A program made the translations under genes and the position numbers. Of a stretch of DNA of 64,000 bases, positions 1 through 64,000 are shown in pieces (position 1 is the stretch's first letter; the number at the start of each line of letters is the position of its first letter). Source of the DNA: a virus (lineage: Duplodnaviria > Caudoviricetes); the IMG/VR virus record IMGVR_UViG_3300032320_000315, positions 4,097 through 68,096 of that record; one strand, written 5' to 3'. The notes below the pieces were generated by a model. It was not told the DNA's origin, made no database searches, and saw only the letters and a program-made list of their open reading frames with translations.

Positions 1-2
1 CT

Positions 3-2117
3 AACTATGGTATCGATCCAACTAAAGGCGGATTCGGTATTCCAGTTAATGCTGTGTATGTTCAATACAACTATGATGAAAATGTACAACCTTTAGCAGA
101 ATTCCGTGTAATGCGTAGAGCACGTAGTGGCTCAACTGTTGTAAAAACAAAACAAATTACCAACACTACTTTGTCAGCAAGTGCATATTCAATCTCATTG
201 GCTGCAAGTCAATCAGGAACTGCTACTCTAGCACAAGGTACTGTGACATTTACTGCAACTGGTGTAGCCGCAAGCACTGCCGCAAATTTAGCGGCTGCAA
301 TTAATAGTGCTAACATTGGCGCAATTGAAGCCAGCGTAACCACTGATAACCGTGTGCAAATTGAAAACACAATCGGTGGCGATATTAGATTTGCTGACCT
401 AGGCGACAGTACGACAGCAGTGACAGCATTGGGTCTTATCAGCGAAAATACTAATGTTTACGCATTAGGCGCACCAGACAACACCTATGCTTATGTAGGT
501 AGTAACTGGATTCCACGTACATTTGCTGGTACTCAACAAACATATTTTATCGACACAGCCGCACCAACTACATTAGTTGCTGACGGTGAACTATGGTATA
601 GTTCAGTTGTTGATGAAGTTGACTTAATGATACATGATGGCGCCACATGGGTAGGTTACGGTAACTTCTACGGTGACACAGACCCTGAAGGTCCTATTGT
701 TTCAGCAACACAGCCAACAACATTTGCAGATGGCACAACAGAAATCGATGCTGCCGCAGATGGTCAAATTTGGATCGATACCAGCGATATTGAAAACTAT
801 CCAGTAATCAAACGTTGGAACGGCGATCTATTAAAGTGGATCACATTAGATACTTCAGATCAAACTACAGAAAACGGTGTATTGTTTGCAGATGCACGTT
901 GGTCTGACAGCGGCGACATGGAAGATCCTGCAACAATCGCAGAACTATGGATCAGCGATTTCTTAGACTTCGATGCCCCAGATCCTGCACTATATCCACG
1001 TGGAATGATTTTATTCAATCTACGTCGTAGCGGATTTAACGTTAAGAGATTCAAACGTAATTATGTTGACTTAACAGCAGACAACAAGCGTATGGGCGAT
1101 GTAAGCATGGAAATGTATTATCCACATCGTTGGGTAACAGAGTCTGGTAACCAAGCAGACGGCAGCGGTTCATTTGGACGCCATGCACAACGTAAGGTTA
1201 TCATCCAAGCGTTACAAGCATTGGTAAACAGCAATGAAGATATCCGCGATACAGAAGTTCGTTCATATAACTTAATGGCTTGCCCTGGATATCCTGAATT
1301 AATCGGTGAAATGGTTTCATTGAACTATGACAGAGGTTTAACAACTTTCGTTGTAGGCGATACACCTCCACGCTTAACTCCAGATGCTACAACAATCAAT
1401 GATTGGGGTAACAACGTTGCACTAAGTCTACAAGACGATGACAACGGATTAGTAAGTTACGATGAGTACTTAGGTGTGTTCTATCCATGGGGCTTTACAA
1501 GCGACAATGCAGGACGCGATATTGCAGTTCCTCCAAGTCACATGATTTGCCGTATGATTGCGCTAAACGACCAAGTGGCTTATCCATGGTTTGCTCCAGC
1601 AGGTACACGTCGTGGCGGTATTACAAACGCAACAGCAGTTGGTTATGTAACTAGCGAAGGCGAGTTCCAATCAGTAGCATTGAACGAAGGTCAACGTGAT
1701 ACATTATACAATGTAAAAGTTAACCCAATTACATTCTTCACAGGCGCAGGATTGGTAAACTTTGGACAGAAGACTCGTGCAAGAAATGCCAGCGCATTAG
1801 ATCGTATTAACGTAGCACGTTTGGTAATTTATCTACGCAGTCAGTTGAATAAACTTGCTAAACCATATATCTTTGAACCTAACGACAAGATCACTAGGGA
1901 TGAGATCAAGCAACAGGTTGAAAGCCTATTGCTAGAATTAGTCGGACAACGTGCTCTATACGACTTCTTAGTTGTTTGTGACGAAAGTAACAATACACCT
2001 AATAGAATCGATAGAAACGAATTGTATGTTGACATTGCGATTGAACCAGTTAAGGCTGTGGAATTCATTTACATTCCAGTACGCTTGAAGAATACTGGCG
2101 AAATTGCAGGGTTATAA
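3..2117 (+). CDS. Tail sheath protein (T4 gp18-like), 5'-truncated by window edge
   Basis: Frame open from window start; C-terminal sheath motifs PWFAPAG..RG, KVNPI, SALDRINVARL, VDIAIEP.KAVEFIYI. Confidence 0.92.
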   Translation, partial: NYGIDPTKGGFGIPVNAVYVQYNYDENVQPLAEFRVMRRARSGSTVVKTKQITNTTLSASAYSISLAASQSGTATLAQGTVTFTATGVAASTAANLAAAINSANIGAIEASVTTDNRVQIENTIGGDIRFADLGDSTTAVTALGLISENTNVYALGAPDNTYAYVGSNWIPRTFAGTQQTYFIDTAAPTTLVADGELWYSSVVDEVDLMIHDGATWVGYGNFYGDTDPEGPIVSATQPTTFADGTTEIDAAADGQIWIDTSDIENYPVIKRWNGDLLKWITLDTSDQTTENGVLFADARWSDSGDMEDPATIAELWISDFLDFDAPDPALYPRGMILFNLRRSGFNVKRFKRNYVDLTADNKRMGDVSMEMYYPHRWVTESGNQADGSGSFGRHAQRKVIIQALQALVNSNEDIRDTEVRSYNLMACPGYPELIGEMVSLNYDRGLTTFVVGDTPPRLTPDATTINDWGNNVALSLQDDDNGLVSYDEYLGVFYPWGFTSDNAGRDIAVPPSHMICRMIALNDQVAYPWFAPAGTRRGGITNATAVGYVTSEGEFQSVALNEGQRDTLYNVKVNPITFFTGAGLVNFGQKTRARNASALDRINVARLVIYLRSQLNKLAKPYIFEPNDKITRDEIKQQVESLLLELVGQRALYDFLVVCDESNNTPNRIDRNELYVDIAIEPVKAVEFIYIPVRLKNTGEIAGL

Positions 2118-2151
2118 GGCTAAGATAAATAATTACAGGAGACTATAAAGA

Positions 2152-2772
2152 ATGTCTATTTCAACATTAAGCAAATTATCGGTGCCCTTAGCCAGTGACC
2201 AGTCAGCAAGCAGTCAAGGCTTGTTGATGCCTAAACTAGCATATAGATTTAGGATCACATTTGAAAACTTTGGAGTATCGACACCAACAACAAACTTAAC
2301 CAAGCAAGTTGTTGAAGCAAAACGTCCAGAAGTAACTTTTGATTCAGTAGAATTACCTGTGTATAACAGCCGTGTTTACATGGCTGGTAAACACAAGTGG
2401 AATCCAGTTACTTGCAAACTACGTGACGATGCAACAGGAGAAGTACAGAAGTTAGTAGGTGAGCAACTACAGAAACAATTTGACTTCTTTGAACAAAGTT
2501 CAGCGGCATCTGGTATTGATTACAAATTTACTACCAGATTAGAAATGCTAGACGGCGGTAACGGTGCTAACGTTCCTACAGTATTAGAAACATGGGAATT
2601 GTATGGTTGCTTTTTAACTACAGCATCATACGGTACAGTTAACTACGGAAGCAATGATGCAGTAACTATTGATTTAACAATTCAGTATGATAACGCAATC
2701 CAAAGCCCACAAGGCACAGGCGTTGGTACAGCAGTAGGAAGAGCTCTTGGAACTCTCGCTACAGGCGGCTAA
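2152..2772 (+). CDS. Tail tube protein (T4 gp19-like)
   Basis: Follows sheath; YMAGKHKW.P....LRDD and W.LYGCF....YG..NY motifs; 206 aa. Confidence 0.85.
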   Translation: MSISTLSKLSVPLASDQSASSQGLLMPKLAYRFRITFENFGVSTPTTNLTKQVVEAKRPEVTFDSVELPVYNSRVYMAGKHKWNPVTCKLRDDATGEVQKLVGEQLQKQFDFFEQSSAASGIDYKFTTRLEMLDGGNGANVPTVLETWELYGCFLTTASYGTVNYGSNDAVTIDLTIQYDNAIQSPQGTGVGTAVGRALGTLATGG

Positions 2773-2791
2773 TTAACTCCGGGAGCAATAT

Positions 2792-2820
2792 AAAAGGACA
2801 CTTCGGTGTCCTTTTTCTTT
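2792..2820 (+). terminator. Rho-independent terminator
   Basis: AAAAGGACAC-TTCG-GTGTCCTTTT plus T tract. Confidence 0.85.
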
Positions 2821-2855
2821 ATATAAGCGGTTAATCGCTGTCGATAAATAATTGT

Positions 2856-4247
2856 ATGGCAAACTTACTCAACGGTTTTTTAAACAACTTTTCTTCAGGT
2901 CTAGGTAATCCTAAGGGCACCCTTGGCGATTTTCAACACGCGGCAAGACTTTATAATGGTCAGGCTATGCGACTTGCTCCTAAAGGCAAGTGGATGTATC
3001 ATGTGGTTTTAAACATTAATCCACGTGCATTAGGATCTGCGAAATTTGACATACAAAAACATGGTACTGCTATCAATATGTTAGTTAAATCTATTGATTT
3101 GCCTAAATTTAGAGTTAACGTTGAGAAGCCACAGCAATACAATAAGAAAAGACAGATACATACTAGGTTAGAATACGATCCAGTATCAGTAGTATTTCAC
3201 GATGACAATTTTGGATTAACAACAAACTTATGGGCCATGTACTATGGTTACTATTTTGCAGATAGCAAACACGGTGCTAGTCTGGGCTCAGGTACAGCCG
3301 GTCAACTACTGTCAGGAGTTGGCAATTTAGTTTCTGGTTTTATTCCAGGTAACAACGGACTGTTAGGCGCAGTAAAGAATTTTCTAGGTGGAGCAGCCGC
3401 TGGTGTTCCTGCTGCCTATCAAAGAAATTCTTATAAAAATGAAGCACTGAATAAATTTAGATACGGATTAGACAACGGATCTAGCGCACCATTCTTTAGT
3501 AGCATACAGATTTTTCAATTAGCAAGACATCAGTATCAGAGTTATACATTAATTAATCCAGTAATCACTAGTTGGTCACACGACAGTTTGAATAATTCTT
3601 CAACAGAGGTTTCAGGCAATACTATGCAGATAGCCTACGAAGCAGTGATATACGGCGCCGGCGCTGTAAGTCGAGGAAACCCTAAAGGGTTTGCCACAGA
3701 ATTCTATGACAATCAGCCTAGCCCGTTGGGATTATTAGGCGGAGGTACAACTAGTTTATTTGGCCAAGGCGGTATACTTGGCGGTATCGGTGACATACTC
3801 AGCGACCTTGGACCCGGTGGTAATGGATTTACTTTAGGTACACTGATCAAAGGTGTTAACATTTATAACAATGCTAAAAAACTTACCCGAGAAGGTATTC
3901 GTCAAGAAGGATTTAATATTTTTAAATCTGCACTAGGAGCCAGCACAGGCATCGACGTCAGTGGTGTAGCCAATGTATTATTTCCTAAACAGGCAGGTAC
4001 CGGACAGACTTCAACCACTCCGGCTACTGCACCCAAAGAAACTGCAAAAACCAATACCCCTGATCAAAGACAAAGTGCATTGGCTAAAAATCCAGCGGCA
4101 AAAACTGCCTTGGTCGATTTAGCAATTAAATCAGGCGTTGTACCGGCTGGAACAAACGCATCAACACAAGTCGATAGTTTAATTAATTCTGGAAGAAATA
4201 CTAAACTCAACGGCCTGGCAGATAAAATAATTTCAACAGCAGGATAA
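2856..4247 (+). CDS. Tail-tube-like/baseplate junction virion protein
   Basis: Tube-fold-like N-terminus (VKSIDLPKF, EYDPVSVVFHDD); Gly-rich; in tail module. Confidence 0.5.
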   Translation: MANLLNGFLNNFSSGLGNPKGTLGDFQHAARLYNGQAMRLAPKGKWMYHVVLNINPRALGSAKFDIQKHGTAINMLVKSIDLPKFRVNVEKPQQYNKKRQIHTRLEYDPVSVVFHDDNFGLTTNLWAMYYGYYFADSKHGASLGSGTAGQLLSGVGNLVSGFIPGNNGLLGAVKNFLGGAAAGVPAAYQRNSYKNEALNKFRYGLDNGSSAPFFSSIQIFQLARHQYQSYTLINPVITSWSHDSLNNSSTEVSGNTMQIAYEAVIYGAGAVSRGNPKGFATEFYDNQPSPLGLLGGGTTSLFGQGGILGGIGDILSDLGPGGNGFTLGTLIKGVNIYNNAKKLTREGIRQEGFNIFKSALGASTGIDVSGVANVLFPKQAGTGQTSTTPATAPKETAKTNTPDQRQSALAKNPAAKTALVDLAIKSGVVPAGTNASTQVDSLINSGRNTKLNGLADKIISTAG

Positions 4248-4249
4248 CT

Positions 4250-4633
4250 ATGACAAATTTAGCACAGAGCAGTAATCTACCACAGACAGAACAGACAGAT
4301 TCTGGAGAAAAGGTCCGTACATTCTTTGACACGTACTTTGTGGAAGCCATTAGTTTCCCAGCAGAACAAATCGATGCTACTGTAGGATTCTTTCGCAAGA
4401 GAGGATTCGATGAACTAGCCAGTCAATCTACGGCCATAGTATTACTACAACAGGCCAAGTTAGACGGTGTTAATGTTTTTACATTATTAGACACATTAAA
4501 AGGCCTAGAAGATATCAAACTCAGTGCTGTAGTTGCCGAAGTTCTTAACTACAATCGTCAAAAAATTTCCACACTAGGATATCGCCAACAAGGGCAGGGC
4601 GATTTTTTAGAAACTCGTAATATTGTTGTATGA
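4250..4633 (+). CDS. Hypothetical protein
   Basis: 127-aa ORF with RBS, coupled to neighbours. Confidence 0.65.
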   Translation: MTNLAQSSNLPQTEQTDSGEKVRTFFDTYFVEAISFPAEQIDATVGFFRKRGFDELASQSTAIVLLQQAKLDGVNVFTLLDTLKGLEDIKLSAVVAEVLNYNRQKISTLGYRQQGQGDFLETRNIVV

Positions 4634-5064
4634 AAAAATTTGCACAGGGAAAATTTGCTCTAAAGAACCCTGAAAAATATATGGGTAATCGTACACCCAC
4701 TTATCGTAGCAGTTGGGAATGGGCAGTGATGCAGATGTTTGACAACAATCAATCTATCGAAAAGTGGGGCAGTGAAGTTGTCAAAGTTCCTTACAGAGAT
4801 CCCCTAACCGGCAAACACACAATCTATGTACCAGATTTTTTTGTAGTTTACAATGATAAAAACGGACGTAAACATGCAGAAGTTTGGGAAGTCAAACCCG
4901 CTAGTCAATCAGTATTAGAAAAAGTTGGGCGCAGTAAAACCAATCAAGCCGCATATATTAAGAACATGGCTAAGTGGGAGGCCTGTCGTGCATGGTGTAA
5001 ACAACAAGGAATAATGTTCAGGGTTGTATCGGAAAACGATATTTTCCACAACGGCAAGCGATAA
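4630..5064 (+). CDS. Head completion protein (T4 gp4/TnsA-N-like PD-(D/E)xK nuclease)
   Basis: YRSSWE, WGSE...PY, YVPDF, EVKP motifs. Confidence 0.8.
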   Translation: MKKFAQGKFALKNPEKYMGNRTPTYRSSWEWAVMQMFDNNQSIEKWGSEVVKVPYRDPLTGKHTIYVPDFFVVYNDKNGRKHAEVWEVKPASQSVLEKVGRSKTNQAAYIKNMAKWEACRAWCKQQGIMFRVVSENDIFHNGKR

Positions 5065-5074
5065 GTAGTTTGCT

Positions 5075-5650
5075 ATGTTATACACCTTTGCGCCGTTCTC
5101 TGTACCCATTTTTATGACTGACGTCTGCTGGACAGATAAACAGATCATTCATAATATAGTTACAGAAGCAGATAACAAAACGTTTGGACAAAAATTAAAT
5201 CTTGAACAGGATTCTCGATTTGATTCTTTAAAACAACTAATCTTAGATAAAATTCCAGAAATAGCAGATAGGTTAGGATTAGATACTCCTGCCTGCGATA
5301 TTCCAAGTATGTGGCTTAACCACTATACTGAGAATCAGTTTATACATCCGCACTGGCATGTCAACAGTTGGTTGAGTGGAGTCTATTATCCTTATGGCTG
5401 TGAATCGAGTCCCATTAGTTTTGAAACACCCTTGCCCTGTCCTACAATAAGCCCTAGTATAAAACGTAGATCGCAATTTAATCAAGAAATAGCAGAATAT
5501 CGACTTAAAACTGAATCTTTATTGATATTTCCTAGTTGGCTGAGACACTATACTGTACCAACAGGACCAGAAGAAAAATTAAGCATAGCATTTAATATTT
5601 GGCCGCGTGGCTTATTACAGAGCGATGCAATTAGTAAAGTTGTGACTTAA
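5075..5650 (+). CDS. 2OG-Fe(II) oxygenase (TIGR02466-like)
   Basis: H.HVNSWLSGVYY, LIFPSWLRH, R/K-LSIAFN. Confidence 0.8.
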   Translation: MLYTFAPFSVPIFMTDVCWTDKQIIHNIVTEADNKTFGQKLNLEQDSRFDSLKQLILDKIPEIADRLGLDTPACDIPSMWLNHYTENQFIHPHWHVNSWLSGVYYPYGCESSPISFETPLPCPTISPSIKRRSQFNQEIAEYRLKTESLLIFPSWLRHYTVPTGPEEKLSIAFNIWPRGLLQSDAISKVVT

Positions 5651-5667
5651 TTAAGGATAAGTATTGT

Positions 5668-6183
5668 ATGACTAAAAAACTTGAAGAATTACTTAATTTG
5701 CCTGAAAATCAAGAAATCGTCAAAGATGATCTTGTTAAACAGCAACAACAAAACAGAGCCAAAGAAAAACAAGTGGCTAGAGATAATGCTCCAGCAGAAA
5801 ACCTATTTCGAGAAATAGGAGACATTGATAAGATCGCTGCCGCACTACCACAGGTTAAAGGTTTAGGCGATATAGCAGACAGCGAATTAGATGCACTGGC
5901 ACAAAAAGCCACCGATGCCTATGAAGATTTAGTGGACCTGGGCATGAACGTTGAACCACGTTACAGTGCTAGAATTTTTGAAGTAGCACAGACAGCACTG
6001 AAAAATGCCATAGATGCTAAGTCAGCAAAAATAGATAAAAAGCTCAAGATGATTGAACTACAGCTCAAAAAGCAGAAGTTGGATCAGGACGCTAAACCAG
6101 CAGGAGATGACGATATTCAAGGCGAAGGATATTTGATTACAGATCGCAATAGCCTGTTAGAAAAATTAAAGAATATGAAATAA
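5668..6183 (+). CDS. Coiled-coil hypothetical protein; candidate terminase small subunit
   Basis: 171-aa helical ORF shortly upstream of TerL; function inferred from position only. Confidence 0.4.
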   Translation: MTKKLEELLNLPENQEIVKDDLVKQQQQNRAKEKQVARDNAPAENLFREIGDIDKIAAALPQVKGLGDIADSELDALAQKATDAYEDLVDLGMNVEPRYSARIFEVAQTALKNAIDAKSAKIDKKLKMIELQLKKQKLDQDAKPAGDDDIQGEGYLITDRNSLLEKLKNMK

Positions 6184-6203
6184 ATACAGTAGTGGGGAAA
6201 ACT

Positions 6204-6773
6204 ATGAAATCATTTAACGAATACTTAACAGAAAGCAAAAAAACATACGAGTTCAAGATTAAAATTGCCGGTGATTTAGATGGCGAATTTAAGACTAAAC
6301 TCAAGGGTGCTATGGAACGTTTTTCCATTGTAAAAATGGACAATGGCAAACGATTGCCCATTGCAGAAAGACACTTGGATTTCCCAGAATTAGAAAATAC
6401 TAATGTTACAGTATTCAACGTTGAACTCAACTACCCAACTACTACACAAGTTTTAGAAAACTACGTTAGTCAAGTCTGCGGTTGTGAACAGAATCGTGTA
6501 AGAGTTCGTACTGCTAATCAAGATGCAGAACAGGCAGAATTAAACTTTAATAAAGAACAAGACGACGCTCTTCTTACTACAGAAGAACTTGGCGGAGAAA
6601 GTGCGCAGGATAAAGTTGGAGAGAAACACATATCAAGTTTCTTAAAAGGTCTAGCCGCTGACGCAAAGTCCCGTCAAGATTCACAAGTACACAAAGAAAA
6701 AGCATCTGAAATGCCAGAGTCTGGGGCTAGTATCAGTCCAATTGGCTCCAAAACTCTAAAAGGAAAAAAATAA
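6204..6773 (+). CDS. Hypothetical, probable head-associated protein
   Basis: N-terminus MKSFNEYLTES resembles T4-type prohead/internal proteins. Confidence 0.5.
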   Translation: MKSFNEYLTESKKTYEFKIKIAGDLDGEFKTKLKGAMERFSIVKMDNGKRLPIAERHLDFPELENTNVTVFNVELNYPTTTQVLENYVSQVCGCEQNRVRVRTANQDAEQAELNFNKEQDDALLTTEELGGESAQDKVGEKHISSFLKGLAADAKSRQDSQVHKEKASEMPESGASISPIGSKTLKGKK

Positions 6774-6775
6774 TC

Positions 6776-7675
6776 ATGGACATGAAAAAAATATTAGGCA
6801 TTGTCGACGGCAATGTAGAAAAGAAAACACTTAACGAAAATATTGAAGAATGTGGAATGGGCGGTATGGGATCTAGCATGCCAAGTACACCTCCAGTAAC
6901 AATGAGTGTAAATTTAAATGCACAGGGCGTAGACAACATTAAAGAATTGTTAAACCTAATGCGTTCAGCAGAGTCCGGCATGGGACACGATCACAGTCCA
7001 GCACCAATGGGCATGCCAATGCCAGCAGTTGGTTTAGATATGCCAATCAAAGTTACTAAAATTGGTGGTGACGATGACATAGGCGATGAGCCTGAAATGA
7101 AACCAGCAGGCGGCGACGGCGATCGCGGTATGTCTCAAATTAGGGATCTTATTGCAAAAGCAGATAAACCTAAAGAATATGCCAACGAACCAGAAGAAGC
7201 ATACGCAGGTGTTGATAGTGTGACTACAGATGCAGGCGGCGGCGTAAATGAACCTAAAGATCCAGCAGACATTCGTGTTAAAGATCCTAGCGGTTACGAG
7301 CAAGCAGAAGAAGAGTATGCTAATGAGCCTGATGAACAGTACAGTGATCATAACACAATGATCAAAGACTTGTCTGGCGGGATCAACAGAGAAAAACAAC
7401 AGTATGCTAAGGCACAAGACGGCGACAATGCAATGGCAGTTCGCGAAGCCAGCATTAGACGTCAGTTGGATTCTATGTGGAAAGAAATCAAAGAAGGACC
7501 CAGCGATTCAGCAGAGCACATTCCAAAAGACTATCAGACAAAGGAACCTTTAAAGAAAGGCCCAGACGGTAAATGGCGCAACAGCAAAGGCGAAGAGCGC
7601 GATGGTATGTACGGTGCTCCAATTGGTGGCGTCCCCGGCTTTGGAAAGCCGCGTGGAATGATGGGTTCTAAATAA
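6776..7675 (+). CDS. Hypothetical acidic low-complexity protein
   Basis: 299 aa; internal repeat EYANEP.E.Y. Confidence 0.6.
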   Translation: MDMKKILGIVDGNVEKKTLNENIEECGMGGMGSSMPSTPPVTMSVNLNAQGVDNIKELLNLMRSAESGMGHDHSPAPMGMPMPAVGLDMPIKVTKIGGDDDIGDEPEMKPAGGDGDRGMSQIRDLIAKADKPKEYANEPEEAYAGVDSVTTDAGGGVNEPKDPADIRVKDPSGYEQAEEEYANEPDEQYSDHNTMIKDLSGGINREKQQYAKAQDGDNAMAVREASIRRQLDSMWKEIKEGPSDSAEHIPKDYQTKEPLKKGPDGKWRNSKGEERDGMYGAPIGGVPGFGKPRGMMGSK

Positions 7676-7720
7676 AATTTATTAATTCGTCGGCAGTTGC
7701 ATTGTGATTAAGACAATGCC

Positions 7721-7748
7721 AAATAGGCTCTTCGGAGCCTATTTTTTT
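7721..7748 (+). terminator. Rho-independent terminator
   Basis: AAATAGGCTC-TTCG-GAGCCTATTT plus T tract. Confidence 0.85.
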
Positions 7749-7762
7749 CAGTAAATAAACAT

Positions 7763-9358
7763 ATGGCTAGTAAATCATTAGACGGCGTACTGATTAAAAA
7801 GGCTAATCGCCAAGAACGCTTTACGGAACAACAGATCTCAGATCTATCGCAGTGTGCTGACCCTGAACTAGGATATCTGTATTTTGCTAAGAATTTCTTT
7901 TATATTCAACATCCGGTTAAAGGCAAGTTACTGTTTGAACCATTTGACTATCAGGTAAACCTACTACACAGTTATCACAATCATAGATTTAACATTAATA
8001 TGTTGCCACGTCAAAGTGGTAAGACTACCTGTGCGGCTGGGTACTTGTTGTGGTACGCTATGTTCCATCCGGATCAAACTATTCTAGTAGCCGCGCACAA
8101 ATATACAGGCAGTCAGGAGATTATGCAACGCATACGCTATGCCTATGAAGACTGCCCAGACCACATACGCTGTGGCGTAACTAACTATAACAAAGGGAGT
8201 ATTGAATTTGATAATGGATCACGTATTGTATCAGCAACTACTACTGGCAACACTGGTCGCGGTATGTCAATATCCTTACTATACTGTGATGAGTTTGCAT
8301 TTGTACAACCAAACATTGCGGACGAGTTTTGGACATCTATTTCACCAACGCTAGCCACTGGTGGTCGTGCAATTATTACTTCAACACCCAACAGTGACGA
8401 AGATACTTTTGCTATTATTTGGAAAGAAGCAGAGAAGAAATTTGACGAACACGGCAACACTACAGATGTAGGTGTTAACGGATTCCACAGTTTTAGAAGT
8501 GAATGGTGGGAACATCCAGACCGTGACGATGCATGGAAAACTGTAGAATTAGGACGTATTGGTGAAGAACGTTTCCGTCGAGAATACGGCTGTGAGTTCT
8601 TGGTCTACGATGAAACATTGATTAACAGTATCTGCCTTGCTGGACTAGAAGGTCGGGAACCTATACTAAAAATGGGACAATGTCGTTGGTATAAACAGCC
8701 CACTGACGATATGATATATGCTGTGGCACTAGACCCAGCACTGGGCACTGGCGGTAACTATGCGGCCATACAAGTGTTAGAATTACCTACTATGGTGCAG
8801 GTAGCAGAGTGGTATCATAATACCACAGCCATAGAAGGACAGATAAAAATCCTCAAAGATATCAACAAATATATTGCTGATTGCTGTCCGCGAACACAGG
8901 GCAGTAACGTCTACTGGAGCATTGAAAACAACACAGTGGGTGAAGCGGCACTGATTGTTGTTAAGAACATAGGCGAAGAAAACATACCCGGAATGTTCAT
9001 CGCAGAACCCATACGTAAAGGGCATGTTCGCAAGTTCCGTAAAGGGTTTAATACCACACATCGCAGTAAAATTTCAGCCTGTAGCAGATTAAAACACTTA
9101 ATTGAGACAAACAAATTAAAAATAAACAGTAAAGCATTGATATCGGAACTTAAAGCCTTTATTGCATCAGGCATTAGTTTTAAGGCTAAATCTGGTGAAA
9201 CAGACGATTTAGTAAGTGCTATGTTACTGGCTGTACGTATGAGTGCTGTAATGGCGGATTGGGATCAGCGTGTTTTTGAAGTTATGAGCGGCAGAATTGA
9301 CGACGAAGACAGCGACTGGGAGCCGCCAATGCCCATATTTGTTTCCACTGGATTCTAA
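7763..9358 (+). CDS. terL: Terminase large subunit (T4 gp17-like)
   Basis: Walker A PRQSGKTT, Walker B LLYCDEFAFV, nuclease ALDPALG / E.N / DDLVSA. Confidence 0.95.
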   Translation: MASKSLDGVLIKKANRQERFTEQQISDLSQCADPELGYLYFAKNFFYIQHPVKGKLLFEPFDYQVNLLHSYHNHRFNINMLPRQSGKTTCAAGYLLWYAMFHPDQTILVAAHKYTGSQEIMQRIRYAYEDCPDHIRCGVTNYNKGSIEFDNGSRIVSATTTGNTGRGMSISLLYCDEFAFVQPNIADEFWTSISPTLATGGRAIITSTPNSDEDTFAIIWKEAEKKFDEHGNTTDVGVNGFHSFRSEWWEHPDRDDAWKTVELGRIGEERFRREYGCEFLVYDETLINSICLAGLEGREPILKMGQCRWYKQPTDDMIYAVALDPALGTGGNYAAIQVLELPTMVQVAEWYHNTTAIEGQIKILKDINKYIADCCPRTQGSNVYWSIENNTVGEAALIVVKNIGEENIPGMFIAEPIRKGHVRKFRKGFNTTHRSKISACSRLKHLIETNKLKINSKALISELKAFIASGISFKAKSGETDDLVSAMLLAVRMSAVMADWDQRVFEVMSGRIDDEDSDWEPPMPIFVSTGF

Positions 9359-9369
9359 TAAATACTACT

Positions 9370-11301
9370 ATGAAAGATTTAACCACAATTTCCACCGATC
9401 TTTTTAACAAAGTTCGCAGTAGATTTTCTAATGTAAAATTAGGGGATCAAGCAGGCGTTGTTATCACAGATCCAGCCAACGCAAGATTTTTTGATTTAGA
9501 CTTTACCCACGAGGGCTCTAGTCTGGGACATGTCAACATTAAAATTGACGATCAAAGTCTTACTGTAATCTATAACGATTCCATGGTGGAAGGACAAAAC
9601 GCCAATGCTAAAAATGATTGGTATGATTTTTTAAAAGAATTACGTATGTTTGCCAAGTCAAACATGTTGAATTTTGATACTAGAGATATAACAAAAACTA
9701 ATCTAGACAAGAGAGATTACGAATATCTAGCACAGGAAAACGGAGAAACAAAAATGAGTGAATCAAAACTATGGGGAACTAGTAAAACCAGTTTCCAAGA
9801 CATGGGCGAGGCAAAGATTATTGTCAAGCACAGTCAACCAGTTAACTATGCTGTTCCAGCAGGCCGCACAATGCACATTGACAGCATTTATATTGAAAAC
9901 GCCGTTGGAGAAAGATTCCGTTATCCACATCGTCATTTAAACGGTGCTCGTGCAATGGCCACACACGTATCCAATGGCGGTACTGTATATGATGCAATTG
10001 GCACACATATTTCCGGCCTAAGCGAAGAACTAAGCAAGTTACGTCAATTTAAAAATTACACTCAGCGTAATGGATTACAAGAAACTCTAAGCGATATCTC
10101 CGATCTAGTATTAACTCGTATATCTGATATTAAAGAACAGATTTATAAATTACAACGTCAAAATTATTATGCAGAGTTTAAAGAAAGTTTTAAACCTTCA
10201 CGCGATTTACCAATTCCAGAAGAAACAGTTAACACTTGGATCGATGCATTAACTATTAAAACATTTAATGAAGAATTAAAATCCGTATTCCCATTCATCT
10301 ACAAACTAGTTGACCAACCAGAATCAATTGGTTACGAAGACCTAGTAGGTGAGAGTAAAGTATGTGATGTCTGTGAAAAATCACCTTGCGAGTGTGATGA
10401 AGATTTGGAAGAACACGATCATCTGGCAGATTTTGAAAGCCATTTGGATGACATCAGCACATTTGAATATGACATGCCACAACAACAGCAACCACAGCAG
10501 GCTCCAAATCCTCGCGAAGTTGTTGAGTTTATCATGAGCATGTATGATCAAGAGCAAGGAACTTTTCCTAAAGGTGAAGAAGGTGTAAAAATTGCTGTTG
10601 AAAAACGATTTGGCGATCATGCAGGACAATTTGCAGGTCAAGTAGTTGAAAGACTAAGTGCTAAAGAACAAGCACAGCAAGGTCCAGATTTTGAGTCAAT
10701 GCAAGGCGCAATTCAAGAAGCCGCCGATGCCGCAACAGTTGGTGAGTTAGAAGCCGCAATTAAAAAGTTTCAACAAGCGGCTGGCATAGCGGCTGACGGT
10801 AAGATGGGTCCAGCAACACAAAAGGCTATGCAAGCGGCTAAAGCACAAAAACCAGCACCGGGCGGAGCACCGGCACCAGCGGCAACAACTGCACCGGCAG
10901 CGGCACCAGCACCAGCAGATGAATATGCTCCTAAGAAATCTGGAGCATACGCGGCAGCACAACAACAATATGATCAACCTGCGACAGCACCTGCTCCTGC
11001 GCCACAACCTTCCGCTCAGGGATCTGCGGCAGGATTTGCTCCGGCACAAGGTGGTACAACTAATACTTCAACAAAAACAAATGTATCAGGAACAATTAAA
11101 ATGGGCAAACCCGAAGGCCCTATTCAATTTAACGGAAAAACTGTACAACCTGGTCAGCCGGAATATGCGGCCGCAAGCCAAGCATTATTAGCACAACAAC
11201 AGAAAGCACAACAGGCAAAACAGAACTTTGGTAAACAACCTACACCATCAACTGCTCCTGTAGGACAAGGTGCCGCTAACGCAAACAGACAGGATTTTTA
11301 A
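9370..11301 (+). CDS. Hypothetical virion protein with peptidoglycan-binding motif and Pro/Ala/Gln-rich tail
   Basis: IKKFQQAAGIAADGKMGPAT matches PG_binding_1 consensus. Confidence 0.6.
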   Translation: MKDLTTISTDLFNKVRSRFSNVKLGDQAGVVITDPANARFFDLDFTHEGSSLGHVNIKIDDQSLTVIYNDSMVEGQNANAKNDWYDFLKELRMFAKSNMLNFDTRDITKTNLDKRDYEYLAQENGETKMSESKLWGTSKTSFQDMGEAKIIVKHSQPVNYAVPAGRTMHIDSIYIENAVGERFRYPHRHLNGARAMATHVSNGGTVYDAIGTHISGLSEELSKLRQFKNYTQRNGLQETLSDISDLVLTRISDIKEQIYKLQRQNYYAEFKESFKPSRDLPIPEETVNTWIDALTIKTFNEELKSVFPFIYKLVDQPESIGYEDLVGESKVCDVCEKSPCECDEDLEEHDHLADFESHLDDISTFEYDMPQQQQPQQAPNPREVVEFIMSMYDQEQGTFPKGEEGVKIAVEKRFGDHAGQFAGQVVERLSAKEQAQQGPDFESMQGAIQEAADAATVGELEAAIKKFQQAAGIAADGKMGPATQKAMQAAKAQKPAPGGAPAPAATTAPAAAPAPADEYAPKKSGAYAAAQQQYDQPATAPAPAPQPSAQGSAAGFAPAQGGTTNTSTKTNVSGTIKMGKPEGPIQFNGKTVQPGQPEYAAASQALLAQQQKAQQAKQNFGKQPTPSTAPVGQGAANANRQDF

Positions 11302-11303
11302 TT

Positions 11304-11699
11304 ATGAGAGCACATGAAATTATAAAAGAAGATGACCAATTAAACGAATTTCTTCCGTTATTAGCCGCTATTCCTTCTTTAATCTCTTGGGCATTTACGG
11401 CATGGAGTGCTTACGCAATCTATAAAGTTGCTAAAGAAAAAATAGATAAAACCGGCGGCGATCCTAGTAAATTAACCGAAGACGATTGGTGGGATATTGG
11501 CATTGGCATTGTTACGTCGGTAGTGCTTAACAAAATTCCAGGAGTAGCCGGTGCTATTAAAAACAGACTGGCTAGAGTTACACCCGAAGAAAAAGCCAAA
11601 GCAGTTGCAATAATCAAACCAAAGGTTATGGATTTATTTAGATCTGATGCGGCAGTGGCTACAGGCGCAACTACTTTTGCCTACGCACAGAAAAAATAA
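11304..11699 (+). CDS. Hypothetical membrane-associated protein
   Basis: Two hydrophobic segments. Confidence 0.55.
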   Translation: MRAHEIIKEDDQLNEFLPLLAAIPSLISWAFTAWSAYAIYKVAKEKIDKTGGDPSKLTEDDWWDIGIGIVTSVVLNKIPGVAGAIKNRLARVTPEEKAKAVAIIKPKVMDLFRSDAAVATGATTFAYAQKK

Positions 11700-11736
11700 A
11701 ACGGTAAAACTACTCACATTTAAAGCAAGAAATGTC

Positions 11737-11765
11737 TTGCTTTACTAAATAAAAGTGCGTACAAT
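11737..11765 (+). promoter_or_regulatory. Sigma70-type promoter for SSB operon, with internal TAAATA
   Basis: TTGCTT-17 bp-TACAAT. Confidence 0.55.
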
Positions 11766-11842
11766 AACATGTATGCACTTTTTGTTTTACAGTTGGTGTA
11801 AAACAAATATAGGCAAAAAAGGCATATTAAAAGGAGAACATT

Positions 11843-12811
11843 ATGGCCACATTAGCAGAAATTCGTGCAAAACTACAGGCACAAGAAACAAGATCAAGCG
11901 GCGGTGACCGCCCCGTTGGTGACAACGCAATCTATCCGTTCTGGAACTTAGAGCAAAACAAAGAATCCACAGTACGTTTCCTACCAGATGGTAATGGAGA
12001 CAATACTTTCTTTTGGGCTGAACGCTTGATGATTAAACTGCCATTCGCTGGCATTAAAGGCGAAACTGACAACAAACAAGTACAAGTACAGGTTCCATGT
12101 ATGGAAATGTATGGCGAGACTTGCCCAATCCTCAGCGAAGTTCGCGGTTGGTTTAAAGACAAGAGTCTTGAAGAGCAAGGTCGTAAGTACTGGAAAAAGC
12201 GTAGTTACATTTTCCAAGGTTTCGTTGTTGAAGATGGTTTGAAAGAAGAAGGCCAACCAGCAAACCCAATTCGTAGATTTATCATTGGTCCTCAAATTTT
12301 CCAATTGATCAAGTCTGCATTGGTCGATCCTGAGTTGGAAGAATTGCCAACAGACTTTGCTCGTGGTGTTGACTTTAAACTAGTTAAAACATCCAAAGGC
12401 GGCTATGCTGATTACTCTACATCAAAGTGGAGTCGTCGTGAGCGTCCATTAACTGATGCGGAACTTGACGCAGTTAAGGCACACGGTCTATTCAACTTGA
12501 ATGACTTTTTACCTAAGAAGCCAGGTGATGTTGAACTCAAAGTTATCAAAGAAATGTTTGAAGCCTCAGTTAATGGCGATGCCTTTGATAAAGATGCGTG
12601 GGGACAGTACTTCCGTCCAGCAGGCATGAGCGCCGCAACTGGTGATCCTAACAAGGGTACATCTGTGGCAGATCATGATGTCGATCCAGACGAAGCACCT
12701 GCCAAAGCCAGTGCGCCAGCACCAAAGGCTGAAACTGCATCTGCTCCAGCAAGTGGTAGTGGTCGTGCAGAAGACATCCTTGCGATGATTCGCAATCGTC
12801 AAAAGCAATAA
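11843..12811 (+). CDS. Single-stranded DNA-binding protein (T4 gp32-like)
   Basis: VRFLP, CP.C-type site (CMEM..ETCPI), YWKKRSY, GVDF.L.K..KGGY.DY..S.W; AGGAG RBS. Confidence 0.9.
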   Translation: MATLAEIRAKLQAQETRSSGGDRPVGDNAIYPFWNLEQNKESTVRFLPDGNGDNTFFWAERLMIKLPFAGIKGETDNKQVQVQVPCMEMYGETCPILSEVRGWFKDKSLEEQGRKYWKKRSYIFQGFVVEDGLKEEGQPANPIRRFIIGPQIFQLIKSALVDPELEELPTDFARGVDFKLVKTSKGGYADYSTSKWSRRERPLTDAELDAVKAHGLFNLNDFLPKKPGDVELKVIKEMFEASVNGDAFDKDAWGQYFRPAGMSAATGDPNKGTSVADHDVDPDEAPAKASAPAPKAETASAPASGSGRAEDILAMIRNRQKQ

Positions 12812-12884
12812 TAGACAACACGGCTCGGACTGTGGGACATAGTTCCTTCGTCCGAGTTCTTCACCACCATCAAGGAGAATAATA

Positions 12885-13076
12885 ATGGCAAAATTAAAGA
12901 AACTAGCAAAAGTAAACGAGTCAATCACACTTAACCGCTATGACAATGGCTTTATGGTTGAAGTGGGCGGCCGTGATGAAGACAGCGAATGGAAGACAGC
13001 AAAGATTCTTTGTAGTTCAGAAGAAGAAATGCTTGCTGTAGTTAAAGAGTGGAATTCAATGGAGGTCGACAACTAA
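12885..13076 (+). CDS. Small hypothetical protein
   Basis: AAGGAG RBS; 63 aa. Confidence 0.65.
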   Translation: MAKLKKLAKVNESITLNRYDNGFMVEVGGRDEDSEWKTAKILCSSEEEMLAVVKEWNSMEVDN

Positions 13077-14158
13077 TGGCTTCTAAAGCATTTGACTTAT
13101 CAAAATTCCGTAAGACTCTGACTAAGAGCATTGACGGATTAGGTGTTGGATTTAACGATCCAACAGACTGGATCAGTACAGGCAATTATGCCTTGAACTA
13201 TTTGATCAGCAGTGACTTTAACAAAGGTGTTCCTTTGGGTAAAGTTACAGTTCTTGCAGGTGAGTCTGGTGCAGGTAAATCATATATCTGTTCAGGTAAT
13301 CTTGTAAAAGCCGCTCAAGAACAAGGCATTTATGTTGTTCTTATTGACAGTGAAAACGCACTGGACGAGGCTTGGTTACACGCACTAGGTGTTGACACAA
13401 GTGAAGAGAAGTTGCTTAAACTTAACATGGCTATGATTGATGACGTTGCTAAGACTATCAACGAATTCATGAAAGAGTATAAAGCAATGGAAGAGCGTCC
13501 AAAGGTTCTGTTTGTCATTGACAGTCTTGGTATGTTGTTAACTCCGACTGACGTTAACCAGTTTGAAGCAGGTGATTTGAAAGGTGACATGGGCCGTAAA
13601 CCTAAGGCACTGACAGCACTGGTTCGTAATTGCGTAAACATGTTTGGTAGTTACAATGTTGGTTTAGTTTGTACTAATCACACATACGCAAGTCAAGATA
13701 TGTTTGATCCAGATGACAAAATTTCAGGCGGACAAGGTTTCATTTATGCGTCTAGTATTGTTATTGCTATGCGTAAATTGAAATTGAAAACAGACGCAGA
13801 TGGCAATAAAACTACAACTGTTAACGGTATCCGTGCCGCATGTAAGATTATGAAAACTCGTTATGCTAAACCGTTCGAGTCAGTACAGGTCGAGATTCCT
13901 TATGAAACAGGCATGAGTCCATACAGTGGTATGGTTGACTTGTGCGAAGCCAAAGGTATCTTAACAAAAGATGGCAATAGACTTAAATACGTTTCAATAG
14001 ATGGTACAGAAATTAAGATGTATCGTAAGGAATGGGAACGTAATGAAGAAGGCGGTCTGGATAAGATTATGCTGGAATTCAACCAGTCCATTGCTAATAA
14101 AAATGCAAAACCAACTATTGATCAAGACACGGGAGAGATCTTAGAAAATGTTGACTGA
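13076..14158 (+). CDS. uvsX: RecA-like recombinase (UvsX)
   Basis: Walker A GESGAGKS, IDSE, VIDSLG, GGQGF.YASS; start moved to ATG after GGAGG. Confidence 0.92.
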   Translation: MASKAFDLSKFRKTLTKSIDGLGVGFNDPTDWISTGNYALNYLISSDFNKGVPLGKVTVLAGESGAGKSYICSGNLVKAAQEQGIYVVLIDSENALDEAWLHALGVDTSEEKLLKLNMAMIDDVAKTINEFMKEYKAMEERPKVLFVIDSLGMLLTPTDVNQFEAGDLKGDMGRKPKALTALVRNCVNMFGSYNVGLVCTNHTYASQDMFDPDDKISGGQGFIYASSIVIAMRKLKLKTDADGNKTTTVNGIRAACKIMKTRYAKPFESVQVEIPYETGMSPYSGMVDLCEAKGILTKDGNRLKYVSIDGTEIKMYRKEWERNEEGGLDKIMLEFNQSIANKNAKPTIDQDTGEILENVD

Positions 14159-14399
14159 AGATCATATCATTGATATATGGACAGGATTAAAAGAGTTTTT
14201 TGATAAAAAACAAATTGAAACTGTTGCTAGTAAGTATGTAGACGTTCTTGCCGATAATGGTGTTCAGGATCATGTATTCAAAGCCGCAATAGGTGGAGAT
14301 GAAGATCTAGATGCGGCCATCGAATACTATCTCGATGACTGGGACGGCGAATCCGATGAAGATGTCACATACGGTGAAGATGATTGGGAAGAGGACTAA
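14148..14399 (+). CDS. Hypothetical acidic protein
   Basis: 83 aa, coupled to UvsX. Confidence 0.6.
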   Translation: MLTEDHIIDIWTGLKEFFDKKQIETVASKYVDVLADNGVQDHVFKAAIGGDEDLDAAIEYYLDDWDGESDEDVTYGEDDWEED

Positions 14400-14855
14400 G
14401 TGGGTTGGTATAATCAAGTTTCAAGGGATATCAGTAATATCCCAGATGCTGTGGATCATTTTGAAGCCGAATTGTTGGCCGCAAAACATGAATGCCGTAT
14501 AACGGGTAATTTAGAAAAGGCAGCGGCAATGATGCCTGGTATCGTCGAACAACGATTTAATCAACTTCAAGAAATAGAGGCTATTCTTGAGTATTTGAAT
14601 ATTGAATTACGAAGACTTAAGAGTAGCCATTTCCGTAAATATTTAGAAAACTACGCCCGAGCACTCAGTAGTAGAGATGTAGAAAAATATGTTGACGGTG
14701 AAGCAGACGTAGTTGATATGGAAAAAATTATCAATGAGTTTGCATTACTGCGTAACAAATGGTTAGGCATTACCAAAGCACTAGATCAAAAACAATGGCA
14801 GATTACTAACATTGTTAAATTGCGTGTTGCTGGTATGGAAGACGCCACGCTATAA
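14400..14855 (+). CDS. uvsY: Recombination mediator UvsY-like
   Basis: About 150-aa helical protein after UvsX; LSSRDVEKYVDGE, KALDQKQWQITNIVKLR. Confidence 0.65.
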   Translation: MGWYNQVSRDISNIPDAVDHFEAELLAAKHECRITGNLEKAAAMMPGIVEQRFNQLQEIEAILEYLNIELRRLKSSHFRKYLENYARALSSRDVEKYVDGEADVVDMEKIINEFALLRNKWLGITKALDQKQWQITNIVKLRVAGMEDATL

Positions 14856-14890
14856 ACTTTAGGGTTGCATAATGGTTAAATACTACTATT

Positions 14891-15580
14891 ATGCGACCTA
14901 TTCCTATTTTTATTGGGTACGATCCCAGAGAAGCAATAGCATACCATGTATGCGTTAACAGCATCATTAGACACTCTAGTGTGCCTGTTAGTATCACACC
15001 TTTAGCATTAAACAATTTTAAAGATTATACCGAAACTCATACAGACGGTAGCAATCAATTCATCTACAGTAGATTCCTTGTTCCTTACTTGACTGGCTTT
15101 TCTGGCCATGCAATCTTCATGGATGGCGATATGATTGTGCGTGGTGACATTGCAGAACTATGGGATTATCGTAATCACAATCATGCTGACGTGCAGGTTG
15201 TAAAGCACGATTACAAAACACGGATGCCCGTTAAGTATCTTGGCTCAAAGAATGAAGACTACCCACGTAAGAACTGGAGTAGTGTAATGCTGTTCAATTG
15301 CAATAACTTCCCAACAAAAAAACTAACACCCGAGTATATTCAAAAATCTACAGGCGCACATCTACATAGATTTGAATGGACCGAGGATAGCCGTATTGGC
15401 GAACTGCCTCCAGAATGGAATTGGTTACCCGACGAATACGGCGAAAACAAAAATGCAAAATTGTTGCACTACACACTGGGCGCACCTTGTTTTCACGACT
15501 TTGCAGATACACCGCAGGGTTCGGAATGGCATCGCGAACGTATATTAACAGAATACTGTCAACAGCGAGATATCAAATGA
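14891..15580 (+). CDS. Glycosyltransferase (GT-A, GT8-like)
   Basis: FIGYD, F.YSRFL.P, DGD, KNWSSVML, WNWL, LHYTLGAP. Confidence 0.85.
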   Translation: MRPIPIFIGYDPREAIAYHVCVNSIIRHSSVPVSITPLALNNFKDYTETHTDGSNQFIYSRFLVPYLTGFSGHAIFMDGDMIVRGDIAELWDYRNHNHADVQVVKHDYKTRMPVKYLGSKNEDYPRKNWSSVMLFNCNNFPTKKLTPEYIQKSTGAHLHRFEWTEDSRIGELPPEWNWLPDEYGENKNAKLLHYTLGAPCFHDFADTPQGSEWHRERILTEYCQQRDIK

Positions 15581-16233
15581 CTGTTGATTTAAATTTAGAA
15601 TATAGAGAAAGTCGTCGACACTCAGGAAAATGGCTTTGGCCTGTGGAGGATATATGGGCATGGAAATGGCTTAATAAAATTGGTCATTTTGATTTACCAA
15701 TACAAATTAGTAAACTAGTTTTGTCGAAAGATTTAGTGATACAAGCCGGGGGAAACTGCGGACTATATCCAAAACAATACAGTAAAATTTTTAACAATGT
15801 TGTAACGATAGAACCTGATAGTCGAAATTTTTTCTGTTTGTGCGAAAATGTTAAAGAAGATAATGTAATAAAATATCAAAAAGCACTAGGTGATAAACAT
15901 GGTTATGTAAAACTCGATACTAATCCTCGCTGGAACGAAACTAACACCGGAGCATTAAAAATTGCCGGCGGTGGAGCGATTGAACAAATAACTATAGACT
16001 CGTTAAGTTTAGCACCTTCATTAATTCATTTAGACATCGAAGGATTTGAAGGGTTTGCATTATTGGGTGCAAAGAACACAATAACTAAACACAAGCCATT
16101 GATAGTCTTAGAAACAAACGGCAGCGGTGACGAATATGGCTGGCCGCAAGAAAAAATTGACGAGTTATTATATTCTTGGGGATATAAAATTATTCAAAAA
16201 TGGGATCACGATACAGTTTATGAGAACAATTAA
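15577..16233 (+). CDS. FkbM-family methyltransferase
   Basis: QAGGNCG.Y, IEP, ALG, TIDSL, IHLDIEG.E..AL.G. Confidence 0.85.
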   Translation: MTVDLNLEYRESRRHSGKWLWPVEDIWAWKWLNKIGHFDLPIQISKLVLSKDLVIQAGGNCGLYPKQYSKIFNNVVTIEPDSRNFFCLCENVKEDNVIKYQKALGDKHGYVKLDTNPRWNETNTGALKIAGGGAIEQITIDSLSLAPSLIHLDIEGFEGFALLGAKNTITKHKPLIVLETNGSGDEYGWPQEKIDELLYSWGYKIIQKWDHDTVYENN

Positions 16234-16759
16234 ACAATTAGAAGAAGACTTCTTAAATTTAAAAATACATCCAACATCATGGCTGGGTGATAGTCCATCG
16301 AGGTTCGATACTTACAAAAAATATGCGACAATGGTCGACACTATTGTCGAATTTGGTGTTTACACTGGATTAAGTACAACTGCTTTTTTAGCCGGCAATC
16401 CAAATAAATTAAGAAGTTATGATATAACAGATGTTAATTTATCCATATTACCAGAATTAAACAATTACGCAAACACCAATAATATTGATTTTCAATTTAT
16501 AATAGGAAACAGTTTAGAAATTGAAATAGATAATACAGACTTATTGTTTATAGATACTGTTCACAAAAGAAAACATACAGAAGCAGAATTGCAACGTCAC
16601 TCTAAAAATGTAAACAAGTATATCATACTACATGATACTACAGCATGGCCCGGCGTATTTGAAGCAGTTGTTGATTTTTTAATTAAAAATAACGAGTGGT
16701 TTATTGTAGAACACTGTAATAAGAACTCTGGAATGGTAGTTTTAAAAAGATATGATTAA
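16220..16759 (+). CDS. Class I SAM methyltransferase (Methyltransf_24-like)
   Basis: VEFGV.TG.ST, DLLFID..H, LHDT. Confidence 0.8.
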   Translation: MRTIKQLEEDFLNLKIHPTSWLGDSPSRFDTYKKYATMVDTIVEFGVYTGLSTTAFLAGNPNKLRSYDITDVNLSILPELNNYANTNNIDFQFIIGNSLEIEIDNTDLLFIDTVHKRKHTEAELQRHSKNVNKYIILHDTTAWPGVFEAVVDFLIKNNEWFIVEHCNKNSGMVVLKRYD

Positions 16760-17393
16760 TATTGTTTGTGTATTGCGATTTGGCGGCAAGGTTGGGTATG
16801 ATGCGTCGTGGGTTGAAAAGTTGCATAATTCTGTAAAGAGAAATATTTCTATTCCTTATAAATTCATTTGTTTGAGTGATTGCGAAGTACCGTGTGATCG
16901 GATCGAGTTAGATATGACTGACGATGGGTTCTGGTCAAAAATGCAGTTATTTAAACCGGGTCAATTTATAGGGCCGGTTTTATACATTGATTTAGATACT
17001 GTTGTTTGTAATAAGATAGATGATATTTTAGAATTGTGTAAAAATGAAAAATTTGTAATGTGGTTAGAAAAAGACAAGAATATTCATTCTAGTGCGTTAA
17101 TGTATTGGGACGGAGATTATAGTAACTTATGGAATTTGTATAAAAGTAAACCATTAGATTATTGGAAAGAATTATATTCTATTCCGCCACTATACGGCGA
17201 CCAAGCAATAGTTAGCGAACACGTTGAGCATAAAACATTTTTAGATATTTGCCCGCATAATTGGTTTCATATTGTTTCTAAACACGACAATGCACTTGAT
17301 TTAACAAATATCAAAATGTTAATGTTTAGAAAAGTAAAACAAAAACCATCGACAATGATGGATCATAAATTAGTCAAGGAACACTGGAAATGA
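16752..17393 (+). CDS. Glycosyltransferase-like (GT-A)
   Basis: FICLSD, FWSKMQLF, YIDLD, SALMYW, GDQ. Confidence 0.75.
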   Translation: MINIVCVLRFGGKVGYDASWVEKLHNSVKRNISIPYKFICLSDCEVPCDRIELDMTDDGFWSKMQLFKPGQFIGPVLYIDLDTVVCNKIDDILELCKNEKFVMWLEKDKNIHSSALMYWDGDYSNLWNLYKSKPLDYWKELYSIPPLYGDQAIVSEHVEHKTFLDICPHNWFHIVSKHDNALDLTNIKMLMFRKVKQKPSTMMDHKLVKEHWK

Positions 17394-18172
17394 AAGCATT
17401 TGTAATATATTTGCCATCTCGAGATCATAGCGTAACACACGCAAATGATATGTTAGATACACTTACTTCTTACGGAATAGATACTGAATTGTTTGTAGGA
17501 ACTGATGGCACCAATGCTGTCAAGATGGCTGAAAAGGCAAACAAAACATTATATCCGTACAGTATTAAAAATAGAATTTTACAAGAAGACGATATTGAAA
17601 GATTAATACGTCCTGAATTATACGAAGAATTTAAAAATAAACACTATTATCAAATAATAGAAAGACAACTAATTGGAGAAAAGGATAAGGGAAAATTATC
17701 AAGACCTGGAGTAGTTGGTTGTTTCTATAGTCATTATAAACTATGGCAAAAATGTGTGGAACTCAACGAGCCAATAATGATTTTCGAAGATGATGTTAAA
17801 TTTTATAGGAAATATGAGCCAGTTGAGTTTGACGATATTCTTATATTATCATTAGGAAAGAATTCTTTTTTAAATGAACCCTACGCAACCTTTTTAGAAA
17901 ATCCATCAGGTCCGCCGGCCGCAGTTGCATGGAAAAACTTTTCGATGCCTGGCGCTAGTGGTTATGCAATTAAACCGCATACAGCACGAGGACTAGTTAA
18001 ATTTTATAGACCATATTGGTACCCGGCAGATAATGCAATCAATCAATATCTATGTAAAATGCAAATACATACATATATCATGGGACGAAATACATTGCCA
18101 GAAGAAGGTAATATATCGATGACTAAATCTAAAGACTGGAGTATTAATGATAGTACCGATAGCACTGGCTAA
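17390..18172 (+). CDS. GT25-family glycosyltransferase
   Basis: FVIYL, GCFYSHYKLW, IFEDDV, GY.I.P.A, PAD. Confidence 0.8.
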   Translation: MKAFVIYLPSRDHSVTHANDMLDTLTSYGIDTELFVGTDGTNAVKMAEKANKTLYPYSIKNRILQEDDIERLIRPELYEEFKNKHYYQIIERQLIGEKDKGKLSRPGVVGCFYSHYKLWQKCVELNEPIMIFEDDVKFYRKYEPVEFDDILILSLGKNSFLNEPYATFLENPSGPPAAVAWKNFSMPGASGYAIKPHTARGLVKFYRPYWYPADNAINQYLCKMQIHTYIMGRNTLPEEGNISMTKSKDWSINDSTDSTG

Positions 18173-19145
18173 AACACCACCATTGGGGTATTCTACTAAT
18201 GATTTCGTAGAGTCAGTGTTAAAAAATACTGATACAGTTCTACGACTTTACAGTGATATAGAGAAATTAAAAAAAGAAAATAACTCTCTAGTATTAACAG
18301 AAAAATATGCCCTACTATCAAAATTACTTCCACATACCGATCCAGCCGCACTGACTATTGCATCATTTCACGACAGAGAAATAACCGCATACAATGAATT
18401 TGATTTAATTAAAGATACAATTAATAAGCCTATATTAGTTAGAGGTATTGCATCTAGTCGTTATATGGAGTTTGTAAAATCTAAAGGACTCGATTATTAC
18501 TTTATTGAAACTGGATATTTTGGAAATTATGTATCGAAAAGCAACCCCCAAGCAAAGAAACTTTGGCATAGAATTGTTAAAAATTCCATGCAACATGAAC
18601 AAGTATTAAATGTTCCTGATGACAGATGGAAAACACTTTGCAATCTAGATTCTCGATTGGTCTGGCCAGGATGGAAGAAAACTGGCAGTAAAATATTGTT
18701 AGTTGCGCCCATAGATAAATCCGCAGGCCACTACGGGTATACCAAAGATTCATGGATTGTTGAAACAATTAACAAACTTAAAAAATATACAGACAGAGAA
18801 ATTGTTGTAAGAGAAAAATTACCAAGACCAGATAGAACATTTAAAAAAACAATATACCAAGCCATGGACGAAGATATTTTTGCCGTGGTCACCCTTAACA
18901 GCATTGCGGCAACAGAAGCAGTGGCCTACGGATTACCAGCATTTGCAACTGCGCCCACTTCGGCCAAGGCCGTTTCTTTAAATGATTTATCTAAGATAGA
19001 AACACCATATTATCCTGATGAAGAATTTGTTCACAAGTGGACATCGTCATTGGCCTACGGACAATTTCATTTAGAAGAAATGCTGACAGGTAACGCATGG
19101 AGAACAGTTTTAGAAAATGAGCAACGAGAAACAATTAGTTATTAA
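18147..19145 (+). CDS. Capsule-polysaccharide-synthesis-like protein (KpsS/KpsC-type GT-B)
   Basis: ETGYF, VREK, VVTLNSIAATEAVAYGLPA. Confidence 0.55.
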   Translation: MIVPIALAKTPPLGYSTNDFVESVLKNTDTVLRLYSDIEKLKKENNSLVLTEKYALLSKLLPHTDPAALTIASFHDREITAYNEFDLIKDTINKPILVRGIASSRYMEFVKSKGLDYYFIETGYFGNYVSKSNPQAKKLWHRIVKNSMQHEQVLNVPDDRWKTLCNLDSRLVWPGWKKTGSKILLVAPIDKSAGHYGYTKDSWIVETINKLKKYTDREIVVREKLPRPDRTFKKTIYQAMDEDIFAVVTLNSIAATEAVAYGLPAFATAPTSAKAVSLNDLSKIETPYYPDEEFVHKWTSSLAYGQFHLEEMLTGNAWRTVLENEQRETISY

Positions 19146-20067
19146 GAGTTACTTGAGCAGTCTGCCCAAGCATATCAACGGCACCGAGAAAGTGAATGCC
19201 TTGACCTACTTTGCAGAGGGTGCCGCAAGATGCGGAGACTTGGCCTCCACAACCATGTCGCAAACGTATGAATCTTGTAATGTTGGCGCTATAATTGGAA
19301 ATGCATTCGATGCTAATCCAGCAAAAACAACCCTTGCTCATTATAAAGTTAGAAAAATGGTAATGGATACACAGACTAAACTAGGACAATACTGGCTCAG
19401 TATTGATAGTAATGTATTCATTTATAAAAACAAAGAAAATCCTAAAAAGTATTTAAGATACAGTTTTAATGGTGTTTTTCCTAAGACAGGAATTTATTGT
19501 AACGACGAGCCAGGGGAAGACAATTGGAATAACATCAAGCGAGATTACAATATGGATTTGAAACCTTGGAGGTCTAATGGAAGTCATATTCTTATTACTC
19601 TACAAAGACCACTTGGTTGGAGTATGCGAGGTTTTAACTTAATGAAGTGGTTGGAAAATACATTTAGGGAAATACGCAAATATTCTGATAGACCCATAGT
19701 AATTAGATGGCATCCAGGAGATTGGAAATCATATCCTGTGTATGAAGCACTGTTGAAACAATACAACGCAACAATAAGCCCTCAAGAACGACATATCACT
19801 GAAGATTTAATTAATTGTTGGGCATTAATTTGCCACAACAGTACACCAAGTTCTGTGGCCAGCATAGAAGGCATTCCTGCATTTATTACAGATGACCCTG
19901 GATATTGTCAAGCAGGAGATATTGCAAATTTAGATTTTAGTAAATTAGAAAATCCACAGATGCCCGATAGATATGAGTGGATTAAAAAATTATCACAGTG
20001 CCATTGGAGTTTTGATGACACTCGCTCAGGACGATGCTGGTCACACATGAGAAACTACGTTAAGTAA
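19117..20067 (+). CDS. KpsS/KpsC-like GT-B protein
   Basis: IRWHPGD, HNSTPSSVASIEGIPA. Confidence 0.55.
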   Translation: MSNEKQLVIKSYLSSLPKHINGTEKVNALTYFAEGAARCGDLASTTMSQTYESCNVGAIIGNAFDANPAKTTLAHYKVRKMVMDTQTKLGQYWLSIDSNVFIYKNKENPKKYLRYSFNGVFPKTGIYCNDEPGEDNWNNIKRDYNMDLKPWRSNGSHILITLQRPLGWSMRGFNLMKWLENTFREIRKYSDRPIVIRWHPGDWKSYPVYEALLKQYNATISPQERHITEDLINCWALICHNSTPSSVASIEGIPAFITDDPGYCQAGDIANLDFSKLENPQMPDRYEWIKKLSQCHWSFDDTRSGRCWSHMRNYVK

Positions 20068-20837
20068 CGAGTCTGCTCATCAATAAAGATTTTCAAATCT
20101 TTACGTTTGCCTTTGGCAGTCCAAATATAACTGTTTGCATCCATGAACCAGTCAATATAAGACATTGGTAACTCGCCATATCTATATCTTCCAGCAATAA
20201 CATCTAAAACATCTTGGTCCAACGACCAGTAAATCTTATCAGCATTAATATTGGATGTTAGTAGGGTAGAATATTCTTTTATAAATTTATAACTAGATTT
20301 ATTCCCAGTAAGATATACTCCACCAGCAAGAAACTGTTTGTTTCGCCTAATATACAAATCCGGACCATCAGCCAATATTGGTATTTGTTTACGCACAACT
20401 GCATCCACATCGATAGAAAATACTTTTTGAGGATCCGTTAATAATTCTGCTAATCTTATAAATCTAGCACAGGCAAAATATGTTTTTTGCATACGTTCTA
20501 GGATAGATTTATCTCCGCCTTTCTCCATTGATTTCAATGTGCGTTTTTGACGTTCAATATCAAATTCTGTAGTCATAGTGCCTTGCCAGTTGTCTGCGGC
20601 CTGTTGAAATAATTCCATCGGAACTACTTCATAGGATACAGAAACACCGTGTTGCTGACAAAAATCTAACTGATCCGCTCTGGGGTTAAACAAATGAAGA
20701 TGGATATTGTTATCGCTGTTCTGCCTGATACTTTTAATCAGCACTCGCCCAAATTCGTCAAAATATTTCTCATCACAGGCTCCGTAGATGAAGAAATCAG
20801 TGTGATTTAATTTTCCGTGTAGTGGTGGTATAATCAT
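20055..20837 (-). CDS. Nucleotide-diphospho-sugar transferase-like protein
   Basis: YFACARF, SIDVD, FLAGGVY, DQDVL. Confidence 0.5.
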   Translation of the reverse strand: MIIPPLHGKLNHTDFFIYGACDEKYFDEFGRVLIKSIRQNSDNNIHLHLFNPRADQLDFCQQHGVSVSYEVVPMELFQQAADNWQGTMTTEFDIERQKRTLKSMEKGGDKSILERMQKTYFACARFIRLAELLTDPQKVFSIDVDAVVRKQIPILADGPDLYIRRNKQFLAGGVYLTGNKSSYKFIKEYSTLLTSNINADKIYWSLDQDVLDVIAGRYRYGELPMSYIDWFMDANSYIWTAKGKRKDLKIFIDEQTRYLT

Positions 20838-20852
20838 GTAAATATTTACTCA

Positions 20853-21698
20853 ATGAAGATAGCATACTTTCCTAATCAGACTGCACTACAATCAGAGCCA
20901 GTATGGACTGCGTTCCTTGATGGATGTAGACAAATTGGAATTGAACCCGTCGAAGGGGTAAAAAATGCCGACTGTGCTGTGATTTGGTCAGTTTTATGGA
21001 ACGGGCGTATGCGTATGAATCAACAGACCTACGAACATTACAGAAATTTAGACAAACCAGTTTTTATAATTGAAGTAGGTGCATTGGATAGAGGTCGTAC
21101 TTGGAAAATTTCTGCAAACCACATCAGTAGTGAAGGAATTTATGGAAATTTACAAGATATTGACTTTGATAGGTCAAAAAAATTAGATATCAATTTGTCT
21201 GCACCTAGGCTTTCTAGAAAAGATGCCATACTAATTGTTGGACAACACGAACGCAGTCTTCAATGGCAAGGTCAGCCCAACACCACAGCATGGCTAAGAC
21301 AGAAAATCGCAGAAATTCGCAAAATTACGGCAAGGCCGGTGGTTTTTCGACCTCATCCTCGTCATCCTGTCAGTATGTCTGCTATGCCCGATGTGATTTT
21401 TGAGCGTCCTAATAAATTATCTAACACCTATGATAAGTTTGATATTAATTTTGGCTATCACTGTGTGATCAGTCATAACAGTGGTCCCGGCATACAAGCA
21501 GTTATACAAGGAACACCGGTAATCTGCGACAAATCCAGTTTGGCATATCCAGTTAGTCAAAGTATGACTGCTATCAATAACATTTCTTTACCCGATCGAG
21601 AAGATTGGTTTCATAAAATACTACACACCGAATGGACTGTGGAAGAAATGCGGCTAGGTATTCCACAAAAACGCATATTAAATGTAATAAACCGTTGA
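20853..21698 (+). CDS. KpsS/KpsC-like GT-B protein
   Basis: IEVG, FRPHPRH, HNSGPGIQAVIQGTPV. Confidence 0.6.
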   Translation: MKIAYFPNQTALQSEPVWTAFLDGCRQIGIEPVEGVKNADCAVIWSVLWNGRMRMNQQTYEHYRNLDKPVFIIEVGALDRGRTWKISANHISSEGIYGNLQDIDFDRSKKLDINLSAPRLSRKDAILIVGQHERSLQWQGQPNTTAWLRQKIAEIRKITARPVVFRPHPRHPVSMSAMPDVIFERPNKLSNTYDKFDINFGYHCVISHNSGPGIQAVIQGTPVICDKSSLAYPVSQSMTAINNISLPDREDWFHKILHTEWTVEEMRLGIPQKRILNVINR

Positions 21699-21722
21699 CA
21701 GTGCATAAAAATGTGTTATAAT
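21695..21722 (+). promoter_or_regulatory. Sigma70 promoter (extended -10)
   Basis: TTGACA-16 bp-TATAAT with TG upstream. Confidence 0.75.
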
Positions 21723-21729
21723 GTATATT

Positions 21730-22977
21730 ATGACGCAGACAATAGAAGACGCATTGGAAATTTTAGGTGGCACTAGACTACGTGCGGTCAATATTCGAAT
21801 CGATATAGGCGAAGTAAATCTAGTACGTAGTCTAGCCAAACAGGTCCTTAGGGGAACTGCTCTTACAGACCGACAATTAGACCTAGCAATTAAAAAAATT
21901 GAAAAATATCGTCAAGGACTCGAGCAAAACTTTATTCGAGTAGACGACCTATTAACGGCTAAACCTCTACGTATGCCTTTGCGACAAATTGATCGAACAC
22001 AGACAATTTCATTAATTGTTGACTCAAACAAGAAAATGAAAATTTTGATAAAATTTGTATTTTCTAAGAAATTTGCTGGTCTTTGGAATGCGTTACAAGA
22101 AGAGCTCAATGTTGTTGCTGAAGAAAAGAAAGGCGAAAAACATTTAAGTTTTAATGAACAGGATTTTTACAAAATTGTAAATGCTCTTCAACCCATGGGT
22201 TTTACACTGTCACCTAACGCTCAAATGTATTATGAAAAAATCGACGAAATTTCAGAAAATCCTGAAAATTACGTACCTTACGTCGACCTAGTGGATAATC
22301 AGTTAGTTTTAAAAAATGTCAACAACCGGTGTCAAGACTATTTAAATGAACAGTTCTCTGACCTTAAAGACTCAGATTTTCTTGTTTTTTTAGACCGTAT
22401 AAAAAATTGCGGAATTTCACACAAAAACCCTGAAATTATTGAAAAAATCGGCCAGTTTACCTCTAATAACCTCGTAAAAAATATACTGGTTTCCGATGAG
22501 ACCAGATTTCGTATTAATCCACAAGAACATACTCAGACCAGTGTATTTGATATTTTAGATGAATTAAAACAGTGGCCTGTGTTAATCATTGTTGATGAAA
22601 ACAAAGACGCAATTTCTATGACCAAGTCGCTTTGTTTAGAACTTATGAGTAGACTTGCACAAGGAGAGGTCACAGTATTTTTTAGATTAGAAAATGGCAA
22701 TCCTGACAACGAGGAATTTAACCAATTTGTCAAGGATAACCACTTAAATAATTATATAGACTTAAAAACAAAGGCAGTATTCGTGTCAAAAAATCGTATA
22801 CCCAAGCCTTTGTTCACAGCAGACTGGCATCCAAAGACTGCACTAGTAACTGCATCTCACGAATTTGGAAAGACATCATCATACCTAAATGATTTTGCCT
22901 CTGTATATTATTATAATAATTCTGTGTCTGTTCGACATGGCAGAATAAAAGGAACTAGATCAATTGTACAGTTGTAA
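21730..22977 (+). CDS. Hypothetical protein, probably leaderless
   Basis: About 415-aa ORF; ATG at expected TSS; precedes UvsW. Confidence 0.7.
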   Translation: MTQTIEDALEILGGTRLRAVNIRIDIGEVNLVRSLAKQVLRGTALTDRQLDLAIKKIEKYRQGLEQNFIRVDDLLTAKPLRMPLRQIDRTQTISLIVDSNKKMKILIKFVFSKKFAGLWNALQEELNVVAEEKKGEKHLSFNEQDFYKIVNALQPMGFTLSPNAQMYYEKIDEISENPENYVPYVDLVDNQLVLKNVNNRCQDYLNEQFSDLKDSDFLVFLDRIKNCGISHKNPEIIEKIGQFTSNNLVKNILVSDETRFRINPQEHTQTSVFDILDELKQWPVLIIVDENKDAISMTKSLCLELMSRLAQGEVTVFFRLENGNPDNEEFNQFVKDNHLNNYIDLKTKAVFVSKNRIPKPLFTADWHPKTALVTASHEFGKTSSYLNDFASVYYYNNSVSVRHGRIKGTRSIVQL

Positions 22978-24427
22978 ATTAGTCATCAGAGATGAAGTCA
23001 ACATTAAGTTAGAAGGACTGCCTGTAGAAATACGCAGAAAAATTTCTAACGCATTAAAATTTGAACTTCCTTACGCTAGACACATGCCTCAATATAAATT
23101 AGGCAGGTGGGATGGCACTACTACATTCTTTGGACTTGGCGGCAATGGGTACCTTAACCACCTTGACATTATTTTAGGTGTATTGGAAGAATGTGGTGTG
23201 GATGTTGAAGAAATCGAAGATCTAAGACAAAGTCACAAATTTGAATTTGAAAAAATCACAGATCATTTTTGGGCCGATAAAGGCAAAGTATGGCCTAAAG
23301 GACATCCTATAGAAGGACAACCTATTATATTACGTGACTATCAGTTAGATGCCATTAACAATTTTATGGAAAATCCACAAGGGTTACAGGAATTGGCCAC
23401 AGGTGCTGGTAAGACAATCATTACAGCAACACTGAGTGCATTATGCGAACCTTATGGACGCACACTGGTCATTGTTCCCAACAAAGGATTAGTTGTACAA
23501 ACTGAAGAAGATTATCGTAATGTTGGGTTAGATGTGGGTGTATACTTCGGTGATAGAAAAGAGTTAAATCGCACACACACTATCTGTACATGGCAAAGTC
23601 TTAACATTTTAGATAAGAAAAGTCACGATGGCGAATCGTTGTCCTTGGCAGAGTTCCTTGAAGGTGTAGTCTGCGTTATCATCGACGAAGTGCATCAGGC
23701 CAAAGCAGACGTACTTAAAAAATTACTCAGTATGAATATGGCCAATGCTCCAATTCGCTGGGGCTTGACCGGCACAATTCCTAAAGAAGAAATAAACTTT
23801 CACAGCATATTAGCAACGATTGGCCCTGTAGTTAATAGGATTGCCGCGCACCAACTACAGGCGGCAGGTGTACTAAGTCAGTGCCATGTAAACATAGTAC
23901 AGATGCTGGACTATAAAGAATTTAGAACATACCAAGAAGAATTAAAATATCTAGTTACAGATTCAGACCGCATAGGATATATTGCAAAACTATGCAATTC
24001 AATCAAAGATTCAGGCAACACACTAATACTCGTAGATAGGCTCGACGCAGGCAGACAAATCGTAGATACGATACCGGATTCCGTGTTCATCAGCGGAGAA
24101 GTGAAACTCACAGACAGAAAGGAACACTATGATGAAGTTAAAGACAGTGATAAAAAGGTTATTGTGGCGACTTATGGTGTGGCCGCTGTGGGTCTTAATA
24201 TCCCTAGGATTTTTAATCTGGTTCTTCTTGAGCCCGGAAAGAGCTTTGTTAGGGTTATACAAAGTATTGGGCGAGGTATTAGAAAAGCAGAAGACAAAGA
24301 CTTTGTACAAATCTGGGACTTAACATCTACCTGCAAATATGCAAAAAGGCATTTAACAGAGCGAAAGAAATTCTACAAAGAAGCAAAATATCCATTCACT
24401 ATTGAAAAAGTTGAGTGGGAAAAATAA
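22964..24427 (+). CDS. uvsW: SF2 DNA helicase (UvsW-like)
   Basis: LRDYQ, ATGAGKT, DEVH, GLTGT, G.NIPRI, QSIGRGIR. Confidence 0.92.
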   Translation: MYSCKLVIRDEVNIKLEGLPVEIRRKISNALKFELPYARHMPQYKLGRWDGTTTFFGLGGNGYLNHLDIILGVLEECGVDVEEIEDLRQSHKFEFEKITDHFWADKGKVWPKGHPIEGQPIILRDYQLDAINNFMENPQGLQELATGAGKTIITATLSALCEPYGRTLVIVPNKGLVVQTEEDYRNVGLDVGVYFGDRKELNRTHTICTWQSLNILDKKSHDGESLSLAEFLEGVVCVIIDEVHQAKADVLKKLLSMNMANAPIRWGLTGTIPKEEINFHSILATIGPVVNRIAAHQLQAAGVLSQCHVNIVQMLDYKEFRTYQEELKYLVTDSDRIGYIAKLCNSIKDSGNTLILVDRLDAGRQIVDTIPDSVFISGEVKLTDRKEHYDEVKDSDKKVIVATYGVAAVGLNIPRIFNLVLLEPGKSFVRVIQSIGRGIRKAEDKDFVQIWDLTSTCKYAKRHLTERKKFYKEAKYPFTIEKVEWEK

Positions 24428-24443
24428 TAATAACGGAGAAAGA

Positions 24444-24950
24444 ATGTATATATTAACCTTAGATGATAAGAGTTTTGATTTATCTAAGATGCCAGACGAA
24501 TTAGAAGATGACATTAGATTTAGTGTATTGGATAACAACGATCCGCAAAATCCAGATTTCTTTTTTATTCCTTTGATTTTCTTAGAAAGTTTTAACAGTC
24601 CTGCAATGGTACTAAACATAGGTGGACATCAAGTAACTATGCCCATCGACTGGAGTATAGCAGTAGGAGACAGCGAGTGCGGTAATGAATTAGAAGTATT
24701 GCCTTTAACCAGTTTAAACGATAGAGGATTTGAAGCATTTATTTTTAATCCGTTATCAGCATTCAAGCACGAATACGCACAGATTGAAATTGTAAATGTC
24801 TATAATGATGTTAAATGGTTCTTTCCTAAAATGAAAAATAACCAATTGTTAACAGTTCCATTATACGAAGGCACCAAACCGCATTGTGCATTTTTCACTA
24901 AAGACATTAGTCGTCAAAGTGAAATTATTAATCATTACAAATTATTATAA
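24444..24950 (+). CDS. Hypothetical beta-rich protein (possible degenerate Hint fold)
   Basis: GGAG RBS; 168 aa. Confidence 0.6.
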   Translation: MYILTLDDKSFDLSKMPDELEDDIRFSVLDNNDPQNPDFFFIPLIFLESFNSPAMVLNIGGHQVTMPIDWSIAVGDSECGNELEVLPLTSLNDRGFEAFIFNPLSAFKHEYAQIEIVNVYNDVKWFFPKMKNNQLLTVPLYEGTKPHCAFFTKDISRQSEIINHYKLL

Positions 24951-24951
24951 C

Positions 24952-25245
24952 ATGGGAAATCTTAAACCTGGTGCAAAATACATTTATGAAAGAACTGGCG
25001 GCGTGACCTATGCCAGAGAGTTTGGAGCCGATCCTAGTACAAGAGAAGTTATAGGATGGAACTACGATCCTACCAAACCCGACTTTGATCCAAGGACCGG
25101 TGATGGACGCTCACTTCACAAACATATAATGGAAGACAAGTTGTGGGGGGAGATTCGGCGAGAGGCAAAGACCAATATCACTTTACAACGTGCCTTAGAC
25201 CGTGCTATAATGATATATCGTTTAAGCAAGGATAAACCAGAATGA
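24952..25245 (+). CDS. Hypothetical protein
   Basis: 97-aa ORF in operon. Confidence 0.6.
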   Translation: MGNLKPGAKYIYERTGGVTYAREFGADPSTREVIGWNYDPTKPDFDPRTGDGRSLHKHIMEDKLWGEIRREAKTNITLQRALDRAIMIYRLSKDKPE

Positions 25246-25868
25246 GTTTAAAGGTAGCATATTTTCAACCTATAGTATTGGCCATAGACCAAGTACCACC
25301 AGTTGAATTCAGTAAAATCTTTAGTATGTCTGAACAACTACACGGGCACCCAGAATTAAATGACAGCGGTAATCCTTTTATCAGCATCCGTGGAGGACAG
25401 CAAATACAGGTGCATCCAAATCAATTAAATCTAGATGTCACTTGGTTAGTTAAATGGTTAGAAACTATCTGTTTAGGTTATATGGAAATCATCACAGCAC
25501 AAAGCGGCTCTGACGATTTAAAATACTGTAAACCTGTGATTACCAGTATTTGGACTATTAAACAAGAGCAAGGTCAGTATCAGGAATTGCACAGCCATCC
25601 GGGCGGCAACATCAGCGGCAACATCTATATAACTGCACCAGACTTTGCCGAAGATAGCAGTCCCAGTGACGGTGTTGTAACTTTTAAATTACCGCAGACA
25701 AGAGACGTTAGTAAGTTTATAATGAACGACACTTGGAAATATAAACCAGTTCCTGGAACTGTAATTGTTTTCCCTAGTCATTTGGCACACACAGTTTATC
25801 CGTGGCGTGGACAGGGTACTAGAACAGTTATGGCGTTTGATGCAAAGATTGTGCCTAAAGATGAGTGA
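25242..25868 (+). CDS. 2OG-Fe(II) oxygenase (TIGR02466-like)
   Basis: HSHPGGNISG.IY, VFPSHLAH.V, RTVMAFD. Confidence 0.8.
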   Translation: MSLKVAYFQPIVLAIDQVPPVEFSKIFSMSEQLHGHPELNDSGNPFISIRGGQQIQVHPNQLNLDVTWLVKWLETICLGYMEIITAQSGSDDLKYCKPVITSIWTIKQEQGQYQELHSHPGGNISGNIYITAPDFAEDSSPSDGVVTFKLPQTRDVSKFIMNDTWKYKPVPGTVIVFPSHLAHTVYPWRGQGTRTVMAFDAKIVPKDE

Positions 25869-26328
25869 TAAACTAACAATCAAAGATGAAACAGCGGCCA
25901 TTGACATGGGCGCCAGGGATCTGTGGGATAATTTCACAGACGAACAACGCAAACAGATAAGTCTCTATCTACTGTTAAGGTATGCCAGTTCCATAAAAAC
26001 CAGCGACAGAGAAGCGCAGGAACTGGCAATCTTTAAAACCAATGAGTACTTTAACAAGAATTATTTCAATCTTAGTAAGCATCCTAAGTTGTTATGGTAC
26101 CTTGTTTGCATGACTGGAAACGAAGAAAAGAAATTACACTTCCACGAATGGATTGGTTATAAAAAGAAAGAATCTAATAGCAAAGTTGTCAAAGTGCTTG
26201 AAACATTGTACCCGCATTTAAAAGACGACGAACTAGAACTTATGGCATCAATGACCACAGAAAAGGAAGTTAAGCAACGTCTTAAAGACCTAGGTTGGGA
26301 AGATAAAGATATTAAAAAGGCGTTATGA
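25861..26328 (+). CDS. Putative clamp-loader small subunit (gp62-like)
   Basis: YLLLRYAS, TNEYFN, FH.WI..KKK pattern; weak recognition. Confidence 0.45.
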   Translation: MSDKLTIKDETAAIDMGARDLWDNFTDEQRKQISLYLLLRYASSIKTSDREAQELAIFKTNEYFNKNYFNLSKHPKLLWYLVCMTGNEEKKLHFHEWIGYKKKESNSKVVKVLETLYPHLKDDELELMASMTTEKEVKQRLKDLGWEDKDIKKAL

Positions 26329-27059
26329 ACTTAGATGTTTTTGAAAAGCACAAAGGGATTAAAATAAAATTGTCTACAGTTGAAAAACCGTATGTGTGCC
26401 AGTATTGTAGTAGTGCCTATGTTAAGGAATCTACTCTTACAGTTCATATGTGCGAGCAAAAGCGTAGACATTTGGCCAAAGATGACAAACACGTCTTATT
26501 AGGCTATCAAACCTATGTTAGATTTTTTCAACTAACACAAAAAGCCAAACACGTTAAAACTTATGACGAGTTTGCTAAAAGTCCTTATTACAATGCCTTT
26601 GTAAAGTTTGGTAGTTTTCTCAGCAACGTGAACCCGTTGTACACAGACAGATACATCGACTTTGTTGTGACCAGCGGAGTTAAATTAGATCATTGGTGTA
26701 GAGAAGAACTGTACTACAAATATGTTCTTGACTTAATAAAGAAAGAACCGGCCGAAGTGGCTTTACAGCGTAGTATAACTACCATGATGGACTGGGCAAA
26801 TGAAAATGACAGCCAGTGGAATCATTACTTTAAGTATGTAAGTGTTAATCGTGCTGTTTATGCAATCAAAGATGGAAAGATCAGTCCTTGGTTAATTTTA
26901 AACTGCGGCACTGGAAGAGAATTATTAAGCAAATTTAATGACGAACAATTGGCAATTGTATTTGAAGTTTTAGATCCAGAGTTTTGGGCAAAGCGTTTTA
27001 GAATATATCCAGTAGACAAAGAACTGATAGCAGAAGTAGTTAAGGAGGGAAATCTTTAA
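26325..27059 (+). CDS. Hypothetical protein with N-terminal zinc finger
   Basis: CQYC...HMCE. Confidence 0.6.
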   Translation: MNLDVFEKHKGIKIKLSTVEKPYVCQYCSSAYVKESTLTVHMCEQKRRHLAKDDKHVLLGYQTYVRFFQLTQKAKHVKTYDEFAKSPYYNAFVKFGSFLSNVNPLYTDRYIDFVVTSGVKLDHWCREELYYKYVLDLIKKEPAEVALQRSITTMMDWANENDSQWNHYFKYVSVNRAVYAIKDGKISPWLILNCGTGRELLSKFNDEQLAIVFEVLDPEFWAKRFRIYPVDKELIAEVVKEGNL

Positions 27060-27637
27060 TGCCAGATATTGACATCGACTTTGCAGACAGGACACAGGCT
27101 TTAGAAAAATTAGAAACAATCACAGCCGCCATTTCAGAAAACAATACTTTTAAAAAACACAATACAGGCATATATTGTACTGCTATTCCGTATAATCCTG
27201 CCACAGGTATTAGTACGATTGATTACAAAGAAGCAGAGGACAGAGGTTACTTTAAGATAGATTTCTTAAATGTAGGCATATATGAAGGTGTGCGGAACGA
27301 AGCACATCTAGTTCAACTTATGGAAACTGAACCATTATGGGACTTATTAGAACAGGACGATTTCAGCAACTTGCTATTTCACGTAAATGGGCACGGTTCT
27401 ATCTTAAGACAAACGAAGCCTCGGAGTGTGGAACAGTTAGCGGCAGTGCTTGCTATGATCCGACCCGCAAAACGTTATTTGATAGGGAAAGACTGGAACG
27501 AAATCAATTCAGAGGTATGGGTAAAGCCTGCCGGAGATGAGTATTATTTTAAGAAGGCACACGCTGTGGCCTATGCACAGGTAGTGGTTGTGCAGATGAA
27601 TTTAATCTGCGAAAATATCAGTTACGGGTTTAGTTAA
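27059..27637 (+). CDS. Miniature DNA polymerase III alpha (family C)-like protein
   Basis: PDIDIDF, KHNTG, KIDFL, FKKAHAVAY within 192 aa. Confidence 0.75.
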   Translation: MPDIDIDFADRTQALEKLETITAAISENNTFKKHNTGIYCTAIPYNPATGISTIDYKEAEDRGYFKIDFLNVGIYEGVRNEAHLVQLMETEPLWDLLEQDDFSNLLFHVNGHGSILRQTKPRSVEQLAAVLAMIRPAKRYLIGKDWNEINSEVWVKPAGDEYYFKKAHAVAYAQVVVVQMNLICENISYGFS

Positions 27638-28005
27638 CGTCTTCTAACTAACTGTATCACTTTGCGTTTTACACGCTTTATAGAAATATTATGTAGATTG
27701 ATTGTGGGACCAAAAACCACTGTTACATCTTTGGTATTCATAGTCATTACGGAGTACTTATAGGGCTCCATTTCTACTTTTAAAAAAATATTAATGGGAA
27801 TTGTACGATTACTTTCCCACCACCATGCTTCACCTAATTCCAAAAAAACCTTGCGATCTTCTTCGGTTTTTAAGGATTCGTAGTTGTATAAACTGGTTAC
27901 ATATTGATCTTGATTGATAATTATGCCCACGTATTCTACGCCGCCGTAATGCACCACTGAAATAAAGGGGAAGTTCTCTCTAATGTCTTCCGTTAATTTT
28001 ACCAT
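27634..28005 (-). CDS. Hypothetical protein
   Basis: 123 aa; TAAATA-type motif near start, divergent from next gene. Confidence 0.65.
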   Translation of the reverse strand: MVKLTEDIRENFPFISVVHYGGVEYVGIIINQDQYVTSLYNYESLKTEEDRKVFLELGEAWWWESNRTIPINIFLKVEMEPYKYSVMTMNTKDVTVVFGPTINLHNISIKRVKRKVIQLVRRR

Positions 28006-28043
28006 AAATACTGTTATAACCTTGAATAAGCGAAATTAAGCCA

Positions 28044-29150
28044 ATGCAAAAAATTCAGTTTTATTTAGTGCCAAACAAAATTACGGTTACTACAGATCGA
28101 GTAGGATTCAACACGGAGTATAGACAAGTGTATCAACGACAATTAAAATTATACAAAGGTATTGATAATACAATACAACTAGAAGTAAGGAATTCTGAGC
28201 AAAGAAAACAGACGGTGGCGGGCAAAACTGCGATAGTTAAATTCTTCGATGCTGAACACAAAAATTTGTTTACGGCCACTGCTGATGCTATTCCTAGTCA
28301 GATAGGGCAGATGTCGTTGACTATACACAGCGATACGATAGCAAGTATTGATCCACAGATGCTACGCATGGCGGCTTATCTAACAGACGGTACAACAAAC
28401 AGTCCTATCTACGTAGACGGGCAGTTTGAATTGTTTGGTAACATACAATTAATGGACGGTTATAATGATAAGAAAGGATTTGGAGAGATTGTTGATATTG
28501 CCAAAGTCTTTAATTACGAACATGACAAGGACGAATATACTAGTGAAATAGTACAGTTTGGAAACTATATTAATGACGATTACAGCACACAGTTAGACAG
28601 TACAGTCATTGGCAGTGTTGAAATAGAAATTGTTCCTAACACTGAAACACCCTATATTGGATTCGTTAAAGTTTATGCAACCAACGATAAGAGCACAGCA
28701 TTTGGAACAACTTGGAAATTATTAGAAAGTGTAGAAGTCACTGCTGGTGCAACATCAGTTACTCGGGTTATTGACAATACTGGTTATAGATATATGCGTT
28801 TTAGTTTTCCAAAAAATGCCAGTGCCGACATGGCCACGTTTAATATCTCTAAAACAGGAACAACGTATGCTGTTGAACAAATAGTTTTTGGCGGCACACA
28901 ATACGAAGTTGGCGATAAAATTAGAATACCCGGGTCAAGTCTCGGCGGATCGAGTCCATCGAATGATCTAACATTAACTGTTACTTTGGTAGAAGGACCA
29001 ATCATGGGTAGTTTGGCTAGTTATACTAGACGTATTGCTGGTGTTTCTATAATGGGTATTGCCAGTCTTGACACTGCTGATCGAACATTTGAAAATGTAG
29101 CAGGTCAGGGTTTTACCGGATTACTTGACAAAATCATAGTAAGAAACTAA
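28044..29150 (+). CDS. Probable virion (baseplate/fibre-associated) protein
   Basis: Beta-rich; shares G..Y..GD.I.IPG..LGG motif with the 2262-aa protein. Confidence 0.55.
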   Translation: MQKIQFYLVPNKITVTTDRVGFNTEYRQVYQRQLKLYKGIDNTIQLEVRNSEQRKQTVAGKTAIVKFFDAEHKNLFTATADAIPSQIGQMSLTIHSDTIASIDPQMLRMAAYLTDGTTNSPIYVDGQFELFGNIQLMDGYNDKKGFGEIVDIAKVFNYEHDKDEYTSEIVQFGNYINDDYSTQLDSTVIGSVEIEIVPNTETPYIGFVKVYATNDKSTAFGTTWKLLESVEVTAGATSVTRVIDNTGYRYMRFSFPKNASADMATFNISKTGTTYAVEQIVFGGTQYEVGDKIRIPGSSLGGSSPSNDLTLTVTLVEGPIMGSLASYTRRIAGVSIMGIASLDTADRTFENVAGQGFTGLLDKIIVRN

Positions 29151-29160
29151 AATACTCTAT

Positions 29161-30156
29161 ATGAGTATTGGTGAGATAATCTATTCGTACCTTCCTGCAA
29201 AACGCAAACAAACTCCCAGCGGTTGGATAAAGTTTAATGCTGTCTGCTGTCATCATAATGGCACAAGTGCAGACACAAGACAGCGTGGTGGTATGATCCA
29301 AAACGGTGATGGCGTTAGTTATCACTGTTTCAATTGCGGGTATAAAGCCAGTTGGCAACCTGGTAGACACCTTACTCGAAAAATGCGGCATCTACTGCAA
29401 TGGATGGGCGCACCAGACGATGTAATTAATAAATTGTCGTTTGAAGCAATGAAAATTGAAACAGATTCAAAAGCACTGGAAGCCGTTTCAATTCCCAAGT
29501 TTGAAGATAAACCATTACCAGAAGGTACAATGTCTATCAATGAATGGATCGAACACATTGGTCAATTGCCTCCTGACCTAAGGGCAAAGTTTGACACAGT
29601 TGTTGAATATATCTGGTTTAGAAAATTAGATCCTACGGCAGATTTTTATTGGTGTCCTATGCACGGACTTGCCGATAGACTAATCATACCATTTAGATTA
29701 GACGGACGTATTGTAGGGCATACTGCTCGCAAGGTCATACAAGGCAAGCCCAAGTACATATCGGATCAGACCCCTGGATATGTGTTTAACTTAGACCAGC
29801 AGACACAGGATAAAGAATTCGTAATAGTTGTTGAAGGTCCCATGGATGCGCTAAGTATTGATGGTGTTGCTATCCTTGGTGCAGAAATTATGGATAAGCA
29901 GGCACTGTTAATCAACAGACTGAATCGTCGAGTCATTGTTGTTCCAGACAGAGATGCAGACGGTGCTAGGACAGTAGAGCAGGCTATAAACAACAAGTAC
30001 AGTGTCAGTATGCCTGACTGGCCTGAAGGCATCAAAGACGTCAACGATGCTGTTCAAAAACTGGGCAAACTACAAACTCTGTACAGAATTGTATCCGAAA
30101 CAGAACACAGTGAATTAAAAATTAAATTAAGGGCAAAACAATGGTTTTTAAATTAA
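29161..30156 (+). CDS. DNA primase (gp61/DnaG-like)
   Basis: Zn site C..H...CFNC; TOPRIM VEGPMDA, PDRD.DG, KDVND. Confidence 0.92.
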   Translation: MSIGEIIYSYLPAKRKQTPSGWIKFNAVCCHHNGTSADTRQRGGMIQNGDGVSYHCFNCGYKASWQPGRHLTRKMRHLLQWMGAPDDVINKLSFEAMKIETDSKALEAVSIPKFEDKPLPEGTMSINEWIEHIGQLPPDLRAKFDTVVEYIWFRKLDPTADFYWCPMHGLADRLIIPFRLDGRIVGHTARKVIQGKPKYISDQTPGYVFNLDQQTQDKEFVIVVEGPMDALSIDGVAILGAEIMDKQALLINRLNRRVIVVPDRDADGARTVEQAINNKYSVSMPDWPEGIKDVNDAVQKLGKLQTLYRIVSETEHSELKIKLRAKQWFLN

Positions 30157-30224
30157 TTAATAGAATTAAACAGTACTTCAAAGAAAGGGCGAGACGCCGT
30201 CGCGATCCGTTTATCTACAAATGA
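30141..30224 (+). CDS. 27-aa basic peptide MVFKLINRIKQYFKERARRRRDPFIYK
   Basis: Overlaps primase end; ATGA-coupled to next gene; absent from ORF track. Confidence 0.5.
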   Translation: MVFKLINRIKQYFKERARRRRDPFIYK

Positions 30225-31177
30225 TTCATTGGGGTATTAATGCACTCAATCACGGTAGTAGTCTAGCCGTGTTTAAAGATAATGTCTTGCAGTCGTGGAC
30301 TAATTCTCAAGAAGACGAATTTGACACCAGTGTTCTAACATCAGCCTTACACTACGGTGCACCTGATAGAATTTTTTGGTATGAGCGTCCTTGGGTCAAG
30401 AAAGCAAGACAGTTATATGCTGGACAGTATAGAACAGCATTTGATATGTCGGTGTTACCTAGACAGTACTTGAATAAAATACGTGTACACTATGCCCCTG
30501 TAACCTACACAGCGCATCATGCCAGTCATGCGGCTGCTGGTTACTATACTAGCCCGTTTAATCACTGTGCGGTAGTTGTATTAGATGCTATTGGTGAATT
30601 CGAATCGGCTACTATTTGGAATTGTGTGCATGGAGAAATGACCAAAGTATGGAGCAGAAGTTATCCCAATAGTCTCGGATTATTCTACAGTGCCTTCACA
30701 CAGTTTGTTGGGTTAACTCCAATTAAAGATGAGCACTTATTACAGAAAATGGCTGAACAAGGCGATCCACGCCAGTTCTTAAATTATGTAAGAAGTTATT
30801 TTAATTCAGGCACAGTCTTAGACTTGAATACTAATTTTCATCGTGGTGTACTTAACTGGGATCACAACGAATTAACTACATTACAAGAACAATGTAACTT
30901 GGCGGCGGCAGTACAACAGGTATTTGAAGAACAAGTTGAATCGATAATGACCACTGCAAAATTATTTACTAATGCCGATTGTTTAGTTTATATGGGCGGT
31001 TGCGCCATGAACAGTACTGCTAATAAAAAGTTAGTTGAACCGATGTTCAAACATATTTGGAGTTTGCCTAATCCAGGAGATCCTAGTAGCAGTATAGGAG
31101 CAGTGGCTTATCATAGTCAGCAACGCATTTGGAATTGGCAATGGAAAGATTGCAAACACATCACAATTAAAGTATAA
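30221..31177 (+). CDS. Carbamoyltransferase N-terminal (NodU/CmcH, Kae1-like) domain only
   Basis: HGSS.A, HHASHA, VLDAIGE, GGCAMN, GDPSSSIGA. Confidence 0.85.
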   Translation: MIHWGINALNHGSSLAVFKDNVLQSWTNSQEDEFDTSVLTSALHYGAPDRIFWYERPWVKKARQLYAGQYRTAFDMSVLPRQYLNKIRVHYAPVTYTAHHASHAAAGYYTSPFNHCAVVVLDAIGEFESATIWNCVHGEMTKVWSRSYPNSLGLFYSAFTQFVGLTPIKDEHLLQKMAEQGDPRQFLNYVRSYFNSGTVLDLNTNFHRGVLNWDHNELTTLQEQCNLAAAVQQVFEEQVESIMTTAKLFTNADCLVYMGGCAMNSTANKKLVEPMFKHIWSLPNPGDPSSSIGAVAYHSQQRIWNWQWKDCKHITIKV

Positions 31178-31184
31178 TTAAAAA

Positions 31185-32645
31185 ATGACCACCAGACAAA
31201 ATACAGATTACGGCTACGACATACAGAAACTTTATTTGGAGATGATGCTCAGTGATGCTGGCACATTTGTACGTTGCCAAAGTATTTTTGATCCTACGTT
31301 GTTTGATCGCAAACTGCAAGATGCGGCAGAATTTATGAATCGTTATGTCATAGAACATAATGCATTGCCGACATTTGAAATGATGCAAGCGGCAACGAAG
31401 ACAACATTGAATAATCCGGGCGTACTCAAAGACGAGCACTACGATTGGCTCATGACTGAATTTGAAACTTTTATTAGACACAAGGGTTTAGAAAGAGCAA
31501 TTTTAAAATCGGCTGACTTGTTGGAAGAAGGCAACTACGGTCCTGTGGAAGATATGATTAAACAGGCTGTACAAATAGGTCTACAAAAGGACATGGGTAC
31601 AGACTATTGGAGTGATCCCAAAGGTCGACTGATGGGACTTAAAGATAAAAATGGACAGGTTAAAACTGGCTGGGACACAGTTGACAAGAGATTATTTGGC
31701 GGAATGAACCGTGGAGAACTAAACATCTTTGCGGGTGGATCAGGTGCAGGTAAGAGCTTATTTCTAGCGAACCTAGGTGTGAACTGGGCACTACAAGGAT
31801 TAAATGTAGTGTACCTGACGCTTGAACTTAGTGAAGCATTGGTTAGTATGCGTGTAGATTCAATGACTACTGGCATACCTACTAGAGACATTTTCAAAGA
31901 CATTGACAATGTTGAAATGAAAGTTAAAATGATTGGTAAAAAATCCGGAGCATATCAGGTCAAATATATGCCTTCAGGTAAAACTACTAATGACATTCGT
32001 GCGTACTTAAAAGAGTATGAAATTAAAATGGGTCGTAAAGTTGATGTGTTGTTAGTTGACTACATGGACTTATTATTACCAATCAGTAAGAAAATTTCAG
32101 CAGAAAACTTATTCGTTAAGGACAAGTATGTGGCAGAAGAACTGCGTAACTTGGCCATGGAAAAACAATGTGTATTTGTTACAGCGGCACAGTTGAACCG
32201 TGGTGCTGTTGAAGAAGTTGAGTTTGACCACAGTCATATTTCAGGCGGACTTAGTAAGATCCAGACAGCAGATAACGTGTTTGGTATCTTTACAAGTCGT
32301 GCTATGCGTGAGCGTGGCAAGTATCAAATACAGTTGATGAAAACTCGTAGTTCTAGCGGTGTTGGTATGAAAATTGACTTAGATTTTGATATCGATACTC
32401 TGCGTATTACAGATCCAGGAATCGAAGGAGATAACGAATATCGTCCTAAGAGTTCTGCAATTCTTGATGATATCAAACGCAAATCAACTACAGAAACAGT
32501 GGTTGCTGAAACCGGAGAAATCATCACAGATCCTACACAAGGTATTGCCCTGCCGAAGATCAAAGCACAGGCAGATAGCACCAAATTGCGTCAATTCTTA
32601 AGCAATATGGGCGGTTCATCGGACCCAACCAAAGATCCTTTTTAA
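31185..32645 (+). CDS. Replicative helicase (gp41/DnaB)
   Basis: GGSGAGKS, TLELSE, VDYMDL, TAAQLNR, K.R. Confidence 0.93.
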   Translation: MTTRQNTDYGYDIQKLYLEMMLSDAGTFVRCQSIFDPTLFDRKLQDAAEFMNRYVIEHNALPTFEMMQAATKTTLNNPGVLKDEHYDWLMTEFETFIRHKGLERAILKSADLLEEGNYGPVEDMIKQAVQIGLQKDMGTDYWSDPKGRLMGLKDKNGQVKTGWDTVDKRLFGGMNRGELNIFAGGSGAGKSLFLANLGVNWALQGLNVVYLTLELSEALVSMRVDSMTTGIPTRDIFKDIDNVEMKVKMIGKKSGAYQVKYMPSGKTTNDIRAYLKEYEIKMGRKVDVLLVDYMDLLLPISKKISAENLFVKDKYVAEELRNLAMEKQCVFVTAAQLNRGAVEEVEFDHSHISGGLSKIQTADNVFGIFTSRAMRERGKYQIQLMKTRSSSGVGMKIDLDFDIDTLRITDPGIEGDNEYRPKSSAILDDIKRKSTTETVVAETGEIITDPTQGIALPKIKAQADSTKLRQFLSNMGGSSDPTKDPF

Positions 32646-32649
32646 CAGG

Positions 32650-32677
32650 TAAATACAAGTCTAAACAGGACTTGTAT
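32650..32677 (+). promoter_or_regulatory. Late promoter TAAATA overlapping an RBS-sequestering hairpin
   Basis: ATACAAGTC-TAAACAG-GACTTGTAT just before ATG 32680. Confidence 0.5.
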
Positions 32678-32679
32678 GT

Positions 32680-33819
32680 ATGTCGCAATCGAATATCTTT
32701 AGAAGTTTACGCCTATTAGGTAAAAATTCCGTAACTTTAGATAATGTTACTGGAAGTCGTGGCGAAATCTTCTACGACACAACATCCAATACACTTAGAT
32801 TATTCAATAGTGTCACAAGGGGCGGCGAAAAAATAGCCACAGAAGATTGGACTATAGATTACGTAGCCAGTCAGCCATCGCAGTTACCTTTACAAGCAGG
32901 AAATTCTGGAAAATTATTATCTACAAACGGCTCATCTGCTGTTTGGACCGCACTTGCGGCGGGAACAAATATATCTTTAAATACCACAGTTTCTGGTACT
33001 ATCACAATTAATAGTACAAAAATTACACAGTTATCCGAAGATGTTGCTCCAGTCCTAGGCGGAGATTTAAATGCGCTTAATGGTTCTAATCAATATAGAA
33101 TTACAAATCTTCCTAACCCAACACTAGATACTGAACCTGTAACTAAAGGATACTTAACTACAACATTAGCAGCCTTAGGTGGTGCGGCGCCCGTTAATGC
33201 CAGCGCACTACTTGGCACAACAATAGCCTCTAACGTAGTTTCCAGTAGTTTAACTAGTGTGGGCACATTAACTGCACTGACTGTTACAGGTGCTACTAGT
33301 ATAAACAACAATCTAACAGTTAATGGTATAGCAACTCCAGCAACAGAATATTTTAAAATCACAGACGGTGCAACACCCACTCCTGTGGTTAAGTTTCAAG
33401 TTGATACGGCCAACGGAAACACAGTTATACAAGGTACCGCACAAATTGTTGGCGATACAACTTTAAACGGGAACATTACTACTGTAGGTGCAATTACATC
33501 TACAGGAAACATTCAAACAACAGGATCCGTTACAGCAAGTGGCGGCTTGGCAACTACAGGTAGTGTGTCAGTAGGTGGTGACATAACTGCTGTTGATAAT
33601 ATTACCAGTACTGGAAATTATACTTCAACAGGTAATGTCAGTGCATCTGGAAATATTGTATCCAGCGGATCATTGTCCGCAGGTTCAGCCACAGTGACTA
33701 ATAATGTTTCGGTGGGTGGCAACGTAAGCATAAGTACTACACCAAGTCAGCCAAATCATGCGGCTACCAAACGTTATGTTGATAATAAATCTATCGCGCT
33801 ATCTATTGCGTTGAGCTAA
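32680..33819 (+). CDS. Tail-fibre-like virion protein
   Basis: GEIFYD, GG.KIAT, P.LGGDL, AATKRYVD; T/G/S-rich beta-helix-like stretch. Confidence 0.7.
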   Translation: MSQSNIFRSLRLLGKNSVTLDNVTGSRGEIFYDTTSNTLRLFNSVTRGGEKIATEDWTIDYVASQPSQLPLQAGNSGKLLSTNGSSAVWTALAAGTNISLNTTVSGTITINSTKITQLSEDVAPVLGGDLNALNGSNQYRITNLPNPTLDTEPVTKGYLTTTLAALGGAAPVNASALLGTTIASNVVSSSLTSVGTLTALTVTGATSINNNLTVNGIATPATEYFKITDGATPTPVVKFQVDTANGNTVIQGTAQIVGDTTLNGNITTVGAITSTGNIQTTGSVTASGGLATTGSVSVGGDITAVDNITSTGNYTSTGNVSASGNIVSSGSLSAGSATVTNNVSVGGNVSISTTPSQPNHAATKRYVDNKSIALSIALS

Positions 33820-33833
33820 GGAAAGAAAATTAA

Positions 33834-36800
33834 ATGGCAAAGAAACAGTTAAAAGATTACAAATTTGTACCTGCGGTACAGCCGCAACCATATAACGCAT
33901 ATCCTAAAGCCGTTGCGTTGTTAGAAGCAAATAAAGATTTTATCATAGCAGAAGCACTTGGTTATACAGATTTTGGATATAACAGTCCTATAACAGCACC
34001 TACAGCGTATCCAAATGCCATTGCACAACTAACTAATAATAAAGAATTCATCAAAGAAGAAGCAAACGCATGGGTACAATATCAAATTGATAATGATATT
34101 GCTCCATTCGTTAATTATACATATAATGCCACAGTTCAAGCAAAATGTAAAAGAGATATCGGATATTTGATCGATGCATGGCTAGTAGACCTTACTGGTG
34201 GCGGCAATGCTGAAACTATCCGCATAGCACGACAGTATTATTTGAATGGCGAAGCACAGTTAATCAGTCCTACACAAGAAACTGCTGTTTATACTTTCTT
34301 GAAAAATTTAATATCTAGTTATGTTCTTGCAGATGCATTATCGCCGACGCTACAAAGTCCAGTCGTAGTTGCACAAAATCGAGCCGCAGGCGTTGGTGAA
34401 GCGGGTGGCATATCTAGATTTAATTCACTAATCGATATTGTAAGAAATCTTATCACCGACGGACTAACTTCATTACCAAGTTTTAGTTATAATTACAGCG
34501 CACTTTATGTAGGGGATACTTATAACAGAACAAAATGTGAAAGAGATATTACCTATGTACTAGACAGTTACATCTATGATTTAAAGTACGGTGGTAATTC
34601 TTTGACTACTTACGTTGCTGGCAGATATTATGTTGGCGGTGTTATACAATTACAAAATTCCGGTGTTGAAATTGCAACACAGACATTTATACAGAATTTA
34701 ATTAATGATTATGTTTTTATAAACAAATATCATGCTAATTATCAAACAGATGTTGAACAAACTGTAACGGCTAATGATGCAGAAGCCACAGCAGAATCTC
34801 AGTTTACATACCTATCAGATATTATCATAGACACAATTACCAGCGGAACTAGTAACATTCCAGCAGTAGTGGCTCCTGATAATCAAGGCGGCGGACTAAT
34901 GCCAAATGCAATAGCATTATTAGAAGCCAATAAGAAATTTGTTCTAGAAGAAACTATTGCGTATATTGCCTATAACGTGGCAAATAATATCAGTCCATTC
35001 CTATACTTTACCTACAACACTGAAAAATGTCGCAGAGACATGAGTTACGTTATTGAGGGTTACATTACTGACCTTAAAAATGGCGGTAATAGGCAAACAT
35101 GGTTTAATGCCAGCAGATACTACGAAGGCGGCGTTGCTGTAGTAGACGGCAGTAGACAGCCTGAAATTTATGCTCATACATTTATTAGAGACTTAATTGA
35201 AAACTATATTTGGAACAACGTTGCGTTCTCTAATAGACAGATTGTTGCTTCCCAGGTAATTGACAATGCTAATATTCCTGAAGTATTTTCTAATACTAGA
35301 TTAAAAGAATTAAGTTCAACTATTCTTGAAGTTATCGAATATGGAACAGATTATCTTCCAACTGAAGTATCTAATCGTGGATACATTAAAATCCCAGGAT
35401 TTTTTAAATTAAAAGATTTCCTATTAGTAACTAACACTAGTAGAAATACAATTCTATATAACTTTGCCGACCCTAATGCTGGCGGCGCAGTTACTTACAG
35501 CGAAGACTATGACAGTGACTTCCCAGGACTACTGTACGGCAATGACCATATCACAAGATTGAGTTTTGATGCTGATACCAGTCAGCATATGGTCACAGAC
35601 ATGATCCAAATCTTTGTGGAAGGCAAAGAGCAACAGGTAAGATTAAATCCAATAGCCACAGATGCTATGGAACGTATGAAAGTAGGTATTCCACAGTCCA
35701 TGCTTGATGCGGACTTTGAATACGGACTACAACCAACCAAGTGGCAGGCCATTGCCATGATGCGTAACTATCCGTCACTGTACGAGATCCCTGGATCTGA
35801 TATTGCAGTTACCAACGTGGTCAGCGATGCTTCGGCAGGTACTAGCGGAGTTGGTGCTAGTTTAATCACAGTTACTACACAGAGCAGTCACGGGTTTGCT
35901 GTTGGTGATCCCTTTACAATCAAAGCATTGGCTAACACAGTTAACGGCTTCAGTCGTGCTGAAGGTTCATTCCTAGTATTTGGTATACCTGCAGCCAATC
36001 AGTTTACCTACTATGCTAAATCTAAAGTAGGTTCTTCAAACCCATCAGTACTGGCTTCTACCTATACACAATTACGTCGTGGCGGATTCTATACTAATGC
36101 ATCAGTGGGTAGTGCTAATTTTTCAGTGTTCTCAACAGGTAGTTCAGGATCTGTTACAACTACTTTAATCACACCTTCAGGTACTGACGTAATTGGATTT
36201 ACTGGTACAGTTCCTCCGGTAGGCGCTCCGATTACAGGTACAGGAATACCAACTGGTGCTCAGATTACTGCGGTTACCGGCGGCGGTGGCACAGCGGCCA
36301 GCACACAATTACTATCCAATGCCAGCATTGGTGCAAATACTGTGGACGTTGTCAGCACCACAGGAATCAGTGCAGGACTGGTATTCAACAGAGGTGATGG
36401 GCAGGCAGTTATTGTCACTGACGTAACAGGAAATACTGTAAGTTTAAGTGGAGCGTTGACCAGTGCTATATTAGGCACAAATCAAACTTATACAAATCAA
36501 AGTCAAAGTGCAACCAGTGGATCAGGATCTGGTGCATTGTTTAATGTGTCACGTTCGGGCACAACTTATTCAGCCAGTGTAACATCTGCTGGTAATAGTT
36601 ATACTGCGGGAGATACAATAACTATCCCGGGCGCAAATTTAGGTGGTGCAACAACCGCCAACAATGCAACTATCACTGTAGATACAGCCAGTGATAAAAA
36701 TACTGTGGCTACATTAGATCAAAACAGTATTGTTGTAAGTTCAGGATATAATACACTAACAGGTTTGGCTACAACAGCAGTTACTGGTACGGGTACTGGG

Positions 36801-39800
36801 TTAATTGTAGATATCAATATTGACTTTAATGGTTCTATTTTAAATGCCAGCGTTAATACACCAGGTAAAGATTATCAGATAGGCGACACTGTAACAATTC
36901 TTGCAGGATTTACACGTGGTAGAATTTTAACACTAAACACTGGAACACTAGTTGGCGGCACAGGATATACTGACGGCACTGGTTTTTCAACCACATCCAG
37001 CGGCAGTGGTACAGGTGCAACAGTAAACATTGTAACCGATGGATCAGGTGTTATAACCAGTGTTGCAATTAATCAAATTGGCTCTGGCTATGTTGCTGGA
37101 GAAATATTAACTATTTCCAGCGGTAATAACGATGCAACTATACAAGTTGGCACAGTAGATGCCGATGGTACTGTACAGATTGCTACTGTTAATCTGGGCG
37201 GATTAATTCAAAGTGTCAGCACAGCAGGTACACCTATCACTGCTCCAACACAGAACTTTATCAGTGCTATTACAATCAACGACATTACTTCACAACAGAT
37301 AGCCGCAAGTTCAACAGTAAGTTATAGTGCTATTGCTACTATACAGGTAACATTTACCACGCCACATGGATTCCTTCCAGGAAATACAATTACAGTGGCT
37401 ATCAGTAGTTCGGGTACAGGAGCGCAACTTGCAGGCGGCCCATTCTTTGTAGAACAAGTACCTACTGCAACAACTATAAGATACACTGCTCGTGCTCCAG
37501 GTACAATTGACAATACGCTAGTAGGTGTAGTATATGGTAGACCAGATGGATTCTTTATTCATAGACCATTCGACGGCGGTGTACAATTAGGCACAGCAGG
37601 ACCAGCGCATGGATCAACAGCCATACGTATGAGTAAGAAATATATTCGTTATCAGTCAGGTAAAGGTGTTATGTACAACACAGGTGCGCTGTTTGCACCA
37701 AGTTACGACATTAGAACATTGACATCCACTGGCACTGCCATAGGCAGTACAATTACATTGACCACAGATGACACAGACCACGGCTGTCAAGTTGGCGGCG
37801 AAATTACTGTTATTGGTGTTTTAACCAGCGGGTATAATGGCAACTACACAGTAACTGACATTGTCAATGAGCGTGTACTGAGAATAGTAGCACAGAAAGT
37901 ATTAGGTGCTACCAGTGCTATATTAGATAACCCTTGTCAGATGAGTGTTCGCAAGTGGCATGGTGCTACAATTCGTTCTGGTATTTTTGATGACCAAAAC
38001 GGTATGTTCTGGCAGTATGACGGACAGCGTATGGCTGTGGTTCGTCGAAGCAGTACTTTCCAGTGTGCAGGTACTATTGGTATTCCTGCAAACAGCAATA
38101 CTATTACTGGAACTAACACTAGATTTACACAACAATTAGCCGCAGGTGACCGTGTGGTCATTCGTGGTATGACACATATTATCAGTGCTGTAGAATCAGA
38201 CACAGTCTGTTACTGTACTCCAGACTATCGTGGTGTTAGTAACCTAACAGAAGCCAAGATGTTAAAGACTACAGACACTATTGTAGCACAGGAAAACTTT
38301 AACAAAGATCCATTAAACGGTACAGGCTCCAGCGGCTATGTGTTAGACGTAACCAAGATGCAGATGATTGGTATCCAACATACTTGGTACGGTGCTGGCT
38401 TTATTGATTTCATGCTACGTGGCAGTGAAGGCGATTATGTATTTGCACACAGATTCCGTAACAGCAACGTAAACACAGAAGCATATATGCGTACTGGTAA
38501 CCAGCCTGTGCGTTATGAAGTTATCAACGAAGGTGCTAAAGGTGTACTCACAGCCAACATGACTGATGTACAGACTACTATACCTTTAACCGCAGAAGAC
38601 TGCTACTACTTCCCTAATTCAGGTACAGTTATCATCGATAACGAATTAATTCGTTACACTGGACGTACAGATACAGCCTTAACAGGTTGTGTACGAGGTG
38701 CAACACTGACACAGTTTGTGGCAGGTAGCCAACGTAACTTTACAGCAGGCACAGCAGTAGCACACGCAGAACGCACTGGTGTTATCCTAGTAAGTAACAC
38801 AATTACTCCAAACATCAGTCACTGGGGATCAGCGTTTATGATTGACGGACAGTTTGATTCGGATCGTGGATACATCTTTAACTATGCGGCCACTGGTATT
38901 TCAGCCAGCACAGATAAAAATACTGCATTCTTGATTCGACTAGCACCGTCAGTTAGTAACGCACAGATTGGTGACTTGGGCGAACGTGAACTGTTAAATC
39001 GCGCTCAGTTATTGTTAAGCAGTATTTCAATTACCAGCGATACTGTATCAGGTGGTGGCGGTATTGTTGTTGAAGGTGTGTTAAACCCCAGCAACTATCC
39101 TACAGACCCAACTAAGATTACCTGGGGCGGCCTGAGCTCAAGTGCGTCAGGTGGACAGCCAAGTTTCGCGCAGATTGCGGCGGGTGGTTCTGTAACATGG
39201 TCAGGTAACGCCAGTACCAGTACTGCAACTATACAGGGTGCATTTACCACAACACTGACTGCAAAAAGTTTTGCTCCAGCAACTAATACACTGACTGCTA
39301 CAAGTTTCAGTACAACCACTGTAACAGGTAATGCTCCGGCTATTACCAGTGCTCAAAACGCTACATATCAGTTTGCGTTCAGTACCACACGTAGTGACTT
39401 TTTAATTCCACAGACCACTGTCAGCGGATGGACATCTACTATACAAACAGGTGATCAAATCTCTGTGGCTACATATATCACAGGCGGACAGCGTGTCCAA
39501 AGTATTACCAATAACTTTATTACCATTGGCGCAACCACTTATGCACGTATTGTTATGACTGCTAATGCCAATGCCAACAGTGCAACCAACACAGCAATAA
39601 ACAACGTGACATTCCGTGTTGAAGCATCGGTGACCTATGCCAGTGCATTAAGTACTGCTCGCAGTGACTTCTTAGTCAGTGATACACAGTATACAGCAAC
39701 TACCACAGCAGTCAATGACGTACTCAGTGCTTCAACACAGTTAACTGGTGGACAGACAGTGAGTTCAGCCACCACAACATATATACGTATTGCTGGTGTG

Positions 39801-40622
39801 AACTATACACGTATACAGATGAGCGGTGCCGCAAATGCAACCAGTACCACAGGTACAGGTAATAACATCACAGTAACAGCCACATCAGCGGCCACAGCCC
39901 TGTACGGCAGAGCATTGAGTACTGGTCGTAGCGATTTCTTAATCACTGACGTAGAAGCAGCCACAGCAGGTGTTGCCGCAGGTGATACACTGAGTTTGGC
40001 TACTTTCATTACAGGCGGACAGACTATCAGTACTATTACCAACACGTATATTAATATTGGCGGTACTAACTATACACGTATTGTTATGAGTGCCAATGCT
40101 AACAGCAACAGCACCAGCGGTTCAGGCAATGATCAAACTGTTACAGTTACGGCCGCAGGTTCAGCCGCTAGTTATACCAACAGAAACTTCTTGTTCTTTA
40201 CATCAGCATCGTGGTTGGCTTCAGGAGCCGCAGTGGGCACACGAGTAGCCAGTTCTGTAACACAGTTCCCAGCGGGTACAGCGGTACAGCAGATTACAAC
40301 ACGTACATTTGGTGCAACCACTGTATATCGTGTGACGTTTACGCAGACCACATCAGGAACACTCAGTGCCGCAGGTACTATTACATTCCAATTTGGTGCT
40401 ACCTACGCACTGCCTGGCGAACAGGTATTCTCGTTCATTGCCAACCCTGGCGATACAGCGGAATTGAGTTTGGAAGCATTGAAAGAATTGACTGCTACAG
40501 CAATAGGTGGACGCGGTACATTCCCTAATGGACCAGACGTCTTGGCCATCAACGTGTATAAGGTTAGTGGAACATCAACTCCTACAAACATTATTCTACG
40601 TTGGGGCGAAGCGCAGGCCTAA
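33834..40622 (+). CDS. Giant (2262 aa) virion structural / tail-fibre-like protein with internal repeats
   Basis: Long ORF, T/G/S/A-rich, three repeat families. Confidence 0.8.
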   Translation: MAKKQLKDYKFVPAVQPQPYNAYPKAVALLEANKDFIIAEALGYTDFGYNSPITAPTAYPNAIAQLTNNKEFIKEEANAWVQYQIDNDIAPFVNYTYNATVQAKCKRDIGYLIDAWLVDLTGGGNAETIRIARQYYLNGEAQLISPTQETAVYTFLKNLISSYVLADALSPTLQSPVVVAQNRAAGVGEAGGISRFNSLIDIVRNLITDGLTSLPSFSYNYSALYVGDTYNRTKCERDITYVLDSYIYDLKYGGNSLTTYVAGRYYVGGVIQLQNSGVEIATQTFIQNLINDYVFINKYHANYQTDVEQTVTANDAEATAESQFTYLSDIIIDTITSGTSNIPAVVAPDNQGGGLMPNAIALLEANKKFVLEETIAYIAYNVANNISPFLYFTYNTEKCRRDMSYVIEGYITDLKNGGNRQTWFNASRYYEGGVAVVDGSRQPEIYAHTFIRDLIENYIWNNVAFSNRQIVASQVIDNANIPEVFSNTRLKELSSTILEVIEYGTDYLPTEVSNRGYIKIPGFFKLKDFLLVTNTSRNTILYNFADPNAGGAVTYSEDYDSDFPGLLYGNDHITRLSFDADTSQHMVTDMIQIFVEGKEQQVRLNPIATDAMERMKVGIPQSMLDADFEYGLQPTKWQAIAMMRNYPSLYEIPGSDIAVTNVVSDASAGTSGVGASLITVTTQSSHGFAVGDPFTIKALANTVNGFSRAEGSFLVFGIPAANQFTYYAKSKVGSSNPSVLASTYTQLRRGGFYTNASVGSANFSVFSTGSSGSVTTTLITPSGTDVIGFTGTVPPVGAPITGTGIPTGAQITAVTGGGGTAASTQLLSNASIGANTVDVVSTTGISAGLVFNRGDGQAVIVTDVTGNTVSLSGALTSAILGTNQTYTNQSQSATSGSGSGALFNVSRSGTTYSASVTSAGNSYTAGDTITIPGANLGGATTANNATITVDTASDKNTVATLDQNSIVVSSGYNTLTGLATTAVTGTGTGLIVDINIDFNGSILNASVNTPGKDYQIGDTVTILAGFTRGRILTLNTGTLVGGTGYTDGTGFSTTSSGSGTGATVNIVTDGSGVITSVAINQIGSGYVAGEILTISSGNNDATIQVGTVDADGTVQIATVNLGGLIQSVSTAGTPITAPTQNFISAITINDITSQQIAASSTVSYSAIATIQVTFTTPHGFLPGNTITVAISSSGTGAQLAGGPFFVEQVPTATTIRYTARAPGTIDNTLVGVVYGRPDGFFIHRPFDGGVQLGTAGPAHGSTAIRMSKKYIRYQSGKGVMYNTGALFAPSYDIRTLTSTGTAIGSTITLTTDDTDHGCQVGGEITVIGVLTSGYNGNYTVTDIVNERVLRIVAQKVLGATSAILDNPCQMSVRKWHGATIRSGIFDDQNGMFWQYDGQRMAVVRRSSTFQCAGTIGIPANSNTITGTNTRFTQQLAAGDRVVIRGMTHIISAVESDTVCYCTPDYRGVSNLTEAKMLKTTDTIVAQENFNKDPLNGTGSSGYVLDVTKMQMIGIQHTWYGAGFIDFMLRGSEGDYVFAHRFRNSNVNTEAYMRTGNQPVRYEVINEGAKGVLTANMTDVQTTIPLTAEDCYYFPNSGTVIIDNELIRYTGRTDTALTGCVRGATLTQFVAGSQRNFTAGTAVAHAERTGVILVSNTITPNISHWGSAFMIDGQFDSDRGYIFNYAATGISASTDKNTAFLIRLAPSVSNAQIGDLGERELLNRAQLLLSSISITSDTVSGGGGIVVEGVLNPSNYPTDPTKITWGGLSSSASGGQPSFAQIAAGGSVTWSGNASTSTATIQGAFTTTLTAKSFAPATNTLTATSFSTTTVTGNAPAITSAQNATYQFAFSTTRSDFLIPQTTVSGWTSTIQTGDQISVATYITGGQRVQSITNNFITIGATTYARIVMTANANANSATNTAINNVTFRVEASVTYASALSTARSDFLVSDTQYTATTTAVNDVLSASTQLTGGQTVSSATTTYIRIAGVNYTRIQMSGAANATSTTGTGNNITVTATSAATALYGRALSTGRSDFLITDVEAATAGVAAGDTLSLATFITGGQTISTITNTYINIGGTNYTRIVMSANANSNSTSGSGNDQTVTVTAAGSAASYTNRNFLFFTSASWLASGAAVGTRVASSVTQFPAGTAVQQITTRTFGATTVYRVTFTQTTSGTLSAAGTITFQFGATYALPGEQVFSFIANPGDTAELSLEALKELTATAIGGRGTFPNGPDVLAINVYKVSGTSTPTNIILRWGEAQA

Positions 40623-41246
40623 AGCAAACTCACGTAACAGTTCTCCATGTTGGGCAGTCTTCCAATGTGGCCTAAGCCAGGTATAGTAGTCTTCATACCA
40701 GAACTGTTCTGCTTCAGGGTGACAGCCTATCAAGCCAATATGACCCTGTTGTATGGCCATGGGATCCCCATTTGCATAACGAGCCACAGTTTGGAACTTG
40801 GATTCATCACCTACCAGCGCACAGCCATCGTAGAAAAACATCTGTCGAGGTTGACCCTGCCAAGTAACGGCTAGGTGTTTGGCATGTGGACGCAGTGTGT
40901 CAGAGCCGGGCTGTGTGATATACTGTACAGCATCCACTGAATCCAGGATATCCAAGTAGTGCGATCCTGCCCAATAAGCACCCATACAGATGCCTAGATA
41001 CTGTCCACCCTGAGCAACGTGACGACGTATATCCTCACGATGATGGCGCATCAGTCTATGGAAACTTTCACTATCGCCTTCACCGCCAGGCACAGCCACT
41101 AGATCTATCTGACTCCAAAAGCCCTGTTCCACTGCTCTAGGCCCAAAGATACGTATGCGATAATCCCGACTCAAATACTCTAGCATTCCATTGGCGCACT
41201 GGACGGAGCAGTAGGGATCAGCAATGAATAGGGCCATTGTCTGCAT
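40596..41246 (-). CDS. BPL_N / class I glutamine-amidotransferase-like protein
   Basis: VPGG, YLGICMGAY, GLIGCHPE; start MQTMALF just after TAAATA. Confidence 0.75.
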   Translation of the reverse strand: MQTMALFIADPYCSVQCANGMLEYLSRDYRIRIFGPRAVEQGFWSQIDLVAVPGGEGDSESFHRLMRHHREDIRRHVAQGGQYLGICMGAYWAGSHYLDILDSVDAVQYITQPGSDTLRPHAKHLAVTWQGQPRQMFFYDGCALVGDESKFQTVARYANGDPMAIQQGHIGLIGCHPEAEQFWYEDYYTWLRPHWKTAQHGELLREFALGLRFAPT

Positions 41247-41286
41247 GAAGTATTTACCAGGGTGCGAGAGTCCTTGGCGGCGAAGC

Positions 41287-41308
41287 CGCGAAGCGCCAGC
41301 GCAAAAAA
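41287..41308. repeat. Left copy of 22-bp inverted repeat
   Basis: CGCGAAGCGCCAGCGCAAAAAA; exact reverse complement at 54927-54948. Confidence 0.85.
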
Positions 41309-41334
41309 TAAGGTGCATAATATACGCACCTTAT
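41303..41334 (-). terminator. Terminator downstream of pqqA
   Basis: ATAAGGTGC/GCACCTTAT stem followed by T6 on - strand. Confidence 0.7.
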
Positions 41335-41356
41335 CGGTCTAACTTAACTACAAGAG

Positions 41357-41428
41357 TTACTTGTTCATTACGTACATAGTAACTTCAAAACCAAAACGCA
41401 TTTCTGTCGCACTAGGTTTAGTCCACAT
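41357..41428 (-). CDS. pqqA: PQQ precursor peptide PqqA (MWTKPSATEMRFGFEVTMYVMNK)
   Basis: 23 aa; MW.KP start, GFEVTMY (E-x3-Y) core; AGGAG RBS; own terminator; missed by ORF track. Confidence 0.93.
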   Translation of the reverse strand: MWTKPSATEMRFGFEVTMYVMNK

Positions 41429-41531
41429 AGTATTTCTCCTTGTTAATAACAAATTACATACTGCACTAGTATGTATCAGTAGTATAACAGAAAATACCCC
41501 TCTAAACCCTACGTAAAACCATTAAAAGACA

Positions 41532-41807
41532 TTAGTGAATTGTTTGTTCGTCCCAGGCGGTTTCCAAAGCCATCTCAAGTATCATTTCATACTGTTCACG
41601 GTCATTAACGTCACATAAACGTTGTGTAAAGTGATTGAACATGATACCAGTGATTAAGTCTGGATCTATACCTTGTTCTTCTAGTCTAGCACAGAATGTT
41701 TCAAATGTCGCTTCTAACAGCGCCGCCGTTTCATCTTCTGTGAGTTTACTAAAGTCTTCTTTGGGTATTAGATCCTGCGGTTTCTGTACTTTACTGCGTC
41801 TAGCCAT
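41532..41807 (-). CDS. Hypothetical protein
   Basis: 91 aa; AAGGAGCGA RBS. Confidence 0.7.
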   Translation of the reverse strand: MARRSKVQKPQDLIPKEDFSKLTEDETAALLEATFETFCARLEEQGIDPDLITGIMFNHFTQRLCDVNDREQYEMILEMALETAWDEQTIH

Positions 41808-41897
41808 CTCTCGCTCCTTGAATGGGTTCCTGCAGAATATAAAAATTTCTGCGCAAAAAAAATTGCTAGGGTACTTACAACAATACCCTGGCAGTTT

Positions 41898-41972
41898 TTA
41901 CCAAAGCCAATGTATATAGATAAACGCTAGAGTCAGAGCTACTATTATCATTGTACATGTTGGGTATCTCAT
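41898..41972 (-). CDS. 24-aa hydrophobic peptide MRYPTCTMIIVALTLAFIYIHWLW
   Basis: ATG just after ATAAGTA late-like motif; single TM. Confidence 0.4.
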   Translation of the reverse strand: MRYPTCTMIIVALTLAFIYIHWLW

Positions 41973-41997
41973 ACTGTACTTATCCTAGATTGAATGC

Positions 41998-42165
41998 TTA
42001 TAGTGTAACATAGTAGCAGATGGCTGTCAACACAGCACACACGTAGATCCAACCAAATTGACTCCAGTGTGTGAGATCCCTGGCTTCTGGCAGTCGCACA
42101 TAGTGATCAAAGTCGGCATCATAACGAAACCGTCCTTTTGGCGTGTCTATAATGTCCTCTTCCAT
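41998..42165 (-). CDS. 55-aa membrane-anchored hypothetical protein
   Basis: MEEDIIDTPKGRF...WIYVCAVLTAICYYVTL; AGGA RBS. Confidence 0.55.
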   Translation of the reverse strand: MEEDIIDTPKGRFRYDADFDHYVRLPEARDLTHWSQFGWIYVCAVLTAICYYVTL

Positions 42166-42169
42166 GCTG

Positions 42170-42358
42170 TTATATATCCTCTACTTGTACACAGTGTTCT
42201 GAGAATTGAAGTAGGAATACTGTGTATACCGTGCCGGGTGGGATCCAAAAACGTGTGCGATTGAGGTGTACTTCGAACTGTAGCCCATGCGCTTGAATAA
42301 AGTCAAATACTGAGCCCAGATGGTGACTGCTGTTGAGTATGTAGTAATGGTAGGGCAT
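42170..42358 (-). CDS. Hypothetical protein (62 aa)
   Basis: MPYHYYILNS start within track ORF. Confidence 0.5.
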   Translation of the reverse strand: MPYHYYILNSSHHLGSVFDFIQAHGLQFEVHLNRTRFWIPPGTVYTVFLLQFSEHCVQVEDI

Positions 42359-42614
42359 GGTAGTATATAGTGTCTGGGCCGAAAGGGTCCTAGAAGGTTT
42401 GAAAAAATAGCCGCGTAAAAATTTAATATATAGGGTATTTTTATCGACCCCAGGTGATTCTGCAACCTCAAATTTTTTGTTAGCACTGTTGTAAAAAAGC
42501 AACAGTTTTTTGTTTTACTGCCTCTCGGTCAAAATCTTTCTAAAAAAATATATTCTCCCCCTCAGGAAAATTATTTCAAAAAAATATCCCCGACCGTTGC
42601 CAGTCTAGGGATAC

Positions 42615-42643
42615 GAAAAAACCGGGAGCGAACCAGTTTTTTT
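42615..42643 (-). terminator. Terminator-like hairpin with TTCGCTC loop
   Basis: AAAAAAC-TGG-TTCGCTC-CCG-GTTTTTT on - strand, after ATPase gene. Confidence 0.65.
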
Positions 42644-42658
42644 ACTACAGCCTTACAG

Positions 42659-43510
42659 TTAACGCATAAGGCTGATCTGCGCTACCCTACGCCACTTACC
42701 CTGGGGGAAACTACGCATAAGGTCTGCTGTCTTTAGTACTGTACGCAGGCTCAGCTCACGCAAACGCCGCTTGTTCTCATCAACGAACTCCACAAGCTCT
42801 GCTTGCTCCGCATCAGTAAACTCATACTCTGCTAACATACCATCCCCAACGATCTGACGGATGCGTAGCATCTTCTCACGCTCTGTGTGGATAGTCAAGT
42901 CAATGTAATGACAGCGTGACTCAAGAGCAGCCAAGTGATCCTGCAGTTTCTTGCTCTTGATGTTTTGGAAGTTGATGTTAGTAATAAAGATAGCACCACC
43001 CTTGAACTCGAAACTGTTGGGCACACCTTCACTACGGAGTAGTCTGCTGTCAGTGTTCCAATGGATGGTACGCTTCTTGCTAGTGTCCAGTGCGGCCTTG
43101 AGAATGTTCAAGCTCAAGTCATCTAACAGTACTGAGTCACAGTCATCGAACACTAGGATGTTCTTCTCTGCTGAAAACTCATAGAGCTTTGAGTACAAGC
43201 CAATAGCACTCATAGCGCCTTTGACAATCTCATACTTCTTGAGCTTTTCATCATTGGCAATATTAGCCATCAAGTCATGCTTGCCCAAGACTTTCTCTAC
43301 ACCAAAGCTCTTGCCCACGCCTGGAGCACCCGAAACAATCATAGCACGAACAGCGCCCTTCTTTACGGCACGTGTCATGTCATCAAGTATTTCAAAACGC
43401 TCACGCAGACGTTCAATGATCTCTGCATCTGTTTCTTTTGATTGGGCTGGAGTCTCTTGCTCTAGGCTTAGTACACGATATCCAGTGGGCTTGCTATCCA
43501 ATTTAGTCAT
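42659..43510 (-). CDS. AAA+-type ATPase
   Basis: Walker A GAPGVGKS, Walker B VFDDCD, IFITN, ALESR. Confidence 0.85.
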   Translation of the reverse strand: MTKLDSKPTGYRVLSLEQETPAQSKETDAEIIERLRERFEILDDMTRAVKKGAVRAMIVSGAPGVGKSFGVEKVLGKHDLMANIANDEKLKKYEIVKGAMSAIGLYSKLYEFSAEKNILVFDDCDSVLLDDLSLNILKAALDTSKKRTIHWNTDSRLLRSEGVPNSFEFKGGAIFITNINFQNIKSKKLQDHLAALESRCHYIDLTIHTEREKMLRIRQIVGDGMLAEYEFTDAEQAELVEFVDENKRRLRELSLRTVLKTADLMRSFPQGKWRRVAQISLMR

Positions 43511-43564
43511 TCGCTCTTCCTTAGTTGGTTAAAACATTTATTATAAGGGCTTTCGCCCTCGTTG

Positions 43565-43894
43565 TCAATCTAAACGACTGCCGCTGTATGCTGTCAGTCC
43601 CATGGCCTGTAGTGCTTGAGCCATTGCATCAGCGCCGGCTTCTTTGCAGTCGATGTTCTGTACACCCAAGCCGCCTGGGTTCCACATGCTCAAACAACGT
43701 GGTTTGTAGTCTTTGCGGAAGCCTGCCTTGATCAACTCTTTGGCCTGCTTTGAGTTGGTACGATCCACGTAGACATCTACCCAGGCAAAGCCACAGGCAA
43801 ATTGATCCTGTCCGTTCAATCGCTTTTGGAAGAACTCCTGGCTGGCCTGCTCTGCTAGAGTCTTTGCTGTTTGGATCTGTTCTGCTGTAATCAT
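43565..43894 (-). CDS. Hypothetical protein
   Basis: Own promoter plus GGAGCGAA RBS. Confidence 0.75.
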   Translation of the reverse strand: MITAEQIQTAKTLAEQASQEFFQKRLNGQDQFACGFAWVDVYVDRTNSKQAKELIKAGFRKDYKPRCLSMWNPGGLGVQNIDCKEAGADAMAQALQAMGLTAYSGSRLD

Positions 43895-43937
43895 AGTTCG
43901 CTCCTATTAATTAACTGTTGAAGTATATATTATAGAC

Positions 43938-44228
43938 TCAAGCCAACTCTTTGTCAACCACTGTGAGCATATTGGCTGGCACACGCCACAGACCCATGCC
44001 CGTATCCACTGTGACGTATTTGATAGCCACTTTGACTACGAACCCACGGGTCAAGCGTCCTGTCTTTGAGCTTGTGAATTCTACATTGTCACCGCGGCTG
44101 ATTGAACGTTTGACTCGCCGGGCCAACTGCTCGCGATTCCATTTGACTGCATCTATCATGCTGGACAGTTCTACATTGGTCCACGACTGCATCATGATTG
44201 CTTGATTGACTTGCTGAATAGTTAACAT
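43938..44228 (-). CDS. Hypothetical protein (SH3-like C-terminus)
   Basis: Own promoter plus GGAGCGAA RBS. Confidence 0.75.
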   Translation of the reverse strand: MLTIQQVNQAIMMQSWTNVELSSMIDAVKWNREQLARRVKRSISRGDNVEFTSSKTGRLTRGFVVKVAIKYVTVDTGMGLWRVPANMLTVVDKELA

Positions 44229-44284
44229 AGTTCGCTCCTAAGTTCGTTACAGTTTCTATAGTATAAGCTCAGTCCCTGAGTTTG

Positions 44285-44536
44285 TCAACCCCAGTCCTTC
44301 TTATCGCCGAAACGCTCATTGTACTCGTAGCCACGGAAGTATTCACGCAACTCTTTGAGGCTCATGTCCTTGCTTTCAACACGAGTACCCTTGTAGGTAC
44401 CTTCGGGATACCAGTGTGGCTCCTGTGGGCGACCATAGTAACTGTCTGCTGACCCACGATCAAATGGGCTACCGTGCCAAGTTTCGTATGTGACACCATC
44501 CATCTTGACAGTGCGTTTTTCCATTACATCAATCAT
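44285..44536 (-). CDS. Hypothetical protein
   Basis: HGSPFDRGSADSYYGR; promoter plus GGAGCGAA RBS. Confidence 0.75.
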   Translation of the reverse strand: MIDVMEKRTVKMDGVTYETWHGSPFDRGSADSYYGRPQEPHWYPEGTYKGTRVESKDMSLKELREYFRGYEYNERFGDKKDWG

Positions 44537-44628
44537 CGTTCGCTCCTTAATTTCACTATACCTATAGTATACTACCGCTCCGTCATTCTGTCAACCGGTA
44601 GTGACCGGTGTGTTGCATAAAAACAACA

Positions 44629-44703
44629 TGGTCCGCCCTCCAGGAATCGAACCTGGATTGATCGCTTAGAAGGCGATTGTTCTATCCGTTGAACTAAGGG
44701 CAG
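44629..44703 (-). tRNA. tRNA-Arg(TCT)
   Basis: Cloverleaf, TTCGA T-loop, encoded CCA. Confidence 0.92.
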
Positions 44704-44704
44704 A

Positions 44705-44789
44705 TGGTGCGACTGACCAGAATCGAACTGGTACGACTTGCGTCGAGAGATTTTAAGTCTCTTGTGTCTACCTATTTCACCACAGTCGC
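44705..44789 (-). tRNA. tRNA-Leu(TAA)
   Basis: Long variable arm, encoded CCA. Confidence 0.92.
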
Positions 44790-44793
44790 AATC

Positions 44794-44871
44794 TGGTGGG
44801 CCCTCCGTGAGTCGAACACGGCACCAATGGATTATGAGTCCACTGCTCTAACCAACATGAGCTAAGGGCCC
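44794..44871 (-). tRNA. tRNA-Ile2(CAT) (less likely Met)
   Basis: CAT anticodon; GGGCCCTTAGCTCA 5' end typical of Ile2; CCA. Confidence 0.85.
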
Positions 44872-44878
44872 TTGTGGT

Positions 44879-45007
44879 TTACTTAGCCGCTTCCTTTGCT
44901 ACTTCTTGAATTTTAGATTTGCCGTTGTCTAGGATGTTGGCAATGCCTGAGAAGCCAACTGTGAAGAAGATACCGCCGGCGATGAATGTTACGATGTATT
45001 TTATCAT
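44879..45007 (-). CDS. 42-aa membrane peptide
   Basis: MIKYIVTFIAGGIFFTVGFSGI...; GGAGCG RBS, own promoter. Confidence 0.65.
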   Translation of the reverse strand: MIKYIVTFIAGGIFFTVGFSGIANILDNGKSKIQEVAKEAAK

Positions 45008-45079
45008 GACACGCTCCTTTACTGTTTGTTAAAGTATAACACCAAAAGGGCCTGTTGTCAAGCCCCTTGGATGCGTACC

Positions 45080-45442
45080 TTAGAACGGTGCGTCTTCGTC
45101 TTCTGCAGGAGTTGTAACACGAGGAGCCACTGCCTTGGCGGGCTTCTTAGTTACTGCCTTCTTGACTGCTTTCTTGACTTCGACTTTAGGAGCACGATCG
45201 TGCTTAGTCAAGTACTCCGCAATGGCTGTCTGCGCATCTGCATCAGAGAACTCAGGGAGAGTTGCGATGAACTTTGCAGCCTCAGTCTTGAGCATAGAAT
45301 CTGCAAGTTCCACGAGACGAATGTCTTCGTGTCCGCTTTTGGCGAGGTTTTTAACTCGCATAACATCATTGGCGAAGCGGATCTTGTAGTCGCCGTTGAG
45401 TTTAGAAACACCTGCTACTGTAAACGTTTTATCAGTTGCCAT
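45080..45442 (-). CDS. Hypothetical protein with histone-H1-like K/A/P tail
   Basis: VKKAVKKAVTKKPAKAVAPR. Confidence 0.7.
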   Translation of the reverse strand: MATDKTFTVAGVSKLNGDYKIRFANDVMRVKNLAKSGHEDIRLVELADSMLKTEAAKFIATLPEFSDADAQTAIAEYLTKHDRAPKVEVKKAVKKAVTKKPAKAVAPRVTTPAEDEDAPF

Positions 45443-45538
45443 AATTAATTGCCTTTCAAAGTTTAAAAAATTGCCTTATGCCAATTTCTTAGCATGTCCT
45501 TATTATAGTACCGAAGTACCAATTTGTCAACCACTTTC

Positions 45539-45718
45539 TTACGATTGGTTGTCCAAAATCTGCATCATTCGGACGCCACACCACATCACAGCACAGCCCA
45601 AAAAGCTCAGCAGGGTCGCTGTAGCCAATTCCGTGTCTGTGATGCTGTTTTCAATACCGCCCACTCCGCCCATAGTAAGCAGGAGTCCTGTGATCATTAA
45701 GAAGGTTGCTGAGTTCAT
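45539..45718 (-). CDS. 59-aa two-TM membrane protein
   Basis: ATGA-coupled to upstream gene; two hydrophobic segments. Confidence 0.6.
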   Translation of the reverse strand: MNSATFLMITGLLLTMGGVGGIENSITDTELATATLLSFLGCAVMWCGVRMMQILDNQS

Positions 45719-45840
45719 TGTGCCTGTCCTTTGTGTTTGGATTTACGAGTATAAGCCTTTTTGTTCTTTACAACCTTTTGCTTGAAAGGGCTGTCCTTGT
45801 GGAACAGAACAAAATGGGCACGGGTTGCCTTTAGTTTCAT
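45715..45840 (-). CDS. ArfA-like (alternative ribosome rescue factor) peptide
   Basis: LFHKDSPFKQKVVKNKKAYTRKSKHKG resembles ArfA [27 protein letters not shown]. Confidence 0.55.
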   Translation of the reverse strand: MKLKATRAHFVLFHKDSPFKQKVVKNKKAYTRKSKHKGQAQ

Positions 45841-46037
45841 TTTGAGCCTCTTACTTTGTTTCATAATACAGTTATTATACAACCAAAAGTCCAAAATGTC
45901 AACCAAAAGATTGTTGTAAAAAAGCCACAGGGTTTTGGTAAGTCTCAGTGGCATCGACTAGCAGGTTTCGTAGAGGGTTTATATAGCGGCGGACTTATAG
46001 TCTGCTCTACGGGAACGCACTTGTCCCCTCCCGCTTG

Positions 46038-46160
46038 TTACTCTTCTTCAGTCTCTTCCTCGCTGGGCGGATAGAACGCTACACTGACTCCGTCAAAGCC
46101 TTGTAGGCTATCGACTTCATACTTCACTGGGCAGGAAGCAAGCCATGTCCAAAAGTCCAT
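46038..46160 (-). CDS. 40-aa acidic peptide
   Basis: TAATG-coupled; MDFWTWLASCP...EEETEEE. Confidence 0.55.
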   Translation of the reverse strand: MDFWTWLASCPVKYEVDSLQGFDGVSVAFYPPSEEETEEE

Positions 46161-46864
46161 TACTTGTTTTCCTTGTTCAGAGATTGGCCGATGTCTTGCA
46201 GTTGCTCTGTGAGGCCCGTGGCATCTTCTTTCAATGATCCGCCACCAATCACAACGCCACCTGCGGCTTCCAGTTGATCCATGATGTTATCGGAGTCATC
46301 TTCTGCGTTATCTTCTTCCCATTCGCGGATGCTTTCGCTGATGCACATACACTCGTCGATCTCTGGGTTGATCTCTTCGGCTATTTGATCAGCAGTCATA
46401 CCGTCGAGTTCATAGTAGTCATCACCGTTCTCATCGAACAGGCCAGCGAAGCACATACCTGATTCCCAATAGATGAGCTTGACCCGAAAGCCCAAGTCCA
46501 TGAACTTCTCCATGGCGGCCACAGGCGGTGCCCAGGCTGAGTCAAAACTCATGCGGAGAGCATTAGGACCATCTTCGGTGATCATACCGTCATCACCACC
46601 TACATCCCACTTGGTGCCCCACTCGTTGACGCAGTAGTCATACCAGTTGCCATAGCCATGAACCTCTAGGTTACGGGCTGTGTCCTCTTCGAGCTTCTTC
46701 TGCTCGTCCGGGTCACCCACAGAACCTGCTACGATATGCAGACTCTTAGGCACTGGGCAGAACTCATCAAGCAAGCGACCATCAACATAAGCCTTCTTGG
46801 CCCTCTCGATCATCGCTGGATCTTCATGCTCAAGTTCCAAATAGTTATTGCACCAATTAGGCAT
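46160..46864 (-). CDS. DUF1281/YubB ferredoxin-like family protein
   Basis: MPNWC.N, WY.....WGTKWD, F.SAWAPP, Y.E.GM.F.G. Confidence 0.75.
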   Translation of the reverse strand: MPNWCNNYLELEHEDPAMIERAKKAYVDGRLLDEFCPVPKSLHIVAGSVGDPDEQKKLEEDTARNLEVHGYGNWYDYCVNEWGTKWDVGGDDGMITEDGPNALRMSFDSAWAPPVAAMEKFMDLGFRVKLIYWESGMCFAGLFDENGDDYYELDGMTADQIAEEINPEIDECMCISESIREWEEDNAEDDSDNIMDQLEAAGGVVIGGGSLKEDATGLTEQLQDIGQSLNKENK

Positions 46865-47195
46865 TCTCAATCTCCTTCAGAGTTAAACGGGTTGCGGGAT
46901 ATACGATACGACCTTCATACTCCAACTGACTCTGCTCAAAGTCAGTGAGATAGTCGTCTGCTACCACTTCCCAACCAATGATATGGTTGCGATAGTAGTC
47001 ATTGTCTTCTTCAATCTGGCCACGGAAGTGCTCTACCAACTCAGCCAGTGCTTCGGCATTACGCATCACAGAGCCTAGGTCATACTTATAATCCTGGCCG
47101 CCCTTGAACTTCCAATACTGTGGGCAAGAGCCTTCACCGTCCCAATCATGGGCACCGTAGTTCTCTTGGGTCTGTGTTGTGATTAATAGTTGCAT
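46857..47195 (-). CDS. Hypothetical protein
   Basis: ENYGAHDWDG.G.CPQYWKFKGG; GGAGCGAA RBS. Confidence 0.75.
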   Translation of the reverse strand: MQLLITTQTQENYGAHDWDGEGSCPQYWKFKGGQDYKYDLGSVMRNAEALAELVEHFRGQIEEDNDYYRNHIIGWEVVADDYLTDFEQSQLEYEGRIVYPATRLTLKEIENA

Positions 47196-47254
47196 CAGTT
47201 TCGCTCCTGTTTTGCTAGTCTATGTATATATTATACGGCCAGTCCGCCAATTTG

Positions 47255-47491
47255 TCAACCTAGGGCTTTTAATAACCCTACAACGCATAGGACTATTGCT
47301 ACTCCGTTAATGATCATCTGTGGCTTATTTGCCACACGATAACTCCATGCGAAGAAGCAAAGGCCCCCTAAGAGTGCTACAGAGTTCCTAAGGTTGTCAT
47401 AGCCCGGAAAGAAGTTGGATATGACATACATCGTTAGGATGAATGCTGTGCCCAGCCACTGTATTGTTTCGTTGATATCTAATTTCTTCAT
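47255..47491 (-). CDS. Small multi-TM membrane protein, leaderless
   Basis: Three hydrophobic helices; ATG 7 nt after -10 box. Confidence 0.65.
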   Translation of the reverse strand: MKKLDINETIQWLGTAFILTMYVISNFFPGYDNLRNSVALLGGLCFFAWSYRVANKPQMIINGVAIVLCVVGLLKALG

Positions 47492-47693
47492 GTTAATAGT
47501 ATAGCACCAGCCCACCAAAATGTCAACCGGTAGTGACCGGTAACCCTACAGTTTGGCAGGGTACTCAAGGTGAACCCCCTGTTGCTTTTACACAACAGAG
47601 GGTTCGGTGGCCTACCCGGGAGCGAATCGGTTCAGCCGTTGCCTAGGGGAGCGAATCCTAGGACTTCGCATCGTCGTCGCGACGAGCTTATTC

Positions 47694-47966
47694 TTAGAGG
47701 CTAATGCCTAATGCTTTAGCCTTGTAGCCTAGAGCTACGATTTCACGGCTTGGCATGCCCATTTCGTACTCAGTAACGGTAACACCGTTGCCTGCTGTAC
47801 GGCTGTTCGCATAAACAGCGTAACCGCTGTGACGAATGCGACTGGCTTCTGCTGCCAAGTTCTTAACACCAAAACGCTTCTGCGCTTGAGCGGCGGTTAA
47901 CTTCTCGCCATTGTAAAGTGCGTTGAACACTTTGAAAGTCTTAGTTTCTGGATTGAATCTTTTCAT
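47694..47966 (-). CDS. Winged helix-turn-helix DNA-binding protein
   Basis: L..GE.LT..QA..RFGVKNLAA..SRIR..GYAV; own promoter, GAGG RBS. Confidence 0.75.
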   Translation of the reverse strand: MKRFNPETKTFKVFNALYNGEKLTAAQAQKRFGVKNLAAEASRIRHSGYAVYANSRTAGNGVTVTEYEMGMPSREIVALGYKAKALGISL

Positions 47967-48045
47967 TTTGTTTCCTCTGTTTAATAGTGCTGATGTTCCG
48001 TCAGCGTCCTACTAGTATAGCACCTTTGCAGTAAAGGTCAACGGT

Positions 48046-48261
48046 CTACTTTACCGAATCAATTACATCTTTAGCCAAATCAGTGTCCATTACTGTATCC
48101 ATTTGAGCAGCCACTAGGAGCTCAAACACCACACGGGCCTGCCCACGACTACGTTTGGGTAGGTTGCTCATGAAGTCCTGTACCTCTTCCATGCTGTCCA
48201 AAGCCCAAAGCCTATTGGCCAAGGCCCTCTGCTGTTTGGATAGACCTTCTAGTACTATCAC
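48046..48261 (-). CDS. Hypothetical protein
   Basis: Coupled small ORF. Confidence 0.6.
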   Translation of the reverse strand: MIVLEGLSKQQRALANRLWALDSMEEVQDFMSNLPKRSRGQARVVFELLVAAQMDTVMDTDLAKDVIDSVK

Positions 48262-48488
48262 GAGTTCACCGTTTCAAAAGGGCTGAGTTCCTCAACCATT
48301 CTATCAAATACAGCCTCGGACACAGCAGGGTCCTGCTGTTCCTCTACACCGTTCATCTCCATCCAGGCATGGACATAGCTCTCTGGGATGTCCAAAACAT
48401 CTGCAATCTTGTAGGCGCTCCAGCCATTGATGTACATTTGTTCAATGTCGTATGCATACATATCCAATTCAGCCATCTTACTCATCAA
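48258..48488 (-). CDS. Hypothetical protein with short HTH-like segment
   Basis: GWSAYKIADVLDIPESYV. Confidence 0.6.
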   Translation of the reverse strand: MMSKMAELDMYAYDIEQMYINGWSAYKIADVLDIPESYVHAWMEMNGVEEQQDPAVSEAVFDRMVEELSPFETVNS

Positions 48489-48693
48489 AGGCCTCCTCGC
48501 CCATTTCGGTTACTGTTTCATTTACAATGCCCAAGTCCTTGATGCGGGCTGTTTGATCTTCGTTTGATACACCCTGGAAGGCTGTACGGAACGACTGATG
48601 CTCTGCTAAGAAGTCAAATACATCATATCGATCCCAACTCTCTGGAACTTCAAGCTCTTGGTATAGCTCTGTGCGTACGATTACTTTTTTCAT
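48478..48693 (-). CDS. Hypothetical protein
   Basis: GGAGG RBS; start MKKVIVRT. Confidence 0.6.
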   Translation of the reverse strand: MKKVIVRTELYQELEVPESWDRYDVFDFLAEHQSFRTAFQGVSNEDQTARIKDLGIVNETVTEMGEEAFDE

Positions 48694-49181
48694 GCTACCT
48701 CCTCGGGCTTGAACTTCTTCATTGCAGTTGCCAAACGCTTCCAGCGTCCGTTTTCGCGTGTATGATAGAACCACTTGCCTGTTTCCATGTTGTCATCGTA
48801 CTTGAACAGATAGAAGTATTCGCACCAACTGCCGTCGTAGTATGCTTGGGCTTCCTTAATAGTTGGGAAAAACTTATAAGGAGCATCCTCGCCTCTGTCG
48901 CGTGTGTAAAAGGTACACATATCCTCAACAGTCTTTTCGTATGCTTCGCGCTCGTCTTTGTCTTTAATCTCAAGCGAGCTGAACAAGTGCTTGTCGCCAA
49001 TCTCTGGGCGTAGGCTAGACAAGTCACCCAGGGCAATCAGGTTGTTGACCTTAGGACTTGCTGAATAGTGTTTGTTGAGGATACTGCCGTTGTGCTGGAG
49101 ATAGCCATCCCAGTGACAGTAGATTGCCTTAACGGCTTTGCTATTTGGATTTTCAATAGCAATCATTGAACGTGTACCCAT
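48690..49181 (-). CDS. Conserved phage hypothetical protein
   Basis: MGTRSMI, IYCHWDGY, EY.YLF; GGAGCGAA RBS. Confidence 0.75.
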   Translation of the reverse strand: MGTRSMIAIENPNSKAVKAIYCHWDGYLQHNGSILNKHYSASPKVNNLIALGDLSSLRPEIGDKHLFSSLEIKDKDEREAYEKTVEDMCTFYTRDRGEDAPYKFFPTIKEAQAYYDGSWCEYFYLFKYDDNMETGKWFYHTRENGRWKRLATAMKKFKPEEVA

Positions 49182-49254
49182 TTGTTTCGCTCCTTAATGT
49201 GTTACAGTTTCTATAGTATAAGTCCATTTGGGGGATTTGTCAACCCCCCAAATA

Positions 49255-49620
49255 TTACCCTTCCAACGCGGCGGTGTATTGCTCTACCGCAATCTCTTTG
49301 AACGAGCGCAGGAACATAGGGCCTACGTCTAGCGATACATAGTTGTCGCCCTGCATACCCTGTTCGCTGTACTCCACGTCAACGCTGTTCAGCCCAGCGG
49401 CCAACAGTTCTCCGCAGAGTTCGTCTAAGAACTGGCTGTCCGTATAGATCAACCCGTCCTTGCGAACGTCCCATTGCTTGTCAAAGTACACGCAGAGCTC
49501 ACCAAAGTCTTCTTCCTCATTGATGTAGGTCACTGCAATGCCTGTGACGTTTACTTTCTTCGCAACGTCCGACCAGTAGCCATCACCAGCCGTTTCCAGT
49601 ACACAATTGAATTTGATCAT
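49255..49620 (-). CDS. Hypothetical protein
   Basis: GLIYTD, YSEQGMQG; own promoter, GGAGCG RBS. Confidence 0.7.
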   Translation of the reverse strand: MIKFNCVLETAGDGYWSDVAKKVNVTGIAVTYINEEEDFGELCVYFDKQWDVRKDGLIYTDSQFLDELCGELLAAGLNSVDVEYSEQGMQGDNYVSLDVGPMFLRSFKEIAVEQYTAALEG

Positions 49621-49682
49621 CATCGCTCCTATGTTGTTCAAGTGTTAATTATAGCACAGAAGGGAACCATTGTCAATCTATG

Positions 49683-49950
49683 TCTACCTATACGAACGTC
49701 TCGTATAGGCCTTGACGGTCATTACTGCCTACATGCTCCGCCGCAACTCCGGGCCTCTGCCCTGTTTCATGCTCCTGGACTTGACCAGCGCCCGTCGGTA
49801 CTGTCGTCATCCCAATCGCCTAGCGGTGTAGGTAACCCTAATTCATTTGCTTAGGCAGAGTCTCCAAACTCTCTCCGTATCCCTTGGCTACGACCCTTTT
49901 TGCATTTCTGCGTGGGTCCTTGCATTTGAGGATCGCCTTGCTTTCTAACT
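49683..49950 (-). ncRNA. Candidate structured non-coding RNA (about 270 nt)
   Basis: Dedicated TTGACA-17-TACAAT promoter, no RBS-led ORF, several stems, terminal hairpin. Confidence 0.45.
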
Positions 49951-49981
49951 GTTCTTATTGTACAACCACCTGGCCAAACTG

Positions 49982-50212
49982 TCAATCAATAACCACAACA
50001 GCCTTAAGGTTATCTTCGGGCTCCTCGTCAAAGTCAGGCTCTACGAGCTTGTCCATGCGATGGTAGTCGCTGTACCGTACGAAGCCCATGTCCACACGGC
50101 CTACACTAGGGGCTACCTGTGTACGCCAATGATCCCCGTACCCATAGGCAAAGTGTACATCCAAATCACCATCCATGCCCTGTAGGGCTTCAATCAATTC
50201 AGATACTTTCAT
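49982..50212 (-). CDS. Hypothetical protein
   Basis: AAGGAGC RBS; coupled. Confidence 0.7.
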   Translation of the reverse strand: MKVSELIEALQGMDGDLDVHFAYGYGDHWRTQVAPSVGRVDMGFVRYSDYHRMDKLVEPDFDEEPEDNLKAVVVID

Positions 50213-50478
50213 GCTTGCTCCTTAAAGACTACCATTTGCATTTTGTTACGGGCGCGATCCTCTACGAACGCATAATTGTTTTCAAACTCCACGTTGGGGT
50301 TACTGAGGATCTTCTTTGCAATGATTCGTACACTGCGCTCGTTGATGCTGTCTGTGACATCATAGCCCGGGCCATGATTCTCTGCACCGTCTGCGGTGTA
50401 GGAATACTTGCCATTGCAACCGCACATACAGCCAATTCGTCCGTTATAGACTTTGACAATCTTATCTATGTTCAACAT
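50209..50478 (-). CDS. Hypothetical protein
   Basis: GCMCGCNGKY; promoter plus GGAGCGAA RBS. Confidence 0.75.
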   Translation of the reverse strand: MLNIDKIVKVYNGRIGCMCGCNGKYSYTADGAENHGPGYDVTDSINERSVRIIAKKILSNPNVEFENNYAFVEDRARNKMQMVVFKEQA

Positions 50479-50571
50479 AAGTTCGCTCCTTTTGTTTAAC
50501 TTAGCCTATAGTATACTACCACTTCTAACCGGTGTCAACCGGTTTGTTGAATAACCCTACTGCCCTTAGGG

Positions 50572-50865
50572 TTATTTTTTGCTGTATTCTACGCTGGGCA
50601 ACTCGGCTACCCACTTCTGGTAGTTACGATCATGATCATCCAAGGGTACCCTGCCGAACTCTTTGACTAGATAGAAACGCATAAGCTCACGCTGGATTAG
50701 GCTTATGACATTGTCATCACCATTGAATAGTACGAACTGCACAGGGCATCCACTCCAATTACGATCCTTTAGGAAGCGGTGTGCCCACTTGCGGTGCTGG
50801 GCATTAGAAGAATCAAAGATCACATGGGGCCTCGCATAGGCTGATAATAGGTTGTTACTCATCAA
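50572..50865 (-). CDS. Hypothetical protein
   Basis: Coupled ORF with downstream hairpin. Confidence 0.65.
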   Translation of the reverse strand: MMSNNLLSAYARPHVIFDSSNAQHRKWAHRFLKDRNWSGCPVQFVLFNGDDNVISLIQRELMRFYLVKEFGRVPLDDHDRNYQKWVAELPSVEYSKK

Positions 50866-51152
50866 TCAATTTCAGGGAACACGCTACGAACATGCTCTTC
50901 TGCCTTGTTAATTTCAATTGGGTTTAGAACTTGTGGAACATTCTGCAGAGCCGTATCCTTGCCATAGGACTGTATGTTGGCACGTGCCAGGGCAAAGATC
51001 TCCCGCTTGTTGGCACCACAGATGATGCTGATAGGGTCAGGTTCAGCCTTGACCATATCCAGGGCATACATGGTTAGAGTATGGCAGTCTACTGCCACTT
51101 CCATCTTCATTGTGATGCGCCTTACGCCATCTGGATGCTTAACTGCTTTCAT
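50862..51152 (-). CDS. Hypothetical protein, leaderless
   Basis: ATG 7 nt after -10 box. Confidence 0.6.
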   Translation of the reverse strand: MKAVKHPDGVRRITMKMEVAVDCHTLTMYALDMVKAEPDPISIICGANKREIFALARANIQSYGKDTALQNVPQVLNPIEINKAEEHVRSVFPEID

Positions 51153-51184
51153 AGTCGTATATTAACACCGGTCATGACCGGTTG

Positions 51185-51325
51185 TCAACCCACAATGGCT
51201 ATGAAGTTGCCCGAACCATACTGGCCCTCAGCAATCTGCCTAGCATAGCCGCTACTGATAGCAGAGATCTGTACATCTGTGAAACTGCCGTTAGGCAGTC
51301 TCACTCTTACAATATATGTCGTCAT
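51185..51325 (-). CDS. 46-aa hypothetical protein
   Basis: MTTYIVRVRLPNG...; stop lies inside next TTGACA. Confidence 0.6.
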   Translation of the reverse strand: MTTYIVRVRLPNGSFTDVQISAISSGYARQIAEGQYGSGNFIAIVG

Positions 51326-51326
51326 A

Positions 51327-51590
51327 TTAGTTGAACTCGTAAAAGGTTACACTAGGGTCAATGCTTTGCAGTTCGCGAGCCGCACGTGTCAGGAACTGAT
51401 AGCGTTGTTGGACCTGGCTGCGGCTCAGTTCGCCGTCGCAGGTAAGGTTCTCTGGGCTGAGCTCTGCGTCAATTGAATCTGCAATCTTCTGACGATCCTT
51501 TGCATTCAACAGGCTCAGGGGTGCAGTGCCAAACAGTTTGGCGAAACTGTTCTTACGCTCTACATATTGCTCAATGGTTGCTATGTTCAT
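51327..51590 (-). CDS. Hypothetical protein
   Basis: LSPENLTCDGE; promoter plus GGAGCG RBS. Confidence 0.75.
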   Translation of the reverse strand: MNIATIEQYVERKNSFAKLFGTAPLSLLNAKDRQKIADSIDAELSPENLTCDGELSRSQVQQRYQFLTRAARELQSIDPSVTFYEFN

Positions 51591-51726
51591 ATCGCGCTCC
51601 TTTTTGTTTAACTTAGCCTATAGTATAGCACCGGTCAGGACCGGTGTCAACCGGTTTTGGTTGTTGTATTTTTGCAACACACCGGTCACTACCGGTTGAC
51701 ATAGACAGGGACCTTTGCTATACTAT

Positions 51727-51815
51727 GATAGTCGAACAGAGGGGGGTGGACGTGGAGGGTGCCTGCCGGATCTAGAGTCTGAACCAAAAAAATGGGCACC
51801 CTTAGGCGCCCTAAA
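51727..51815 (+). ncRNA. Candidate small RNA 1
   Basis: TTGACA-17-TATACT promoter; motif TGGACGTGGAGGGTGCCTG shared with 53653. Confidence 0.45.
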
Positions 51816-51828
51816 ATATGAACACACT

Positions 51829-52026
51829 TTAATCTAACCAACAGTCCTCTGCTCGCTGAACAGTGGTATCCTGCCCACCAATATAGCCACCTTCAAAGCC
51901 GTTGGGCCCTGCTTCTAGGAACAGCCTATCGCCCTCTATGCGATAGATCCTGCCCGACTGTTCGATGTCGCATTTAAACGACACCCAGTCCCCAATCTTT
52001 ACTGTTTCTCCGTCTACTCTAGCCAT
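51829..52026 (-). CDS. Hypothetical protein (SH3-like)
   Basis: GGAG RBS; coupled. Confidence 0.6.
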   Translation of the reverse strand: MARVDGETVKIGDWVSFKCDIEQSGRIYRIEGDRLFLEAGPNGFEGGYIGGQDTTVQRAEDCWLD

Positions 52027-52295
52027 TACATACTCCAGTAGGATTCTGATGCTGGTGAACAATAGTGTGGAGTGTCATAACGCTCTGTGAACTCGCCACC
52101 ACCCATTAGGTTCTGCTTGGTCACATAGGTTTCGTGTATCTCATAGCGGAACCCGTGTAACTGTCTGTAGGTGTTCTTTACAGTATGCTCCAGCATGGTC
52201 AGCTCTGTGACATTGTAGTCATTCTTACTGACCAGTCGCTCGCCCTTCTTAGTACGAGCATCCTTCTTGTAGATTTCAACGGTATAGGTAGTCAT
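52026..52295 (-). CDS. Hypothetical protein
   Basis: ERYDTP.YCSPASESYWSM. Confidence 0.7.
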   Translation of the reverse strand: MTTYTVEIYKKDARTKKGERLVSKNDYNVTELTMLEHTVKNTYRQLHGFRYEIHETYVTKQNLMGGGEFTERYDTPHYCSPASESYWSM

Positions 52296-52489
52296 TGTGC
52301 AAAGATCTCCTTAGAAAGAATCTTGTCTTCAACCAATTGGTTGCAGGCGTTAAGAGTCAGTTGGAATACCAAATACATCTGAGCTTTCTGCTCTGGAGGA
52401 AAGCCTTCGATTTGATCTGCAATCTGCTCCAGGGTTGGAGTAGCAAATAGCCCGCTACGGGGGATTGGGTTTTGAACTATATCATACAT
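52292..52489 (-). CDS. Hypothetical protein
   Basis: Promoter plus GGAGCGAA RBS. Confidence 0.7.
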   Translation of the reverse strand: MYDIVQNPIPRSGLFATPTLEQIADQIEGFPPEQKAQMYLVFQLTLNACNQLVEDKILSKEIFAQ

Positions 52490-52537
52490 CGGTTTCGCTC
52501 CTTATTAATTACTATACCTACAGTATAACACCGGTCA

Positions 52538-52720
52538 CTACCGGTTGTCAACCTCTATCTTTAGATTATCCATGACGGCTTCCAGGGTATCATAGGCCAT
52601 TTGCCAGCGATCACCCTCTATGTTATAGATCTGATTGACGGCATCATTCAGGGTAGCCACAGCCATCTTCTTACGATACTCCAAGTCCTCCAACATCAAG
52701 TCCTCTTGTGGGTTATACAT
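52538..52720 (-). CDS. Hypothetical protein
   Basis: GGAGG RBS; TAATG-coupled. Confidence 0.65.
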   Translation of the reverse strand: MYNPQEDLMLEDLEYRKKMAVATLNDAVNQIYNIEGDRWQMAYDTLEAVMDNLKIEVDNR

Positions 52721-53439
52721 TATGCCACCTCCTTCACGCGGATTACGAATCCACTGTAGTCCTTCTTAGCACGGCCCTTGGCCTTGAGCCCTAGCATAAT
52801 GCCCTTAGGGTCTAGGAAGCGCAGATCAGTTTCATCAGCACTGGGTACACCTGCTGGGATCTCATCGTAGACAGCCACTACACTCAAGCCTTGTGCCAGC
52901 GCCTTAGTGACATCAGCATCGTTGCCGTCTGCTTTAGAGAACGTCAAGTGGTAGTTTGGGTACTGGCTGACCTTACGACCCAGAACCTTTGTATAGTCAT
53001 AGAACTGTACATCGCTGAACACTTGAAAGATGTTAAGGAACTCGTCTTCGCTGTCGCCCAAGTTCGTATCGTATTTCTCCCAGCTCAAATCACTAGTGCC
53101 ATTTAAACGGAACACTGGAGTCAAGCCTTGCTTCTTAGCGAACTTGATAGCCTTAAAGATGTCGCTAACCAAATCAGCCATAAAGCCATCGCGATCTTCA
53201 AAGAAGTACTTGGTCTTACGAATGCGAGCCTTTTGGATCATGTTGGTCTTTTCGCCCTTCTTGAACATACCGCCACGACCGGCAGTATTAAGGCAAGCGG
53301 CAGTACACCCAGCCGTCCGTTTAGGGCAAGTCTCACGACCCGATAAGTCAGCAGGTGCAAGATGTAATATGAAAGAAAGATAGCCCATCTTAGTACCCTT
53401 TTGGATCTTAGGATTGGCAGTACTTAATAGTTTGAACAT
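52720..53439 (-). CDS. GP88-family (radical-SAM-like, Cys-rich) protein
   Basis: CP.RT.GC.AACLNTAGRG, FRLNGTSD, FYDYTK, YHLTFS. Confidence 0.75.
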   Translation of the reverse strand: MFKLLSTANPKIQKGTKMGYLSFILHLAPADLSGRETCPKRTAGCTAACLNTAGRGGMFKKGEKTNMIQKARIRKTKYFFEDRDGFMADLVSDIFKAIKFAKKQGLTPVFRLNGTSDLSWEKYDTNLGDSEDEFLNIFQVFSDVQFYDYTKVLGRKVSQYPNYHLTFSKADGNDADVTKALAQGLSVVAVYDEIPAGVPSADETDLRFLDPKGIMLGLKAKGRAKKDYSGFVIRVKEVA

Positions 53440-53584
53440 AGTTTCGCTCCTTTTGTTTAACTTAGCCTATAGTATAGCAAGGGTCAGAACCTTTGTCAAT
53501 CGGTCACTACCGAATACCCAGACGAATAGACGGGACTTTCGGTCACTACCGGTTGACGTATCCCAGGAGTGGCAGTATACTATA

Positions 53585-53700
53585 AACACTAAGAGAGCGA
53601 AGAAAACTAAAAGGTCTTAGTCATCGGTGGGTTCGAACAGACATGCTGGGGATGGACGTGGAGGGTGCCTGAAGGGTTTTCCGGTGCAAAAAAACAACAG
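53585..53700 (+). ncRNA. Candidate small RNA 2
   Basis: TTGACG-17-TATACT promoter; same 19-nt motif and TCGAACAGA as RNA 1. Confidence 0.4.
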
Positions 53701-54101
53701 AATTTCAAAGACCTGGTTGACAAAAGGGTTGTAGACTGAAAACAACAGATACCGGTCGCTACCGATGTGGCTTTAGAACAACGGTTTTTCACGATCTAGA
53801 TGCGAATGATTCTTATTTAGACCGCCGGTAACGACCGCTTTCTCAGTAGGGTCATTGATCTATACTAGAGTCTTCACTGTGATATAGTGGGTTCACAGTC
53901 AGGAGGCTGTACCGGTACTGACCGGTTATGCTGAAAACAGTGAGAAATATGCACCGGTCATGACCGAAATATGCAGAGTGGTCGCTACCGGCGGTCATTA
54001 CCGGTACAGTCATTCGTGGTTTCTCCGCAACGGTAACTACCGGTTTTCATAGGTTTGACAGAGAATTCGGTTGACACCGCCGAGAGGCATAGTTCAAATA
54101 C

Positions 54102-54401
54102 TCACCCACCATTCTTTACCGTTTTCTTTATCTTACGCTTGACCTTGGCCACAGTCTTACGCACTGGTTCAGGGGGTACTATCCATCCAGGAATGTTCTG
54201 TTCAGGCTCTGCATATGGTGTTAGTTCTGGCTCTGGCACCGGCTCGGGCTCAGTAGGTATAGTCTGCAACTGCTGTTCTTGCTGTTGCCGCTCTTGTTCG
54301 AACTCCCACTCATCAGTTGAAACCCAAAGATAAGCCGCCATGATCACAGTGATCACTAGTGTGCGTTTGAGATAGGTTAGCCAAAGCGGTTCGAATATCA
54401 T
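54102..54401 (-). CDS. Membrane-anchored hypothetical protein with Q/E/P-rich linker, leaderless
   Basis: N-terminal TM; ATG just after TATAAT. Confidence 0.6.
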   Translation of the reverse strand: MIFEPLWLTYLKRTLVITVIMAAYLWVSTDEWEFEQERQQQEQQLQTIPTEPEPVPEPELTPYAEPEQNIPGWIVPPEPVRKTVAKVKRKIKKTVKNGG

Positions 54402-54576
54402 ACCTAATTATAGCAGAATCCTACAGCGGGGTCTACAGTTTATCTAGCCAAATCTTGTGTACACACGTAGATTCTGCCAAACCCAACAGCGGGGCCTAGC
54501 AGATATTGTGTTCTATATTAGCGTTCGGCCCGAGAATGGTGTGTTACTGTAGAATGCTACAGCGGGGCCTTTGGGT

Positions 54577-54622
54577 TATAGTGCTCTATAGTGCTCTATA
54601 GTGCTCTATAGTGCTCTATAGT
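54577..54622 (+). repeat. Tandem 10-mer (GTGCTCTATA)x4
   Basis: Exact tandem array. Confidence 0.9.
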
Positions 54623-54625
54623 CAA

Positions 54626-54847
54626 TTATAGTGGATATACGTTAGTGTTATTAACTAACTCAATCTGTGGTTCCCAATCTGTGGCTCTAAGGAACTGTTG
54701 TTGATTAAGTCTCTGTGCAAATGCCTGGGCCATCTGCTCTGCCAACTGTTTACTGGTAATTGGACGACCCTTTAGCTCATCTTCAGCCATCTCTCTCTGT
54801 GTTTGATTGCGTGTGCGACTGTATGCGTGTATGGCATAGAACATCAT
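54626..54847 (-). CDS. Hypothetical protein
   Basis: 73-aa ORF. Confidence 0.55.
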   Translation of the reverse strand: MMFYAIHAYSRTRNQTQREMAEDELKGRPITSKQLAEQMAQAFAQRLNQQQFLRATDWEPQIELVNNTNVYPL

Positions 54848-54926
54848 AGTATTATCCTTTATTAATGGTTAAGGGCCAATTGCTACAGCGGGGCCTATAA
54901 CATATTTAACGAATTTGCGTTGCAAA

Positions 54927-54948
54927 TTTTTTGCGCTGGCGCTTCGCG
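54927..54948. repeat. Right copy of 22-bp inverted repeat
   Basis: TTTTTTGCGCTGGCGCTTCGCG. Confidence 0.85.
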
Positions 54949-54977
54949 CTCTTCGAGCGCACGGGGACTCTTGGCGC

Positions 54978-54997
54978 TGTGGATAACCTGTGGATAA
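54978..54997. promoter_or_regulatory. Tandem perfect DnaA boxes
   Basis: TGTGGATAA-CC-TGTGGATAA (two copies of TTATCCACA on - strand). Confidence 0.7.
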
Positions 54998-55021
54998 GTA
55001 TTGTATATAGGGAGCGACTCT

Positions 55022-55222
55022 ATGCTGGTAAAGTGTTATAGACTGTGGAGCAACGATTGGCAAGAACTGGATCGTTTGGGTCTCTATGTTCAGCGTGTAG
55101 GCGGATGGTGCAGTATTGGAGTCTGCTGTGTGGACTTCTATGTACCCGAAACTCAAGACGGTATGTTCCTATTAATGAACGATCAACTACAGTATCGATG
55201 GAGGGATTCATGGATAGTCTAA
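55022..55222 (+). CDS. Hypothetical protein
   Basis: ATAAGTA motif plus GGAGCGA RBS before ATG. Confidence 0.6.
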   Translation: MLVKCYRLWSNDWQELDRLGLYVQRVGGWCSIGVCCVDFYVPETQDGMFLLMNDQLQYRWRDSWIV

Positions 55223-55392
55223 CTAGAATACGTGCCTATGACTTCAGTCTGGAACAGTTAAATCGTGTGCATGATTTGAACTGTACAGGCTACTTCCACA
55301 TCATACACATACAGTACGATGATCTCACTGATCACTATGTTACTCTGTTAGAGTGTGATGATCGCTTGGCCACTTGGATAGCACTACTATGA
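55210..55392 (+). CDS. Hypothetical protein
   Basis: GGAGG RBS; 60 aa. Confidence 0.55.
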   Translation: MDSLTRIRAYDFSLEQLNRVHDLNCTGYFHIIHIQYDDLTDHYVTLLECDDRLATWIALL

Positions 55393-55653
55393 CCCAGCGT
55401 CGACGTCGTCCTGGCGACTCTGTTGATACTGTGCGAAAAGCCTAGTCACTGCTTCCATCTGTTCCTGGAACACATGCGGGGCTGCCGTGGCCGCTTGTTG
55501 CATGTCCCAATCCGTGGGAAAGTGTCTAAGTATTGCTCGGGCTTCCTGTCGTATCTTCAAAGGCACACGGGGAGTTTCACTAGAATAACTGAGGCTCTGT
55601 AGGAAACGAGCCGCCCACATCACTGCACGATAGCGTTCATCAGGTAGGGTCAT
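55387..55653 (-). CDS. BPSL0761-like hypothetical protein
   Basis: MTLPDERYRAV...ILRHFP. Confidence 0.6.
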   Translation of the reverse strand: MTLPDERYRAVMWAARFLQSLSYSSETPRVPLKIRQEARAILRHFPTDWDMQQAATAAPHVFQEQMEAVTRLFAQYQQSRQDDVDAGS

Positions 55654-56002
55654 TGGCCGTGCTTTCTTGTAGGGTGGCCACTAGGGCTATGACGACCTGT
55701 GGGTCTTCTATGTCTGTGTAGGGCAGGCCCGGTGCGGCTTCTCGAATGTCTATGCCTCGTGTCTGGCACTCCGCTAGGTAACTGTCACGGAACTGGGGTT
55801 CAAAATAGCGCACAGCCTGTGCTCCAGTAAACAGTTCCACACAGAATATCTGTCCATTGGTACGATCAAACACTGCTGAGGCAATGTGGTTTTCTTCACC
55901 GCCCCAATCAATATACTGTGCGTGTTCACCCCAACACTGCCATTCAAATTTGCTGGTGCCACGGCTTTCGCCCAGGGTGGGCAGTATTTCTAATATGTTC
56001 AT
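55640..56002 (-). CDS. Hypothetical protein
   Basis: Coupled ORF. Confidence 0.65.
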   Translation of the reverse strand: MNILEILPTLGESRGTSKFEWQCWGEHAQYIDWGGEENHIASAVFDRTNGQIFCVELFTGAQAVRYFEPQFRDSYLAECQTRGIDIREAAPGLPYTDIEDPQVVIALVATLQESTANDPT

Positions 56003-56163
56003 CCTTGCTTCCTTTGACTGAGTCTAAATTGATCACGTAGCCAAGCACGGTACTCCCGCCAATAGTCTTGATAACTACGCTGTGGTTGATGATAGTCTGC
56101 TAGTTCGTCACGATTTTGTAGCCACTGCTCGTGTACCCAACGACGGAATTCTCCTGTTTTCAT
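55999..56163 (-). CDS. Hypothetical protein
   Basis: GGAGG RBS; coupled. Confidence 0.55.
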   Translation of the reverse strand: MKTGEFRRWVHEQWLQNRDELADYHQPQRSYQDYWREYRAWLRDQFRLSQRKQG

Positions 56164-56345
56164 TGTAAGACCTCCTGGTAGCGTTGTAAAAAAGTCTCTA
56201 CCCAACAACTGTGTTCTTGGGGTTCCATGCTTAGTGTGCGATAGTGTACCCAATCGTGACCCTGATCATCCTGAATGATGTGTATGATCTGATACTGCTG
56301 ACCCTGGTCGTCTTGCCATATTTGGTTAGGGGTTAGACTTGTCAT
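56160..56345 (-). CDS. Small hypothetical protein (DUF1653-like)
   Basis: YQIIHI...VHYRTL...F..RY. Confidence 0.5.
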   Translation of the reverse strand: MTSLTPNQIWQDDQGQQYQIIHIIQDDQGHDWVHYRTLSMEPQEHSCWVETFLQRYQEVLQ

Positions 56346-56733
56346 TGCTCTCTCCAAAAGTTTCATATATGGCCAGTACCATACGTTGGCTTTCTTCTTC
56401 AGTCAATTCACTCTGCAACTTGTTAATACGGAAATTACGTCCAGGGAAACGCTGTTTGATAGTTTGGAACATGGTTCTAAAGTCTGGACCCTGTGCCAAA
56501 AACTCACCGTTGCTGGCATAGGCATAGTAGTGTTCACCCACACGCTCTACGTCAAACTTACATTCTTCTTGGGGTATATCCAGGGCATCACGTATGTTCT
56601 CTGACACTGCCAATTCACCCGATATGATGCGGCGGCGTAGGTCCTCTTTGAGCAGAGATAAGATACTGGCCTGGCCCAATTTAAAAGCCATCCAAACAAA
56701 GCCAGCAACTAATAGATAATCAAACAAAGTCAT
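56326..56733 (-). CDS. Hypothetical protein with N-terminal TM
   Basis: GGAG RBS; FLAQG. Confidence 0.65.
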   Translation of the reverse strand: MTLFDYLLVAGFVWMAFKLGQASILSLLKEDLRRRIISGELAVSENIRDALDIPQEECKFDVERVGEHYYAYASNGEFLAQGPDFRTMFQTIKQRFPGRNFRINKLQSELTEEESQRMVLAIYETFGESNDKSNP

Positions 56734-56758
56734 AGCAGTCTCCAGTTTAAATATTTAA

Positions 56759-57052
56759 TCAGGTCCAGCGTAGTATGAACCAATCACGCTTGGCTTCTTT
56801 GCGCCAACTAAACAGGCCTTTGTCTTCTACCACATAGGCATCGTTCTCCCTAGCCCAGGCTATCATTTCCTGGATTTGATCCTCTGTGTACTGTGCAAAG
56901 TCTACCTTAACACCTTTGAGTCTAAACGGACCAACTTCACAGGTTTCCAACTTAGGACCCTTGTTTTCGTCTGCGGTCATGGGAGGCATAAACGTTCCGG
57001 GTGCTGGAACATTTACTGCTGTGGTATTCTTCTTTTTGCCTTTTGTTGCCAT
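56759..57052 (-). CDS. Hypothetical protein (WF.LRW family)
   Basis: C-terminal RDWFILRWT. Confidence 0.6.
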   Translation of the reverse strand: MATKGKKKNTTAVNVPAPGTFMPPMTADENKGPKLETCEVGPFRLKGVKVDFAQYTEDQIQEMIAWARENDAYVVEDKGLFSWRKEAKRDWFILRWT

Positions 57053-57145
57053 TATTGAAATTTCATCCAAAATTTAGTTAGTGCTGACTGGTTCAGTAAT
57101 TATAACATAAGTGCGGGTGCTTTGCCAATCGTTTTGGCTGTAATG

Positions 57146-57505
57146 TCATTTTCTGCATAGTTCTAATAGGGTTAGATACTTCATGTAGGCTTTCTGCACC
57201 ACAGGATGTTCAATACGCACACGTTCATCTCTGCGTAGCATTTGAACGATTTCATCATTGTCTTTAATTCTGTGTTCGCGTTGTTCGTACCATGCCAGTA
57301 TGTCTTCTAGTTCTTGCAGTTTGTCTCTGGGCAGGGTTACATCTACGCAGTCAACTTCTTCTACTTCGAATGTTTGATTTGCCAGTGTATCACTAGCAGT
57401 GACATTCCAAAGATTAGTGTAGTTGCGTAGGCGAGGTATCCTGCGCATCTTACGCTGACTGGGAAAGACCTGCATGTCATATTTTCTAAAGAAATCTTTA
57501 CTCAT
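57146..57505 (-). CDS. Hypothetical protein
   Basis: C-terminal HPVVQKAYMKYLTLLEL. Confidence 0.65.
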   Translation of the reverse strand: MSKDFFRKYDMQVFPSQRKMRRIPRLRNYTNLWNVTASDTLANQTFEVEEVDCVDVTLPRDKLQELEDILAWYEQREHRIKDNDEIVQMLRRDERVRIEHPVVQKAYMKYLTLLELCRK

Positions 57506-57885
57506 GAACGCCACCTTAATACAAACCAGTTCCGATCCTTTTCTTCTTTAAACCAAAACTTACGATTGTTCATATACCAACGTTGTAGGGGTTCAGGGGT
57601 TTTAATTTCTCCCCAGATTTTGTCACGGTCGCCACATTCTCCGAACGTATCTGAACACCATGTTTCCATGTCCATCCAATTGCCACCTATGGGTTCTACA
57701 CAATAGTAACGACTGCCGTAGACTGTGCCTTCACTTAATAATAAGTCTTCCACAGGACGTTCCAACACATCATCCAATATTCGTTGCAGGGCTTGTCCAT
57801 TAAACATATTGTTCAATACACTCTTACCAGCGTGTCTACCAGTAACCTGAACATAGCCCTTACCTTTATATCTTGTCATAACCAC
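57502..57885 (-). CDS. Hypothetical protein (WF.LRW family)
   Basis: C-terminal RNWFVLRWRS. Confidence 0.65.
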   Translation of the reverse strand: MVMTRYKGKGYVQVTGRHAGKSVLNNMFNGQALQRILDDVLERPVEDLLLSEGTVYGSRYYCVEPIGGNWMDMETWCSDTFGECGDRDKIWGEIKTPEPLQRWYMNNRKFWFKEEKDRNWFVLRWRS

Positions 57886-58100
57886 ATTATCCTAAATAAT
57901 GTTCCGTCTTTGGGATTCTCAAATCTAAAAGCAAATCCTTCTGTGCTGTTGTATCCATGCAGATGATAACGGCCACCGGGTGCAGTATCAAACCAATCTA
58001 GTATTTCTTTAATTGGATACTTAGGAGGATGCAGTATGTCGTCCCAAAGCACAATGACTTCGTACCATTCTGGAGGAGGCCAACAGTCTACTTTTATCAT
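57876..58100 (-). CDS. Hypothetical protein (WF.LRW family)
   Basis: FRFENPKDGTLFRIMWL. Confidence 0.6.
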   Translation of the reverse strand: MIKVDCWPPPEWYEVIVLWDDILHPPKYPIKEILDWFDTAPGGRYHLHGYNSTEGFAFRFENPKDGTLFRIMWL

Positions 58101-58351
58101 AGCCAACGCAAAGTAAACCATGCGGCTTCTTTTGGATCTTCAAATACCCAAACTAAACCCATAAACTCTACGCCACTTTTACAATAGTCTTTGACCCACT
58201 GGTCAATCTCTTGCCCAGTTTCCATCATCATAGGCTTTAACACAACACGAGTCCAACCAATACTGCACAACATATCTGTAAGGATATGGAAGTCCATTTC
58301 ATTGGCAAGTTTGGTTGCCATTTCTTCTACAATCTCTTGCTCTAAGGTCAT
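58097..58351 (-). CDS. Hypothetical protein (WF.LRW family)
   Basis: VFEDPKEAAWFTLRWL. Confidence 0.65.
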   Translation of the reverse strand: MTLEQEIVEEMATKLANEMDFHILTDMLCSIGWTRVVLKPMMMETGQEIDQWVKDYCKSGVEFMGLVWVFEDPKEAAWFTLRWL

Positions 58352-58641
58352 CGTTCGCTGTGTTTGATTGCTAGGAACATAAACTTCTTATGCTTTGGTT
58401 CCCACCACTTGCCTGACTCTCCACAACGATCATCTCTGTCAGATCGACCAATGCGAGCAACACCACAGGATTCGTATTTGGCAGGAACTTTTTTGTCTCC
58501 TACAACAGGATTGGGTTCGGTATGCGTTTCTTTAAAACTTTTATTGCACTGGTAGGCATACTCGCTGTTAAAGCCGTGCGTTAAAATATTTGAAATAGTT
58601 CTAAAACTATGTTTACAATCTTTGCAAAGTAATTCACTCAT
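58348..58641 (-). CDS. Cys-rich hypothetical protein
   Basis: CKDCKH...C...C...CG..GKWW. Confidence 0.65.
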   Translation of the reverse strand: MSELLCKDCKHSFRTISNILTHGFNSEYAYQCNKSFKETHTEPNPVVGDKKVPAKYESCGVARIGRSDRDDRCGESGKWWEPKHKKFMFLAIKHSER

Positions 58642-58699
58642 CGCGCTCTTTCTCTAGAATTATTGATAGTTAAAATTATACTATCAACCTAGAGGAAAG

Positions 58700-60676
58700 T
58701 CAAGTACCAAACTTGCGTACTCGTATCTGTTCTATGTTAGAATCGGCAATTCTGCTGGTATGGATTGTTCGAACTAGATGTAGATCAGCAGTGACCCAAT
58801 CTATATTTTGGTATTTGGTTAGGAACGTACAGGACTGTTCATTTGGGAAAAAGGATTTGTCTTTGCTTTCTTCCCAGCGATCCCATTCATATGCACAGGT
58901 CCATTCAAACTCTTCATCGTTATAACGGAACGTGCTGTTCTCGATATAGTCCAATAAGTCGTTGGCTATTGGATCTAGCATATCTGCACACTCACGTCTG
59001 ATTGCTGTGAATAGTTCAGTTCTATATTTGGCCCATTGATAAAGATAGCAACGGAATACATTGGTAGTAAACTCTGGTAAAGTCATACTGCGCCAATCTC
59101 TATTACCTCTTAGACCATCTGTAATCTCTTTGAAGTACACATGAATTGGATCCCAGAAGTCTTTGACAGATTCTGCCGCTTTGTAAAGTCTAGGCATTAC
59201 TTGACTAGGAGGTGTGTTCCTGTGATGGTACATAAAGTCTATCAAAGGTTTCAGCATGTGCTGATTGGAAAAGATAATGTCCATGTCAGTCATGAACATC
59301 ATTTCAATCCAGTCACGTTCTGTGTAACTGTAGGCACGTACAGGAATAAATGCTGTGGCTTCTTTAACTGTGTCTGTGTCGTAGATTGCTACATAACGGT
59401 TACCTGTCTTTTCAGTTACCTCGCCGCCTTCGCTTTCCATACCCAGGGGCACTAATTTTATATCATACTTCTTAATGTATTCTGGATCAGCACTAGGGCT
59501 ATCTGGTAACACAAACATCGGACTGCGTGTCACTCCGGCATACTTGTTGAACACTTGGTAAACAACATCACACTCGTCATAGAACACTTCTAAGTTCTGT
59601 CCAGGCATGCCTACCATTAGTTCTACGTGTACATTGGCATCGTACTTGTCAATAAAGTGTCGCGCCAGTTTAATATTCTCTTCTAGACTAATGTCTTTTC
59701 TATCAATGTTTACCAATGCTTCTTCAGATATAGTTTGTATACTCATCTGATAACTCTTGATAATCTTAGACTTCATTAACGGTTCTAAGATATCATAACG
59801 TTTCTGTACTTTAGTCTTGGCCACGCCGCAGAGTTGTAGGTCCATGCTATAGCCAATGCTTTCGTTAATCTTGCCCAGTAACTCTGCTTTACTGACATCA
59901 CCTGGATCAATTCCAAAGTTAGCATCAGTTAACCATATGCAACCTACTTTAAGTAAAGGCAAGTAACTAAGGTCGTCTTCCATAATTTGGTAAGGCTTGA
60001 CAATAACTTTACTGTTGATACCTCCGCCCCACTCACAATATGTACAGCCATAAGGACAGCCACGACTGCCTTCGTAGAGCATACTCAAACACCATCCATC
60101 TTTCTCTGCGTGTTCTGTATACTTCAATGCTTCGTCTAGGTTGGTTTCAACTACACGATCTGGAAACTCGAATGTTCTTTTGTAAGGTTGTGGCCCGTGT
60201 CCTAGTTTGTGATAACTGTTGCGTACATTTTTCCAATCCAAGGTACCTTCCGTGATTTGATCCAATGTGTCATGCAAGAACCATTCGCCATACTCAGTAG
60301 GAGTACAGGTAGCATCTATGTATGGATGTTCCTTGAACCACAGCATAGGTGTAGTGTAACTACTGCCCTGATGTGGCCCGCCCATTACTATCACAGCATT
60401 GGGTAAACGTTCTCTCACAGCCTTGGCTACAATCTTAACAATATTGTAACTCCACATATAACTGTTAAAGGCATAAACATCTGCGTTATGACTAACTGCT
60501 TCTTCAATAATATCTTCCAGTTCCCAGCCTACATAATCTATCACAGGAGGGATCCACTGCCATTGGTCAGCATACTTACTATGGAGCTCATAGTATCTCT
60601 TAAAGCCAAAGAACATCATGGGAAGATATAATTCCCTATTGGATGTATCAAAACGGAAGAAGTATATCTTTTTCAT
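58700..60676 (-). CDS. Cobalamin-dependent radical SAM enzyme
   Basis: B12 domain (FNSYMW, IVMGGPH); RGCPYGCTYC.W; LTDANFG; ELMVGMPG. Confidence 0.9.
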   Translation of the reverse strand: MKKIYFFRFDTSNRELYLPMMFFGFKRYYELHSKYADQWQWIPPVIDYVGWELEDIIEEAVSHNADVYAFNSYMWSYNIVKIVAKAVRERLPNAVIVMGGPHQGSSYTTPMLWFKEHPYIDATCTPTEYGEWFLHDTLDQITEGTLDWKNVRNSYHKLGHGPQPYKRTFEFPDRVVETNLDEALKYTEHAEKDGWCLSMLYEGSRGCPYGCTYCEWGGGINSKVIVKPYQIMEDDLSYLPLLKVGCIWLTDANFGIDPGDVSKAELLGKINESIGYSMDLQLCGVAKTKVQKRYDILEPLMKSKIIKSYQMSIQTISEEALVNIDRKDISLEENIKLARHFIDKYDANVHVELMVGMPGQNLEVFYDECDVVYQVFNKYAGVTRSPMFVLPDSPSADPEYIKKYDIKLVPLGMESEGGEVTEKTGNRYVAIYDTDTVKEATAFIPVRAYSYTERDWIEMMFMTDMDIIFSNQHMLKPLIDFMYHHRNTPPSQVMPRLYKAAESVKDFWDPIHVYFKEITDGLRGNRDWRSMTLPEFTTNVFRCYLYQWAKYRTELFTAIRRECADMLDPIANDLLDYIENSTFRYNDEEFEWTCAYEWDRWEESKDKSFFPNEQSCTFLTKYQNIDWVTADLHLVRTIHTSRIADSNIEQIRVRKFGT

Positions 60677-61332
60677 ATTAGTCGGTATCTAAAACTCATT
60701 GCGTATCTGTTATGTGTAGGGTCACAGCCAAATGTTCTGTGTCTGAATAAAGGGTTGCGGGCATCCACAACGGCAAATGTTCCGTCATGTGGGAAGTGTT
60801 CGCAGAGTTGTTCTACGGAACCGTCTTCACTTTCTCTACCAAACTGTATTTGCCCCCGCCATTGTTCGTTCCATGACTCTGCATCTCCAAAGTACATTAG
60901 TACAAAGAAGTCACTGCTGGTATTATTATCACAGTGCCAGGGCAAATCCTCTTGTCCATTCCATAGTCCGTAACCATTGGGTGCAAGGTTACGCATATAT
61001 CTTTGATGCTGGTGTTGTTTTTTAACTAGACTATCACGTAATACATCAAAGAATGGATCTCTAATAAATTCTTCTGCTAGAAACTTTACAGCCAACGGAG
61101 CACTATCATAGGTATAACGATCTCTCAATACTTCTGTGAAGTTATATTCTGCGTTATCGTCTCCGTTGACAACGTTAGGCAACACAAACCAATCTGCAGA
61201 ACTAGGATATCCATCGTTCCAATTTGTGTTTTGAATAATTGTTTTTGCTTTATCGTAGATGTGACGAGGGGTTATCCCTAAAAGATACCCCTCTGTATAG
61301 AATTGATAAAGATTAAATTTAGTAACGATCAC
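60673..61332 (-). CDS. 2OG-Fe(II) oxygenase
   Basis: WHCD, LMYF, W.GQ, FRH, RYAMSF. Confidence 0.8.
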   Translation of the reverse strand: MIVTKFNLYQFYTEGYLLGITPRHIYDKAKTIIQNTNWNDGYPSSADWFVLPNVVNGDDNAEYNFTEVLRDRYTYDSAPLAVKFLAEEFIRDPFFDVLRDSLVKKQHQHQRYMRNLAPNGYGLWNGQEDLPWHCDNNTSSDFFVLMYFGDAESWNEQWRGQIQFGRESEDGSVEQLCEHFPHDGTFAVVDARNPLFRHRTFGCDPTHNRYAMSFRYRLI

Positions 61333-61342
61333 ACAGTACTTA

Positions 61343-61807
61343 TCACTGTGAACGATCCTGTTCTTTTGTCAAGGCGCAGACCATCATAAAATAATCCCAA
61401 GCCTTTTTCACAGCAGGATTATCCATCAGTTTGTCTGCTTCTAACTGCATGGCTTTGACACCTTCTTCAGCAATCTCTCTAGCACTAGGAATCTCTACAT
61501 AGTAGCGATCGTCTCCAAATGATTTGGCTAGTGCTTCCCAGGCCTTACGTTGCTTTTCAGTAATAGGCTTATTGTGCGGACGCATCTCGCTGGCCTTTTG
61601 AACTGCTTGACTAATTGCATCCTCAGCAACACGCCCTGCGGCAATCATAGCCGCATAGTTAGGATCAATATTAAACCTACGGCTACTGCCTCCGGGATAG
61701 CACATAACCAGATGACTGCCTTTTGGAAACGCATCCATAAATGTGCTGTCATACTCCGCAACAGGAATATATCTGCGTCCCTTCTTTTCATAGTACAACT
61801 TTTTCAT
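61343..61807 (-). CDS. Hypothetical protein
   Basis: YYEKKGRRYIPV; NPAVKKAWD. Confidence 0.7.
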   Translation of the reverse strand: MKKLYYEKKGRRYIPVAEYDSTFMDAFPKGSHLVMCYPGGSSRRFNIDPNYAAMIAAGRVAEDAISQAVQKASEMRPHNKPITEKQRKAWEALAKSFGDDRYYVEIPSAREIAEEGVKAMQLEADKLMDNPAVKKAWDYFMMVCALTKEQDRSQ

Positions 61808-62064
61808 AAACCACGTTTACGTCTTTCATGTAGTTCTTGGCAATAGATGCAACGAGTTACACCAGGCTGTGCTACTTGTCTAGCCTTTGGGATGTCTTCT
61901 CCACAGTCTTCACATTCCTCTAAACTAGGTTGTGCCCGTTGCTTGGCCAGCTCAGCCTGTACTTTGCCGATGGCATTTTGATTAGTAATTATGCTGTTAA
62001 GTTGAGCAAGTTCTTGCTCTTCATTAACACCAGACTCAAATGTATCTTTATCGTTATCTGACAA
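61804..62064 (-). CDS. TraR/DksA C4 zinc-finger protein
   Basis: CEDCGEDIPKARQ.A.PG.TRCIYCQE; likely TTG start. Confidence 0.85.
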   Translation of the reverse strand: MSDNDKDTFESGVNEEQELAQLNSIITNQNAIGKVQAELAKQRAQPSLEECEDCGEDIPKARQVAQPGVTRCIYCQELHERRKRGL

Positions 62065-62065
62065 T

Positions 62066-62641
62066 TTATTTGCCTTTCTTTTTCTTTTTTGGTTTAGGGA
62101 AATCAATAGGATTATCTGTATTAGTTACATGAACAGACTCGTGCTGTGCAATCATTTCTCGTAATACATTTTCAACTAATTGATTAAGAGTGATATCCTG
62201 TTCATGTGCCATTCTCATTAATTCAAACATTTGACTATCATCAAGTGTAAGAGGAACTTCAACACGAACATCGTAATCTTCTTCTGCTTCAATAGCAATG
62301 GCTTTTTGAATCCAATCATCGTCTACTTCTAAATCGATGTAATTGACATCGTCCCATGCTTCTCGTTCATTAACTTGATGACGTCTTGCTTCTGCTTTAT
62401 GTAGGTCAACAAACTCTGGGTTCATTAAACGATATGCACGATTGTTTCGGTAGTCATATGAACTCACTTCGTAGACTTCCTGAGTTTTTGTATCAAATAC
62501 AATACTATGACTATGTCCGTCTTGCTCACCATTCCAAGCATCTAGGCGATAAGCATCTGGACCATAACATTCCCATCCATAATTACTACCCTCACTGATG
62601 CGATAGTCTACAACTTCCATCCATTCTTTTAGTGTGATCAT
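62066..62641 (-). CDS. Hypothetical protein with C-terminal ribbon-helix-helix-like segment
   Basis: VPLTLDD..MF.LM..AHEQDITLNQLVE..LR. Confidence 0.65.
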   Translation of the reverse strand: MITLKEWMEVVDYRISEGSNYGWECYGPDAYRLDAWNGEQDGHSHSIVFDTKTQEVYEVSSYDYRNNRAYRLMNPEFVDLHKAEARRHQVNEREAWDDVNYIDLEVDDDWIQKAIAIEAEEDYDVRVEVPLTLDDSQMFELMRMAHEQDITLNQLVENVLREMIAQHESVHVTNTDNPIDFPKPKKKKKGK

Positions 62642-62958
62642 CGAATTACTTCCTTTTCTCTAAGAGTTACAAATACCTTAGTACCATGCTCACGTATTAG
62701 GTCAGCCAGTTCTTGTGGTGAGTCAATACTATACTGTCTTAATGTCTCTATGTCAACCTCTGATTGAAATGTCCAGATCTCTGGAAAACGTTGCGGATTG
62801 GCTTTGGCTCGCATAATGAGAAATCCCACAGGCAACTTTTGGGGAGCAGGTTTGTCAGCCAAACTAGCCCACATGGCTTTCTTATCTTGATCCGTTAGAT
62901 CAACAATACACTCAAAGCCCAAACTATCCCAATAGGCAATATAAAACTTAGCGGACAC
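62638..62958 (-). CDS. Hypothetical protein
   Basis: YWDSLGFECI, RAKANPQR.PEIW. Confidence 0.65.
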   Translation of the reverse strand: MSAKFYIAYWDSLGFECIVDLTDQDKKAMWASLADKPAPQKLPVGFLIMRAKANPQRFPEIWTFQSEVDIETLRQYSIDSPQELADLIREHGTKVFVTLREKEVIR

Positions 62959-63184
62959 TGTCCATTTCTTTCATCATGGTCTGCATCAACTTGGTCATCC
63001 TTCGAACTGCTTCTTCTGGATTTGGTTGTTGATTAACAGGCACACAGTATGCACTAGGCCCTTGTTGGATAATGTTCTGTGCTTCCTGCATACACTGAGC
63101 TCTAGAACTAAACACAGCCACTTGTTGGTCTGGCATGCTTGGCACTTTGGCCGCTATCATTAATGCGAATAATATTTCGTTCAT
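62948..63184 (-). CDS. Hypothetical exported protein
   Basis: Signal-like N-terminus; C...C pair. Confidence 0.55.
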   Translation of the reverse strand: MNEILFALMIAAKVPSMPDQQVAVFSSRAQCMQEAQNIIQQGPSAYCVPVNQQPNPEEAVRRMTKLMQTMMKEMDSVR

Positions 63185-63435
63185 TTTATTTCATCCGATG
63201 TTTCGATAAAGTCGTTAATGATCAAATTTAATGCTTCAATTCTGCGTATGTTACCCGATACATCCTCTGGGTGCATCCAATAGCCGTCGGGATTAGAATC
63301 CGTCTTGGGATTCTTCTTCCACTTCTTTAGTTCACTCTTTAGATATGAGCGATAGTCTTTTAGATTAAGACTAGTAATACGATCCGCAGTTTCACCGTCG
63401 ATCCATTGATAAGGTTTATGTTTTGCTTTAGTCAT
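63181..63435 (-). CDS. Hypothetical protein
   Basis: IDGETADRIT. Confidence 0.6.
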   Translation of the reverse strand: MTKAKHKPYQWIDGETADRITSLNLKDYRSYLKSELKKWKKNPKTDSNPDGYWMHPEDVSGNIRRIEALNLIINDFIETSDEIK

Positions 63436-63436
63436 A

Positions 63437-63610
63437 TTATTTGTAATACTTGGCATCGATGATAAGAGCCGCACCTAGTACTGCCCAGAATAAACCAGTG
63501 ACAAAACTACCAAATACTATCGATAACAGTCCATTGAATAGATTCAATCCGCCAATAGTATATCCAATCGTTTTACGGTTACGACCAAACCATTCCATAA
63601 ATTTTTCCAT
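63437..63610 (-). CDS. Two-TM small membrane protein
   Basis: GAGG RBS; hydrophobic. Confidence 0.6.
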   Translation of the reverse strand: MEKFMEWFGRNRKTIGYTIGGLNLFNGLLSIVFGSFVTGLFWAVLGAALIIDAKYYK

Positions 63611-63987
63611 TATAATACCTCTTCCTTTAGTGATAACCAAGTTTCTTCCTTGGGTGTAAAAACCAAACCTCTACGTTCCAAAACTGCTCTGCGCTCATCT
63701 GCTGATAGTTTTGTCCAACTTTCAACTGTATCATAATTGCCCCAAGACTCTGGAGGCATACTATTATAAATCCAACCTGCTATTTTTTTAAGAGCAGTAA
63801 CAGTATTACCTGGATGACTGCGTGACATAGCAGTCATAAAGTCATTGGCTAATACTGATGTAAAGAACCCGCCTGGACTGTATCCAAAAACAAGATAGTT
63901 ATAGATTGGGTGAGAGTATTCATCATCTACTTCCCATTCCAAAAAAGACTTTTTTAATCTGCGTTCACTTAGTTGAGTTAGATACAT
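63610..63987 (-). CDS. Hypothetical protein
   Basis: PGGFFTSVLANDF, PPESWG. Confidence 0.7.
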   Translation of the reverse strand: MYLTQLSERRLKKSFLEWEVDDEYSHPIYNYLVFGYSPGGFFTSVLANDFMTAMSRSHPGNTVTALKKIAGWIYNSMPPESWGNYDTVESWTKLSADERRAVLERRGLVFTPKEETWLSLKEEVL

Positions 63988-64000
63988 GTTTGCAAGTTCC

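Follow-up and report, generated by a model that had tools for sequence, protein, structure and literature searches.

A conserved ribosome-binding-site tag and hairpin loops displaying its complement: a candidate anti-RBS RNA in the early region of an uncultured jumbo phage

Results

The window, a stretch of 64,000 nucleotides of viral DNA (IMGVR_UViG_3300032320_000315:4097-68096), carries structural genes on its plus strand and an early, ORFan-rich block with genes on the minus strand, among them genes for an AAA-type ATPase, a wHTH protein and a GP88-family protein (Table 1). Three tRNAs are encoded at 44629-44871 (ARAGORN, Rfam).

The 8-mer GGAGCGAA and its reverse complement TTCGCTCC have 11 exact matches in the 64 kb, whereas 100 shuffles had 0.85 on average and never more than 3. 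Eight copies serve as ribosome-binding sites (RBSs) for genes on the minus strand, each 2 to 4 nt from the ATG, and the other three (42625, 47619 and 47648) are the complement and lie in hairpin loops, as a preliminary description of this DNA had claimed. The tag consists of the SD core GGAG and a CGAA extension, which cannot pair with the canonical 16S 3' tail; on this we agree with the earlier account. Its count of at least 11 genes with the tag or a variant also holds: besides the eight exact tags there are one- or two-base variants at 41810, 45010, 49622 and, on the plus strand, 55011, to which we add two that it did not list, at 51593 and at 43510, the latter at the start of the ATPase gene. 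On the plus strand of the window, where the structural genes lie, none of 16 GGAG-type RBS candidates is followed by CGAA.

All exact tags in the window are located within a leader of about 24 nt, 3' of a near-consensus sigma70 promoter. The minus strand has 17 such promoters between 43540 and 53499 (11 to 12 matches out of 12), and promoter-like sites number 50 in total versus 23 in shuffles. The cassettes are repeated and intergenic and carry the SD and start codon at their 3' end; in 12 of them in the window the -10 box lies 24 to 34 nt from the ATG. Genes for which no promoter was detected have an ordinary SD, for example, GGAGGT or GGAGAT. At several promoters, though not at all, hairpins of the ACCGGT-N4-ACCGGT type adjoin the -35 box or fall in the spacer (47526, 44594, 52551, 51650, 53499, +51696 and +53553).

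Table 1. Features of the window. Positions are plus-strand coordinates counted from the first letter; tags are exact unless called variants.
Feature	Position	Strand	Details
Variant tag GGAGCGAG (41810)	41805..41817	-	Precedes ATG 41807; no promoter by the criterion used
Second hairpin and U-run	42578..42612	-	Intrinsic terminator at the end of the ATPase 3' UTR
Hairpin 1	42616..42643	-	Stem AAAAAACUGG/CCGGUUUUUU; 7-nt loop UUCGCUC closed by G-C; begins 16 nt past the ATPase stop
AAA-type ATPase gene	42659..43568	-	283 aa; phrog_1250; own promoter; AGAGCGAA at 43510-43517 overlaps the ATG
Cassette	43892..43957	-	Tag 43897-43904; ATG 43894
Cassette	44226..44288	-	Tag 44231-44238; ATG 44228
Cassette	44534..44594	-	Tag 44539-44546; ATG 44536
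Cassette	45005..45061	-	Variant GGAGCGTG 45010-45017; ATG 45007
Cassette	47193..47258	-	Tag 47200-47207; ATG 47195
Long TGTTG...CAACA hairpin	47572..47605	-	Follows the loops; no U-run here, terminator in relatives
Hairpin 2b	47609..47638	-	GGCU-GAA-CCG-A-UUCGCUC-C-CGG-GUA-GGCC; inner module same as family consensus
Hairpin 2a	47642..47662	-	CCUAGG-A-UUCGCUC-C-CCUAGG
wHTH (HTH_39) gene	47694..48041	-	Own promoter; 5' leader hairpin; untagged RBS AGAGGAAAC; conserved loop carrier
Cassette	49179..49243	-	Tag 49186-49193; ATG 49181
Cassette	49618..49676	-	Variant GGAGCGAT 49622-49629, then ATGATG
Cassette	50476..50538	-	Tag 50482-50489; ATG 50478
Cassette	51588..51650	-	Variant tag GGAGCGCG 51593-51600; ATG 51590
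Cassette	52487..52551	-	Tag 52494-52501; ATG 52489; ACCGGT-N4-ACCGGT hairpin within promoter spacer
Cassette TTGACA-17-TATACT	53437..53499	-	Tag GGAGCGAA 53443-53450; ATG 53439; GP88-family gene, 239 aa
Variant tag GGAGCGAC	55011..55024	+	ATG 55022; ORF of 66 aa

The three loops are predicted to be unpaired (P = 0.95 to 0.98), and the computed energy of the loop:tag duplex is -12.4 kcal/mol versus -6.2 and -7.6 kcal/mol for SD:anti-SD. Hairpin 1 and the hairpin that follows it together have -26.3 kcal/mol, with z = -3.56 on the minus strand versus -2.08 on the plus strand. The tandem pair at 47609-47662, which has no U-run, does not exceed shuffles in stability when judged from the window alone (z = -0.42); it is the relatives that support it. 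A search of 40000-58000 with Rfam covariance models (E <= 1) gave no match at the hairpins, and only the three tRNAs exceeded the gathering score. The T-arm of tRNA has a 7-nt loop, T-Psi-C-R-A-N-N, that contains A58 and is closed by G53-C61. We rejected a T-arm mimic, since UUCGCUC carries a C where A58 should be and the only tRNAs called are the three mentioned above.

Both the tag and its complement are kept across a large phage clade. Judged from the ATPase, Pseudomonas phage PA5oct is the closest cultured relative. We counted distinct tags in the window and 80 related loci. A start codon follows within 1 to 5 nt in 263 of 264 distinct tags and is ATG in 258 of those 263 (98%), and a sigma70-like promoter with its -10 box 17 to 24 nt upstream accompanies 246 of the 264 (93%). 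In the relatives the distance from the -10 box to the ATG has its mode at 30 to 32 nt. Among 418 promoter-proximal starts, 169 have the exact tag and 248 have GGAGCG. The tag is thus confined to promoter-proximal genes and is not the general RBS of the early block. Its least conserved position is the 8th base (A 310, C 43, G 33, T 18). With about 10 to 20 promoter-proximal genes tagged and 3 to 5 loops present per genome of about 350 kb, the word "global" that had been used for the supposed switch was an overstatement.

Among NNNNCTCC 8-mers on the sense strand of the relatives, TTCGCTCC ranks first, with 94 distinct contexts versus 45 for the runner-up, and nearly all of its copies sit in the apical loop of a module RY-CCG-A-UUCGCUC-C-CGG-Y. 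The loop UUCGCUC(C) is near-invariant; the sole position seen to vary is U1, which can be A and which would pair with the 8th base of the tag, so that the variable positions of the two words mirror each other. The outer stems covary, with 118 double-change cells versus 57 in shuffles and a score reached by 0 of 500 shuffles; covariation in related genomes had been named as a check in the preliminary description. One inner stem pair alternates between G-C (22) and A-U (12). No clade with a concerted change of tag and loop was found among the relatives, and the pairing is therefore unproven by tag-loop covariation; the loop variant AUCGCUC, present at four loci, comes with no matching GGAGCGAU tags.

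The preliminary description had left the strand of the hairpins unresolved and had offered, as its second reading, that they are transcribed from the plus strand and display GAGCGAA as Csr/Rsm-like decoys for an RBS-binding protein. On the plus strand the base of the loop would indeed form a G.U pair and give a 4-bp inner stem. However, the G.U pairs of the outer stems favor the minus strand (internal G.U versus A.C on the sense strand, 31 versus 11, with many GU cells in the stem alignment), only on the sense strand are the hairpins followed by U-runs (in the relatives, 24 distinct loop contexts include 5 or more consecutive T within 28 nt), and a plus-strand terminator at 42485-42506 immediately precedes hairpin 1, with no strong plus-strand promoter found near the hairpins. 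From the G.U bias, the U-runs and the lower z of hairpin 1 on the minus strand, we assign the loops to the transcribed minus strand, which resolves the question of strand. In addition, csrA (PF02599) was not found in four related phage records, while control genomes were positive; a host CsrA could still be present. We consider the decoy reading highly improbable.

Conservation in the hairpin family extends beyond the 8-mer. The flanks CCGA...CCGG are invariant in 30 of 30 sequences, the UAA/GYAA internal loops are conserved, and 96 of 120 contexts retain A.C at the base of the loop; the internal loops and the A.C hint at protein recognition or a tertiary contact in addition to any antisense role. 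These features, together with the tight linkage to the wHTH gene described below, could also mean that the module is bound as RNA by a protein of the phage or the host, such as the product of the neighboring wHTH gene or an RNA chaperone, or that the 8-bp word is a site in double-stranded DNA that is read both ways, the word being shared through one factor and not through RNA pairing. Yet a word and its complement would not both be bound by one RNA-binding protein, and a DNA site does not account for the fixed antisense orientation, the display in loops, the G.U bias or the covariation of the stems. The tag is also held more tightly to the ATG than to the -10 box. A shared protein or DNA site thus appears unlikely.

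Two genes carry the loops. At least one loop lies within 200 nt downstream of wHTH homologues in 74 of 76 loci (offsets of 8 to 47 nt), and in loci that were not selected via the motif a loop is present in 27 of 27, at 25 to 41 nt. None of 56 distinct regions upstream of wHTH contains the tag, as would be expected if self-pairing were harmful. The ATPase mRNA, in contrast, bears both elements, the tag at its start and the loops in its 3' UTR. In the relatives the ATPase gene is mostly preceded by GGAGCGA(A) (tag or GAGCGA in 26 of 34), and the loops are located 8 to 99 nt past its stop codon, with two loops in 32 of 35 loci. No promoter was found between the stop codon and the loops in any of these 35 loci.

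Discussion

The motifs and their positions, conservation, hairpin structure, strand and linkage to genes are direct observations. We propose that they reflect an anti-RBS RNA, whose loops would pair with the tagged RBSs and damp the translation of early genes, and we hold the chances that this is right or wrong to be about even. The early block consists of PeSL-like cassettes, each with a consensus sigma70 promoter, a G-poor leader of about 24 nt, an RBS and an ATG, and the tag would serve as an address on most promoter-proximal genes. The wHTH and ATPase transcripts would end in structured 3' UTRs whose apical loops present UUCGCUC(C), which is exactly complementary to the tag. Pairing over 7 to 8 bp, at about -12 kcal/mol versus about -6 to -8 kcal/mol for SD:anti-SD, would occlude the tagged RBSs from the 30S subunit, and translation of the tagged early genes would be damped or shut off. 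For the ATPase mRNA, which has both elements as the icaR mRNA does, the action could be in cis, and the remaining tagged genes could be reached via read-through transcripts or via 3' fragments that accumulate. Against the proposal, in leader-plus-CDS constructs the tagged RBSs have low predicted accessibility by what is a crude measure.

This proposal largely follows the first reading of the preliminary description, in which RNAs derived from 3' UTRs shut off early genes in trans. The conserved tag and complement, the sense-strand 3'-UTR loops with no promoter of their own and an extension beyond the reach of 16S rRNA make it the best reading; the pairing, its inhibitory sign and its action in cis or in trans are what we infer from these features. 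Because the loops would be transcribed along with the early mRNAs, a switch in time would call for something further, for instance a difference in stability.

Could the two halves of the system have nothing to do with each other? The tag might be a strong PeSL-like RBS homogenized by recombination, the hairpins might be elements for termination, stability or processing, and their complementarity might be incidental. The cassettes fit the description of PeSLs in that their sigma70 boxes are near-perfect and an SD and ATG stand at the 3' end, and several, though not all, have a stem-loop within the promoter or adjoining it; the leaders at 53499, 51650 and 50538 are clearly paralogous and share ataggctaagttaaacaaaa; and many of the hairpins are terminators. 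However, the 8-mer is fixed while the leaders diverge, and the chance of an exact reverse complement between two independent 8-mers is 1 in 65,536. Moreover, across about 94 contexts the stems vary freely while the loop stays the same, a constancy for which a plain terminator has no use, and the carrier gene wHTH avoids the tag. We therefore regard an accidental match as quite unlikely.

The same structural evidence would support pairing of the opposite sign, in which contact between loop and tag protects or activates the mRNA, for example, by shielding GGAG from an endonuclease or by joining the 5' and 3' ends for stability. The ATPase mRNA, with its tag and loops, would suit such a role, and the contact between the 5' and 3' UTRs of hbs is a precedent for stabilization (PMC5737220). 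On the other hand, the pairing covers the SD, which normally blocks initiation, a RegB-like nuclease was not found in four related records (a weak negative), and the lack of a tag on wHTH fits inhibition better than benefit. Protection or activation strikes us as very unlikely. The anti-RBS reading, if true, points to an RNA-based brake on early-gene translation in an uncultured jumbo phage and many of its relatives.

In phage T4, early mRNAs are shut off through the proteins RegB and RegA, which are aimed at the RBS (GGAG). The candidate mechanism would likewise control early genes post-transcriptionally at the RBS in a phage that uses the host RNA polymerase, but with RNA loops in place of proteins. 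The RegB and RegA families were not found in four related records, a weak negative as the control genomes were negative as well. Staphylococcus aureus RNAIII and the Rsa RNAs, which are host encoded, have UCCC loops that target SD sequences. They resemble our hairpins in displaying an anti-SD word in loops with a terminator after them; they are aimed at generic G-rich SDs, whereas here specificity would stem from the 4-nt CGAA extension if the pairing is true.

The RBS half of the system resembles the PeSL cassettes of T4-type phages, which are repeated intergenic elements with a near-perfect TTGACA-N17-TATAAT promoter, small stem-loops in or beside it and an SD and ATG at the 3' end, and which border small ORFans in an early region that is plastic; the accessible text of these papers proposes a role in recombinational shuffling and termination and, in contrast to what we find, describes no SD extension and no SD-complementary loop (PMC2839356, PMC4122927). 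It also resembles the SAS of cluster K mycobacteriophages, the conserved word 5'-GGGATAGGAGCCC, located 3 to 7 bp before starts with a preference for ATG in the non-structural half of the genome (PMC3203893). Both words are asymmetric, contain an SD core a few nucleotides before the start and a strong preference for ATG, are limited to the non-structural genome half and have conserved positions that do not pair with 16S rRNA; cluster K genomes even have rare copies in the opposite orientation. However, the present word reads (A)AGGAGCGAA and occurs in another phage group with a different host, and the SAS, whose function is not established, is not tied to sigma70 promoters and has no described complementary hairpin partner. 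The hairpin half resembles the icaR mRNA of S. aureus, whose 3' UTR has a motif (UCCCCUG) complementary to its own SD region (PMC3868564), as in the ATPase mRNA. icaR is a single bacterial gene, whereas here one loop word matches a tag that numerous genes share, and wHTH, the main carrier, is itself untagged. The statement in the preliminary description that no phage system of this form had been described thus needs qualification: PeSL cassettes and the cluster K SAS are partial precedents for the RBS half, and the 3'-UTR anti-SD of icaR, a bacterial one, is a partial precedent for the hairpin half.

A shared tag at the ribosome-binding sites of promoter-proximal early genes

The word TTCGCTCC/GGAGCGAA occurs 11 times in the window, compared with 0.85 copies expected from shuffles. 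Eight copies lie on the - strand as GGAGCGAA, a Shine-Dalgarno (SD) core GGAG extended by CGAA, each with an ATG 2 to 4 nt downstream, and one- or two-base variants of this tag precede five further - strand starts and one + strand start. UUCGCUCC is present in three - strand copies, each in a hairpin loop. Our analysis thus confirmed the core of the preliminary description, a common ribosome-binding tag together with three loops that carry its exact complement, and extended it to related phages, in which both parts are conserved.

All eight exact tags sit in the short leader of a TTGACA-17-TATA(A/C)T promoter, with the -10 box 29 to 34 nt from the ATG; the block contains 17 such - strand sites with 11 to 12 of 12 matches. 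Ordinary SDs (e.g., GGAGGT, GGAGAT, or GAGGAGG) precede genes for which no separate promoter was detected, and CGAA followed none of the 16 GGAG-type RBS candidates on the + strand of the window, where the structural genes lie. The block has only two strong + strand sigma70-like promoters, which are antisense or divergent to early genes; AGAGCGAA lies at 53594, downstream of the promoter at 53553. Small ACCGGT-N4-ACCGGT hairpins or palindromes adjoin the -35 box or occupy the promoter spacer and could be operators or stem-loops of the PeSL type (promoter-early stem-loops of T4-type phages). The promoter at 47526-47498 (-) is followed after only 7 nt by an ATG (47491) without an SD, and the 78-aa gene starting there may be leaderless.

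The source record is a 68-kb IMG/VR viral contig. Related contigs are 265 to 356 kb long, and hence we assign the window to a clade of uncultured jumbo phages. The early block (41.5 to 57 kb) consists of leftward (- strand) small genes with three tRNA genes, and Megablast against cultured phages returned tRNA similarity only; the three tRNAs resemble those of Acinetobacter T4-like phages. Judged by the ATPase gene, the closest cultured relative is Pseudomonas phage PA5oct (49% identity), with remoter homologues across T4-like phages. The gene for a 240-aa protein is convergent with the 2262-aa ORF.

Features of the early block and its surroundings (window coordinates)
Feature	Position	Strand	Remarks
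2262-aa ORF	33834-40622	+	end of structural block
240-aa protein	40596-41318	-	BPL_N/GATase-like N-terminal domain
TGTTG-N8-CAACA hairpin	47572-47605 and 42485-42506		
Hairpin 1	42616-42643	-	16 nt past ATPase stop; then second hairpin with U-run
tRNA cluster (Arg-TCT, Leu-TAA, Met-CAT)	44629-44871	-	inside early block
Tandem hairpins	47642-47662 and 47609-47638	-	behind wHTH gene
wHTH mRNA leader stem-loop, ACGCUG-N7-9-CAGC	47989-48006	-	5' end of leader, few nt past -10 box; conserved in 56 related loci
ACCGGT-N4-ACCGGT hairpin/palindromes	47527-47540, 44595-44608, 52529-52545, 51627-51643		also at the + strand promoters at 51696 and 53553
Two direct TGTGGATAA repeats, DnaA-box-like	54979-54998	+	immediately upstream of + strand gene with tag variant GGAGCGAC

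Conservation of the tag in relatives

We fetched 80 related loci (L009 to L088) by ATPase homology (63 to 97% amino acid identity). Together with the window they contain 264 distinct tag contexts on the gene strand. In 263 of these, a start codon (ATG in 258) that opens an ORF of 35 aa or more lies within 1 to 5 nt after the tag, and 246 are preceded by a sigma70-like promoter, with the end of the -10 box 17 to 24 nt upstream. When promoter-proximal starts were collected without conditioning on the tag, 169 of 418 distinct starts had the exact tag, 55 had GGAGCGAn, and 24 had GGAGCGnn.

Could recent cassette duplication alone account for the CGAA extension? Tagged leaders in the 80 loci and the window are A/C-rich and G-poor and otherwise unconserved, which argues that the 8-mer itself is under selection, since it stayed fixed while the leaders diverged. 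Homogenization of cassettes probably adds to the uniformity of the tag, because three leaders in the window are obvious paralogues.

The next commonest GGAG extensions in L009 to L088, GGAGCAGA (54 contexts) and GGAGCACA (45 contexts), could denote a second class of starts; hairpins complementary to either were not found in the related loci. Two nearly complete relatives, of 345 and 356 kb, contain 9 and 17 copies of the word in total, most of them confined to one stretch of about 10 to 15 kb. The term "global" switch is therefore too strong, and we favor a regulon of promoter-proximal early genes. The 356-kb genome (G002) has roughly 10 RBS-type and 2 to 4 loop-type sites. An apparent extra tandem pair at about 278.9 kb was rejected as a hairpin-type site; it consists of + strand tags, with two GGAGCGAA words spaced by 40 nt within a leader whose gene diverges from one for a CspA-like cold-shock protein (L089, G002:278000-280000).

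Conserved hairpins display the complement of the tag

Of all NNNNCTCC 8-mers on the sense strand of the relatives, TTCGCTCC is the most frequent, with 94 distinct contexts compared with 45 for the runner-up. Common to the loop contexts is the module RY-CCG-A-UUCGCUC-C-CGG-Y, which caps an outer stem of 6 to 11 bp that varies in sequence between lineages; an alignment of 30 sequences showed no variation in the 15-mer CCGATTCGCTCCCGG. At its base the loop mostly has A.C (96 of 120), with G-C in some cases such as hairpin 1; the unpaired C lengthens the loop complement to 8 nt. A variant loop, AUCGCUC, has no counterpart in changes of the tag. The hairpins form an RNA motif that no Rfam family matches.

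Covariation in related genomes supports the structure. In a covariance-model alignment of 63 matches (38 distinct rows), double-sided changes occupied 118 cells compared with 57 in shuffles (the observed value was reached in 0 of 500) and the covariation score was 0.45 compared with 0.16; the alignment was fitted to the structure and is somewhat biased towards it, and a one-column-slid control also scores high owing to variable bulge lengths. One inner pair is either G-C (22) or A-U (12). Conserved internal loops, with RUAARY 5' in one class and GYAA 3' in another, suggest the additional involvement of a protein or tertiary contact.

An exact 15-mer scan of viral contigs extended the tag-loop complementarity beyond the ATPase-selected relatives to an estimated 85 or so further contigs; about 85 of 118 new loci were assigned to the same phage group by reading of contexts only, and the scan includes chance matches in GC-rich contigs, with an expected background of similar order. 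The region is absent from the contig of the most distant ATPase clade. A TGTTG-N8-CAACA hairpin recurs in the window and in relatives (e.g., L058, ~4745-4775), where it lies downstream of the wHTH-linked loop and carries a U-run, as a terminator does; the window copy behind the tandem pair is without a U-run.

Strand of the loops

The preliminary description had left the strand unresolved. The evidence from sequence now favors loops read from the transcribed - strand. Within the outer stems, internal G.U pairs with Watson-Crick flanks were counted 31 times, compared with 11 A.C positions, which the opposite strand would read as G.U, and GU and UG cells are numerous in the model alignment. On the sense strand the distal hairpin is followed by U-runs, and a + strand terminator (the 42485-42506 hairpin) lies just before hairpin 1. 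Hairpin 1 and its neighbor fold at -26.3 kcal/mol (z = -3.56) on the - strand compared with -16.9 kcal/mol (z = -2.08) on the + strand. The sole feature favoring the + strand is the closing A.C, which reads there as G.U and makes comparison of minimum free energies between strands uninformative. This feature would suit the earlier suggestion that + strand loops act as decoys for a Csr/Rsm-like protein. We consider such a decoy unlikely in view of the strand evidence, and the CsrA family was not detected in four related records, in a search that did give matches in control genomes.

The loops belong to the 3'UTRs of two genes

The loops begin 8 to 99 nt past the ATPase stop in 35 loci, in 32 of which two loops lie 43 to 84 nt apart. 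None of the 35 has a sigma70-like promoter between the ATPase gene and the loops, and hence these are 3'UTR elements. The ATPase gene has GAGCGA(A) in 26 of 34 relatives; with loops in its 3'UTR, its mRNA thus has a 5' tag and a 3' anti-tag.

Of 76 loci with a homologue of the wHTH gene (65 to 87% identity), 74 have one or more exact loops in the 200 nt downstream of it, at offsets of 8 to 47 nt; in wHTH loci selected independently of the motif, such a loop was present in 27 of 27, at 25 to 41 nt. A hairpin ~800 nt beyond the ATPase gene in a more distant clade is the wHTH-linked one. The wHTH gene itself is never preceded by the tag (0 of 56 distinct upstream regions), and its SD is always of the AAAGGAAAC type in the 56 related loci. 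The stem-loop in its mRNA leader could be a 5' stabilizing hairpin.

A candidate anti-RBS RNA

In the simplest reading, the loops would pair with tagged RBSs and occlude them. The tag-loop duplex (8-mer) has a predicted energy of -12.4 kcal/mol, compared with -6.2 to -7.6 kcal/mol for AAGGAG with the canonical 16S tail, to which the CGAA part is unable to extend the pairing. The loops are predicted to be unpaired (P = 0.95 to 0.98); estimates of RBS accessibility are crude, and we gave them no weight. We favor occlusion because the structural facts and the tag avoidance of the carrier gene all fit it. An anti-RBS RNA derived from 3'UTRs, as proposed initially, is the best supported reading, and we put its chance of being correct at about even. 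It could act in cis, within the ATPase mRNA or in read-through transcripts that contain loops and downstream tags, or in trans, through stable 3' fragments with a terminator and U-tail at the end, in the manner of 3'UTR-derived small RNAs.

More tentatively, we hypothesize a clade-wide "address-tag" regulon, in which the 4-nt SD extension would label whichever gene comes first after an early promoter of the host type, and RNA from the 3'UTRs of the untagged wHTH gene and the ATPase gene would find and silence exactly those RBSs in trans via the invariant 7- to 8-nt loop; we think this version somewhat more likely to be wrong than right. If true, a 4-nt extension would lend regulon-level specificity to a very short antisense seed, and the tag-loop system would be usable as an orthogonal part for translational control. 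The hypothesis is concrete and cheaply testable, because the promoters and SDs are canonical enough for E. coli reporters.

Comparison with known systems

Phage early-gene shut-off is known mainly via proteins such as RegA, RegB, and Alc. The address-tag regulon, if true, would be an RNA-only counterpart of the T4 RegA/RegB shut-off; the RegA and RegB families were not detected in four related records, in a search that gave no match in control genomes either. Several other comparisons were rejected: a boxA/nut-like site has CGCUC alone in common, a MotA-box middle promoter would need a suitably spaced -10 element, which is lacking, a put-like antiterminator would not account for the complementarity, and neither a tRNA T-arm as the identity of the loop nor the 16S helix-24 word GGAGCRAA was retained. 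In PA5oct the word occurs once, by chance, which makes the published PA5oct transcriptome uninformative on the tag. A literature search for the tag and loop words returned unrelated primer matches only, and we found no description anywhere of an SD extension shared by promoter-proximal genes combined with invariant complementary loops that lie in the 3'UTRs of two particular genes.

Single elements have precedents. The description of PeSLs fits the window cassettes (PMC2839356, PMC4122927), and pairing of a 3'UTR anti-SD motif with the 5'UTR is established for icaR (PMC3868564). The tag closely parallels the start-associated sequences (SAS) of cluster K mycobacteriophages, which have been known since 2011 and whose function and partner are still unknown (PMC3203893); cluster K genomes contain rare SAS copies in the opposite orientation. 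Here, a start-associated word is accompanied by a conserved structured RNA that displays its exact complement, which, if the proposed pairing is true, would offer a candidate type of partner for SAS.

Follow-up and report, generated by a model that had tools for sequence, protein, structure and literature searches.

A short palindrome, CGGT-N4-ACCG, is concentrated in one segment of the early region of this virus, where it occupies fixed positions on promoters, in a layout that is conserved among relatives and in strict company with the gene of a small protein, P0001. We infer from these features that P0001 would bind the palindrome, repress from it and gather on a gene-free array of its copies; the best explanation overall, for which the chances seem to us about even, is an accessory, self-contained operator-regulator module placed on early promoters, with P0001 as its autoregulated repressor and the array as its hub. 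The window, that is the whole stretch of 64,000 nucleotides analysed here, is a fragment of a T4-like jumbo myovirus genome of about 350 kb, some 19% of which is in hand.

The window holds 17 exact matches to the motif, all within 44596-54079, where 100 dinucleotide-preserving shuffles gave a mean of 0.21 and a largest value of 2; there is none in 1-44595, in 54080-64000 or in the 4 kb of contig preceding the window. The clustering proposed in an earlier note on this DNA is borne out, as is the lack of copies in the first 44 kb, and the motif count which that note called for, run on the window and the preceding 4 kb, gives a clustered and not a uniform distribution. The 16 copies then counted are all real, one having been missed at 54068-54079 (CGGTTGACACCG). 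Variants with one mismatch number only nine and are scattered, a TGGT variant at 53979 being the sole one inside the array. The site does extend, as had been noticed, to a 10-bp-phased pair of ACCGGT: this hexamer is seen 22 times in 44-55 kb (2.3 expected) and 3 times in the first 44 kb (6.2 expected), almost exclusively paired with its copies exactly 10 bp apart. The full operator is ACCGGT-VNNB-ACCGGT, a 16-bp palindrome with two half-sites spaced one helical turn. Over 119 sites from 11 contigs there is hardly any variation at the 12 outer positions and the centre varies freely, except that outside the sites overlapping the -35 no T is found at its first base and no A at its last. As expected of a repressor's operator, the motif is far above chance and limited to the regulatory region both in the window and in a 278-kb relative, which has 16 copies, 14 of them within 7.7 kb.

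Ten sites of the window fall on sigma70-type promoters at fixed offsets and seven in the non-coding array (Table 1). All ten promoter positions given earlier check out: three lie inside the -35/-10 spacer (51169, 51632, 52532), two over the -35 (50530, 51642), and five abut it, on minus-strand promoters (44596, 47528, 53501) or on divergent, plus-strand ones (51683, 53540). A site is present on 9 of the 19 consensus promoters of the window, the five closest to the array all being among these. The 119 sites of the 11 contigs are distributed between the spacer (39 at +8, 11 at +7), the -35 itself (7), the edge of the -35 of a forward (13) or divergent (10) promoter, and the array or other places (39). 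Core promoter elements are thus overlapped as they should be by a repressor's operator, the fixed offsets +7/+8, -3 and -13 from the -35 accounting for 80 of the 119. Conservation of these offsets to -35 and -10 across the 11 related contigs, together with a variable N4, supports the earlier reading of the site as the operator of a dimeric regulator on a subset of sigma70-type early promoters. Orthologous GP88 promoters of motif-free relatives have the same -35, -10 and upstream terminator, and a different spacer.

Table 1. Operator sites, candidate regulator gene and associated elements (positions in the window)
Feature	Position	Strand	Remarks
Operator site	44596-44607	.	Abuts -35 (TTGACA, 44594-44589) of minus-strand promoter of ORF 44285-44536; class F-13, centre about -42.5
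Operator site	47528-47539	.	Abuts -35 of minus-strand promoter of ORF 47255-47518
Operator site CGGTTGACACCG (minus strand)	50530-50541	.	Contains -35 hexamer of promoter of operon 50209-50478 and genes after; class F-3
P0001, 96-aa ORF without family	50862-51152	-	Best candidate regulator: phyletic match with motif, operator-bearing promoter
P0001 promoter	51159-51188	-	TTGACA, ac, CGGTCATGACCG, gtgt, TAATAT, 6 nt, ATG
Two overlapping operator sites	51632-51653	.	Spacer and over -35 of one minus-strand promoter (-35 51650-51645); gene 51327-51590
Operator (51683-51694) and promoter	51683-51724	+	Abuts -35 (TTGACA 51696, TATACT 51719); drives short copy of conserved small RNA
Operator site	52532-52543	.	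In 18-bp spacer of minus-strand promoter (-35 52551-52546) of ORF 52292-52489; class F+8
Operator site	53501-53512	.	Abuts -35 (53499-53494) of promoter of GP88-family gene 52720-53439
Operator (53540-53551), promoter and small RNA	53540-53700	+	Abuts -35 of divergent promoter (TTGACG 53553, TATACT 53576)
Gene-free array	53753-54079	.	Seven exact sites (53753, 53826, 53913, 53955, 53992, 54031, 54068) and TGGT variant (53979)
Perfect DnaA-box pair	54978-54997	+	TGTGGATAA twice, 11-bp phase; just upstream of TATATA, Shine-Dalgarno and ORF 55022-55222(+)

The conservation in relatives that had been asked for earlier turns out to be partitioned. Every related contig that encodes a P0001 homolog carries the motif (13/13, with 1-16 copies depending on contig size) in the same layout as the window wherever the sequence extends far enough, whereas it is found in none of 56 related loci without P0001; the presence of the gene thus matches that of the sites as it should for a cognate regulator. 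The 56 motif-free loci contain no equivalent multi-copy palindrome, and neither they nor a 356-kb, 96%-complete relative with only two stray motif copies yield a P0001 homolog, even with the family profile at E<=1. With 19% of the genome in hand and the other local genes compared, no nearby gene other than P0001 follows the motif in its presence and absence. At least four changes of the motif/P0001 state are needed on a tree of GP88, a neighbouring gene, and single shared ancestry therefore does not account for the association; on this phylogenetic distribution the system is accessory. When 44-55 kb was compared with INPHARED phages at the nucleotide level, nothing but tRNA genes matched, and we found no report in the literature of the motif or of DnaA-box arrays in jumbo phages.

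Close homologs agree in all of the N-terminal 14 residues, which places the start of P0001 at 51152. The site in the spacer of its promoter (51169-51180) is, with its flanks, a perfect 16-bp palindrome, and the 6 nt between -10 and ATG mean that the mRNA is probably leaderless. This promoter has the same geometry in the 278-kb relative, and P0001 follows a promoter with an operator in all contigs that reach far enough; in the seven others whose sequence suffices on the upstream side, it belongs to an operon and lies 320-560 bp downstream of the operator promoter. The protein (pI about 6.3) has no Pfam, PHROG or PDB-sequence match, and in our own reading only there is a helix-turn-helix-like pattern at residues 38-57. 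Two confident models (pLDDT 89 and 92) matched no solved fold, the full model having been compared by Foldseek with the PDB and BFVD and by VIA-align with 48,161 chains, and the helical part alone by the PDB and VIA searches only (best Foldseek E 0.45 in the PDB; best VIA Z 3.7 for the whole protein and 4.3 for the helical part), so that the models lend no structural support to DNA binding. The best viral structural match, in BFVD, is an unnamed protein of 127 aa (TM 0.78); the ESM Atlas gave no usable match, tblastn against isolated phages no match, and a profile search of 1.84 billion representatives 32 relatives, all of 66-127 aa and unannotated. One homolog, 42% identical, is encoded in a contig with another palindrome, GGACA-N4-TGTCC, present in 16 copies (0.1 expected) on 16 promoters at the same spacer offset as the operator of the window; the promoter of that homolog is itself free of the palindrome. 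In three contigs with more distant members (23-47% identical in the helical part), no palindrome recurs in multiple copies within 10 kb, and IMG/VR gave nothing useful in the way of further GGACA-type contigs or P0127 relatives.

In the mechanism that we favour, the operator would act at a few fixed spots on early promoters of the sigma70 type, read by host RNA polymerase: within the spacer, 4 nt short of the -10, across the -35 hexamer, or directly upstream of it. A protein bound at the spacer or at the -35 must exclude RNA polymerase, so that the regulator would be a repressor; and since the promoter of one gene has its site upstream in one phage, in the spacer in another and at both places in a third phage, repression is most likely the outcome at the upstream position as well. 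The regulator would most likely be P0001, with ACCGGTCATGACCGGT as its predicted target DNA, and its transcription from an operator-bearing promoter would then amount to negative autoregulation. With its accumulation, P0001 would silence about half the early promoters together with the divergent promoter of a conserved small RNA (about 53588-53700, plus strand), which lies downstream of the 53540 operator promoter and reads towards the array; no Rfam family fits either this RNA or the array. The array of seven sites, which borders the regulated block on its upstream side, would most likely be a high-density binding hub for P0001, whether as a reservoir close at hand, as a partner in looping or as a roadblock, combined in some relatives with binding of host DnaA.

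Other proteins may be considered as binders while keeping the operators as real. The obvious candidate had been the winged helix-turn-helix protein 47694-47966, and a small helix-turn-helix protein (48258-48485/48488) had also been put forward; both genes are located inside the operator-rich block, and their Pfam matches (HTH_39, E 5e-6; HTH_23, 7e-4) are weak to moderate. We regard it as improbable that either is the regulator. Homologs of the former, up to 79% identical, occur in 13 motif-free loci, the 96%-complete 356-kb genome included, and its helix-turn-helix stretch (NLAAEASRIR and flanks) is essentially the same with and without the motif, varying neither in presence nor in recognition helix with the sites, which leaves it unsupported as binder; the small protein has homologs in 27 motif-free loci and no split linked to the motif. 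A third protein suggested in the earlier note, 62066-62641, is also present in the motif-free genome. The lineage-specific ORFs 41532-41807, 55387-55653, 55640-56002, 56160-56366, 62948-63184 and 63610-63987 belong to no DNA-binding family, and all six were set aside, being missing from most motif-bearing contigs or present in the motif-free genome.

The array itself invites a different view, in which it is an iteron-type origin or a copy-control locus and its binder acts mainly in replication, in the manner of P1 RepA with incC/incA or of lambda O, the promoter sites being secondary. The earlier note had rightly seen the array as gene-free and noted the TGGT variant, while stopping at six exact sites where there are seven, up to 54079; as expected of iterons, at least four binding sites (seven exact and one variant) thus stand in non-coding DNA, where an ORF, 53852-54013, has no homolog anywhere. 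The position is conserved in relatives, with 5-9 sites in a gene-free stretch, and a promoter fires into it, as at the T4 and lambda origins. Five relatives have 3-13 perfect, co-oriented DnaA boxes in 11-bp phase within or adjoining the array, with, in one, an AT-rich stretch of about 130 bp between operator sites and boxes, and these leave room for an origin-related role. We nevertheless hold this view unlikely. The array of the window has neither DnaA boxes nor an AT-rich segment, its GC content (0.47) is like that of its surroundings, its spacings (37-87 bp) show no convincing helical phasing, and its only counterpart of those box arrays is the DnaA-box pair some 900 bp away; nowhere in the 278-kb motif-bearing genome do DnaA boxes form a cluster. 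No Rep family was detected by Pfam among 30 neighbouring proteins, and promoters account for about two thirds of all sites. Finally, neither the 56 related loci nor the near-complete relative has the array, an absence that speaks against an essential origin, and in one P0001-bearing contig the array has been lost and the promoter sites retained. As to a centromere of the ParB/parS type, which the earlier note had also raised, the Pfam scans yielded no ParB, no ParA/ParB pair was seen, and the AAA-like protein 42659-43510 occurs in 36 motif-free loci.

That these phages use host DNA-binding proteins, as the perfect DnaA-box arrays beside the operator array indicate, and that P0001 has no recognisable DNA-binding fold, would also suit a host transcription factor as the binder, the phages sharing a host lineage that has it and P0001 being a co-travelling, host-specific accessory gene. 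This seems to us rather unlikely: the GP88 tree would call for at least four host switches, with 10-17 sites and P0001 acquired at each; the gene is always under operator control, with a dedicated palindromic operator promoter in two genomes, as for an autoregulated regulator; and a divergent homolog accompanies a different palindrome of the same geometry. Very improbable, in turn, is an account free of any dedicated regulator, in which the copies reflect duplicated promoter cassettes or a restriction or methylation site. Several promoters do have identical leaders, showing cassette copying within the genome, and ACCGGT is a 6-bp palindrome of the kind read by restriction enzymes, yet centre and flanks vary between copies around 12 fixed outer bases, three different promoter offsets are used, sites occur on either strand and also in an array without promoters, and the hexamer occurs almost only in pairs at its exact phase.

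The autoregulated repressor module that we prefer recalls several known systems. In the IncP plasmid RK2, the autoregulated KorA and KorB act at about a dozen short palindromic operators, some overlapping core promoter elements, some just upstream of the -35 and some far from promoters. The repetition and mix of positions are alike, as would be the autoregulation, but KorB belongs to the ParB family and KorA is a known helix-turn-helix protein, while P0001 matches neither family nor fold, and its setting is the early region of a jumbo myovirus and not a plasmid backbone. Multi-operator repressors of phages are exemplified by P1 C1, the conserved inverted repeats of phiC31, the stoperators of mycobacteriophage L5 and lambda Cro/CI; these are temperate phages whose repressors maintain lysogeny and have known folds. 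One phage protein for many dispersed promoters, a repeated site and autoregulation would be shared with them (and, with lambda cI, perhaps a leaderless mRNA), whereas the window shows no lysogeny genes, most close relatives lack the module, and some of the sites form a dense array away from promoters. The likeness to P1 oriR/incA and lambda ori lies in the array, the neighbouring DnaA boxes of several relatives and a putative binder gene that would be under its own control; the differences are the want of a Rep-type initiator among the neighbouring proteins scanned and, in the window, of adjoining origin elements, a locus dispensable across relatives, and sites that are mostly promoter operators. 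T4-type phages have promoter-early stem-loop cassettes, small early genes each with its own consensus sigma70 promoter and shuffled among relatives, and the many small early genes of the window resemble them; to our knowledge no operator common to such cassettes and serving a dedicated repressor has been described, and early-gene shut-off in T4-like and jumbo phages has, as far as we know, been ascribed to modification or redirection of host RNA polymerase and not to a classical repressor with operators.

A more speculative extension, which we think doubtful, is that P0001 founds a DNA-binding family of unsolved fold whose members would have re-targeted whole sets of jumbo-phage early promoters to different palindromes (ACCGGT-N4-ACCGGT, GGACA-N4-TGTCC), and that the array, which in some phages is coupled to phased DnaA-box arrays and into which the promoter of a conserved small RNA reads, would be a combined hub of replication and transcription control, tying the shut-off of early genes to host DnaA or to the copy number of the genome. 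In any case, a portable repressor-operator overlay seems to have been added to a bank of consensus early promoters in some lineages, their close relatives being without it, which provides a natural comparison of early regions with and without it. The system is compact, with a single 96-aa protein, a single 16-bp site and a promoter design transferable to E. coli, and if P0001 does bind, it would represent a new DNA-binding family and supply a compact, orthogonal repressor-operator pair.

The CGGT-N4-ACCG palindrome (predicted operator DNA, ACCGGTCATGACCGGT) occurs 17 times against 0.21 copies expected, and every copy lies inside 44596-54079, with none elsewhere across the entire 68-kb contig. 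The clustering described in the earlier note is thus borne out by the contig-wide count, its number of exact copies being raised from 16 to 17; one-mismatch variants are at background frequency, with the sole exception of a TGGT variant within the gene-free array. The placement of sites at sigma70 promoters, also proposed there, holds at exact positions, in the spacer, over the -35 and next to it (see the table). Of the 19 consensus promoters that lie at 43.5-53.6 kb, nine have a site, among them all five nearest the array. Many operator-free early promoters (43500-49700, and in relatives) have short inverted repeats within or close to the spacer that differ from one promoter to the next, such as GAGGGC-gaaa-GCCCT and CTCAG-gga-CTGAG.

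These promoters belong to a block of minus-strand genes between 41.5 kb and about 64 kb, mainly small ORFs, each preceded by a Shine-Dalgarno sequence (AGGAGCGAA) and often served by a private near-consensus promoter, TTGACA-N17-TATA(A/C)T. On the plus strand, the genes as far as 40.6 kb specify tail sheath, tail tube, large terminase, a gp32-like SSB, a UvsX-like recombinase, helicases and a virion protein of 2262 aa. The window is the final 64 kb of an IMG/VR contig of 68 kb rated 19% complete. Contigs related to it are as long as 278 and 356 kb, and a tail-sheath comparison places Atu_ph07, Phosso and PA5oct-like jumbo phages nearest among isolates (46-49% identity). No counterpart of the window's 639-aa B12/radical SAM protein was found in the two large relatives or among the related loci compared.

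Features of the window and of other contigs
Feature	Position	Strand	Remark
Spacer sites	52532, 51632, 51169	minus-strand promoters	site ends 4 nt before -10
Sites over -35	50530, 51642	minus-strand promoters	TTGACA contained in CGGTTGACACCG
Sites directly upstream of -35	44596, 47528, 53501	minus-strand promoters	
Sites abutting -35	51683, 53540	plus-strand promoters	firing against gene direction
Array	53753-54079		seven sites and TGGT variant; no credible gene
P0001, candidate regulator	50862-51152	-	96 aa
GP88-family gene (PF17338)	52720-53439		
Conserved small RNA, from divergent promoters	53553-53700, 51696-51790	+	
Intrinsic terminator	51770-51795	-	GC-rich hairpin and T7; between ORF 51829-52026 and second divergent promoter
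tRNA genes (3)	44629-44871		
DnaA-box pair, window's only	54978-54997		just before plus-strand ORF 55022-55222
Four ACAGCGGGGYC repeats and tandem (TATAGTGCTC) repeat, 4-5 copies	54408-54633, 54885		upstream of array
639-aa protein	58700-60619	-	B12-binding and radical SAM domains
DnaA-box arrays	L074 385-620; L072 2207-2290; L073 228-270; L106 7650-7825; L107 7741-7783		related contigs
Early promoters (16), TTGAC-nn-GGACAnGGAnGTCC-nnn-TATAMT	L112 255-7300, 18968-20240		84-kb ENA contig

A search with the GP88-family protein returned 57 related loci, a single one of which contains the motif, in 14 copies. Whole-record counts gave 16 copies in the 278-kb relative, 14 of them within 7.7 kb, and two in the 96%-complete 356-kb relative; no comparable 4-N-4 palindrome was found in any motif-free locus. 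It follows from this distribution that the operator system is best understood as an overlay specific to a lineage, not a trait of the phage group. Conservation holds among the motif-bearing contigs: across the 11 compared, 119 sites yield the logo ACCGGT-VNNB-ACCGGT, fall into the same position classes as in the window and keep the same order of elements, from an array of 5-9 sites through a divergent promoter whose -35 adjoins a site to early genes with operator-bearing promoters. In motif-free relatives the orthologous GP88 promoter keeps its terminator, -35, -10 and leader with a different spacer, and orthologues of this promoter in relatives show AAGGTT-N5-AACCTT, ACCCTC-N5-GAGGGT or GGATC-N3-GATCC. 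At its left edge the array adjoins sequence with homology to the motif-free 356-kb genome, where the DNA in place of the array itself is unrelated. Of the repeats that the table lists upstream of the array, the ACAGCGGGG ones are also present at the corresponding position in motif-free relatives.

When every early-region ORF of the window was compared with motif-bearing and motif-free loci, P0001 alone occurred in every motif-bearing contig and was missing from every motif-free locus. Counting further contigs fetched via homologues, the motif accompanies P0001 in 13 of 13 contigs, those of 1.8 to 4.3 kb included, and the family profile, even at E<=1, detects nothing in the 56 motif-free loci or the 356-kb genome. 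The GP88 tree requires at least four changes in motif/P0001 state, and on it the window (whose nearest GP88 relative is motif-free), L106 and L034 each cluster with motif-free relatives, which argues that the association is not one inherited block. The proteins put forward earlier as binders fail this presence-with-motif comparison: the helix-turn-helix stretch of the wHTH protein (47694-47966) is essentially the same in 13 motif-free loci, the RHH protein (62066-62641) is encoded in the motif-free genome too, and that at 48258-48485 occurs in 27 motif-free loci.

Close homologues of P0001 number 158, every one unannotated; 32 representative relatives, with identity down to about 25%, remain near 100 aa and share an FPE motif at the C-terminus as well as N48-K49-R50, with which the third helix begins. 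The AlphaFold model (pLDDT 88.8; 92.0 for the helical part) has a beta-hairpin at the N-terminus and five helices after it, and the pI is about 6.3. Sequence searches of Pfam, PHROG and PDB gave no match, nor did fold searches of solved structures with the whole protein and its helical part; residues 38-57 read like a helix-turn-helix pattern to which the fold searches lend no backing, so that we infer DNA binding by P0001 from genomics alone. Partial independent support is hinted at by an 84-kb ENA contig, L112, encoding a homologue (P0127) 42% identical to P0001: there the spacers of 16 promoters, against 0.1 expected, contain GGACA-N4-TGTCC at the offset seen in the window, the geometry being alike and the sequence different. 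Three contigs with other distant homologues showed no repeated palindrome. Operator control of P0001 itself is seen in every contig of sufficient length. In the window and the 278-kb relative its own promoter reads TTGACA-ac-CGGTCATGACCG-4 nt-weak -10-6 nt-ATG, a geometry that suggests a leaderless mRNA; in other contigs P0001 directly follows the preceding gene in an operon, 320-560 bp downstream of an operator promoter.

What the array does is less clear-cut. We slightly favour a candidate role as a binding hub, be it reservoir, looping partner or roadblock, over an origin or copy-control locus. In favour of the latter are the perfect DnaA boxes (TGTGGATAA), 3-13 in number, co-oriented and in 11-bp phase, that five relatives have within or beside the array, between or among operator sites and divergent promoter, and the AT-rich stretch that separates sites from boxes in one of the relatives; the divergent promoter, moreover, transcribes into the array. 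However, the window's own array has neither DnaA boxes nor an AT-rich segment, no DnaA-box cluster was found in two large relatives, and the 278-kb motif-bearing genome has none, one contig with P0001 retains its promoter sites but no longer has the array, and most relatives miss the whole locus. The 53-aa ORF inside the array has no homologue in any locus compared.

The small RNA expected from the divergent promoters contains a GGTTCGAAC element, the motif GGGGATGGACGTGGAGGGTGCC and a hairpin whose loop is GAGCGAA; it has no match in Rfam. As most motif-free relatives, too, have its core motif, some 500 bp upstream of GP88, its gene seems independent of the operator system and is probably older.

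A factor bound in the spacer or over the -35 would have to compete with RNA polymerase, and would therefore repress. The -35-abutting site is centred near -42.5, a position from which some regulators activate; yet the GP88 promoter uses an upstream site in the window and a spacer site in L034, and in the 278-kb relative it has the two together, a pattern that argues against activation from upstream and leaves putative repression from all site positions as the simplest reading. The logic of the module most resembles that of the RK2 KorA/KorB regulon and of phage repressors with many operators (P1 C1, phiC31 and L5), and the array with its DnaA boxes resembles iteron origins and control loci, but P0001 fits none of these protein families, so the module is not assignable to them. 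We may understand it as an autoregulated early repressor that, as it accumulates, would turn down about half of the early promoters together with the divergent small-RNA promoter.
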